A stretch of DNA of 56,378 nt from Trichodelitschia bisporula (Eukaryota): assembly GCA_010356995.1 (NCBI GenBank), contig ML996698.1, positions 62,001 through 118,378 of the forward strand, given 5' to 3'. Both the position numbers and the translations under genes were made by a program. Every line of letters begins with the position of its first letter. Positions within the stretch are counted from its first letter, which is position 1. This document shows, one piece after another, positions 1 to 56,378 of the stretch. Below the pieces are notes generated by a model that saw only the letters and a program-made list of their open reading frames with translations, did no database searches and was not told the origin of the DNA.

Positions 1-1383
1 TCTTGAGTCGGCCTCCCGGTCTCCCGAGATGTACGGTTGGATGTTCTCGCCTTCGGCCCATGCTGCGAAGTCGAGCAGATTTGTCGTTGCCTGGTCGGAT
101 AGATCGCTGATCACATCACGGTTGAAGCAGGGCTGGACCTCGACGGCACGCGAGAGGTAGACAACTTTAGTCTCCGACTAGGCCCGTCAGCAGCGTCACG
201 GAGCAGTAACCAAAGAATCCCGACCTTCGACGTCTTATCCCACTGCGACTAGTCAGCGAGAGCCCAGGGACAGCAAAATGGTAGATTCAGACCTTTTTCA
301 GAATCTTGGAAAAGGCAGCCGCGTTGATCTCGATGAATTGCTGCTAGCCATCAGCCCCAGGTCCTTGAAATGCGATTCGTGCGTACCTGAAGTTTCGTCA
401 GGTCGCTGCTGAACTGGTGGAAGCCCTCTTCAAGGGCGATGTAGCGCGAGGAAAGACGGGAGGCATGTGTTTGCTGCGATTGCATCGACCGCTTCTGGTC
501 GAGCAGTGATGAGAGGCGGAGTTTAAGCTGTGATTCATTAGCTTCCGCTTACGGATGGCCCGGTTGACGTACCTCTGCTTCCTTTTGCAGGTAGAAGGTG
601 TTGACCTTCTCGAGTTCCCGCTCCTATCCAACTGTCAGCTTCCGGTCCCACAAAGTTCAGGCATCGGATCGATCATCTGGCAGGGCAAATGGACTTATAA
701 ACAGCAGCTTCCGAGCCCGGCCTCCCGACTGAGCGTCAAGGCACGCCGATGCCTCTGCCTCCACCAAGTCCCTCCCGGTGCCAGTACACGCATCTAGCTC
801 ATCCAGCGCTCCAATCCGCAAAAGAAATAGCAACGGATCTAATAGGCAACCCACCAGTCGAAAGAAAAAGGTAGCCTTATTCGCCTGCAACGCCTGCTGC
901 GGATCAACGACCTCACCAGGCGCAATCCCCTCATTCTGAGCCGGGAGGATAGGCGTCGCGCTCAGCGCCTTGATAAGCTGTAGGAACTATCAGCATCCAT
1001 CTCAACCCCAAAAGAACGGGGGAAGGGTATCGCTATACCTTTTTCAGCGCCTTGTAATCCACAAAGCTCGCTGCATACTCTGGAATCTCCAGCTGGCGCT
1101 TCTGGATATGCTTGCCGAACTTCCTGTTAGTAGCAGGGGCGCGTCAACACAGAATAGACAAACAAAAAACAGCGCCGTCTTACGCTGGTGTCAAATTCAA
1201 AGAGGGAGTCTAGGGAGTCATGGCGGGGCATGGTACACGACGACGACAACGACAACACGGAAAGTAGGAAGGGTTCACACGAAAATTCAAGCGGGAGGAA
1301 AAATTCAAGGGTTAGGGTTTGGGGAAGGGGACGGGTAAGGGAGGGGGAAGGGATTGCATGAAGCGGTAGCGGAAAACGTACAT
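1..1383 (-). CDS. nuc-2: SPX-domain (ankyrin repeat) CDK inhibitor NUC-2/Pho81, 5' part; the gene continues off the left edge
   Basis: The spliced translation reads MKFGKHIQKRQLEIPEYAASFVDYKALKK|LIKALSATP...QANKATFFFRL...ILKK|WDKTSK|SETKVVYLSRAVEVQPCFNRDVISDLSDQAT, the SPX N-terminus of fungal NUC-2/Pho81. The start codon is split AT (1383-1382) | intron 1381-1124 | G (1123). Several short GT-AG introns follow. Confidence 0.92.
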
Positions 1384-3961
1384 GGTGTTCACGGGTTATC
1401 AACGAGCCGCCTCCTTGCAGCAAGGCCTCGTAACGGGGTAGCGTCCGCTCGCCGCGGACACCTCAGCCTGCAGCGAGCAGAGAGGGGCAAGCGGTTCGAC
1501 AAGCGTGGGGTGCAAAGAATCTCGAACAGACAGCCGTCAGCTACGTTTTCTGCCCTGAACTCGGTGCCAACGCAACGGGGGGGATCCGGAGATCTGGGTT
1601 GGCAGAGTCAGCGCGTACAGCGGGAGGGGGATGGGGGACGCAGCGAATGGGCCAGCACACAGCGCGGTGTTCAATGGCCGAAAGGGGAAACTGGGGGGGA
1701 AAAGAATGCGAGAGATGGGGCAGATGGTGTACCTCTTGAGGCGTTGGGGGAGCGGCGTGCAGGGCGGCGTTAGCAACGAATTCCGAGCACTTCGCCCTAT
1801 GGCGCGGGAACGTGGCCGGGATACGAGGCGTGAGGCGTACCCTTGACCTGTCCAAAGGCTGACGATGAGAGGATCGGAGAAGCCTAAATGGCTCGAAGGA
1901 CAGAATGCTGCGTTGTTGGCGGAGCTGGCTGCCTCGGTCGTGGGGAGGTGATGCAGTATGTTGAAAGATGCAGGTGGTGAGGGGTGGGGTGGGTCTCGAC
2001 CGCAATCACCAGGTTAGCTGCGATGGTCCCCGGCGTTTTGAAGCTTCTTCGACGATGACGTTTCCCGCAAATAGTTAGTGCGGTCAGGTGCCAGCGGAGA
2101 TGTTTGCTCCTCCTCTGGGGGGAAGATGGAAGCAATCGGTTGGCCCTATGACTGCGAAAGCTGCGAGTAGATGTGGCGCGCGGAAAACCCCCGCTGTTTG
2201 GACGGTGGTGAGGTGGCGGATAGAGGGGCACGCGTTTAGCCGAGAGATTCGACGTCTTTCTCCTGCAGTCTTGGTTGGCAAGTGAATGATAATGGAGGCT
2301 ACGGTGTACCGTACGTGCAGATCAATGGAAGCTGAGCTCGATAGCAGTCCGAAGCGGCTTTCACCGGGGCTGGCAAGCAAATTCCAGCATGTGACGAGGC
2401 AATCGATTCCACGGCGACGGGAGAAAGGAAAGGGGAGGCCGCAAAGGCTCGTACGTAAACCGAATAATTGGAGCAACACATGCGAGACGTGGATTAGTAT
2501 CTTGCCATGCGATGCAATGCGGCGCATCAGCTCCCAAGGGTATGGAGTCTGGAGTCGTTAGTTTCCAGTGTCGGGGGTTTGTCGTCGGAGCACTACTCAC
2601 TAAGAGAGCAGCTAGCAAAAGAGAACCGAACCAGCAGGCCAGCAGAGAACCCAAGCCTGACCCTCCACTCCCTTCATGCATCTCTCGGCCCGTGCCAATC
2701 AGCGCCCCGCGTTGCACAACGTGTTAGAACCTCCTGCACCCCTCAACCCGTCGCCGACAAACCTTCGGCATCATTAACCTTACTCGGCTGGCGCGCCTCG
2801 CGAACAACGCAGGCGCGTGCACGGCGTGCAAGCGCTTTGAAGAGTAAAACTTCGGCTGTACGGCCCGAGTCATAGCAGGAAGCATGACCGCAACCCCGCC
2901 CTGTTCGCGGCATCCCTTGTTGACTAATCATTCCCTACGTACCGTATGCTTACATACTCTCTCTGGCTTGTACGTTGGCTCGGTCGGCTCGTCTCTTAAG
3001 TACCGCACGAATTGGCAACCGCGGCGTCTCGATACCAGCAGCCGACTAGAACTAACCGGCCCGCCATCATAGTGCCGTGAATCGATCCCATATCGTCCCC
3101 GCCCCCCCCCGCTGCCTTCTGTTGACCAATGACGTCCCACATGCTTCCCAACTTCCCATCCCACCGACCACTCCGACCCTCAAGAGCACTATGCTGCGGT
3201 ACACAATCGCGAAACCAGTGCCTTCGAGGCACGTAGTACAAAGTGCTCAACCCCACCACCCCCCCGCACATCCACACGGGAGAGGCGTCCCGCCACCTCA
3301 CGCATTAGGCCAGCCGCATTCCCTTCTCCGGGGCCGATCGTACCGTAAACGCCACGAACCCTGCAACACCTACCCCACGAAGCCGAGCCGCATGCTGGCC
3401 TATCGTACATACAGCCCTACCTCACACCCACCAGGCCACCATCCCTCCCCTCCCTTACCACCACCACTTAGCCCTCACCAACATACGAGCACTGACAGAA
3501 AAAGTGGACTTCTATTCCTAGGCCTGACTTTTGTAGAAAGCCAGAAATGAGAGTACATGAAATTGGCCATAAGCCCCCCCCATTTTCAATCCCGGCAAAA
3601 GGAGGACATTGGTAAAAGATGAACAAGTCCAGCACAAGCCCACCCCCCTCATCACTCCCACCGGTTCGCCATCGGAAAAGTCAATAGCAGCTCAACCCGC
3701 ACGAACAAGAAGAGCAGGTTATTCATCTCCGGTAAAACTAGAAATTAGCATCCGAATCAGCCCCACATTTCCGTTGCACCCACACGCGCCAACAGGGTCG
3801 CATTACGCTGTTCGCTGCGATCAAAGTCCGTACATTTCCCAACCGTCGAAGGCATCGGTATCGCTCCCCCCTCTACGCCTAGATGTCGATGTCACTGTCG
3901 CTACCTCCAAACCGTCCCGCTGGGGCCGAGAATCCCGTTCCATCGGCAGTTCTTTGTCAAG

Positions 3962-6900
3962 TCACAACTCGTCATCGTCAAGCTCCGACGGCTTAAGCAG
4001 ACCGCCGACCTTCATCGCGCGCTCGCGCTCCGCCTCACGCGCCTGCTGGACAGCAAGCTCGCGCTCCTCAGCGAAGAGCTCGGCGTTGTCACCCGAGAAC
4101 TCCTTGAGCGAGATCAGGAAGTCGCGAAGCAGAAGCTTGAACCGGGCCTGGTCGTTGTTCGTTGCGAACAGGCCGGAGATGAAGTTGCCGATTTGGGTAC
4201 TGCAGCTGTTAGCCAGATCAAAGGTTAAAATGAAGAACTTACGGCGTCAGATTCGGGAAAGCCGTGATCAGCAGGTTGCCGACGTAGCCCCGAAGGAAGT
4301 CAGCGTTGGATGTGCCGGCCGGTGCCATCTCGGGAAGGTAGATGGGGCCGGTGATAGCGCCGCTCTCGACCAGGTTGAACATGCGCGCCAGCAGCAGGGC
4401 CTGCGACTTGAAGCCAGCCTTGTGATCGCTGTCGGTGAGCACGTAGAAGACATCCTGCAGAATGGTGGTATAGAAATTCTGGAAGAAGGCGTTGCAGATG
4501 GAGCGCTCCGCATTAGCCATGTTGTTGATGAGCTCGATGCACATAGTCAGACCAGCGCCCTCAACTTCACGGTTGTCATGCTTGCTAGCCCACACGCAGG
4601 CGTCGATAACCAGCTTAAACTGTGGACCGTCAAGCTTGAGCAGCGCATTGAAGCAGCTGTGGTTGATGGCCGTCAGCAGCTTGAAGAAGCCAACGCGGTG
4701 TTCGGGGTATTCCGAGAAGTCCTTGTTGATCATGTTCAACGTGCACTCGAACACGCTCTCGAGGATTGTCAGAACCTGGTCCTCCATCATGCCCTGCAGC
4801 TTGTTGATGATAGTGGTCATGACGTTCAGAACCTCGGGCTCACGAGCGTCAGGCAGATTGCGACGGTAGTCGGTGAGGACAGCCTCGAGGAGCTGCGGCA
4901 CCAAGTTGTTGTGAACCATCTCGTGGTCGTCCGTCTTCTCAACGTAGGTGTTGATCAGCTTCAGGATTTCCTTCTTGATGGTCCGCAGACCCCGCACCTG
5001 CGGCGTCTTCGTCGCGATGGGGCCGGAAGCCTGGACAGCACTGTCGATCAGGCCGCTCGTAGCATGGTACATCTTGAGCATGTCCAGGTAGATGCGGCCA
5101 ATCTGCGGGTAGAAGTAAGGACCGATAGAGCTACACGCCGCCACGTTGGTCTTCATGATGTTGCCAACGACCTTGATCGTGTCCGGGTCCTGGAGTGAAG
5201 CCGGGTTCTCGTTCGCGGCGGCGATAATCTGATCCCACGCGGAGTTCGGGATCGCCATAAGTTCGTTAATCAGGCGCTCCTGCATTCCCTTCTGACCCTG
5301 CGCGCTAATCATATAGCCGCAAGCTTCGTAGAAGGTATGAATCTGCTGGGGAGACAGATCACAGGTGGTGCGGCTGAGATTGCGCACAATCTCGTCGATG
5401 AACGGCTCGTGCTCGTTCGGCTGAATGGCAACGAAATGCCGCCGGCACTTGTTCGCAATCTTGATGAACGTGTCGCAGGCCATATCTTGGACACCTATGC
5501 AAAGTTAGTGTTGGTAGCCTTGTAGCAGTAGGAGACTCACCCTCGTGCGTCTCGTGCATGAATTCAAACAGCTTATTAACGACAGTCTTCAAGAACTTCC
5601 AGTGCGCCTTCAGGAAACGCGGATACTGGCCGACAATGTACATGATGTTGCTAGCAACAACAGCCTTGTTGTCCTTGCCACGCTTCATCTCGGTCAGGCC
5701 TAACAGATCCTTGATGACAGTGACTAGGAAGCGCTTTTCGGTCTCCTCATTCATGGCACCTGAGATGGAGCCGATTGCCCAGCATAGCGTGTTGCAGTTG
5801 GCCCAAGACCACTCCGAGCCGTCAACCTGGCGGGCAAGCTTCTCCGACATGATGGTCTCCGTGTCGTGGACGTCGAGATGGGTCAGGAAGACCAGGCACT
5901 CGCGCGTCGACTTGTAAAGCTGGATCGTGTCGGACTCCTTGACAAACTCACGCACAATCTCGCCCTCGTCATTCTCCACGATCAGGACTTCCTCTGGCCG
6001 CACCATCTTCTCGATCATGACAGTACGCAGGCTCGAGAGCACCTCGGAGTACTTGTGCTTGCGCAGCGGGAAGCCGCCCATAAGGTTCGGATCCCGAGCA
6101 CCACCGTTCGTTCCAAAGCCTGCGATACCGGTCATCTGGATGAGGCTAACCTCGCTGATCGGCAGCTGCTGCATCTCATCGTAGAGATCTGAGACCAGCT
6201 TGGTCCAGTACTCAAGGCAGATCTTGAAGATCTCACGGTCGTCGATCTGGCTTATGCGGATGAGATAGAAGTGGCCGTGTGTGAGGAAATCACGGTTGGG
6301 AAGATTCTCGATGGTCTGTGAGGAAAGCGCGTCAGCTACCATACGGCGGAAACGATAAAACCCTCTATAGTAATATTGGCACAGGGGACTTACAGCCAGG
6401 TGCATGGAGAAGAACTGGGTAAGGAAAAGCGCCAGATTCTGCACAAACTCCTGATCTCGGCCGTTGCTAGACGCGTACGTGGACTTGAGATCCAGGGAAA
6501 GGGGGATGATCTTGGAAATCGCTGTGAGAGTCTCGGTGAACATCAGCACAAGCTTATCACTGTAGCTGGGCTCTGAGTTTAAGCTCGCAATTTCGGTCAA
6601 GCACTTGAGCGTGATGTTGCGGAACTCCGGTACATCCAGGAAGCGGCTGCGCAATGTCTCGATAAGGCTAGGGGCGCCCGACGGCGGCGTCTCGAACACG
6701 TAACCGATCGGGATCCAGCTGAGAAAGCGCAGTAATGTCTCCAACGTCGCCTTGATGAGGCTAGCCTGGGAGGCGGTACGCAAAATCTCCGTACACAGCT
6801 GGTAGATGGCCGTGAATTCCGAGTTCATCGTATTCTTCAGCTCCTTCGCCTTGGTCGACGTCATCTGGTCGGCCGAAAACTCAAAGATCTCTTCCGACAG

Positions 6901-7549
6901 CAGACGCAGGATGGCCATGTTGTTCTCGCAGATTGGGATGCTACTGTGGCAGGACGTGATGATCTCGTTTATGAACGTCGGCCACTTGGCCGGCCACTCC
7001 TGTTTGAGGATGTTGATTAGGGTCATGTTGAGTTTGTTCACAAGCGTCCGTTGGCTGCGGAGGCTCTCCTCGGTCGACGAACACTGGATGATGAAGTTCA
7101 CCACGAAATTGCGGATGCCTGAGATGTTAGCCCGTGTCTGGGGGTGATAGGCGCACTAACCTTGACATTGATCGCGGGGAAGGACCTTCCAGCGGGTGGT
7201 GATCACATTGTCGAGAATCTGCAGGCCGATGTCTACGCCAGTTAGCCGATGTTTTCGCGTGTCTCACAATACGTACACTTGGTCTGTGGATAGCTAGCGC
7301 TATCTAGGATCTTGTCAACCAACAGCCACGAGTCGGGGTTCTCCTTGAACTAGACTGCGGTCAGAGGACATAACGGGGAGCAGCGACGGGACGACGTACC
7401 TGGTTGAGAGCTTGTTGAGCCTGCTTTTGCTGCCGGAACAGTTAGCATCAAGGAGCTCTATATGTGGCTAGAAGAACACAAACCTGCTCGCCGCGGCCCT
7501 CGAAGAAGGCGCGCACAGTGCTATCGAGATCCTCAATGGACATAGCCAT
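3962..7549 (-). CDS. CRM1: Exportin-1 (CRM1/XPO1/KapK), multi-exon
   Basis: It starts [22 protein letters not shown] and contains [85 protein letters not shown] and [11 protein letters not shown]. It ends [12 protein letters not shown]...[16 protein letters not shown] at 3962. GT-AG introns join the two long ORFs and the small 5' exons. Confidence 0.97.
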
Positions 7550-8895
7550 GTTGCTGGTGTTCAGCCTCTGGCTCAAGCCGAGTTCTGAGCTTCCGACTGT
7601 GGAGGACTGATGATTTGTGCCAGATATGAGGCGGAGAACAAAGGGGGATTCCCGACGATAGTCGCGGGTGAGAGCGCGTCGATGGTTGCGTTGGCGGGGT
7701 ACTGGGTATCACCGTTTCGCCCAGAGGGGTTGTCTTCGCTTTGAAAGGTGACGTGGAGAAGGGTGAAGAAAGGGCGAAGAGGCGACGGATGAGGTGGTCG
7801 GGGGAAGGCGACTATTTGGAGATCGGTGGAAGACGCGGTGGGGATGGTAGGCTACAGAGTGTTGGTGTAGGTTAGTCGGTCATTCACCAGCACGAGCCTT
7901 CAACAGCGATGGAACCGCAAGTGCAGGGCATTTCTTCCGAGAGACTCTTGGCAATGGCACGCCACGGTATGCCTGGATAACCAGCCCCACCAACGTCAGG
8001 CTCCAACATCAAAGTGCTTGCTACAGTAGAACTAGAGGATAGTTGCCTAGAGTCTTTACAGCTGAAGAGACAAAGCCTTGTCCGATTGTGCGGAGGCGGC
8101 CACCATAACATCTCTCAGCAATCCAATATCCATCCTGTACTCGATGAGCCTCTCCGGCCTCATCATCACCAGCTACTCATGCGCCACAGTTTCATACAAT
8201 CCGTCGTCTGCCCGCCACCCCGCCACCTCTGTGATATCTCGATCTGATTGGTAATCGTCTGAAATACCTCTGGCCAATGGGATCTGTGGAAATGTGGAAG
8301 CTACCCGTGTGGTTGAGCCAGTATCCGACGCCAAGTATCACAACAAATGGGGACACTATATTGTCAGCACAATAAAATGGCAACATTGACAATGATACTG
8401 TGCAATGAATCTATTCACCATAATCACAGCGCCAGAGCGCACAAAAACAGTGGAGTGCTCTCCTTCACTGCACTTCAACTACGACGTCACCCCCTCACTT
8501 CACCCACAGCAACGGCAACAGCATTTGACATATTAAGTCAATTATCTACGGAGTCAGCATACGTTAGCACACTAATGTACACCAGTGCTTTTGGTGTCCT
8601 ATCCGCAGATCATCTAATAGTCCCGTAAAAGCAGCCCTCTTCCCCTAGCACCCAGCACCAGTTTACATCATTGACGCAGTTAGCAGTAGCAGAAAATGGT
8701 CATGCCAGAACCCAATCCTCCCGAGGTATCAACGAACGACAAAGCAAAGCGCATAACTCGTAAAAGTCTTCGAAACCCGCCGAAACACCAGCGCCGCCGT
8801 CATATCCTAGTTCCCGCCAGGTCACGCCGGACCCGTCCAGCAAACCCCAGCGCCAAAAAAAAAACACCGCTGCTCCCAGAGACACACATACATCT

Positions 8896-11800
8896 TCAAT
8901 TCAATGTCGACTTCCCGAGTTGCTGGAGGGTACCCCAGAACTCAAACCGCTCCTTCGTGCTCATGCCACCGAGGCTCTCTTTGCTCTGGTGACCCTCAGG
9001 GCCACCAGTCTGCGGTTGCGCCTGCACCTGCTCCCGCGGCTCGAGAATACACGAGCGGCGGTAGAACGACTGAATGCTAGCATCATTGCTGCGCACCCGC
9101 TGAATCTGCGAGTCCATCCAGTCCTGCATCTCCGGCACGGCCGCCAGCTTATACGGCACCTGGAACCGCTGCAGTTGGTCGATGATCTTAGCAACACGCA
9201 TGTACTTGTCGAAGTTGACGACCATGCGCGGCGGCGTGTCCGGATCATTCGCTGACACTGGCAGCTCGCGCATCTTCTGGTTGCCCGCGTCGACGAACGT
9301 CAGATCTGTGAGATAGATGCCGACGAAAGGAATGCATGGCGGGACGTGACCCTCCAGGCGCCGCCGCAGCGCAGCGTGGTTCCTGCTGCAGTCCACAATG
9401 GCCGTCAGTTCGTCGAAGCGACCCTTGGTTTTGGCAGACACCAGATCCCACGTCTTCCTCAGGCGCACCACCATACTCGACTGGAGCGCGCAGACAATGG
9501 CCATCAAAGAGTCGTAGTTGTGGAGGTCGAGGCATTTCATCGAGATCTTGATCCACTGCTTGATCACGAGAGCACGCTTCTTGGGCTCTTCAAGATTCAG
9601 GATGGAGTCGGTGACGAGGCTGGCAAGGTCATTAGACAGCTTCGACATGGCGCGAACGTTGACGGCGCGCGAATCGATCTTCTTCTGCCACTCGAGGTCA
9701 AGCAGCTCCTCTGGCGCAATGGAGCAGAAAATGCGCGACTCAATGATCGTAAATTGGCGCGCGATTTCTAGGGGGTCGAAATCGACAATGCTGCAGGGAT
9801 GTCCGCCGTTGCGAGCCGCTCGGAGGGCGCTTAGTTGGGATTTGGTCACGATCGGCACCGGGATCTCCTTTTCAGTGGAATTAAACAAGCTCACGGATGT
9901 ACTTGTGTGGCCCAGGGCTGAGATGAGGCGTGGCACGAGGGCTCCAGTGCGCAGGTCAGAGACCTTAGTTGCGAGTTCGGCGAGGCGTCGCCCCACTCCC
10001 GCCATCGGCGTTAACTGCAGCTGTGCGGCGAAATCCTGGATGATTGGTAGAGCCGCTGAGTCGCTCTCGCATTGCCAATGACTCTCGAGCCATCCCTTGA
10101 ACTGGTTGTAGACGCGCAGGCGGATAGGAACGCCAACCAGTGGGCTCTCGCCGGCGTATTCGTAACGCTCAACCAGGCAGGAAGCGAACTCAGAGGGCGT
10201 GGTGAACAGGCGGAAGGTGAGGTAGAAGGTGGCAACGAAATCGCCCTTCGGCGTGGACTCGTGGGTAGTAAGACGCTCGACAAGAGCCGGCAGCGAACCG
10301 CCGATAACGTGGCCAGCCTTGTTGTAGACGAGCTCATGGGCATACGTTTGGATAAGAACATGTTGCTCGGCACTGGTCTCGCTGTGGAGGGACTGCAGCT
10401 CGGCTGAACTTCCAATGCTGGCTATCATGGGGGTACTCTGCTGGGGAGAGCTTTCGGGCGTCGTGGCCCGCGTCGACGCCGACGCGAGTGACACGACGCT
10501 GCCATTTCTGGTCGGCAGGCTATTGCGCCACGAATCATCCGAGACAACGCCAGTGTTAAAGCTGTCGATCCGCACTTCACGCAGTTCGAAATCGGCCGAC
10601 TGTTCCGAGATGGGAGTATAAGTCGCCGACACGGACTCGGGCGCTGGAAAGTGAGGGGCGGGGAGTTGGTGAATTGAAGAGCGAGAAGAACGAGTGGACG
10701 CTGCTTTCGGGCTGTCCACAATGGTGACCTTGAGGCTCGGCTGAGGTTCCATAGGTGATGCTTTCGGCGTATCAGGTAAGGGCTTAGAGTCGGGGAGTAG
10801 AAGAGGCGGCGGTGGTGGTGGCCGCACGGTAGGTTCTGGCGGGGTTTCCGTAGGGGAGTTAAGAGGCTCCGAGGGAGGAGCAGGAAGCGGCTTATCGCAG
10901 AACAGAGAATGGCGTTCCGGCTTTGCGGGGTCTTCGTCTGACGAAGGCTGAGGGGTCTGCGCGAGTGTGTCGAAAACCGACTCCGCGAGCCCAAGACCGA
11001 CGTGTTCGAACTCAAAGTCGCCGATGCGCCCGATGGCAGTCTGAGCCTTGGACACGCACTCCCCCGCTGCACGGATACAGCTGGTTGTCGTCATGATCAG
11101 TTCCTTGCGACTGCCGACGACGTTCTCGCTCATCTCAGTCTGGTCGAACATGTCTTTGGTCGCTTGCACCAACTCCGCCAGCTTTGCGTACATGACGTCG
11201 CGAGCGTCGGCCAGGGCGTCGGATCGGCGGCCGTCGCGAGCCCATACCTCTTCAACGATGTCGAGAAGCAAACGGCAGGCAGTAACAGACTGGTCGGTGG
11301 CTGACTTGAGGTCGTCGTGCGGGCGTTCTGAGTAGTGCAACCCGATAAAAGTACCTAGCAAGCTTAGGAAAGAGTCGAGTGCAAGAGCGAGACGCTCCGA
11401 TGCAAGGTTCTTTCGTTGCGCGCTACCGCTGGCGTACGACAGGCGATGCGAGATTGAGATCCGCTTGGCCGGCAGGGATACCGGGCGCGCTACATGCGTT
11501 GGCTGGGCCACAACAGCGGCCGGCGCCAGTGCATGAATGGCGTCGAGCGGGGCTGTGCTGGCATAGGATTCTGAAGGTGACACAGGGACGTCGCTGTCCG
11601 ATGTGACGGGCGTTTGCTCGGGAACGAGTTCGCCATCCTGGTTGGCCGGCTCCTGCGCATCAACGGGTGGCGTGAGTGGTCGCTGATCGGAGTCAGGTAT
11701 GCTGTACCGCCGCGAGCCATAATGCTCGTTCCAGATGTCGAGGAAGCGGACCGCACGGACGACCACCCTGCATGCCTTGAGCACAAGGCTATCGAGCAAC

Positions 11801-12628
11801 TCGAAGATCTTGAGCGACTTTGGTGTCTCCTCGCACACGATCCGCAGTTCTTTCGAGATGCGCACGAGGCCAGAGAGGTCAACTAGTAGCGTTTTGCGAA
11901 CCTTGCGGAGACCAATGTGGTTGACAATGGGCGGTGAATCGCGCGAGAGCGAGTCGGTGTGTTCCTGAGCTGTTAATTCGTATCCCAGTCGAGACCGGCA
12001 CACTTACAAGGAAGCAACGAACGCCAGCAATCATGCCCTTCACGTAGTCGCGTTCCAGCAAAATCGTCATTACTTGCTGTTCGCCCGTCCGAACCAGATC
12101 CCAGAGCTGCGTTAACGCATCCAGCAACGTCTGGATAGCGTCGTGGTGGTAGGGCTCGCAGTAGTTTGTGGGCAACCAACCCCGGTCTCCCGACGAGAGA
12201 ATGGTACCGTCAGCCCAGCCATTAGGGTGAATCGAATGGACCAAAATGACGTCGCCCTGGTTGATGGGAACCGTGATTGACGATTCGTCGGTAGATGAGT
12301 CCACAGTCGACGAAGGATGAAAGTGGTAATAGGCGCGAAGGTAGTTGTGGAAAGTGCTCGTTTCGATCTCTACGCGCAGCGCTTCCCGTGAGGCTCGCGG
12401 TGTCAATGGCGGCGAAATCTGCGAATGTTGCGAGCGTGTCGAGGCTTTGCGCTGAGCAACTGCGGTTGAGCCGGCCGCAGGAGCTGTTTGCACCTCGACT
12501 GTCTGTAAATGTGGCTCGCCATTGACGGCGCTGACAGCGACACCAATGCGCGTTGGCAGATAGACTTCCGATACTGGTTCCTCCTCTTGCTCCTCGGCCA
12601 TGCGTCGTGGATTTGCGATGGACAACAT
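8896..12628 (-). CDS. CDC25: Cdc25-like Ras guanine-nucleotide exchange factor (SH3 + REM + RasGEF), about 1229 aa
   Basis: SH3-like segment (YLRAYYHF...GWADGTILSSGDRGWLPTNYC), REM (GGSLPALVERLT...FYLTFRLFTTP) and catalytic domain (DFDPLEIARQFTIIE, HNYDSLMAIVCAL, PCIPFVGIYLTDLTFVDAGN, VNFDKY). A 43-nt intron (12007-11965) joins the two ORFs in frame. Confidence 0.92.
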
Positions 12629-15600
12629 GGTGGTAGTTTAGCGACTTAAAGGCGAACTGGTCGGTCGCGCACGGATCGCGACGTCACCATCGGAGTCGTC
12701 CAAGCTGGTAGGTGTATCGATGAAGGTTCAAGGTATCGGAATGAGGCGCAAGAAGAAGCACTGCCCGAGCGTCAGTGTTTATCGGGGAGGAGGGGATGCG
12801 GTGGTCGCAGTGCGGGGGAATGCGCTTACCTGTTGTGAAGACAGGAATGCAATTGCACCAAAGGGAATCAACGGCGCAGGTTGAGCATTCCCGGGCAAGC
12901 AAGGCTGATGGAGCAAGGTAGGCTGTGGCGAGGTTGTACAAGCAAGTGGTGATGACGGGTAGAGGTCAAGGATGCAAGTCGGAGCAGTAAAGGTGGCGAA
13001 GTTTCGGTGGATTAGTTTGGGAGGGGGAGGTTTTTCCGGTATCCTGTCCGTTATGTCGTAGTCAATGCCGTCGCTGGGGTGGTGAGATGAAAGACTGAAT
13101 ATGATGCTGGTGTGAAACGGATTGGGGAAGGCAGTCGCGCCTGACGATGGGGTCGCCCAAAACAAAAGCTGCCTCAACACCCGCCTTTGCAGCAATGCAA
13201 CCGTCCAGAGTAATGACCGAAGTTCCTGCACTTATTCCTCCAGAGTTATTGAGAGGGTGATTCCGTCAAGGAGTCGCTGAAGTTTGCCTCGTATATTATC
13301 CTGCTCTTTTGAGTTTGAAATGTCGAAGTCGATCGAAGTGGCTCTGGTCCCCCGCGCTCGCGTCGAATAGTTCGAAATGATGATATCTTATCTTTGCGTG
13401 ATCCTGCTAGCTCTCCCGTAGAATATGATCCAGGTTCGAAAGTAATATCGATCAACGGTATCGCAAACACAAAATCGTCAATCAAAGTCGCACTTGAATA
13501 AGTCGGCAGTTCTTCACTTCTGTCCGTCGATTGAGCAGCACAGGGAGCAAGAGTCAGACGTACCCAGGGCGGGCCGTGCGGACTGATATTGAGCAACCCT
13601 TCCCTCCCCCGGTTCCCAAGCCTCGCCCCGCTGCGTATCTCTGGCTCCAGCTGGTGGGAGAGGCGCGCTAGTGCAGTGCAGGAAGAACTGGAGAAGCCGG
13701 CCACTGATCGTCCTGCACGGCCCGGACGAGGCTATCCTAGCGGGGTTCTTGATCTTTGCGGCTTGACGTCCCCCGGCCCCCGAAGTCCACCCCCAGTCCA
13801 TAGCGGGCATGGTGGGTGGTTGGTGCGAAGCGTATCCAGGGAGGCGTCGGACGCCCGCCAAGATGAGGTACGCAGTAGAGGGGCACTGGCAGAACATAGG
13901 AGTGCAGCGCGGGATGAGTTCCTGGGTGCTTTTCGTCGTCACAGTCCACTTCCCTTCTGCTGGTGCTGTTGATTCGTAGCTCGGTACATGCACACTTCAC
14001 ACTGGTCGGCTTTGCTCATCTGACCTCGGAGCACTGTGACCATCACGTCCTGGCACCTTTGTTTGTGGCTCCTTTCGGCGACTACTGTCCGTATGGCATT
14101 TCGTTCACATCGAATGTCGCGACGTGACGAGAATCTTCGTCTCCTAGGCTTCACGCTGCCAACCCCCTCTTCCCTACTACTGCGCCCACCTAGCATCGGG
14201 GAAAGGGGAAGAGAATGCCGCGGTGGCGTTTTCGAAGAGCGTGCTTGCTCCTAGCAAAGGTCTGAGCGCCGTGTTAGGCTCAGTGGCTGCACCGTTGGCT
14301 TGCAGGACCGATGAAGGAACTGGCGGCGGCGCGCAAGCTGGGAGCGAAAAAGAAGGCAAAATGTGCGCGAGCTGCTTCTGCGGCGCGTCTCTCCTCTGCT
14401 GCTGATGCTAATGCGCTGCTGGGAAACGAAGCACAGCGGCATCGACGTGCTTGCTGCGAGATGAACGTCGCACCGTGCGTCGCGGAGTGCTTACATCATG
14501 TCGGGTGCGGATGTCACGACGGCTTCATTTCTACCCTTTCTGCTCGACCACTCTTCAAACAACGCTCTCTGAAGTTGAAGAGATTGCCGTCCCAAACTCC
14601 CACCATCTCCCTGACAACTCCCCAGTCTTTTCTCTCCCAATATTCCGTCCCACAAAACAAACTGGCCCCATCGGAATAATCTTACTGCCTCCACACGATG
14701 GCGCTGCGCCAAACCGCGCTCGGCAAAGCTGAGGAAGTCCGTTCCCCGCGCTCGGGACGCCGTCGGTGTCGACAAGGCTTGCCCCTATTTTGTTTTTCTT
14801 CTGAGCTCCTCTGCTCACTCGTCACCCTTGACCAATTCGGACGCAGTTCGAACACCAGGATCTTCAGATCAGCATCCGAACGGCTTGTTGCGGTATAGGT
14901 AACGGGCGGGTCCCCATTCTCCTTGAAGTGATATTGGCTGACTCTTTGGTAAAGAAGATGGCACAGCCTGACCGATGTCGGCTGGGAGATGTGCAACCGG
15001 GACGGGACTCGGGAGAGGTTCGGCTCGAGCAACCAGAGCACGTTCTTAACAGCTTGCATTCGCATGCCTGCTCGCATCAGGCGATATCACCATCGAATGT
15101 TGAGAACCATCTGCGGCCTCGAGTCCTCGTCTTTTCTCATTGGCCCTCCGCAATGCACGCTCTATCGGACCGCATCTCAGCGGGGGCGCATCACCGCATA
15201 CACGGAAATGTGTTCCCCTTATCAATCGACCACTCAGCGCGCTCCAATTTCTCCAATTATTCTCTTTCTCCGCCCCCGCCTGTGCCCCCACTCTCTCCAC
15301 GGGCGTTGCGGCGTCGCGTCTTGGTGCCGTGTCTACGAAGTACCGTAGTCCGAAGGCGGGAACGGAGGCTGACCGGGATTCCAATCCTTGTCTCGGCACA
15401 GGCCTCGTTGCTCAGGCAGCATTCCTCTCCGACCAGGGGCTAGGACGCCGGGATCGCGCCATCGCAGTAGCCAATCGTGGATTTTACGGCAGACACGAGA
15501 TGTGATTGAACCGTGGCGCATCTCCGGCACTGTGACGAGCTGGCCTATTGCGCGGCGAAGAGGACCAACGTCTGTGATCTGATCGTGAAGCAATCTCGCG

Positions 15601-18600
15601 GGATTGGATCTGATTGTGATTGAAGCTATTCGCTGGGTGCCGGAGCAGAAATCTCGGTCGCCCGTTACCGTTTCGCAGGCTTCGATTGAGCTTCAGTTGG
15701 CCTTAAGAACGGAATTTATGAGCTGGATATATCCGTACCTCGCCCTGGTTCTCACAACAGCGCGCTTGCGCTTGTCAAGGAATCCATACATCCCCCGCAG
15801 GGTTTTGATCGGACCGGCAGACGCGGTACCGTAACCCCCACCACTTCGAAACAACTTCATCGAAGCTAATATCTCTGTGATCACACCGCCACCACAAACC
15901 CCATCACCACAGATGTGGGCGTCTTCCTCGTATTTGTAGATTACGCACCGCTCTCTTTTCGATGTCGGCGCCTTGTAACGCCGGCACCTGAGACTCTTGT
16001 AATGGATATCAGAGCTTCGCGAGTAGCTGTCCGGAACCCGCGCCGAAACACCTGCTCCACTACGTCGCGGTAGCGAAGATATCCGCCACCTGTTGTACGA
16101 CTTCGGAGAGAAACTGGCAAAGCTGCCTGAGCGCCGTCAAACCATTGTCCTAACTCTAACTTTCCACAGATATCCAGCCTTATCAATGTACTTCCTCCCG
16201 CACGGCTTCGTCGCGTTCCATAACTACCAACAAAATATCCCTCCTGCAGCGAACCAAGATCGCGGGCAACGCTCAACAGCATCCAAAACACGCTCCGCCC
16301 GCACAGGCCCCATCCTATAGGCAGGGCTTGAACCTTTTCACCTGTTTCGGACGCCACCACACAAAGTCCCAAGTCCGTGGCGTCGAGTCCGTGCCTTCCA
16401 GACCGGGTGTTGCGGGAAGCATCTCAGCAATGCACGAGTCAGCAGTTCTTGAGCGGGCGGGTCGTCGGGTGAGTTCCGCAAGTTTTTGAGGCATTTGCGC
16501 AAGCGTCGTGATGAGCAACTACTGCCAGGCCTCAGTCGACTGAAGCTAATGACGTTAACAAAAGCTCTTTGCTGGGGCGTTTAGCTTGATATCGGCCTGG
16601 TTCCGAGTGCCGGTCTTCCTCCCCGCCCTAACCAAGGACTTCTCCTTTTACCCCGGGGTTGAACCCGATGATGTGGGAGGCCCCCACGGGCTTGTTCTTG
16701 CGGTCTACCGTCGACGCGACCTGAGCGCGTCTTTCGGGCACCGGGATATCAAGGAATATATATCAAGGAATCTGCGCCGAACGATACCTGGGACGTAAGA
16801 GAACATGTCTGCTCTTCCGTCATGGGATCGCCCCTCCGTGGTGTGAAGACTGGCCGCAGCAGAGCTGGGAGTTTGAACACTAAGTCGCGGCTCCCGCCCC
16901 ACGGAACGCGTAGTAAGCACTACTGTACCCCGCCGGCGCGGCGTGCACGGACGGCCGATCATCGGGATATGAGGCTGGCAACTACGGTAAATCCCTTTCT
17001 TTTTAGGACGGGACGTCAATAAGTTCGCGCTCTGGTTGGTCAAGTGAATTGCGCTTTTGAGGCATCTTCAGTGAAACTGACGATCGTTACTAACTCTGGA
17101 CGTACTCACGGCTTTTTCTTTGCGCTGGGCTTCAGGATAAGAGCCCTAGGGCGGTTTGGGCTACGATGTGCATCTTGAACTACTGCATTTGGAGGTGCGC
17201 ATTGGGGCAGCCCGGCCTGGTCTACGAGGTAGGAGAGCGGGTCGTATCTTTACTGCAACGGCTTCAGGGCGGCATAGTGGCTTCAGGTATCCAACGAGAA
17301 GCTATGGTATGCGGGCGAGTATCGCCTTCAGCCTTGAACTCGCTATCTGATGATCTCTCATCGCGGGTGTGCGTTATCGCCCACTGCCGCAGTCGCGCCC
17401 ACTCATTTCCCCGCTAAGGCTGCTAACAACACGCGCGGGGACTTGATAGCGTGGATTGGGCTCGAACGACGTCCCGTTTGCGATGATCTTCAATACGCTT
17501 TGTAGAGACGGTCTTCGTGGACTTCATGGATGCGGGTGGGGATGCGGGGCAAGTTGACATCACGCTATGCTGCTGGGGATGATGGGAGTGTGCTCCGGGG
17601 CCTTGGGCTGCCCGCATGAGAAACTGAGAGCGTGACTTGGGTTGTCACGGTCGCACGGCGTGGGTGCTGGGATTGGCCTCGGGGCGAGGCTGGGGTGCCG
17701 TTTCTCTGGGAGGGGGGGAGATGGGGGGACTTTGAGAAAACTAATCGCCATAACCGGTCGGGTTTGGGATTTCTATGCGAGGACCTGCTACGAAAGCATG
17801 CGCGTACAGGAAGCCGGAGACCCGTCTACGCATCCGCCCTTCCATCCTGATGTTTCTTCTGACGACACGGTTCGGGGTCGGGGTCTGAGACTGTCTTCAT
17901 TTCGGTGTCGGGGTGGGAAGTGGATGCGGGGCTGTGAGGGTTATGAAGGTGGATGTTTGTTTCTCTGACAGGTCCTGCGATTTTGATGGGATTGCGAGGA
18001 ACGTTTTGATATGAGCGGGGTGTTGTTGGCGGTTTGGGGTCTGCGCGGGGTAGAGTTGGGGTTCGTGGACTGGTTTGTGCGTGGATGTTATGTGAGATGA
18101 TCGACACTTCAAGTTTGATGTTGTAGAGATTGGTGATGATGGAAGAGTTGGGATGGAGATGAATGATGCTGAGGTGCTTGTTCGGCCATCCGAGAGCGAA
18201 TACTGCTTCACGACTTCTGGCGACAGAAGCAACGTTCAGCTTAGATGCTTTTGATGTAGGACATCTCGTCGATATCACACATTTCAAATTGTGCATGTCG
18301 AAAACCGGTCAACATCACCACTCAAAAAGTCACTTAAAATTTACCACAATGCTATGTGTCTGGAGACTTCATACGGATAAAAATACCTAACCCAGCAAGA
18401 TCCCTAAACGACTATAATATTCTTCGGGATCTGTACAGCCCAAAAGTAACCACTCAGCAGCTCGGCTCCCGGTCCTGCGACCCAGCATGCGGGGCTGCTG
18501 CATGCCTCCACGACTATACCGAAGCGATGTCTCGGGTCTTGGAGCCTGCTTTTCGTATATATGTTCGCTTTACCGAACTTCAATTGGGTTAAGCGATGTG

Positions 18601-19141
18601 AACTTTGAGGCGAAGTAAATGGGCTTGGGACGGGCGTATTTGCGTAACGTGGGAGGTTGCTTTTAGCGAGATCGGAGTTGTGGAAGGGAAATTTTGCCCA
18701 AATGGACAACTATGACGTTGCAGGCGCTGTCAGTCGTCCACTAGAATTGTTCAAGGCGGGTTATGGTCGCTATGTTTCTTCTACGAGCCTGACCCCTTTC
18801 TGGGTATCGGCTATGAATGTGATTCTTCGGGTGATATGGTTTGGGATGGCCTACGGCGGTACGTGGCCGAGCTGGAGTTTAGTTTGAACACATCAAGTGG
18901 CGAAGTCAGCGGGCCGGATATGTACTGGAGAGGGCGTGCGATGATATCGGATTGTTTCGGTGCAGCGCGTAGCCTTCGACACTCAGTGGTACGAGGCTGA
19001 GTCCTGTCACCACTGCTGGTCTGCGACGCCGCCATCCTCACGATCCATCTACCCGACCAAGTAACGGTGCCCCCAGACAGCCATGTATCAACAATATCCT
19101 GCCGAACAGCGCACGCCGACGCGCATGCTCACCCTCCCCAG

Positions 19142-20044
19142 CTACTGCAAGTCATCCATATCCTCCTCGTCCTCCTGGCCCCGATACCCCACCCTGCGCT
19201 CCTCCCTCTCCCTCTCCCTCCGAACCGCCTCCTTCGACGCGCCAATCTTCCTACACCCATTAGCACCCCACCCCACCATCCGCATCCACAGAGCACGCAC
19301 CTCAGTCCATCAACCACACCACCAATAAACGCCCTCCCCTCCGCAATCTCCATCCCCCCCACCCCATTCATCTTCACTCCGCCCCCCGCATCCAGCACCT
19401 CCACACCAGCGCGCACCTTCGCCATCCGCACCTCCCTCAAATCCCTCAATAGCCTTCTCACCGCATCTGGCTCCTCGAAATCATCCCCCGCCCCCGCGAG
19501 GAGTATCTCGCCCATCTCGAGCCAGTGATATGGGAGCGCGGTATCTGCTGCCCCGACCACGGAGGTCGGGACAAACGGAGGCGACGCAGCTTCATCGCGC
19601 AGGCTGGGCGGTGCGGGGGGCAGCGCAGGGCCAGGCGTGAAGGCAGCGGGGTACTCCGTTGTTTCGGACTCGAGGATCGTGCTCAGAGCCGCGGGGGCGA
19701 GCCACGGCGGCGGCGCGATGTTGGCTCTTTTTTGGCGCTTGAGGAGGAGGGCGAGCCAGAGGGGGAGGTTGGCGCGGAGGGGGGGGGTGAGGGGGGGAGT
19801 TGGGCCCTGGGTGTCGTTAGGAAAGCGGAATGTACGTTTAGGAATCGGACATGTACGTTTAAGAGTCGAATGCATGACTGTGACGGGACATACGGTTTGC
19901 GGGGCGGGAGATCCGCGGGGTTCAACTCACTCCTAGTAGGGTGTAGGCGTCTTGTTTTTGGCGGGGGATGACGGTTACGAGTTCCATTTCGCAGAGGAAG
20001 GAGACTTCGGAGGGGGTAAGGCCGGGGGGGGAGGGGTGCGCCAT
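19142..20044 (-). CDS. PSF2: GINS complex subunit Psf2
   Basis: [29 protein letters not shown]...[39 protein letters not shown]...[13 protein letters not shown]...[13 protein letters not shown]...[27 protein letters not shown]...DEEDMDDLQ*; two introns. Confidence 0.95.
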
Positions 20045-20208
20045 GGTTGTGCTTGACGTGGTGGTGATGTTGTGCGCGGTGGTGTTGTGACGTTGAGGTT
20101 GTGGGGCGGTGATTGGTTGCTGGGGTTGGAGGAGGAGCGGGCTCACATGTGTGATATGCCACCTTTGCTTTACGTCTGGCGCAGCACAACACCTTTGATG
20201 CCGCTGCG

Positions 20209-22102
20209 ATGGACGCGAATAGATATTTCGGTTCTTTGCTTGCGATTGTTGTCTCTGCTGCGATTCATAGATACCTTTTGATTTCGCCTGTCGTTTGGGT
20301 AGACGAGATGGACTACTTCGTCCGCAGACCGTATCTTGTCCGTCTCTATGAACTCTAAATTCATGCAGCTAACAATGTGCAGGATGAAGTCTTCCACGTC
20401 GGGCAAGCTCGATACTACTGCCTCACGCACAATTTCTCATGGTGGGATCCGAAGATCACGACTCCACCTGGCCTGTATGTTTTCGACCATATCTGGCCCC
20501 TGTCTAACAGCAGCAGCTACCTTCTCTCTTACGCGAAGTATCTCATCACAGGGCGGTGCTCAATAGACGCACTGCGGGAGCTAAACGCCAGCATCCTAAA
20601 CCTCTCCCTCGCCCCCATCGGCCTCGCCCTCTATCTCCTCTCCAACCGTGTATCAACCCTTCGCGCCTTCCTCCAAATCTTCCACACCAACGCCAACATC
20701 ACCAACTTCCCCCTCCTCTTCTTCTTCTCCGGCCTGTACTATACCGACGTAGCCTCAACCTTCTTCGTCATCCTCGCCTACACCGCATCTCTCCCCTCGG
20801 GCCACTCATTCCGTGTCCTCGAACTCGTGGCAGGTGCTGCGGCGCTCTGGTTCCGCCAAACTAACATTTTCTGGGTCGCTGTTTTTCCCGCTGGACTTAG
20901 GGTGGCGAAGGAGGTGCGTGAGTGGAATGAAGCGAGTCCCGCGGATACCAGCTTTGCGGGCGTGATTCAGGCGGCCTGGACCGAGGCGGCCGTGTATGAC
21001 CCCGCCGTTGGCGACGCGGAGTTCGAAGATTACATCAAAGCCGCCCTCTCCATCGCCCTCGTCGCCGCCCGGCAACCGCACCGTCTCCTCCTCCCCCTCT
21101 TCCCGTACCTCACCCTCCTCGCCGGCTTCGCCAGCTTCGTAGCCTGGAACGGCGGCGTCGTGCTCGGTACACCCCTTTCCATGTTTCCGTGTCATGCTAC
21201 GAGTCTTGCTAACCCCCACAGGCGACAAAAGCAACCACGTCGCCACAATCCATCTACCACAAATGCTCTACCTCTGGCCCTTCATGCTCTTCTTCTCATT
21301 CCCGCTTATCATTCCGCCCTTCGCCAGCCGGCTGATCGATGCATTCCGCTTACCGGCGCCGCGGCGCCTCGCGAATACGGGGATTTTCCTGGCGTGTACG
21401 GGGCTGGCGCTGGCGGCGGTGCATTGGAATACTATTGTTCATCCGTTTACGTTGGCGGATAATAGGCATTATGTGTTTTATGTGTTTAAGATCCTGCGCA
21501 CTTACCCGCTGTTGAAGTATCTGGCGGCGCCGGTATATGTTGTTTGTGCTTGGGCTACGATATCGGCACTGGGGCATTCAAGGGCGGTGGCGGGGGGTGG
21601 AGGAGGGAAGGCCGTGTCAAGAGCGCAGAGGATATGGGAACCGAAGGTCATTGAAGCGGAGGTCATTGAAGCGAAAGTCATTGAACCGGAGATCATTGAA
21701 CCGAAGGTCATGGAGCCGAAGGTCATTAAACCGAGGGTCATTGGAAAAGAGGTGGCCAAGGCAAAAACGGTGATCCGGACAAGCAAGGACGAGCCAGAGC
21801 TGGAGTACTCGCAGCAGCAGCCAAATGCGAGCTTTGTGCTCGTCTGGCTGGCAGCAACAGCCCTCTCTCTGGTGTCTACAGCCCTGGTGGAGCCGCGGTA
21901 CTGCATCGTGCCATGGGTGATGTGGCGGCTACGCGTTGCCAGCAAGGTAGAGGGGACGTGGGGATACAAATGGTACGACTTCCGACTGGTGGCAGAGACG
22001 GTTTGGTTCTATGTCATTCAGGATGTTACGGGGAAGGCGTTCTTGCATCATGGGTATGAGTGGGCTAGCGAACCGGGAGCGGTACAACGGTTTATGTGGT
22101 AG
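20209..22102 (+). CDS. ALG10: Dol-P-Glc alpha-1,2-glucosyltransferase Alg10/Die2
   Basis: [76 protein letters not shown] and C-terminal QRFMW*. The start is inferred from the in-frame ATG at 20209 upstream of a GT..CAG intron. Confidence 0.95.
21638..21742 (+). repeat. 15-bp coding tandem repeat, 7 units (EPKVI-like), inside ALG10
   Basis: Units such as gaaccgaaggtcatt / gaagcggaggtcatt / gaagcgaaagtcatt / gaaccggagatcatt translate to [35 protein letters not shown]. Confidence 0.9.
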
Positions 22103-22934
22103 TTTTGGGGGCTGTGAATTGGGGGTTCGGCTTGCTTCGAGACTCTGTGTAGGATACTGATGGCAGTGGGCTTGATATCGACGGGAGTTTGGTGGAATCT
22201 TGATGAGCGATTTTTACCCAATTGATCAAGCGTTGTCGTGTTGGTTTCGGCGATGAGTTTGCAGCCTCACAAATCAGCAATCCAACAGCTCCACCAACCA
22301 TGCTGTCATCCACCATTGGACCTGGCAGCATCATTCATTCCACCTTCACCGGAATAGATCCCGCATAGACACCCCATCAAGGCCCAAGGAGCAATTGCGC
22401 CAATTCCCATCCGGCCACACAGTCAGCTTCCGCAACCGGCCACGGCCCGATATTAAGAGCAGGGCACCGCGCCTTGGTCCGCACCGGTGACGAAAGATCC
22501 ATCCAAGGTCTGTGGGGCTACGCAGTTTATTAATGGAGCCAAATCGCCAAAGTAGGCATCCGGATCGCATCCAACGACCCGTTATCCAAACATCGTCGCC
22601 CGCGATCGCAAGCCGTAGACGCTGAGTGGCGACGCCAGACCCACCAGCCCCGGCTGTGGCGTGACGCTCCCCAGCTGATCGACAACCACATGTCCTTCAG
22701 CTTCACCTCCGCGCCCTCCCCATCACCGTCCCAACTCATCGTCCCCCTCTCACTTTATTATTCCCATCGCTCACAGCTATCGTCAAAACCCTCCCGTCCC
22801 TCCCTCACCTCACCTCACCCGCGCCCCCAAACCCCGCAGTACTGTACACACGCACCGCTAGCGTCCCAACCGCCCGCGCCCCCTCAGCATCACCGCTCAT
22901 TCACCTCCCAATTCCTACCACCGTAGCAACCCCA

Positions 22935-24925
22935 ATGAGCAGCCTCCTCACAGCATTCATCCTCGCCCCCGTCCGCCGCTTCACAACCCCGCAACAGGCG
23001 CAACCACACCCCGCACCCAACCATGCACATGCGCAATCACATGCCAATCCCAAACCGCCCCCCGACACAGCGATAATACCCCCGGGCTCCCCTGCGCGCG
23101 ACCGCGCCCAGTCTTCCTTCGACCGCTTTGTGCCCCTCCTGCCCGTGGAGTCCACGCCCACAACCACAGCCATGCCGCTCTCATCCTCCCCCCCAGCCGA
23201 CCCATCCGACCCCTCCGATCCCGCGCCCATCGCCATGCGGCTAGCCCTCGCAGACGCCCCCCCCCAATCCTCCCTCCCCGCCGACGACGGCATGCGCGGT
23301 CTCCGCAAGCGTATCCATGAGATACGCGATATGCGCGCGAGTGCGCCGGAGAAGGCGCAGGCGATGCATGCGCTTATGACGCAGAGCTGGCAGGCGGCGA
23401 GGGGGGCGGGGAGTATAGGGGGTGAGGGGGGGCATGTGTGTCATGCTGGGCATGGTGGGCATGGTGGGCATGCTGAGTATGTGGGTGCGGAGGGTGGGGG
23501 GGTGGGGGTGGATATTACGTGCTCGTCGCTCGCATGCTCGCCGCGCTCAGTGGGGCGCGGGCGTGAGATCGAGGGCGAAGAAGTGCGCTCCGGCGGAGAT
23601 CCGGAGTGGAATGTGCGGCCGCAGGATTTACGAAGAGTTTACAGGCCGCGGGTCGAGGGGGAGGAGGAGGAGGAATTGGTGCTTGGGTGCCGGCATTACA
23701 AGCGCAATGTCAAGGTGCAGTGCTACGACTGCCGGGCGTGGTATCCGTGTCGGCATTGTCACGACGAGGGGGAAGGGCATGCGCTGAACCGGCGCGCGAC
23801 GGAGAATATGCTCTGCATGCTGTGTCTCACGCCCCAGCCTGCGGGGCAGTATTGTCGCAGTTGTGGGGGGCGGGCGGGGTGGTATTACTGCGATATATGC
23901 AAGTTGTGGGATGATGATGGGACGAAGAGGATATATCACTGCGGGGACTGTGGGATTTGTCGGAGGGGTGAGGGGCTGGGGAAGGATTTTCAGCACTGCA
24001 AAGTAGGTCTCAGTTCTCCGATATATCGTTTGCCGGGCTAACGTGGGACAAGAAATGCAACGTCTGCATCTCGATCCAGAACTTTGCGACGCACCGCTGC
24101 ATCGAGCGCGCGACCGAGTGCGACTGCCCCATCTGCGGCGAATACATGTTCACCTCCGCGCTCGACATCGTCGCCATGCCCTGCGGGCACTACCTCCACG
24201 CCGCGTGCTACACCGCTTACATGGCCACGGCGTACAAGTGCCCCATCTGCAAAGCCTCGGCCGCGAACATGGAACTCGCGTGGCGGAAGTTGGATAGCGA
24301 GATTGCGCGGCAGCCGATGCCGCGGCAGTGGGCGGATACAAGAGCGGATGTCCGGTGTAATGATTGTGGGCATGCGAGTGTTGTGCCGTATCATTGGCTG
24401 GGGTGTAAGTGTGCTGTTTGTGATGGGTTTAATACGCTGGAGGTTAGGCTTTTGGCTGCCGAGCGAGTTGTGCGGGATGTGGAGGATTTTGCGCGCAGGG
24501 AGCGGTTGGCGGCTGAGAGGAGGGAGGGGCAGCGCGGGGAGGGGGTGCGCTCGACGGTGCTTGCGGCGAGGCCCGCGGGGGGATATTTCCAGACTGCGGA
24601 GGAGGAGAGGGGCCGGGCGGGGAATGAGCAGGGCTTGCTTGAGGGATTTAGGCCGATGGAGATGATGGCGCGGTTTGGCGCAAGGAGTTTGAGTCCTATA
24701 CGGCATTATTTTGAGGAGGAGGAGGAGGTGGGGAGTGAGGATGATGATGAAGAGGAGGGGGGGGGCGGGATTTGGGGGGAGGAGGGGTGGTTTTTTAGCG
24801 AGGAGAGTGAGGGGGAGGGGACGGATGAGGAGGTGGATGTTTTTGGGGGGGAGGAGGGGGAGAGTGAGGATGAGGATGGGGATGGGGGGGGGAGGCTGGA
24901 TTTGCAGCTTATTGGGCATCGGTGA
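22935..24925 (+). CDS. CHY zinc finger and RING finger protein (Pirh2/RCHY1-like E3 ligase)
   Basis: GCRHYKRNVKVQCYDCRAWYPCRHCHDE (zf-CHY), YYCDICKLWDDD..IYHCGDCGICRRG, RING CPICGEYMFTS...MPCGHYLHAACY...YKCPIC and zinc ribbon CNDC...YHWLGCKCAVCDGFNT. One intron near 24004-24051; acidic C-terminal tail. Confidence 0.93.
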
Positions 24926-24926
24926 T

Positions 24927-24967
24927 GGGGGGGGGGGGGGGGGTATGGTATATGTGTGTGTGTGTGG
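24927..24967. repeat. Poly-G run and (GT)n microsatellite just after the Pirh2-like stop codon
   Basis: A long G homopolymer followed by tatgtgtgtgtgtgtg. Confidence 0.8.
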
Positions 24968-25285
24968 GCTCGCGGCATTTGGGTTTTTAAGGCGTTGGAT
25001 GGGCAGCGGCAGCGGCAAGGTGCTGGTGATGATTGATGCATAAGGGGTGTTTTTTTGGCGAACTGGATGGAGTGTTGGTAGCGGTGCATTAGCGCGGGAG
25101 AAATTATGTTGTGCTTTGTGGGGTTGCGCTGTGGTGATGTGATGCTCTTGCCTCGTGGTGGGATGACGCCAGGGCCGGCCCGTGCCTAGCCGCTTAGCGT
25201 GGCTGCTGATGACGACGTCCAGCGAGGGTGTTTGTGTTTGTTGACCGTTCTGACACTTCGGATGAGGTTTAACTTAGCGTTGGGC

Positions 25286-25528
25286 TGATGTCCAGCAGTG
25301 TTGGCTCGCACTTGGGCTATCGAGGTTTTGATGCAATGCGCTTGTCGTAGGTAGGCCGCTCTCCTCGAGTGTTCGCCTTTGTTGACCGCATTGGCTTCGC
25401 GGGCATTTCTGGATCTTGAAAGCGCTGGGATGACATGAGGTAGTGTCAGCTCACTCCTGGACTATGGGGGTTTGACGCAATGCACTTGTCGTAGGGCAGC
25501 CGCTCGGGTCCTCGAGGGAGTGCTCGCT
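25286..25528. repeat. Degenerate non-coding direct repeat, two ~95-bp units
   Basis: 25286-25377 (agtgttggctcgcacttgggctatcgaggttttgatgcaatgcgcttgtcgtagg...) versus 25431-25528 (agtgtcagctcactcctggactatgggggtttgacgcaatgcacttgtcgtagg...). Confidence 0.75.
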
Positions 25529-26916
25529 AACCTGGTCATAGGAGCTCATCGCCGTTCAATGGTGCCCATCCGACTTTCACATAGGGTCAGTCTAAGCCAC
25601 GAGTGTCACACGTAGGGTGCTCGTTGAGCCTGCGGCGATGTACACCATAACCTAAGGATGGATCATCGGGTTGACCCTCGAACCCGGACTCCGAAAAAGC
25701 GGAGAGCTGAGGAGGGGCAGAGGAACTTGATTGGCAAGCGAAACTGTCCCATAACACAATAAAACGCGCATTCTGGAATGGGCAGACTGGAAGCCCTGCG
25801 TATAGGTATGGTCCGGGTCAGTGCGATGTAGATCAGTTACTGTTGATAATGAGAGGGCTGGGCACGGCTCCTCATACTTAGATCAATACGTGACGATCGA
25901 CAAAACTGTCCGGGAAGCGGGCACCTCCACCTAGTGAGATAGAAATTTGAGTATCGGTCATGCTCACGCTGGGCATGGGGAGCCGAAGGCAGTTGTACGG
26001 ATGGGAAAATCTGTGCTTCGCTGTCGCTTTCAATCAGGCGCTTGCAATACGGATGTAGAACACCTACACAGTACTAAGCATCCAACGTATCCCAATTTCC
26101 GGGCGGCCAAGCACTGTCAACGCATACCTCTCACTGACCTTCCGTGCCGATGCCCTCATTGCGATCCCACGAGACATCCCGAGGCGGCAAAGCACCAAAC
26201 CAAATACCTATCCCAGCAGCCATCCAGTGCGCCATCGTCCCAAGCATCAGCAACCAGACTTGAAGTCCAGTCGAGCCCATCATCCTCCTCGCATTCATGA
26301 CGCCGCGTCTCGCCTCAAGCATTCAGTCATCCTCCGCCTCCGTCCACTCCACGCCATCCAAGTTCAAACCCCCGCTCCGCTTCCCACACCCTCAGAGCAC
26401 AGATGATACGCTCCGCAGCAAAGTACCCGCAAAGCGTATCCCCTCTTCAACTCGCAGCCTCGCGCCCCCTCCCTCCATCAGCCGCGCCGCATACGGCCCC
26501 TCCAGCGCAGGCGGGGAAAGTCAGGGATGCTTTGCCGGGGCGATTAGAAATAGTTGGCATTGTCTGGCTGACAGATGCGTATGTAGATGCATAGACGTAT
26601 CGCTCGCTGTTGTTTTGGCGAGGCTGCGCTTGGTGTCTTGGGCGGTCACCCGGCACTGGCGAGGATCCCCCATGGGTCTGTTCCTAGCTCAATAAGGGTA
26701 ATACTTATTTCTTTACCGCATGGGTAGAGCTTCCTGGATGCTGGGGAAAGTCTTATAATTAGTAGCCGAGGTTTGCATGTCGAAGGATGCGATTGTGCGT
26801 TTCAGGTGCTCCGGGTTGTGGGAGGGATATATCAGGGTGCCCTGCTGCCTCAACTTCATCACATCCGTTACTGTGACCACACTCCACATCGCACATCGAC
26901 CGCCCTTTCCGCAACC

Positions 26917-27295
26917 ATGCTCCCACCAGATCTCAAACAAAGGTTTCTCGGCTTATACGCCTTCTGCTCTCAAACCCTGAAAACGAGAGTCAGCGCCGAA
27001 GGATTATTCCCATTCGACTTTGAGCTCGAGACCGAGGAAGTCTACACCCTGCTCTTGGATTTCTTCACCGACTTAAAGGAGTGGGAAAAGACCGACGGTA
27101 AGTTGGAGAAGTTTTGCCATGGGGATTTGTGGTGGTGAGCGGAATATGCTAGTTCTAGATGTCTGTATACTTATACCCGGAGGCTGGCGGAGCGGGGCGG
27201 GGTGTCTGCCGCAGGAACGGCTCTGGACGGCGGGGCTTGTGCATCTTGAATGGCAGATGCAGAAGGTTAAGAAGGACCTTGAGGGTGAAAAATAG
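26917..27295 (+). pseudogene. Small unknown protein family, copy 1 (premature TGA and frameshift)
   Basis: MLPPDLKQRFLGLYAFCSQTL...FDFELETEEVYTLLLDFFTDLKEWEK...KFCHGDLWW* stops at 27138, where the paralogues have ARC. Similarity continues afterwards (LYTYTRRL; shifted frame WTAGLVHLEWQMQKVKKDLEGEK* at 27295). Confidence 0.75.
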
Positions 27296-27520
27296 GTCGG
27301 TTGGCTATTCCCCTATGTGAGTATACTCTTACACTGAGTGTAGGGGCGAGTCTGTATTCTTTTGGCTGAGTGGGGAGAGTCTTGTGCCTGTGAGGCTGAG
27401 GGGAGAGTCCGGGCGGGGCGGAGGTGCGGGGTTAGGGTTATGGATGGGATGCTCTGCTGCCTGAGCCTCATCGACACTCGACAACCACACTATCGCAAAT
27501 CGGCCATCCTCATCCCAATC

Positions 27521-27913
27521 ATGCTACCAGAGGATCTTAAATATCAGTTTTTAAGCGTAACTGTCTCCTGTTATGACATCCTGAACCCGATATGCAAGAT
27601 GGCACTCGCATGCGAGCCAGTGGAACCATATGACTTCAAGCTTGAGGCGGAGGAAGTTTTTACAATGATCTCCGACCTCGTATCTGATTTCAACGAACGG
27701 CAAAAGACAGCTACCGAGAAGCTTTGCGATAGCGATCTTGCCCGATGTTTAAAGGCCGCCGAAGATTTCTACACTTATACTACGTCTCTAGACAGAAGTC
27801 ATTCGTCTGAGTCGACGCAGAAGACCAAATGGATCCGAAAGCTTCTTACCGCTCGGGTTGAATTTGCGATAGTCCGCGTAGAGCTCACAGACTACAGCGA
27901 ACGAGGTAAATAA
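27521..27913 (+). CDS. Small unknown protein family, copy 2 (intact, 130 aa if unspliced)
   Basis: MLPEDLKYQFLSVTVSCYDILNPI...YDFKLEAEEVFTMISDLVSDFNERQKTATEKLCDSDLARCLKAAEDFYTYT; aligns with four neighbouring copies. Confidence 0.75.
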   Translation: MLPEDLKYQFLSVTVSCYDILNPICKMALACEPVEPYDFKLEAEEVFTMISDLVSDFNERQKTATEKLCDSDLARCLKAAEDFYTYTTSLDRSHSSESTQKTKWIRKLLTARVEFAIVRVELTDYSERGK

Positions 27914-29224
27914 CTAATCCCTAAACGAGCTTCTTCTTATACTTCGCGCAGAAGATAGAGTGCCTCATTTGGCTGAGTGGGAGGAGTCTCGTGCCTCTAA
28001 GGCTGAGGGGAGAGGGCGTGGAGAACATGGAGAGAGGGTCCTAGAGCAGTGATACTGGAGATGAGTGTGGGATTAGGGTGGAGAAGGCAATGAAGGACGA
28101 TTTGAGCTTCTTTGACAGGGTTCCCTACATCTGGTATATGCGGAATACTCGCGGCAGGATTCGCGTGGCCTCCTAGCATGGCTGATAGTTGGCGCTCGTC
28201 GCTTGGATCCAATGTCTTCTACATCGGCATCAATGCAGGTTGCTAACTCCTGGGAACTGTACATATGTGACTTCTATTCGGGCATTGAAGGCGATGCATC
28301 TGTTATGTATTGGGGGGGGATGGTGGGAGCTGGGAGGGAAGACTTAATGACTGAGGGTTGCATATTAAGGATGTAGGTGTATTGATCGCTACTGTTTTGG
28401 CGAGACTGTGCTTGGGTGTTTTGGGCGGTTGCCCGGCGATCGCGAGAATCCCCGCATTCGGCCCGCAAGGAACTACCCGTATCTGAAAAGGTTGTAGCCG
28501 CTCCGACCCGCAAAGGCGGCCCAGACAGGCAGCCACGACTTTTTCGAATAACACTTGATCCACCCCTGGCTCTCTGTCGTCTTGCAGCCCACTTTCAGGG
28601 GCGCACAAATCACTGGTTGCACAGCATTGGTTGTGGAATAACATTCATTGACAGCTTGAAGAAGTATGTAAGGGTTTCGCGTGTGAATGTGGAGTGTGGG
28701 GGAGCTGGGGGTGTTAGCGCACAGGCCAGCGCCAAGTCCTTATCCCTGCAAGTCCAGCCGGGCTGGAATTGCAGGGATCAGGCATCAAGTTTACAGAGTC
28801 ACGTGACCCACATAGGGCATGTGGCGATTTGACATGGGAGAGATGGTATCCTCCTATGACACCCACCTAGGGCGTGGGGAGAGAGAGAAGGAGGATGTGG
28901 GGTAACCATACGGTAGCTCGGACACCCCAGGCCTCACCTGCACCTACTCCGACAAGCTGTGCTGCCTAAGCCTCATCGCACCCGTACTCTAGCCATACTA
29001 CTGCGTACTGTGGTAGCCGGCCTACCTATACGGCCTGTTGGTTCAAGGTGATCCGTGGTGTGGTGTCGGCGTCAGCCAATCAAATCGACCATAGGATGTC
29101 CTGCCTCGCTGACACAAATGGGGCTCAGCAGCGCCACGAATGGACCTGCAGGCCATATACCAGGCTGAGTACCGCAGTACGGATGTATGTACACATCGCA
29201 CACCAGCCGCGCTCGTTGCGAACC

Positions 29225-29611
29225 ATGCTACCACCCGATCTTCAACAACAATATGTGGGCTTATATACTTCCTGCGATGAGATTCTGGATATATTATACG
29301 AAGATGTATAAGAGCCAGGGTGACACCCACGGGACTTTGTGCTCGAGACGGAGGAGGTTCTTACTATAATCTCCGACTTCGTGAACGATCTCAACGAACG
29401 GCAAAAGAGTACTACCAGAAAGCTCTGCGATTGCGATTTTGCACGGTGTGCGAAGGCGGCGGAGGATTGGCATGCTTATACTGTGGCTCTGGATAAGTCC
29501 GGGTTGAATGATTTGGGGTTAAGGCAGCGACCTAAGTGGGTGCGCCGGCTTTGTGGTGTTTGGTGGCAACTTTTGAGAATCACATGGGAGGTTGAGTTTG
29601 GTGGGAAATGA
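29225..29611 (+). pseudogene. Small unknown protein family, copy 3 (two in-frame stops)
   Basis: MLPPDLQQQYVGLYTSCDEILDILYEDV*EPG*HPRDFVLETEEVLTIISDFVNDLNERQKSTTRKLCDCDFARCAKAAEDWHAYT reads in a single frame with TAA and TGA interruptions. Confidence 0.8.
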
Positions 29612-29993
29612 GGTACGTACCTGATACCTGAATGAGCATCCTCTCATACTTTCCGCAGGTGATTGCACGTATCATTTTGGCTGGGTGGGAGGAGTGCTGT
29701 GCATAGGTGACTCTCTTCGGGCATTGGAAGCATGAAGGCGATGGATTTGTTATATGGGGGGGAAGGAGTGGTGGGTGCTGGGAGGGGACGTCTTAGAACT
29801 GCGGATGTAGTGGTTGAGGTTTGCGCGTTAAGGATGGATGAGCGGCAGGGAGGTAATCGTGGTGATGCGGGGTTGTGGGGAGGGTTAAGGATGCATGGGT
29901 GCTCTGCTGCCTGAGCCTCATCGGCCCGATCATTACTACACTTCATATCGCACATTAGAACTAGTCATCCTCATCGCAATCATGATCTCAATC

Positions 29994-30362
29994 ATGCCAG
30001 CACCCACTCTTAGACAAGACATTCTGGACCTATATGATTCCTGCAGAGAGATTCTGGACCCAATAGCCAACGACGTGTCAAAAGGACAGCCGCCCTACAA
30101 GTTTGAACTCGAGCTCGCGGAGGTTTCAACCTTACTCTTCGATTTCCTAGTCGATTTTAAAGATCGGAAAGAGGTCGCTGCTAAGAAAATTTGCAAAACC
30201 GACGTAGCCCGATGTGCGTACAGCGCCGATGTACTCCGCAATTATACCGGGTTTCTACGCAGACGCGCGGGTCGTCCGTATACGCCAGAGCAGCTACAGA
30301 GGTGGAAGAGCCTGCTTGATTCTCTTTTGGCATATCTTTGCCAAATCAAGTCACTACAGTGA
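29994..30362 (+). CDS. Small unknown protein family, copy 4 (intact, 122 aa)
   Basis: MPAPTLRQDILDLYDSCREILDPIANDVSKGQPPYKFELELAEVSTLLFDFLVDFKDRKEVAAKKICKTDVARCAYSADVLRNYT...LCQIKSLQ*. Confidence 0.75.
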   Translation: MPAPTLRQDILDLYDSCREILDPIANDVSKGQPPYKFELELAEVSTLLFDFLVDFKDRKEVAAKKICKTDVARCAYSADVLRNYTGFLRRRAGRPYTPEQLQRWKSLLDSLLAYLCQIKSLQ

Positions 30363-30677
30363 ACTCCACTCAAGAGAGAGGGTAAGTGGGCACTCCCTAA
30401 ATGAGCATGAGCATCTCCTCACTTACTTCCAGCAGGCGATCGTGCGCATTCTTTTGGCCGAGTGGGAGGAGTGTTGTGACTTTGAAGGAGAGTCCGCGTG
30501 GGAGGGGGGAAGCATAGTGGGATAGGTTTGCGTGACAAGGATGTGGGTATGTGGGGTATGCGCCAGTAGTGATGTGGGGATGAGGAGGAGCGGGGGTGTT
30601 CTGCTGCCTAAGCCTCATCGGCCCGATACTTCATATCACACATTAGAACTAGTCGTCCTCAGCAGTAATTCTCAACC

Positions 30678-31053
30678 ATGTCAGTACGGAATCTTAAAGA
30701 AGAGATTCTGGACTTACATGCTTCCTGCGTTGAGATTATGAACCAGATAGCCGAGAGCGTGCAAAAAGGAGAGCCGCCAAACAAGTTTGAGCTCGAGACC
30801 GCAGAAGTTCACACCTTACTCTGCGATTTCGTAAGCGAATTCAACAACCGGAAAGAGATCGCCGCCAAAAAGATTTGCAACAACGACTTAGTCACGTTGT
30901 ATGGAGGTGGCCGAATATCTTCACACTTTTACCGAGTTTCTGGACAAACGCGAAGGGGGCCCCCTTTCATGTACACCGGAGGAGCTACAGACGAGGAAGG
31001 ACCTATTTACCAGTCTTTCGGGGGGTCTTCGCTTTATCAAGTTATCACAGTAA
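30678..31053 (+). pseudogene. Small unknown protein family, copy 5 (single frameshift near 30892)
   Basis: MSVRNLKEEILDLHASCVEIMNQIAESVQKGEPPNKFELETAEVHTLLCDFVSEFNNRKEIAAKKICNNDLV, then the +1 frame RCMEVAEYLHTFTEFLDKR...TPEELQTRKDLF...LRFIKLSQ*, which is colinear with copy 4. Confidence 0.78.
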
Positions 31054-32770
31054 ACCCCACTTAAGAGAGAAGGTAAGTGGCTAATCCCTACATGAGCATG
31101 AGCATCCCCTCACACTACCTCAAGCAGGGGATAATGCGTATTCTTGGGCTGAGTGGGAGGAGTGTTAGTCTTCGAGGTTGAGGGGAGAGTGCGGCGGGGG
31201 GTGTGGCGAGAAAGTCTTTGGGCGGGCACAGCGGAGATGAGCGCAGGATTGGGGCGGAGGGGGTTGTGACGGAGAACTAAAGGTGTAAGTTGGCTGGGAC
31301 AAAAGGCTCCAGACGCGCGGATTCTCCGCTTCGGCGTTTGCTCTCTGGTTCCGAGATCCGGTTTTCGGCTTCTTTGCCCGGGCTTGAAGGTATCCGAAGC
31401 CGGAGGTACACGGTAATGGAACGGAGTTCAGGCGTCCTCGTGCTTTCGGCGCTTGCGTGGTCGGGAAGCTTTACACCCCTGGCAATGTGCCTGGGCGGGG
31501 AGTCGGTTGGCTGCGGCCGTCGGCACGTCGGAGGCGTAGTGAAGGTGCCGGGTTTCGGGATGCCGACATCGCCGAGCCGCATCCCGAGTTTAATTTATGG
31601 GAGACACCACCGTCGATACCGACGGGAAAACAAACTGGACGTTTATTCTACTGGCATATATACTACGCATGCCCCGCGGTCACAACCATGTTGCTAACAG
31701 CGTGATCGGAGGAGTTCCAGCTCAGTAATTGCGGGCCACGGGACGGACGACCCTGGTGGGGCCTGGGGTTCAAAGCCAGACGGAGGATATGCGTCTCTTG
31801 GACCATGACCATACAGAGGCTGATGGTTCTAGGACCTGGATAGAGAAAAGGTTGCTTCTATCTTTAACGGCGATGCGTGTATTCCGACAGTCAGCTTGAC
31901 CAGCCAGTCCACGAGCAAGAGGGCGACCGCCAAAACCTCTCAGATTGCACGGTGGGACCGTGCTTCGAGTGAACTCGAACTTTCATTCCACCCTTAAGGT
32001 TCATAATGGGACCACTTCACTGCACCATGCAGAGGATGACGCATCTCGTTCCCAATTCCGCGCCCGTCGGCGGCAGAGTCGGGCCCAAGGGTAAGTTGAG
32101 CGTCACTGCTGCCCGGCGGATGCGTATTGCATGGCGACTGGGTACTCCACGCGGGAGAGGGCCAGGCCGCAGCGGCGAGCAATCGGGGTGATGACATTAC
32201 GACGGGGGAGGAGTACAGCGAAGCTCCGGGTCTCCATTTCCATCAACAAGACCGATCTGAGGAACTGATATGGTTCCGTGAGACCGGCAACCGGGATGGC
32301 CTAGACGCGGCTGGTACGCTTGCCACGATTTCATCAGGGATTCCACCTGGCTGACCTGTTGCCGGTGCTGTACTGGCATGGGCTGCAGATGTGAGCCAGT
32401 GCTTCTAGTTTCCCTTGGAGTCGCTTACTCCCCTCCGTTGTTCAGTGCGACCTCGCCTCGTGCCCGTTCCCAAGCTCTCTGAATCATGGATCCCGTCGCT
32501 TTATAGCATGTCCGCTTTCCATGGTTCGACAGCTCACCGCAGTCATCCTCCCCCCCAATGACGACACTCTCTGCGTCACTCCCACGTGGCAGTCCACGCG
32601 GCCCTACGGCTATCAATGAAGAAGTTCGAGAATCTAGTAAAGTCAGTCGGAGTCCCCCATCTCCGCCACGGCTTGGCTTTGGCATATATACTTCCCCAAG
32701 ACGCAGACATCTCCCAGGATTTCCTCCAACACCATGCGCACCTCACACCTCACCACCACCCCCCATCACA

Positions 32771-35700
32771 ATGTCTGACCCCTCCTTACCCCGCTGCTAC
32801 TGCCCAAATAGGTATGAGTCCGGCGTTGGGCTCGACCCAATAACACACGACGACACAACCATGTTTCCGAACTACGACTCCGCGGACTTAGCTTGTCGCC
32901 ATCAAATATGCTGCTACCTCAACATCTTGAGCGGAAGGGGCGTCCACCGCGCTCTAGAGGCACCCGTCTACAGCGCCTCGCAGACCCCCCTCGGCATTGC
33001 GGTCGGTGACGATGACGATGACGAGGACGAAAAGGGCGAAGACGACGAAGAGGACGACGACGTCGAGTACAGTGACGAGCCGTACGGCAACTATTACATC
33101 GACTCAGAAGGCGATGTCGAGATCAAGTTGTTCGGCTCCAATCGCGGGCTGCTCGGCTCCAATTCCGCGTTGCTCGGCTATAATCACGGGTTTTACAGCT
33201 CCAATCCCGCGTTGTTCGGCTTCATTTCCGCGCCATTCGACTCCAATCCCGCGTTGTACGAACCCGATATCGACTCTCCCCTGGAGCAGATGGCTGCAGA
33301 TATCCAGTCCCGCAAAGAAGACGCTAAATCCACCGGAAAAACTGGTATAGAACCGGGGTAAGCCTCTAGACGCGCAATCCCGCGGACGTCTGAAATAACC
33401 GATAGATTTGGCTGACAGAATTGCTTGTAGACACGAAGCCGGGCGGGCCGAGCGGGAAGAGTCCAATGCTGAGCTCGAGCGTGTCGACTACAATTCAACG
33501 AGCGATGCCGACCCCACATCATTCGGCTCCGAGCCTAGCATGGAGCGCGCCAGGTTCGCCAACCTAATACAGCAGCTGGACGCCACAATTGACCGCTGTA
33601 AAGCTTGCGCCGCAACACGCATCCGCCGCTCCAGCTTAGTTGACCGTCCTATCTTCAAGCAGATACTTGCGGACATCGACGACATCGACGTGGAATCCCC
33701 CGATGAAAATGAAATAGAAGAAGGGTATGCCTCCCGGCCCGTAGTCCGGCAGACGTGCGGAATACCCGGCAGGTTTGGCTGACAAGATTGCTTGTAGCTT
33801 CGAAGCCTGGTGGGCTGAGCGGGAAGAGTCTAATGACGAACCCGAGCGTGTCGATCACAATTCCACGAGTGATGGCGAGCCCACGTTGTTGGACTTCGAT
33901 TCCAGCACGGATCTCATCTCGCGCGCCCACGACGACCACGATGACCACGGTAACGACGAAAACAATGAGAACGACGATGTCGAGTCCGATGACGATTCCG
34001 ACCGCAGCGAGTACAGGCTCACGTTGTTCGGCCCCGATCGCGGCACGCCTATCACCCCGGGCGCCGACGATGACGAGCCCAAATTCAGTTTTATGGACTT
34101 CTACAGCGACATCGAGTCCTGGTTGCGCAACCTCGATCCCACCGCGGATCCCGCCTCGCGCGCTGGCCGACGCCGACTGCTGGCCGCCATCCGCGACCAG
34201 CTCTACAAGGAATACGGCCCGCACAAGGGCCATCCTTTGGACTCATTTGCCCACACGGATCCCAGCCCGAACGCCTGCCAACGCCGGGACGCCATCGGTT
34301 ATCTGTTCAGCAGGGACGCCGACGAGTTGAGGTGGGAGCGCGACCTCATCGATCGTGATATTATGAGCGAGGTCGAGCTTGCCGAACGTCGTCGATGGGA
34401 GGACGGCTGCCGCCCAGCTATCCTCGCCATGACTGTCGGCTTCACCGATCGCCCTGAGGGACCCGACCCCGGCGCCTGCGAAACACCCCACTCTCCCTTC
34501 GAGCAGATAGGTCCAGACAGCCAAATCCGCGAACCAGACGCGGAACCCATCTCCGAAACAGGAACAGAACAGGGGTATGTCTCCAGACCCGTAGCCCTGC
34601 GGACGTGGCGGAAAAGCCGGCAGATTTGACTGACAAAACTGCTTGTAGATACGAAGCCGGGTACAAAGCCGGATACGAAGCCGGGTACGAAGTCGGGCGG
34701 ACCAAGCGGGAAGAGTCGAATAATGAGCCCGAGCGCATCGATCACAATTCAACAAGCGATGGCGAGCTCACGCCGTTTGTCTTCGATCCCAGCATGGATC
34801 TCACCTCACGAGCCAGCCAACTTCGACTGTTGGAGGTCATCCTTGACCAGCTCGACATATATGACCGCTCCAGCGAAGCCGAGCGGGTCGAGCGGGAAAA
34901 GTCTAACGATGAGCCCAAGCGCATCGATCACAGTTCAACGAGCGATGACGAGCTCCCGTTGTCCGGCTCCGACACCGGCACGGATATCACCCCGCGCGCC
35001 AGCCAACTTCGACTGCTGTACGCCATGATTAAGGGCTTCAGCACTCGCCGGGTGGCACCGGTCCCCCCCTCCCGCCCAGTCAGCCATCGTACGGTCGGCG
35101 AGCAAATGGCTGAAGACACTCAAACCCGCGAAGGAGGCGCGGGACCCACCGGTGAAACAGGAAAAATGGGGTACGCCTCCAAACCCGTAGTCCTACAGAC
35201 GTGCGAAATAACCGGCAGATTGGGCTGACATAATTGCTTGTAGATCCGCAGCCAAGCGGGCCGGGCGGGAAGAGCCGAATAATAAGCCAGAGCGCATTGA
35301 TGACCATCTAACGAGCGATGGCGAGCTCCCGTTGTCCGGCTCTAACACCAGCACGGATATCACTTCGCGCGCCTTCCAACATCAACTGCTAGACGCCAGG
35401 ATTAAGTGCATTAACACTCGCCGGGCGGCACCTGTCACCCCCTCCCGCCGAGTCAACCATCGTACCATCGGCGAGCAAGTAGCTGAAGACATCCAAGCCC
35501 ACGAAGGAGGCGCGGGACCCACCCGTACAATAGGAGAAATAGGGTACGCCCCCAAACCCATAGTCCTGCAGACGTGCGAAGTAACCGGCATATTTGGCTG
35601 ACAAAATTGCTTGTAGATCCGCAGCCGAGCGGGCCGAGCTAGAAGAGTCTAATAACGAGCCCGAGGGCATCGATCAGGACTCAGCGAGCGATGATGAGCT

Positions 35701-36141
35701 CCAGCCGTTCGTCCTCAATCCTAGTATAGATCCAACCTCGCCCGCCAACGAAATTCGAGTGCTGAACGCCATGATTGACCGCTGCAGCGCTCTCTCCGCA
35801 GCACTCAACCGCAGCTGCGGCGCAGGCGACCTCCGGACCTTTAGTCGGATAATTGAAGCCATGCCCCCCGTTCCCGAAGTAGACTTGGAATCCATCCATG
35901 GAATAGGACTACCGCTTGAGTATGCCTCCAGACCCCGTAGTCCCGCAGACATGCGGAACAACTGGCAGATTTGGTTAACAAATTTGCTTCTAGAGACGAA
36001 GCCGGGCGGGCCGAGCGGGAAAAATTGCGTGCGAAGGCCCGGGCGGAATGGTCCCCCCCAGACCCGCCGAGCACGGAATACTTAAGACAACTGCAAGCGG
36101 CCTTGACTAGTTTGAGGGAGAGTACTGAAAGGCGGCCATGA
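32771..36141 (+). CDS. Hypothetical 976-aa acidic, internally repetitive protein; 7 exons separated by six homologous phase-2 introns
   Basis: Introns at 33358-33430, 33725-33797, 34575-34648, 35171-35243, 35544-35616 and 35920-35993 (73-74 nt, GTA(T/C/A)G...RYTRAC...TGCTT(G/C)TAG). Removing them gives an open frame of 2931 nt from ATG 32771 to TGA 36141. Confidence 0.78.
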
Positions 36142-36569
36142 GGGAATTGATGGAGGAATTCATGCCATCCTACGTTGGCGTGCTGCAACATGGAGGCGAG
36201 AAATGATGCTTGAGTAAGAGTTGTAGGAGCTGTTATATCCAGACTGAGCGAAGGGTTGGGACTTGCTGGTATTCATGTATGGAGTGTTGTCGTGATTACC
36301 GTGGCCTTGCCCCGCAGTTGTGGCGCCCCGCACGACCGCTTGCCGATCTCCCGCCCGGGCCGTGCGGGACTCCACTGGGGCTAGTGCAACACCAAATTCA
36401 GTCCGTGCAAAAGAAGCTCGAAGATCATGAACCTAATCTGTCATAAATCCACGCCTGCAATGTATAAAACAGTGACCCACCCCCACCAACACCCGTCCCT
36501 CCTAGCAAACAAATGGTATCCCAGAACGCCCGCCCACCCAGGTCCTCAAAGACTCCACCAACTCTTACT

Positions 36570-37955
36570 CTACTCGCCAGCAGCCCCAATCCGCCCCCCC
36601 CTAACAACCCCAACAGACACACCTCCCTCCCCCGTCATCCACCCCGGCATCCTCGCCCCATCAACAACACCCTGCTCCACCAAGCTCCTCAATCCCGCAA
36701 AAACATGACCGCCTACAAAACTCACCCTCACACTCGGTTCAAACGCGTCTCCGGAGTCATGGCCATCGAACCCATCTTTGATCCGCACGTCAAAGCGCTC
36801 AACGCCCTTGCCATCACCGGGGACGCCGTACGGGCCGAATCGACCCTCTGCGACCTTTTTCAGGCGCTTGCGTTCGGGTGCGGAGGCGGGGAGGCCGAGG
36901 CGCTTGAGTGTGCCGGTCTTGATCCTGTCCTCATCCTCCTCATCCTCCTCCCATCCCTCCTCCCCCCCACCGGCCTTGAAATCCAGCGCATCCCCCTTCT
37001 CCTTCTCCCCCGCATATCTCGCCCACCCCCCCGCAACATTCGGCCCCGCCCCCCTATGCGCGAGCAAAGCACCCAAACTCCTTGCCGACAGCCCACTAGG
37101 CACCATCTCATACCCGCCCAGTGCCGCCCCGACCGCCTCAACCACAACACGCATCTCCGACCCCGGCGCACCAGCCGCCCTCGTACTCCCCCTTGCATTC
37201 GCCTCCGCAGCCGCGGCGGAGGCAGTCGAGGAACCCGTTGGTAAAGCGAAGTAGACGAAGGGCGTGGCGCGGGGGAAGGCGACGAGGATAGTTTTTGGGG
37301 CGGGGAGGGGAGGGGTTGAGTACGGTGTGCTGAAGAGGGAGAGGTGCAGGAGGGTTAGGGGGAGGGAGGGGGGCGTTGTGAGGTGGGTGTGGATTTTGAA
37401 GAGTGGGGCGAGGAGGGATTCTAGTGCTGTGATGAAGGTAGGAGGCGGGAGAGGAGGGAGGGGGGTGGTGTCGGTGGGTGGAGGCGTGTCAGTGTCGGGG
37501 TCGGTTTTGCGTCGCCGTGAGACGCGCAGGACTGTCCACCGTACATTGCCGCCGTCCGCGTGGTCGGCTACCCATTGTGCGTCTGCCATGGCGAGTTGTC
37601 GGAGGGAAATGCCGTGCCGCCAGTCAGATTCGAGGACGCGCTCCAGGAGAGCGCGCTTTGTGCCGCGCTGAGTGGGGAGCTCTTCTTTGTAAAGATCGTG
37701 GAGTTCTTCGATAGAGGCGGCGGCGGGGTAGGGCGCTTCATCGTCCTCGTCATCCTCGTCGGAAGGTTGGAGGTAGGGCCCGCAGGAGGGGAAATTCGCC
37801 TCCGAACACCATTCTGCGCAGAGGGCGAGGAGGGAGGCGCGTGAAAGGCGGGCGAGGTTTTTTTGGACGTGTGGACTGGAGCTGGGGAGGCGGAGGGAGG
37901 GGGAGAGGGGGGCGGTAGTTGGGATTGCCTTCGGGCGGGGTGGTGGTGGTGGCAT
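36570..37955 (-). CDS. CHL4: Inner kinetochore protein Chl4/Mis15/CENP-N
   Basis: LARLSRASLLALCAEW, KRALLERVLESDWRHGISLRQLAMAD, SLGALLAHRGAG...GGWARYA and C-terminal SFVGGHVFAGLRSLVEQGVVDGARMPGWMTGEGGVSVGVVRGG, all typical of fungal CHL4-family proteins; single exon. Confidence 0.88.
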   Translation of the reverse strand: MPPPPPRPKAIPTTAPLSPSLRLPSSSPHVQKNLARLSRASLLALCAEWCSEANFPSCGPYLQPSDEDDEDDEAPYPAAASIEELHDLYKEELPTQRGTKRALLERVLESDWRHGISLRQLAMADAQWVADHADGGNVRWTVLRVSRRRKTDPDTDTPPPTDTTPLPPLPPPTFITALESLLAPLFKIHTHLTTPPSLPLTLLHLSLFSTPYSTPPLPAPKTILVAFPRATPFVYFALPTGSSTASAAAAEANARGSTRAAGAPGSEMRVVVEAVGAALGGYEMVPSGLSARSLGALLAHRGAGPNVAGGWARYAGEKEKGDALDFKAGGGEEGWEEDEEDEDRIKTGTLKRLGLPASAPERKRLKKVAEGRFGPYGVPGDGKGVERFDVRIKDGFDGHDSGDAFEPSVRVSFVGGHVFAGLRSLVEQGVVDGARMPGWMTGEGGVSVGVVRGGRIGAAGE

Positions 37956-38006
37956 TGTGGTGGCCGATTTAAGGTGGTGATGCGGGGCGCGTTGGTGGTG
38001 AGGTTG

Positions 38007-38115
38007 ACGCGTTGTTTGGAGTTGATGCCTTAATGTTGCCTTATTGCCTCAAATACGTTTTGGTGCCTTGATGCCTTACTGAGACTCGCTGCCTCATCTA
38101 CGAAGACGGATGCCT
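38007..38115. promoter_or_regulatory. MCB-type ACGCGT plus seven same-strand TGCCT (AGGCA) motifs in the CHL4/metR divergent intergenic region
   Basis: ACGCGT at 38007-38012; TGCCT at 38026, 38037, 38045, 38064, 38072, 38090 and 38111. Regulatory function is inferred only. Confidence 0.45.
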
Positions 38116-39105
38116 TCCTTCCCTCCCCGAGGCTTCGGGACTGCGGCTCCGGCTGCAGACATCACGTGGGGCCCACTCTCTCCTCCTGCGAGACCGGAGC
38201 CGATGCGGACGGAGACGGAGAGTCGATGCGATGTGCGGTGGTGATTGGTTGCATCGGTGGGATCGGGTAAGCGAAGTGGGGGGTTGGGCGGGAGGAGCGA
38301 CACAGAAGAAGGCAATGAGGCACGCGGTGGGATGGCTAAGCAGCGCCGGTGGCAAATGATGCGAGGATTCCAGCCCGGCGTCTAGGGTGGTAGAGAGAAT
38401 TTTCATAGCTGAAGGGCGAGGTATGGGAGTAATTAACCGAGTTCGGAGCAAGTGATGATTACCTTCGGTGAGAGGGGGTTGGCGGTGGGTGATGACGATG
38501 GTGATCAGTATTGACGTCGTGGAAGCCGATGCCTCAGTTTGCGGAGGGTTACAATTGTCCAACCGAACAACGGCGATCGCAACCCCTCTCTTCCTTTTCG
38601 CTGCACATCTGCACCATCTCTGCATCGCTGCATGTGCATCTTACGCGGGGTTCCCTCCCACACGCTGACAAACTCTAGTTCGACACATCCCCACCTCTCG
38701 CCGTACACCAGTCCACTCCCGGTTAGCGTACATCCACAGTGCAAGCAGGTCAACGCCTGTGCCTCGCTCCTCGTGGGTCAATTTGGGCGACAGAAAAGCT
38801 AGACCCGAGTCTTTCCCTCTCATCCCCCCACCCTCTCCATTTTTTCATCTTTCTCTCCTCCATCCCCTCATCGTGAACCTCGTACAACCCCGCAAAACAC
38901 TACGGCTTCATCCTCGACTTCCGCGCCGCTGAACAGCAGGCCTTTCTCGCCTTCCCCGCTCAGCCGATCGTGAGGTCATTGGTGATCTGAGATCGTCGCT
39001 GATAGGGCGCACTCTCACCACCAACTCTCTTCAACCCTCACCGGCCCTCATCGTCACCACTCCCACTCTCTCACATCGTCAACCACAACCATCGAAACCG
39101 CAATC

Positions 39106-40096
39106 ATGTCCGGCTTCAATACGAGTACGCGTCGCGCACCCAATGTATCGCAATACATTGCGAACCTGAACACAATCCCATCGCCGCTGGCGCCGGCCCC
39201 GAACACCGATTTCCTCGAGGATGAGCTGAACCTCTTCGCGACCACCGAGTTCTTCGACTTCGACATGAGCGAGCCTTTGGGTGGACTCAACTTCGACACT
39301 CCTCGCACAGGACAGCAGCAACGGCAACAAACACAATCCACGATCGCACCCACAACCGAACAACACCACAAGCCCGCAACAGAAACACCTCTCTACCCAA
39401 GCCAAAAGATGGACGACTTCCTAGGCGGTACGTCCCATCTCTTCCACGTTTCCTTGCAGCCCCAAGCCCAATCCCAAAGCGTCACTTCAAGCCTCCCCCG
39501 CACAAACCTTACAAAAAGCAATCCCACCCCCAATCACGTCATCTCACGTGATGCGCCTCCCCCACGTCCTTTCCTTCCTTTTTCCCCCCGCATCCTCACT
39601 CCCCCGGTGCTGACTCCCTTGCCCAGCTGCAGACTTCACCTTCCCCTACCCGTCCTACCCAACCTTTACGCCCGTCCCCGCCACCCCGACCACCGCACGG
39701 GGTAACTCCCCGCCGACAACACGCAGCGGGTCCATCTCGCGGCCCAGCACCGCGCGCGCAGGCGACAAGCGCAAGGCTGCGTCTACCGAAGAAGCTTCCA
39801 GGCTTGCAGCTGAGGAGGACAAGCGCCGGCGTAACACGGCTGCGTCCGCGCGGTTTAGGATTAAGAAGAAGGAACGCGAGAAGGCGCTTGAGACGACGGC
39901 ACGTGAGATGACGGAGAAGGCGTCGGTGTTGGAGGCTAGGGTCCAGCAGTTGGAGATGGAGAATAAGTGGCTTAAGGGCTTGATTACGGAGAGGAATGAG
40001 GGGGGGAAGGGGTTTGCGGAGGTATTGAGTCGGTTTGCGAAGGGGATGGATGGGGATGTCGAGGGGGAGGGGGAGACGGAGGAGGAGGAGGCTTAG
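39106..40096 (+). CDS. metR: bZIP sulfur-metabolism regulator MetR/CYS-3
   Basis: N-terminal RRAPNVSQYIANLNTIP and EDELNLFATTEFFDFD; intron 39428-39632; bZIP EEASRLAAEEDKRRRNTAASARFRIKKKEREKALE...LEARVQQLEMENKWLKGLITE. Confidence 0.9.
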
Positions 40097-41763
40097 TGAT
40101 CTGGTGGTCGGTCAAGAGCATATTTTCCTATTACTCGTGCATTGGGTGGTTTATGTCCCGATTATGATGGACGGTGGCGGCGGTGGGAGAAACTCCGGCG
40201 TGTTGACTTACTTCTGTGTGTCTTGCTGGCTTTTTTGGCGTTTGTGATCTGGCGTCAGGGGTAAAATCTTAATTGCCGTACTCCGTACATAGCGGGCACG
40301 ATGAGGCTGGGGGAATTCCGGGGTGGGGCGTGAATAAAGACGTGTCAGCACGAGTTGTAAGCATGCCTCGTGGTTTGTGTATGTCGTGCTACGCTTGCGG
40401 ACGCTAGACGCCTGGCCGTCCCGGTCCCGTCCCATAGTGAGTTTGGCACGGACTTGCTAAGACATAGTTCTTACTACAGTAGTAGCGCCGTGATAAAGGC
40501 GCGAAGCTCGGACGAACATCGGTGGGAAACATGACGATGCCGCAGTGCCGCAGTGCCGCGTGGTGGAGTTGGAGTGGAGTCGCATGCAGTCAGCCGGCTT
40601 CGTCTATCCGTCTTTGGTACTCGCTCTTCTGCACAGCACAGTATAGCGGGAAGCACGACATGCGCGAACGACAGCCTGTCTCCAGCCCGAACCCACAGCG
40701 TGGATTTTGCGGCATCGGCGGCAGACTTGAGATGCCAGTGATGGAGGAGAGCGTGGATGGAAGATGGGCTAGACGTCTCAGCGTCGCTTCTGAGGGCCCG
40801 AGGGTGTGGGATGGGGGCCTGGGCTGCTTGGCCCAAGGGCGACGTGAAAATGTCGTCGCCGGCCACGCTTTCCTCGGGTGACCTTTGGCCGATGCTACAG
40901 CCGCGGACGAGGGGAGATGTGCACTCGGTGGACTTGGAGATGGCATCTCGCGCAAGGCAAGGGAGGGTGGACTTGCTACGTAGAGGCATAAATTGAGGTT
41001 TCTGCGGACCGGTCAGTCTACAGTATTGTGCAGCAGGGACGCGCCGTGGACGATCTGCTTTTACTGCATCTCGCAGGGTGAGAGTTCCGTGGAGGAGGAG
41101 CGACCGCGGGTCGGGTTTCGGGGGAGGTAGGTACGGTGGCCTCGGGGGAGGTACACCCGCCGCCCACTCCTCCCTCTAGGGTGGGGTGTCATGTGCCGCT
41201 GTTGTGTTATTTCGGGTTGGCCTACCGTAGATGGCGGGGGGGTTTGCTGGGATGCGTTAACTAATGGTGTGGGGGTGCGGCTGAATCATTGTACCGGTGG
41301 AGCGGTGGCTTCTCCCGCGTCTGCCTGCGTTTGAAAGGGGAGGTACTGTGATGGTGAGAATGGAGTGAGACATGCGTTGCCGAACATGTGGGGATCGAGA
41401 TGGGGGTTTTCGTGGGGAAGGCGGGGAGTGAGACCGATGCGGGGGAGGGTGGGGGTTAGGGTTGGAGATGCTGGTGATAAGATTAGATTCTGCTGGGTAT
41501 CACGGGGACGACGACATGTTTCAGCCTTGTCTTGGGCGGTCTCTGAAGCCTTGAGGAATTGGTAGATTGATTAGCTGGCGAGAAACTGGCGACGCTGTAG
41601 GGGACTTGTCGTATTTCGATAGTGTGTCCAGACCATGAGAAGGGTGGCACTCTAACCACCGTCCTGACGTCTATTCCACGCCACGGCATCAAACATCTCC
41701 GCCCAATCGTTCTCAAAGAGGTCCTCCGGCAACTCGTCAGAGGAATCCCGGTAGTCGTCACTG

Positions 41764-42465
41764 TCAAGCGCATTCCCCCTCCACACCCTCCGCCTCTCCT
41801 CCCGCGCCTCCCTCGCCGCCTTCCCGCTTCTCGAACACCTTCCGTTCACCCTCGCTCATCCAGTCGGTCTCGCCATCCTCTTCAGGAATCATGCATCTCA
41901 TCCAATCGTCCATATTATCCCCTTCAGGAAGCACTTCCCTCACCCTCTCATCCACCACATCCCGAAAGTCAAGCTTCCCCTCCCGATACTTCTGCAGCAT
42001 CGGTTCCGGATCCGCGTCCGGGCCTGTAATGACAAGAAACGACCGTAGAATACCCTCCAGGTACTCTGGGGTAGACTCCGGCTCCACGCACGGCTCGTTG
42101 AACGCCGCCATCTCAAGATTGTGTCCCACTTGGTGCCTCCTCTGCCTCATCCAACCCTCAAAATCATGCTCGTCATCCTTATCCAACCGCAGATTCTCCA
42201 GCCACTCGACCGGATCCGCCCCCGTTAGCACCATAAACGCCGAAAAGAGAGCCTCCCGGCACTTCATCGACATATCATGGTCTGCGCTCGGTATGCGAAC
42301 CACATTCTTCAATTCCTCATCCATCCAGTAATCCACCAGCCTCTGACCATTCCGCGCCACCGACAAGAATGGTTCCTGATCCCATCCCCATAGCGTGTGC
42401 AGCTCACGCACGATCTTCTCCTCGCCCTCCGAGACCGGTAGCGGATCGAAAGAATGCCCAGGCAT
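41764..42465 (-). CDS. Hypothetical protein with three ~45-50 aa repeats related to the RQC1 C-terminal tail
   Basis: Open frame from ATG 42465 (MPGHSFDPLP). Repeats: IVRELHTLWGWDQEPFLSVARNG..., LFSAFMVLTGADPVEWLENLRLD..., ILRSFLVITGPDADPEPMLQKYREGKLDFRDVVDERVREV. Confidence 0.6.
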   Translation of the reverse strand: MPGHSFDPLPVSEGEEKIVRELHTLWGWDQEPFLSVARNGQRLVDYWMDEELKNVVRIPSADHDMSMKCREALFSAFMVLTGADPVEWLENLRLDKDDEHDFEGWMRQRRHQVGHNLEMAAFNEPCVEPESTPEYLEGILRSFLVITGPDADPEPMLQKYREGKLDFRDVVDERVREVLPEGDNMDDWMRCMIPEEDGETDWMSEGERKVFEKREGGEGGAGGEAEGVEGECA

Positions 42466-42920
42466 CCTCGATGCTGAGTACCCGGTGTAAGGGGTTGTGT
42501 GCCGCCTTTGAGGTATTTCGGACTGATTAAATGGTGGGGTTGATTGAAGTGCGACGTCTCCGTGGCGATGATGCTCAGTAGGCGAGTCGGAGTATGGCAA
42601 ATGGGCTGAGATACGCGTGGTGAACACACGGGAATCGAGATAGACGTTGGCGTTTGGCGTTAGCGGAGAGGAACTGGCAGCGTTTCAGGACTCTTGATTT
42701 ATCTCAGTTGGTGACTCACTTAATGGAGTTTTATGCAGTGTATAGATCAGACTCCGCATGTACGAGCAGATAGCAGACAACCACCGTATGCACAACGTAT
42801 TCTATGACACAACCGCCTCGAGCATTGCCCAGTCGTTTTCACCGACGCCTAACGGCAGAGAGTCCTCATCACCTTCTTAGTCGTCGTCGTCGTCGTCGAC
42901 GTCGTCGTCCTTATCCTCTC

Positions 42921-43510
42921 TCACCTCCTCGCCTCCCACCGAAGCTGGGCACGAGCCATACCTCCCATCACCACATCCAACGCCTCCTGTGGCGCAAACC
43001 TACCCATCCGCACCATCGTCATTATCTGGGTTGGATCTACCCGCGCCGTAGACACAATTAAATCCTCGAGCATCTCCATCTCGACCTCTCGCGACAACCA
43101 AGGGGGGATTGACGCATTCCCTTGGCTGCCTCATGCACCGCATCCGCCCATGTAATCTCGCCCCGCCGCACCCGGGGCACCAACGGCTCTGGATCCCGCC
43201 CACACTCCATACAGACCTCCCTCACAAGATTATCCTGCTGCTCAGCTCCACCTCCGCTCATCTCACCTTCCCGAAGCATCCCACGAGCCGCTTCCCTCAA
43301 CCTTGCATCCAACGCATCTTGGTAGGTAATCCTACCCGCCCGCACTTCTAGCAGCGCCGCCTCCGGATCCGCCGCCATGCTCATCATAAGCATCCTGAAA
43401 ATCTCCTCTTGCCTCTGCCGGGAAGTTCTTCCGGCACCGTGACCGTTCCCGCCACCCGGGCATCCACCACTTCTTCCAGTGTAACCTTACCCATCCGCAC
43501 ATTCTGCAGT
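42921..43510 (-). pseudogene. Frameshifted continuation of the RQC1 reading frame (repeat units 2-5)
   Basis: Translating across three frameshifts gives LQNVRMGKVTLEEVVDARV / EEIFRMLMMSMAADPEAALLEVRAGRITYQDALDARL / VREVCMECGRDPEPLVPRVRRGEITWADAVHEA / LEDLIVSTARVDPTQIMTMVRMGRFAPQEALDVV...RR* at 42921. Confidence 0.6.
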
Positions 43511-45553
43511 CTCCTGGAGATCAGTCTCCGTCTTGCAGTACTGCTGCAGAACAGCCTCCTGGTGCTTCGTGACCGTCACCGGTTTGTCCTCATCGTCATC
43601 CTCATCGTCATCCTCGGCCTCGTCCTCACTAGGCAGCTCCTCAACCACTCGCTGCACCCTCGAATTCAGCGCCCCATTCAACGTAAGCTTCGTTTTAACC
43701 TCCTTCATGAGGGCATTCACATCCACCCCGGCATCATCCGCGTCTTTCAAAAATACCTTCAAAAACTCATCTGCGTCCGCCTCGGTATGCTCCGGCGCGT
43801 CCCAATCCCTCTCATCCTCGTCCGTCGGCGGGAGCGGATCCACGGCCGTCAACTGGCCCAGTTCGCTCTCTTGTATCGCCATCGGTAGCATGCGTAGGAC
43901 CTCGTCATCGCCTAGCCCGAAAACGTGCCGCCGCACCGAGGGCCGCACCTCCTTGTTGTCACCTGGGCGGACTACACAAAACCGATACGGAGTTAATGGG
44001 GCCGCGACGCGAATCAAGAAGGCCTTGGTTTCGGGTACAGCCCACAGGTCGCGCGTACGCCGCACATACATATCAGTGAAGAAATGCATTGCTGGAGTCG
44101 GAGGGGAGATGCCCCAGATGCCCTTGGGGGCGATGGCATCAAGAGCCGTGAAGATGGCTGGGAAATAGTAGGGGTGCATTTTGACGACTTTATCGAGCTC
44201 ACGCTTCGCATTCTCCTGCTGATTGAGCTGCAGGTAGGCAAGGATGCGGTCGAGTTGAAGGTGCCCGTGGTCATCAGCCTGCCAAAGATTGGCTCTCAGG
44301 CAGTCATATAGCTGCAGGAAGTGCTTCGACATATCGGCGCGTACGGCTAGTTGGCCGTAGAACAGGAACAGGGCCCAAGGATCGGCGGGATTGAGAGCGA
44401 AGAGCATGGTGGCCCATTCATACGCAGTGCGGTAGGCGGAGCGCCTGCTTGAATCAGCATGGGCAAGAAACGGAGTGCCGAAACTTACCCCATCAGATCG
44501 AGGACGTAGTGGAACGCGGCGTTGAAAAACTCTCGGTTCTCATACACATCGAAATCCATCCTCGCCTTCCCGTTCTCTAGGTCGGTCACGAAACGTTTAC
44601 TCGCTGCGCGGCCAAAAGTGAACAGAGCCCGTTCAAGCCATTCACTAGCCTCGGTGCGGTTGTGGCTACTGCGCTCGCTATCGGCAACGATCAGCAGCGT
44701 TGCCGCGTGGTATGCTGTGTACGTTGAGCCTGGACGGTCCTCGCTTCATAGGGGGATAGGGGTACCTACGGTGTTTGTAAAGCACCTCGTGCAGTAGTTG
44801 AAAGTCGGCGGTTACAACAGCCTGCTGGCATAGCTCCTGTGCCTGTCGATAGTCGCCCCTGTGTATAAAACGATAGGTCGTGATGCCGTTTTCGCCAGGC
44901 ACTCCTTCCATCTCAAGTCCACTATGTCCCGCAGCGCTCGGCCAGGTGGACTTGCCACGGATGAAGGGGTTGAGGCGGATAAGCGCAGGGGAGAGCTTCG
45001 GCTCTTGTCTCCAAGCTGGCTGGTTGTTACGGCGACCCTGGGCGGGCGGCGCCTCATCTTCGTCGACGATGCGGCCGAAAAGCCGACGCATCTCGGTCTG
45101 GACCTTGAGGTCCTCAGTTTCAATAGAGAAAAGCTCCTTGAGCCAGGTATCATCTTGATCGTGAACTTGCGGGTCGCTCGCCTTCGACTTGCCCTTCTTC
45201 TCAGCCTCAAGGCCCTGGAGGATGACGTCGATGTCATCTATGGGATCGGCGGCAACCTGCTCCTGCTTCTTCTTGGCCTTGCGCTTCCTCTTTTTCTTCG
45301 GCTTGTCCTGCTTCACTTCAGCAAGGGCTTCAGCGGGCTTGGTGTCTTCGGCTCCTGAAGCCGCCTCTTTCGCGTCATCGACATCATTATCGGAGCAGAG
45401 CGATGCAAAGACGTTCGCTATCCGAGATTTTGGAGGGCGGCGCTCGGTGTTGAGCTTCTGCTCTTCAGCATTAGGGCTCCCTTCTCTAGAATCGAGCTTC
45501 TTCTTTTCGAGATCGCGCTGCGCCTGGGCGCGGCGGACCTGGCGAGTGGACAT
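43487..45553 (-). CDS. RQC1: Ribosome quality control protein Rqc1 / TCF25 (Nulp1) family
   Basis: MSTRQVRR start and Lys-rich PKKKRKRKAKKK, then EMRRLFG, YRFIHRGDYRQAQ, HPYHAATLL, WLERALFTFGRA, GKARMDFDVYENREFF and YRTAYEWATMLFALNPADP. Introns at 44769-44715 and 44488-44445. The true C-terminus is uncertain (see findings). Confidence 0.85.
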
Positions 45554-46496
45554 CGTGGCCTAATGCGATTCAGAGAGGCGGAGGAGAGAGAAAAAAAATC
45601 CGAAGTGCAGTGACTAGAGAGATGCTCTAGAATGTGTGAGTAGTAGATTATGGGTAGGGGTGGTCGACGAACTGCGGTGAGAATGGGTAGATAGCGTAAA
45701 TGTGGGGTTGGGTGAGGTTGTCAATATTAGGTGTTGTGGAGTGGAGGTTTTCAAGTTTGGACAAGTCGACGACGGTCGGAGGAGCAGGGGTGAAGGACAG
45801 GAATGACGTCAAGGCGTAAAGCTTGCCATCTGAAAGGACTCCAGGCAAAAAGAGGAAGCTCTCTTGTGCTTGACCTGGAAAGATGTTCTGATAGAGAGGT
45901 GGTGCGGGGTTCTTCGCCGAATATGCACGTGAGGTTCCACGTCGCCTCCACCCCCTCCATTGCAAACCTCAAGATCAAGGGGAGACCCTTTTGAACCCCC
46001 AGGGTCTCTTGATATCGTTGATGACCCAACAGGCCTTGACAGCTGCACCTGCAAAAATAGACCCCAAGAGGCAAGAGGAAGATATCCTCCCATTCGCATG
46101 CCGCAAAAAACATATTCCACCACTCGTGCAAATCTCCTATCTCCAACTCCCTCATCGAGCAAATGGGAATGTGGCGCATCTGAACTTCCCTGCCAAGAGG
46201 GGCACCCCCAAACCTAATGCTTGGCGCACTACTTCTCAGCAGTCGGACAGGAGAAACGCCAACGAAACCCTTTCCGAACGTACTCAACTCTAGACCATCT
46301 CACTCTCTCTTCCCATCCACGCGCCTTGCTTTTGAAACTGCTAGACGCATTACCACTGTCCCACTCAACACACACTCGCTTTAGTTGCTTCCTGTACTAC
46401 CCTCTGCAGACACCTCGGCCCTCAGTCTTGTCAGCTTGCGCACGTCCTCAGCGACACATCCCGATCCCCGGCGCCGCGGGCGTACGTACACACATC

Positions 46497-47859
<1,363 letters not shown>

Positions 47860-50043
47860 GATTTGCGGCGAGAGAAAACGACTCTAACGCTTAGAGGTCT
47901 TGAATGCTTGTATTAGATCATTGTTTGGCTCTATATATCCCGTGGAGCTGCGTTCCTGGGCCCGGGGCGGTTGTGCTGGACGAAGTGGATTAAACGCGAT
48001 GGCGGCAAGGCGACGCGACGCGGAACCTGGATGTGTGGTAATGTTAGTCTGGCTGGGGCGTTGGGCGTTGGCGATGGGCTACGGTATTCTGAAGAGTGCT
48101 GAGTTGAGTTCCTTTGCTGTTGTCCATACTGATGAATGGTGATCAGTTGAATTTATCCGAGCATCTCCCATCTCCCATCTCCATTTTAGAGTCTTGAGGG
48201 TGCGATGGTTATCCACTGTTCGAGGAGTGCACCCGATGTTCAAGAGGGTTCCATTGCTTCGCGCGCCTGCTAACACACTAACACTCACGTGCATCCCTCC
48301 ATCTGCCAAGCAGGACTCTTCAAGCCGAACGCCTCCTTCCTCATCAAGCATCGGCCACCGTGCATCCCTTTTCGCAACACCACACCACGTGATCCGACTT
48401 CTCACGGACTGCCCCCTCGGGCACCCCCCCCAACTAGAGCATCGTCCCTTCCCCAAGAAGCTCCATCACACAACCCGGAGCCTGGAGCCTGATTCCTCCA
48501 TCACCTGGCAAAAACCCAGTGACCGCGCACACACGAGCATGTGATCGAGTGCACAAAACCGTCGAATTCTCCCCCTTCTCCTTTTCCTTTCCTTAACATC
48601 CACATCCTCGACAATCACCTCCTCAACAACCACCTTCTCAAAAACCGCCTCCTTACTGTACCTCAGTACTCGCTATACATTCTGTCTATACTCGACACTT
48701 TGCTTTCTCATTGCTGGTTATGACGTTAGAGGTGCTGAAAAGACAATCCCAGTCGTCACCGAGATGGGCGCAGCCGCCGTGGCCGCCACTGGGTATTCCA
48801 AAGTTGCATTCACTGCTATCGACAAGACCGCGGCCGCCATTTTTATAGGCACCACTCGCGAGGCTTGCAACGGTAAGAGATTCAACAAACCTGCCGACAA
48901 ATGTTCTAACGACCGAAGTTCCGACAAAATGGCTGCGAAGCATAGTGTCGTCGCTTCCTCTTTGCGGCCCTGTCGAAATTAGGGACCGTCTCCCGCTCGT
49001 GGAAGACCGGCGCATTGGCTTGGTGCCCCATTGGGGCTTCAAGTGCCGCGCCGCAGGGCCTTCGGGCTTTGGGGCTCATCTGTTGCGCCTACGGGTGCTT
49101 ACATTCCGTCGCACCGCCGGGTGCTCCGGTTGCCGACGCCGAGCAAGCCATCAAGTTGATTGCCGCCCCCGAACATACTTTGGTCGGGGGGTTGGTCGTT
49201 CAACAGCGACACCTCTGGCGCAGATTGAGGCAACGGTCGCGGCTGCTGCCACCCCTGTCACTGTCGCCGACCCGCCGGCTGTGCCTGCCATCTCACTGAG
49301 CGTTTGGGCCGATGGCCAATCTTACGAAGGCGCGGGAACCTGATCCCGCTATCAAGAGAGAGGCGGGGCTTCTCGAAGCCATCGCGTACTGCGACTCTAA
49401 TCTCGTCCATCAACGTCGGGTCTCCGTAGTTCGCGGGAGGAGGGCCCTCACCCAGGGCACTGAAAGATGTTTTCGACATCAAGCAGGAACTTGACTCCTC
49501 ACCTCCCGAATATGAAGCCGTAGCCGGTGCCGCTCGTGAGTACCCCCTTTCCCTGCTGTAGACGCTGAGTTGACTTTCTGCGACAAGATGAGCGGCCCTT
49601 CGAAGTCTGCAAACAAGTCGCAATGGCCCTGAAAGATGTCCTGGTCAAGGACTTCGGAAAGGATTGGCTTCCGGGGTCCACTCATATCCCCAATGTCGTT
49701 ATGCTTGTTCACTGGGTGGCGGCTGCAAACTCCAAGGTCGTTGCCGTTTGTAAAGACGACAGGTCAGTTCCAACATCTCCTCGGAGAATGGGAGTCAACT
49801 CCGTCCAACGACGATATGAAGCACCTCACCTGCTTCTTTCTTCACCACAGTGCACTATGCGCCACCGTGGCCTCGAATTCGTCCTTCGACACCGTCTTGT
49901 CCGATAAATCGGACTCCAGCGTGGATACATTTCACCATGATGGGCATTACTTCCCCATCGGGGAGTTGCGTCACCCTCCCTCCTCCCAATTTCGACATTG
50001 CCTCATACCTTTCCACAACCACCTTCACGAATCCTCAGTCATC

Positions 50044-50457
50044 ATGTATCTCAAATACAACATTCTCTACGCGTGCGGCCACCGTGCCACCACCGCCACC
50101 CGCCGCATGAGCCAGCCTTCTCCTGCCTATTCTTTCCCTCACGCAGATGAAGGGGCAAGAGTATCAGGAATACGCTGTTCCCGAACCATTGCCTGCACGC
50201 GACTTGCACCCACATTCAAAGTGGTCAGTGACGACGAGCCTACCTTCAGCGCCCCCAACAGTGGGGCTTCTCCTCAACCAACGCAATCTTCCACCACGGC
50301 GCCGCTTATGCCGCCGTCGCGTTCCAGTTTGCGGGGCGGACGGCCCCAGCTTGACAAGCGCTGGGACACTATCACGGTGATTCCCCGCTCGCCGGGCGAC
50401 ATGAAGGAGAACACTCTTCTCGAATTCGCAATCGCCGGGGAGTCCTCGCCTCTGTAG
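50044..50457 (+). CDS. Small hypothetical protein (N-terminal YACGH)
   Basis: The ATG has good context (atcATG) after a pyrimidine-rich leader, and MYLKYNILYACGH resembles the start of small fungal hypothetical proteins. No other support. Confidence 0.3.
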   Translation: MYLKYNILYACGHRATTATRRMSQPSPAYSFPHADEGARVSGIRCSRTIACTRLAPTFKVVSDDEPTFSAPNSGASPQPTQSSTTAPLMPPSRSSLRGGRPQLDKRWDTITVIPRSPGDMKENTLLEFAIAGESSPL

Positions 50458-52436
50458 CCGGCAGCTTAGTGACATTCCTCGTCCGCAGCCTGTGCCCCTG
50501 CGATAACACCGATGTTGTCGCTGGGGATCCGGACGATTTGTCTCTGCCGACTGAAGATGGCGTCAACTCTCAAGGGCTGGCAGCCGTCCCCATGTCGCTC
50601 TCAGCCATCGTGGACAGTGAGGCCCCAGGGCGCAATGGAACGACGGTATTTGCGGGCGCTTCTTTCCAACGCCGTTCCATCTGCTTGAGTTACCTGGCCT
50701 GTCGACCCACCGGCCACACCGGCCTCACTGGCCCCCGCCCGCGGCGATTACTGGAAGAGTATTCGCGCCAACCAGCTGCCGGCTTTCCGGTCTTCGTCGT
50801 CCGCGTCCCGCCTCACACCCACCAATTGCATCCCCATCCGGGGATGAAGTATAGAGGCGGCAGTGCAAAGTCCGTAGTTTGAAGCAATGAAACGCTTCCC
50901 CAGGACCCTGCCGTTTGCAGCTAGTCCATCAATATAAAAGGGTTTCTTGCCTGCTCAACAGCAATCTCCACAGCAAAAAATCTCCTTCGCAACACATCAC
51001 TCTCTTCATCAAATCCTTCAACACTACATCCTACTTTTCCCCAAATTCCAAAGCATCCCTTGACGCTTTGACAAGATGTCGTTCAACTGATCTCGCTCAA
51101 GGCTGTATACATATCGCACTCAACTGCACAAGGAGAACATCTCAAACCAGTACCGGGCCGCTCGTTATATCACACCACCAGCGAAACAACATCAGGGGCC
51201 AGGCGGTTGCTCCGCCACGCTTATATTTAACAACCCCGGATGTCATAAATGCTCTTCTTCGACGCAATTCTCCTGCTCTGGCTGGGGCCCGAACCCCGCC
51301 CATATATACCGATGCGGGGCCTCCCCAGAAATGGAGATGCTTCGCAAGAAGGATGAACCCCGCAATCTTGTGTCTTCCTCTAGACCGAGGGGGGATGTAC
51401 CTCTGTCTTCTTCCTCATTTCTTATGCCATAAGGCTGGCGGCGTGGGCGCTTCTATAACTGGTTATATATGGACTCCGGAGCCGTCCATTTCGTCCCATG
51501 GCTGGCGTTGCGGAGGTATAGTTCTAGAGCCTCAAGAGCTGGTTCTCAACGCTGGCCATGGTGCTGGTGTCATAACAACAGATCTGCCACACCTTACGTC
51601 AACCCACTTCATACAGCAACAATCAACTCCCAACACCTCCAAACGCATTTCAACATCAAGAAAGTGTAAGCCTGATCCTCAAACTACTCAGTCTGGTTAA
51701 GGAGCTCATTCGAACAGGACACCATGCGAAATGGCCCGGCTCGGACGCTCACGGGCATGGCTGAGGTCCCGGATGCACGAAACCTGTGGCCAAAGCGCTG
51801 CTCGTGAGGTTGTAACCTTTTGTATAGCCCGTGCAGTCGATCTGCCTTGACAATCAAGACTTCTACCGCAAATCGAGAACTCTCCACAAGAACGCTGCAC
51901 TCTTTCTACGATATGACGACCTTGAACCCGGCCGGCCTTTGAACGGTGAGAGATTCGAGAAACCTGCCTATAAGTTTGCTGACGACCAGAGTCGCAAACT
52001 TGTCCGGCGGGCTATCTGCCAGTATCTTCGAATCGACAACATCCCTGCCTGGCAGGTATGCGAGTCATACCTTAGGTGGGAGGTATGGATGCCGGCAGAT
52101 GAGGCCATTCAGCTCTTCCGGGTCGGGCCTGATGGGAGGGTCTTCGCGGTTGCCAGTGATGGGTTGTTACAGGAGCTTCATGCGAATTCGAGGTCTCCTT
52201 GCGAGGCGTACGAGGAACAATGTCTCTGAGGTCAAACTGGTGTTAAGTTTTTCTGTTTTTCTCGGGACGGGTGGGACCTGGCGTTGGTGGCTGATTGAGC
52301 TATCCATGGGTGATGCTTACTTACCCCCACACAGATGTCGTTCCTCCTTGAGCTCGCCAAGCGGGCTCTCCGCGTGGCCATTCCCCGTAAGTAGCAGTAA
52401 ACGCATTTGATTCTTTGCGGCAGTGCTAACGAGCTT

Positions 52437-53570
52437 CAAGTCGACCGGCCTTCCCTTGAAAAGGAGAACACTAACGAACTGTTTCGAACCAAAGCTTGCA
52501 GCCGGTCGTTCTCTCCCCCCGATGCGACATGGGAAGAACTAATCGACGAAGACCCCACAGGGAGCTTTGTCTTCAACTATACCAAATCTACGCAAAGCCT
52601 TGTCAACAGCGGTCTCGCTGAGTTCCTCTTCGACCGCATCGAGAAATCGGAAATGGGAACAGCATCCACACTCACTCTCAACTCTCCGACCACAGTCATT
52701 CACTCAAACCCACCACCACATCGTATACATGGTTTCGACCGGCTATATATTGGGCGGGCACCTCCGCAAAACACCTTCCAAGCATCGTGGCCATTATACC
52801 ATTGTAGCTAAGCGCTTTCTTCATTAGGCACATCATTCGCCGCACCGTCTGCCCCATTGAGCTGGAGCGGCGGCCAGTCAAGCGTTACTGCGTCCGTGCG
52901 GTGGAGCAGTAACACGTCTTCGGACGTCTTCGCCGGCCGAAGGACCCCCTAAGCTCCGCCTCGTGGACAAGACTATCATCACCCACTTTGTTCACGACTA
53001 CTTGCGTCCGTGCGGTGGAACACTAACACGTCTTCGGACGTCTTCGCCGGCCGAAGGAGCCCCCAAGCTCCACCTCGTGGACAAAAACATCATCACGCAC
53101 TTCCTTCACGACTACTACAATGACCCGGACAACCCTTTGTTCGCGACTCTCTTGCCGACGGGGCCAGACTGGCCACACGCTCTTGTGTGGATCTTGAAGT
53201 GAGGGTTGCTCCGGCTTCAAACCCCTCCATCTTCGAACCCTTTTCCTCCACCCACCTCCGGTTCGGCCTCTGCGTCCACGTCCGATTCCGCTTCCGCTTC
53301 CAAAGAGGCATTTAACAAAGCTGGTAATGAGTTCTACGTTCATCGAAGGCTGCTCGTCGTCAATCCAGATAAGGCGAGCACGGCGTATAGAAAAGATGCA
53401 ACCGTCTTTCCGGGACCTAGACAGTGGCTATCCATGCAATATAGTTTGCGGTATTCAAAAGTCGTCCGATCCGACTTGCGGGAGTTCTAAGAGCACCTGC
53501 GTGGTGGATATTTAGAGGAAGATATATAGCTGGGTTGCCTAAACCTGCGCCCGGGTCGCCGGTCCAATAA
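52437..53570 (+). pseudogene. Decayed gene of unknown function with in-frame stops and an internal duplication
   Basis: ORFs 52963-53202 and 53206-53490 share a frame and read through single stops: ...VWILK*GLLRL...SDLREF*EHLRGGYLEEDI*LGC. The upstream segment DATWEELIDEDPTGSFVFNYT also looks protein-like. Confidence 0.45.
52889..53116 (+). repeat. 114-bp direct tandem duplication (38 codons)
   Basis: tgcgtccgtgcggtgga...cacgtcttcggacgtcttcgccggccgaagga...ttcacgactac starts at both 52889 and 53003. Confidence 0.93.
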
Positions 53571-54530
53571 GTATATAGCAACAGCGTACCGTGAGACCGC
53601 TTACGGCTTCACTTGACGTCACTCCACTTCATAGCAATGCAGCTGCTCTAAAAGTTTTGACTATGTGTTTGCTAATATATCTTTCCATAATGCCATGTCA
53701 ACACGTGAAGTCACTCTGCCATTCAAGCAGCCTCTTAAGCCCCCGATACCATATGCCATGGAGACAACGGGACGACGCCGTCGACTCCGGAGCCGGTCAA
53801 AGGCGATGTCGTGATCCACCATCATCAACACAGCTTCCCGCCGACTCGCCTGCTCCGTAGGGCGCGGCGTCGCGCCCTCCTCTCTTCGCTCCCACCCGCA
53901 ATCTTGCCACGACACGCCGGTCGTTAAGTGTGATCCTTCTCGACAGACATCCGCAACATGCCTCGTTCTTAGAGGCCGGGCTTGGGGCTGAGAACACATT
54001 CTTCCAGAGAGGGAGTATCAAGCGGGGTCTTTAGGATATGCCTTTCGGCAAAGGAAATGCCAACATAGAGCAGTGGATGTGAGGATTCAGGTAGAATAGT
54101 AAACAATCGTCATGTCTCAAATCCCAGAAACTGTGCTCTGTAATCATTCGCATCACCGTCGGTCTTGTTAAAATGAAATCCGGAGTACTCCACCAGCATA
54201 CAGCCTTCCTAAAGCGCCCACCAAACCCATCACCAGCATTCTGATATTGTAAGTTCCTGTATCACTTCGCGCTCAGTATCTTTGCTGCCGGTATCCATTA
54301 ACGCTTGGGATTGCTTACTTCCGTTGTCTTGTTTCATCGTATCTTTGGCTCGACGCCACTCCTGTTTCATATTTCCTATATGGTACGAGCTGCCCATATG
54401 GGACACTCGACAGTTCAGTCTACATCAATCAACAGAAACCTTTGTTTCATCTGTTCTCAGCTTCTCCAGTCCAACACCTTCAGCCTTCGCCATGTCGTGT
54501 CCACCAAGTCCTTTTGGCAAAAAAGCAAAA

Positions 54531-54648
54531 ACATACAACAGTTGGGATTCGCTGCTGGTCACCCACGCAACTAGTAGTCAACCGGTTCAAAGCTTAACTT
54601 CAGTGAGCAGACGGGGACTGGTGTTCTCTTCGACCTGTGGCCGTATGT
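54531..54648 (-). rRNA. 5S rRNA gene, divergent type (copy A)
   Basis: 118 nt, ACATACGGCCACAGG...GAGAACA..CCCGTCTGCTC..TTAAGC...GGGTGACCA..GCGAATCCCAACTGTTGTATGT. The 5S helices can pair, an oligo-T Pol III terminator follows, and a TATA-like TATTATT lies about 25 nt upstream. Confidence 0.9.
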
Positions 54649-54986
54649 GGTGGGCTGTGTTGCCAGTTGAATAATAGCTAACGAAAAAAATGGAAGCATT
54701 GTCAAAAGAAGTGTTAAGTCTCCGAGCGAGAGCGTTCTTGGGTTGGAATAGGGGACGTGCGTTAAGCTGCGAAGCATCTGCCCTCGATCACCCGGCTGAG
54801 AAGAAAGCTTCACGGGCCGCCTGAAAAATTATCATGGCCATCTCGCCTGGCTGATTTTGCAGACGGGACAGCTATGACTTTTTCGGCTGGTCCTTCGGCC
54901 AGAGTGTCGGCTTACATTAAGCTTCGGAGCTCCTCCCGCTGAACGAGCCGATCAGCAAAACTTCCGGGGTGTAAAAAAGACAAAAA

Positions 54987-55104
54987 ACATACAGCAGTTG
55001 GGATTCGCTGCTGGTCACCTATGCAACTACTAGTCAACCGGTTCAAAGCTAAACTTCGGTGAGCACACCGGAACTGGTGTTCTCTTTGACTTGTGTCCGT
55101 ATCC
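54987..55104 (-). rRNA. 5S rRNA copy B, possibly a pseudogene
   Basis: 118-nt paralogue of copy A with an oligo-T terminator; it carries unpaired substitutions in helices I, II and IV. Confidence 0.8.
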
Positions 55105-55571
55105 TTAGCTCAATGAGGAAAGTGCTAGAATCTGGACTAGCCTATATATTGTCATCCTTGCTAGCCAATGCTTTCCTCCGTCTTGCCGCCAAATTCAGCG
55201 CCAGATTTCCTTCGATTGGAAATTACTGACGCGCTAAGTGATTTTGGATGGGCAGTAACATGTGCTCGTCCTGCCTTCCGCATTGAGCCACAACGCCTCG
55301 CTTAAATCGCCCCGTCTTCGGCCTGTCGCCGGTTCCCCTTTCCAGAACTGGCCTGGTGGGACCTGCAAGCGAAGTATCATGAGTATCGGGAGGATCATAT
55401 CTCAATCAAGCGGGCGCGCCTGTAGGGACCCCTGTTCCGTCTCCGCAGTGTCAGCTCCGCCTAACGTGACTCAGGCAACACTATCCCGCACTCCGATTCT
55501 CCGAGTGGGGTCGCTAGGGGGCTAAGTGTGGGGTTGTTCCGTGGTGAGGGAAGGGAAGACGAGCTGAGGCA

Positions 55572-55671
55572 GTGGCGCAGGTGGCGAGTGGGTTGGTGGC
55601 ACGGGTTAAGTTGGTGGCGCGGGTGGAGTTGGTGGCGCGGATGGAGATGGTGGCGCGGGCAGAGGTGGCGC
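55572..55671. repeat. 18-bp minisatellite, about 5 degenerate units
   Basis: gggttaagttggtggcgc / gggtggagttggtggcgc / ggatggagatggtggcgc and flanking degenerate units. Confidence 0.8.
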
Positions 55672-56156
55672 TCAAGAATCGGGCTCTCTGTGTAGGGTCT
55701 CAGATGACAAAGATAGGATTATCTGCCTAGCATCCTAACGCAGTTTCACGTCTTTATCAATGGAGGCTAATGAGAGGACATGGTGTACGTAACCGTCTCC
55801 CTTTTCCGGCTTTGATCAGGTTGAGCCAGGGGCTGGTCCCGTCTTCATCAACGCTCTGCTCGACGTAAGAACTGGGAGTGGAAAACTTTAAGCACAGCCA
55901 CTACATTCCATCATGCCTTCTCTGTGCACTGAAGGAATGGTTAATTCCAGATGTTTCCAGATCCCCTTTGCATTGAAGCCATTACTTCACTGATCTGGCG
56001 ACATTTCTGTACGCCACTGTTACCATTTGCTAGTGGAGTGCTTGATTCAAAGTCGTACCATTCCCATTTGTAATCCTTTGCCACTTTCACTCTCAAAAAG
56101 GTATAAAAGGGCTAACACCACAACGGAGGTGGGTGGGGAGGAGTTTAAGAGAAATT

Positions 56157-56378
56157 TTAGCAAATGAATTCCATGAACACTACTCGACCAGACCGACATC
56201 CCAAGCCAACCTTACCCTCGTGGACAGCGACAGCGACAGCTCTCGTACTGCGATACTCGACTGGAAGCCAAAGAAGCTTTTCCGTGCCTATGGCTAGCCA
56301 TTGCTCCTGGACAATGATGGACCGTGGAAGATTCGATGCCGACGCCAGCCGCTTGCCGTCCGGCGAGAAGGCCACGGC
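56157..56378 (-). CDS. 3' end of a WD40-repeat protein, probably NACHT-WD (HET-E/NWD-like); the gene extends off the right edge
   Basis: WD repeat AVAFSPDGKRLASAS followed by a tail typical of fungal NACHT-WD proteins, W....EKLLWLPVEYR...VAV...VGLGCRSGRVVFMEF. Confidence 0.75.
   Translation of the reverse strand, partial: AVAFSPDGKRLASASNLPRSIIVQEQWLAIGTEKLLWLPVEYRSTRAVAVAVHEGKVGLGCRSGRVVFMEFIC

Follow-up and report, generated by a model that had tools for sequence, protein, structure and literature searches.

Repeated duplication of exon and intron blocks probably built a lineage-restricted gene in Trichodelitschia bisporula

Gene structure and reading frame

Within the window (the whole stretch of DNA that was analysed, 56 kb), the ascomycete Trichodelitschia bisporula probably carries an unannotated, species- or lineage-restricted gene for an acidic repeat protein. 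Its features are collected in Table 1. When six GT..AG elements of 73-74 nt are taken out, a single frame of 2931 nt results, which corresponds to 976 aa. The exon lengths (Table 1) place all six introns in phase 2. The five internal exons all differ in length and are all multiples of three, and two of the introns are 1 nt longer than the others. The first-pass annotation had proposed precisely these six elements, their phase and the frame obtained by their removal, which is confirmed from the sequence.

Table 1. Predicted features of the T. bisporula gene, with their positions in the window.
Feature	Position	Strand	Length	Signals or content	Evidence
Transcribed leader	32696..32770	+			RNA contigs unbroken into exon 1 (records 10, 15)
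Exon 1	32771..33357	+	587 nt		open frame; RNA contigs unbroken
Intron 1	33358-33430	+	73 nt	GTAAGC..CTGAC..TAG, phase 2	spliced in X3, X4
Exon 2	33431..33724	+	294 nt	module M2	frame; X3 record 10 spans whole exon
Intron 2	33725-33797	+	73 nt	GTATGC..CTGAC..TAG, phase 2	spliced and retained in X3
Exon 3	33798..34574	+	777 nt	module start, unique insert of ~480 nt, module end	
Intron 3	34575-34648	+	74 nt	GTATGT..CTGAC..TAG, phase 2	sequence; RNA contigs retained only
Exon 4	34649..35170	+	522 nt	12-nt GYEA repeats, truncated M4a, full M4b	
Intron 4	35171-35243	+	73 nt	GTACGC..CTGAC..TAG, phase 2	sequence; RNA contigs retained only
Exon 5	35244..35543	+	300 nt	module M5	frame, repeat family D3
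Intron 5	35544-35616	+	73 nt	GTACGC..CTGAC..TAG, phase 2	sequence; RNA contigs retained only
Exon 6	35617..35919	+	303 nt	module M6	frame, module alignment
Intron 6	35920-35993	+	74 nt	GTATGC..TTAAC..CTAG, phase 2	sequence; RNA contigs retained only
Exon 7	35994..36141	+	148 nt incl. stop	module start, then unique tail	
Probable 3' untranslated region	36142..36370	+			X3 record 14 to 36370, X4 record 21 to 36301; contigs strandless

The joined 2931 nt contain only one stop in 977 codons, the terminal one, versus 18-56 stops in each of the remaining five frames. In exons 1-6 the predicted frame alone is stop-free (1-11 stops in the other two frames), and the terminal codon is the sole stop of this frame in exon 7. 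Over exons 4-7 together, there are 29 and 16 stops in the two alternative frames and no internal stop in the predicted one. Reading through introns 1-5 leads to an in-frame stop after 1-19 codons each, and intron 6, if retained, shifts the frame. The GC content is 58%. Exon 1 encodes an acidic stretch, and a unit of 21 nt (7 aa) recurs in tandem within this exon at 33127-33273 (repeat family D6). Further in-frame ATG candidates upstream of 32771 are located at 32558 (unspliced) and 32617 (given a 62-nt skip), and the minus strand upstream of the gene shows no convincing ORF. Downstream, the depth of X3 is zero at 36373-36500. The gene occupies the interval upstream of a CHL4/CENP-N gene.

Intron copies and coding modules

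All six introns possess a GT donor and an AG acceptor, as U2-type spliceosomal introns do, with TGTAG at the 3' end of five copies and TCTAG in one. The branch motif reads CTGAC in 5/6 and TTAAC in 1/6 copies and is situated approximately 14 nt upstream of the acceptor; in fungi, the consensus branch motif resembles CTRAC and lies a short distance upstream of the acceptor. The same donor, branch point and TAG acceptor had been described for each copy before, and they are indeed found in 6/6. The pairwise identity of the introns is 73-90%, introns 4 and 5 being the closest pair (0.90). An nhmmer profile built from the six copies retrieved precisely these six from the 56-kb window (E 3e-24 to 1.2e-21); its next match there has an E-value of 0.62, and no further copy exists in the window outside the gene. 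The similarity of the six introns is far beyond chance and, judged by their sequence, they are sister introns, i.e. homologous.

The coding sequence is repetitive as well. The motif EAGRAEREESN..EPER.DHNSTSD is found at exon starts, and the motif EQ...D.Q.RE......GETG..G closes four of the six exons that precede an intron, which agrees with the exon starts and ends pointed out earlier. Repeat families D1, D2, D3, D4 and D7 run through both exon flanks in register. Since the introns are bordered on both sides by exon sequence that repeats in register, whole exon and intron blocks appear to have been duplicated in tandem. Hence, the cassette duplication proposed by the first-pass annotation is supported, as the flanking exon sequence has multiplied alongside the introns.

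An offset scan at 373 nt revealed an identity of 0.7-0.93 over 34870-35260, unbroken through intron 4/5 into the next exon. The closest module pair, M4b and M5 (81% nucleotide identity, 373-nt period), agrees with the closest intron pair, and by this comparison M5 is the youngest duplicate, derived from M4b. No intron is present at the junction of M4a and M4b in exon 4, where the spacing is 186 nt (D1), which fits a duplication of a partial unit. Furthermore, the C-terminal half of M6 is similar to M2. The DNA runs contained no form with more or fewer modules (one DNA sample, possibly the source of the window). Signs of RIP are absent, since TpA/ApT (0.65) and (CpA+TpG)/(ApC+GpT) (1.05) are ordinary, and the 41:25 ratio of transitions to transversions in the youngest pair gives no such sign either.

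Splicing in RNA contigs

The RNA data consist of contigs from one sample of one study (runs X3 and X4, typed as RNA by guess), which give no strand or abundance and drop rare forms. Intron 1 is spliced out precisely where predicted both in X3, with 255 letters on the shorter flank, and in X4, with 29 letters. For intron 2, X3 provides both forms: the exactly spliced one in a contig of 59 nt (depth 5.5) and the unspliced one in a contig of 132 nt (depth 8.58). Both excisions are absent from the DNA runs X1 and X2. Intron 3 is retained in X3 record 13 (33797-34993), and X4 has no cover there (34556-34662); X3 record 14 retains introns 4, 5 and 6, the latter two of which are also kept in X4 record 21. 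The RNA contigs include no joint across introns 3-6, and therefore the full-length mRNA for 976 aa is unobserved; the absence of joints is weak evidence, because contigs drop minor isoforms. The unspliced contigs could come from antisense RNA or leftover DNA.

Hence, two of the six junctions predicted by the first-pass annotation are seen at the exact bases, and the other four introns are found only retained. The modular isoforms that it derived from symmetric exons are arithmetic, not data: the five internal exons are symmetric, but no exon-skipping joint occurs in the RNA contigs.

Protein product and public gene calls

The encoded protein is very acidic and probably mostly disordered. None of the seven exon translations contains a Pfam domain at cut-off, consistent with the earlier statement that no known domain can be recognised. 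The matches to CC2-LZ (21.3 bits versus a cut-off of 35.3) and Rubis-subs-bind (14.8 bits versus 21.6) were treated as noise. Structure modelling, which had been suggested before, yielded no confident fold; AlphaFold2 with exon 3 alone gave a mean pLDDT of 43.8 and a pTM of 0.22.

When exon 3 was compared by phmmer with 1.84 billion representatives, one protein was found, the 346-aa call from the locus itself (P0001), and there was no scoring match among proteins of 453-2000 aa. Exon 4 had no match among public proteins of 95-303 aa, and exon 1 retrieved only its own 196-aa call (P0002) among proteins of 107-342 aa. The ESM Atlas held no usable match to exon 3, and tblastn confirmed none of 244 peptide-pattern matches to this exon in metagenome contigs. 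Thus, the protein has no relatives in these searches beyond two fragmentary public calls of the same locus. P0002 represents exon 1 continued to the stop in intron 1, and the P0001 model has intron 2 spliced and runs to a stop inside intron 3. The gene is "hidden", as the first-pass annotation put it, in that the public calls cover just these two fragments. As to its function, we would guess at a scaffold or binding protein that is rich in charge, evolves fast and is not an enzyme.

Origin of the gene and alternative explanations

We regard it as likely that the locus represents a lineage-restricted gene that arose by tandem duplication of exon and intron blocks and has six sister introns and a 976-aa product. 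A block of approximately 370 nt, with one coding module and a short spliceosomal intron in phase 2, would have been duplicated in tandem (segmentally) several times, so that the gene grew and a single founder intron gave rise to six diverged sister copies. The product seen by selection would be the 976-aa protein that starts at ATG 32771 with all six introns taken out, and introns 2-6 may be spliced inefficiently or under regulation.

It is rather unlikely that the cassettes were duplicated and productive splicing fails in the 3' half, in which case the products would end at stops in retained introns (196, ~312 or ~570 aa) and exons 4-7 would either be decaying as a relic or belong to a long 3' untranslated region. 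The exclusive retention of introns 3-6 in the RNA contigs would agree with such a situation, as would the early stops on read-through of introns 1-5, the ends of the public calls in intron 1 (P0002) and intron 3 (P0001), and the missing counterpart of exon 4 among the public proteins of the size range searched. It would also match the dN/dS between full modules of approximately 1 (0.87-1.31), which means that residue constraint is weak; over the N-terminal 45 codons of the modules dN/dS is 0.4-0.8. However, exons 4-7 are open in just the frame dictated by splicing. When substitution of 10-20% per lineage was simulated free of constraint, these exons (420 codons) were left without a stop in 4.2% to 0.27% of cases (n=3000), i.e. 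the neutral chance of this outcome is only 0.042-0.003. Moreover, the exon length differences are all multiples of three, whereas 1-nt length differences are confined to the introns, and the missing joints count for little in contigs that lose minor isoforms. From the open frame of exons 4-7 and the distribution of these length differences, we infer that selection acts on a product from which all six introns have been removed.

An origin of the gene by block duplication does not explain every observation on the introns. Their non-signal columns are 0.78-0.81 alike, compared to 0.67-0.69 for the third codon positions of adjacent modules (column bootstrap P 0.026 and 0.0015), and plain co-duplication does not predict that introns outlast adjacent synonymous sites. 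This is the odd point of the locus. It would be expected if the introns were younger than the modules, i.e. if a mobile or transposing intron (introner-like, low-copy or reverse-spliced in the same transcript) had entered existing modules at a homologous site, a scenario that we nevertheless consider highly improbable. The length of the copies could likewise point in this direction, as they are approximately 1.6x as long as the few comparators in the window (46 nt, RNA-verified; 43, 44, 46 and 52 nt, by pattern); a 78-nt intron candidate was set aside as comparator, because it sits inside an intact ORF. In addition, about half of the reported same-gene intron duplications have no duplicated flanks and are maybe transpositions, according to excerpts of a survey of fungal introns (PMC3609843). 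But every copy is flanked on either side by exon sequence that repeats in register, and the youngest duplication continues unbroken through the intron. In the youngest pair, the intron identity of 0.90 is no better than that of the best exon windows (0.87-0.90). No further copy is present in the window, and a degenerate pattern of the 3' half of the intron had no exact match in metagenome contigs. Compared with shuffled sequences, only one of the six copies has a clearly more stable fold (z-scores for introns 1-6 of -0.05, -0.56, -1.25, +1.12, +0.54 and -2.68, hence between -1.25 and +1.12 for the other five). The consensus fold of -9.79 kcal/mol, with a covariation term of +0.86 and 1/21 compensatory pairs, reveals no stable conserved structure. 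Rfam contained no family at threshold; GlsR13 was hit inside exon 3 with 20.2 bits versus 100.

The introns, better conserved than the adjacent synonymous sites, might instead be under selection themselves. They would then serve as regulated "detained" introns in series, whose graded retention, with a stop within 1-19 codons in introns 1-5, sets the number of translated modules. This idea is an unlikely one, and it refers to the retention gradient in the RNA contigs, where under the sampled condition intron 1 is removed, intron 2 partly, and introns 3-6 are retained only. If it were true, a ladder of products of 196, ~312, ~570 and up to 976 aa would be made, or the gene would be switched off via nonsense-mediated decay.

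Finally, a transcribed non-coding tandem repeat with a long frame open by chance is hardly credible: the lack of homologue and domain, the low-confidence structure model and the GC content, which favours long chance frames, would suit it, but 976 stop-free codons face many stops in every other frame, the exon indels keep the frame, and two frame-restoring excisions occur at exact bases in RNA.

If the block duplication favoured here is correct, the locus would offer a clean, datable case of a compact fungal gene that gained introns without a mobile element, from one to six by unequal block duplication, with the intron-less partial duplicate M4a/M4b as an internal control. It also illustrates that automatic annotation splits such genes into fragments. 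Furthermore, near-identical introns of one transcript seem to differ in their excision, which provides a natural test of position versus sequence in splicing efficiency. The sister introns, more conserved than the surrounding coding sequence, are noteworthy for intron evolution.

Comparison with known systems

In animal genes for modular repeat proteins, symmetric exons of the same phase multiply by unequal crossing-over, and skipping or recombination leaves the frame intact. The T. bisporula gene has such exons too, but it is a compact fungal gene whose introns measure 73 nt and whose module is an orphan and probably disordered, not a folded domain. In the Rogers model, an intron is said to originate de novo from the tandem duplication of an exon segment that contains AGGT. 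Tandem genomic duplication raises the intron count in the T. bisporula gene as well; however, an existing intron appears to have been copied with its exons instead of a new one being formed from a duplicated exon. In line with this, the intron profile had no match with E below 0.6 in the exon sequence of the window, which indicates that the intron is not exon-derived. Excerpts of two papers describe introns that arose through tandem duplication (Hellsten et al., 2011, PMC3265369; potato RdRp, PMC4974935).

The introner-like elements of Dothideomycetes are portrayed in excerpts of PMC3609843 and PMC4457414 as occurring in unrelated genes at copy numbers from tens to hundreds, with approximately twice the length of regular introns and stable structures with compensatory changes. 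Measured against these descriptions, the T. bisporula copies are alike in forming a family of similar canonical GT..AG introns that adds introns to genes and is longer than the window's few other candidates used for comparison. They differ in that their flanks were co-duplicated, that stable structure and covariation are missing, and that the window holds no copy outside the gene.

Same-gene duplication (SGD) introns generated by segmental duplication have been reported for fungi (Collemare, van der Burgt and de Wit, 2013, PMC3609843). According to the excerpts of this survey, 82 such introns occur in 11/24 species with at most 16 per species, approximately half of them have duplicated exon flanks, and a Cryptococcus neoformans gene with several SGD introns from exonic repeats is cited. 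Hence, what the first-pass annotation called a route to intron gain stands as cassette duplication, but it belongs to a class already described in fungi; the duplication mechanism is known and the protein is an orphan. Compared with the excerpted survey, the T. bisporula gene is distinct in having six copies in one gene, versus no more than 16 in a whole species, and its copies are 10-27% diverged rather than near-identical, are better conserved than adjacent synonymous sites, and are seen excised in RNA contigs for copies 1 and 2 only. As in the SGD introns described there, the copies resemble each other, lie in one gene (within the 56-kb window), have both exon flanks duplicated and show ordinary fold energy. 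By these sequence features, the T. bisporula locus would fit the published SGD intron class (PMC3609843).

Six intron copies and one reading frame

The predicted repeat gene (seven exons and six introns, 32771-36141 on the plus strand) had been proposed in the first-pass annotation, and this sequence observation was confirmed throughout. All six intron copies (Table) begin with GT and end with AG, and a branch motif is located approximately 14 nt 5' of the acceptor, CTGAC in five introns and TTAAC in one. After their removal, exons 1-7 measure 587, 294, 777, 522, 300, 303 and 148 nt, therefore all introns are in phase 2 and the internal exons are multiples of three, i.e. symmetric as claimed. 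The joined exons form a single frame of 2931 nt encoding 976 aa, in which the sole stop is terminal; the remaining five frames of the joined sequence contain 18-56 stops. Exons 1-6 are free of stops in the predicted frame only, and exon 7 ends in this frame at the terminal stop. The proposed intron consensus as well as the motifs at exon starts and exon ends were also recovered. A profile search with the six copies matched exactly these introns (E ~1e-21 to 3e-24) and no further copies elsewhere in the 56-kb window, where the best additional match had an E of 0.62.

Table. Introns of the repeat gene and neighbouring genes, with their evidence (X3, X4, public sequencing runs)
Feature	Position	Strand	Evidence and remarks
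Intron copy 1	33358-33430	+	73 nt, sequence; excised at the exact predicted bases in contigs of X3 (255 letters on the shorter side) and X4 (29)
Intron copy 2	33725-33797	+	73 nt, sequence; both forms in X3, spliced out of one 59-nt contig (depth 5.5) and kept in a 132-nt contig (depth 8.58)
Intron copy 3	34575-34648	+	74 nt, sequence; retained in X3 record 13 (33797-34993)
Intron copy 4	35171-35243	+	73 nt, sequence; retained in X3 record 14 (35079-36370, depth 22)
Intron copy 5	35544-35616	+	73 nt, sequence; retained in X3 record 14 and X4 record 21 (35192-36301)
Intron copy 6	35920-35993	+	74 nt, sequence; retained in the same two records as copy 5
Exportin CRM1	4239-7026	-	conserved housekeeping
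RasGEF	8896-11193	-	conserved housekeeping
GINS Psf2	19129-19875	-	conserved housekeeping
ALG10	21194-22102	+	conserved housekeeping
CHY zinc-finger protein	22935-24041	+	conserved housekeeping
CHL4/CENP-N	36570-37955	-	E 2.6e-74; conserved housekeeping; convergent with the repeat gene; indicates Ascomycota
TCF25	43487-44407	-	conserved housekeeping
Anp1	46754-47446	+	conserved housekeeping

RNA contigs and public gene calls

Four public runs contain the locus, and contigs of all four were aligned to 32400-36500. Runs X1 and X2 represent one DNA sample, from which the window itself may derive, while X3 and X4 come from one distinct sample, for which the RNA label was guessed. Since GT..AG skips are present in X3/X4 and absent in X1/X2, X3/X4 contain spliced RNA. 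In these contigs from one sample, which carry neither strand nor abundance and from which minor isoforms were dropped, introns 1 and 2 were found excised, but introns 3-6 were seen only unspliced; joints across introns 3-6, exon-skipping joints and a full-length spliced mRNA were all absent among the X3/X4 contig matches listed. Public gene calls mirror this pattern. P0002 (196 aa) consists of exon 1 with readthrough to a stop within intron 1, and P0001 (346 aa) uses another start, inside exon 2, removes intron 2 and runs on into intron 3. Exon 3 gave no scoring match to public proteins of 453-2000 aa, therefore the predicted 976-aa model appears to be unannotated. Hidden as claimed, the gene model is supported by sequence logic, but RNA shows one third of its predicted splicing.

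In exon 5 (35386-35460), minor-variant contigs of the DNA run X2 (44-61 nt, one to two other letters, depth 6.5-16) interrupt the main X2 form (depth 157-171), which could reflect low-level heterogeneity or sequencing error.

Two further skips, each present in X3 and X4, are found in the 5' flank. The 46-nt skip at 32383-32428 has the ends CT..AC of a canonical minus-strand GT..AG intron, therefore a minus-strand transcript, antisense or upstream, is spliced here and overlaps the 5' flank of the repeat gene; the minus strand of this region holds no convincing ORF. The 62-nt skip at 32634-32695 has the ends CT..CC, or GG..AG when read on the minus strand, which are canonical in neither direction, and no retained form occurs among the contigs shown. 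It could be an unusual splice or an indel between the RNA and DNA samples. With the 62 nt skipped, ATG 32617 is in frame with ATG 32771, otherwise ATG 32558 is, hence ATG 32771 is a putative start codon.

Coding status and encoded protein

The 3' half of the gene (exons 4-7) is probably still coding, as judged from three arguments. Firstly, it contains no internal stop in the frame dictated by splicing, compared to 29 and 16 summed in the other two frames. Secondly, the modules differ by 19-43% of their nucleotides; when the 420 codons were subjected in 3000 neutral simulations to 10-20% random substitution in each lineage, a stop-free frame survived in only 4.2% to 0.27%. Thirdly, exon length differences are multiples of three throughout, despite several independent indels; two intron copies differ in length by 1 nt. 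However, dN/dS is approximately 1 for whole modules (0.87-1.31), which counts against these arguments, and 0.4-0.8 for the first 45 codons. What selection retains appears to be the frame and the beginning of the module more than most residues. Such constraint with loose residues is typical of disordered repeat proteins.

The predicted protein has a high content of S, R, A and P, with 21% D+E and a net charge of -103. No Pfam domain was detected at cut-off in the translations, in agreement with the earlier claim of no known domain, and no neighbours were found in the Atlas. The single-sequence AlphaFold2 model of exon 3 is poor (mean pLDDT 43.8, four predicted helices). Relatives in large sequence libraries are restricted to P0001 and P0002, fragmentary calls of the same locus. 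Hence, the repeat gene is an orphan in a core-genome region, among housekeeping genes (Table).

Two short tandem repeats were observed in addition. Exon 1 holds five to seven copies of a 21-nt unit (33127-33273, family D6) encoding a 7-residue repeat, (L/F)(F/L)G(S/Y)N.., and exon 4 starts with a 12-nt repeat (34649-34700) encoding GYEA/GYKA units that the other modules lack.

Duplication of the exon-intron block

We propose that the gene grew as a block of exon plus intron underwent segmental duplication in tandem several times, followed by in-frame indels, because exon flanks repeat in register, identity crosses the intron borders, and module and intron pairs agree. Repeat families cover exon sequence on either side of the introns, D1 (153 nt, six copies) 3' of the intron and D7 and D2 5' of it, and D3 recurs three times, as 300-nt copies spaced 373 nt apart. 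At this offset, 34870-35260 matches its neighbour with an identity of 0.7-0.93, unbroken across exon, intron and next exon start. The closest modules, M4b and M5 (0.81 nucleotide identity), pair with the closest introns, 4 and 5 (0.90). The cassette origin put forward earlier thus gains support from co-duplicated flanks. Exon 4 carries two modules at 186-nt spacing without an intron between them, as a partial-unit duplication would produce. Module C-termini come in two flavours (M2 and M6 vs M4b and M5), and exon 3 contains a unique insert of ~480 nt.

A mobile or structured intron has a small opening, left by greater length and excess conservation. The introns are ~1.6 times as long as the few nearby intron candidates, namely one RNA-verified 46-nt intron and four candidates, 43-52 nt long, recognised by pattern (a 78-nt fifth candidate sits in an intact ORF and was left out). 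One comparator lies in the exportin gene (5486-5540, minus strand), which needs a short intron of 46 or 55 nt (GTGAGT..ACTAAC..AG) joining two ORF pieces. Non-signal intron columns are 0.78 and 0.81 alike, compared to 0.69 and 0.67 at third codon positions of adjoining modules (column bootstrap P 0.026 and 0.0015). In the youngest duplicate pair, the intron is no better conserved than the best exon windows, hence the excess is modest and limited to older copies; it could result from short-intron splicing constraint, local gene conversion or fast-evolving exons. The intron pattern had no exact match in metagenome contigs. Structured intron RNA was rejected, the copies folding no better than shuffled versions (z-scores for introns 1-6: -0.05, -0.56, -1.25, +1.12, +0.54, -2.68); covariation gave no support for the consensus fold (+0.86; compensatory pairs 1/21), and no Rfam family reached threshold. 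It is rather improbable that the conserved sister introns act as graded retention switches.

Comparison with known classes of intron gain

Multi-copy fungal introns have been sorted into same-gene duplication introns (SGD), low-copy introns and introner-like elements (Collemare, van der Burgt, de Wit; PMC3609843). In that work, SGD account for 82 introns across 11 of the 24 species, with no species holding more than 16, and resemble regular introns in length and fold energy; approximately half have duplicated exon flanks, interpreted as within-gene segmental duplications. A Cryptococcus gene with several such introns derived from exonic repeats is also mentioned there. The stable structure of introner-like elements is not seen in the repeat-gene introns. 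For our locus, an intron made from duplicated exon sequence was rejected, the six-copy profile matching introns only. Similar introns within one gene and duplicated flanks are shared with the SGD/segmental class, and because of both features the locus would represent a rather large case of it. Of the postulated route to intron gain, the cassette duplication is supported, but gain by duplication of an exon+intron block is a mechanism already described in that work.
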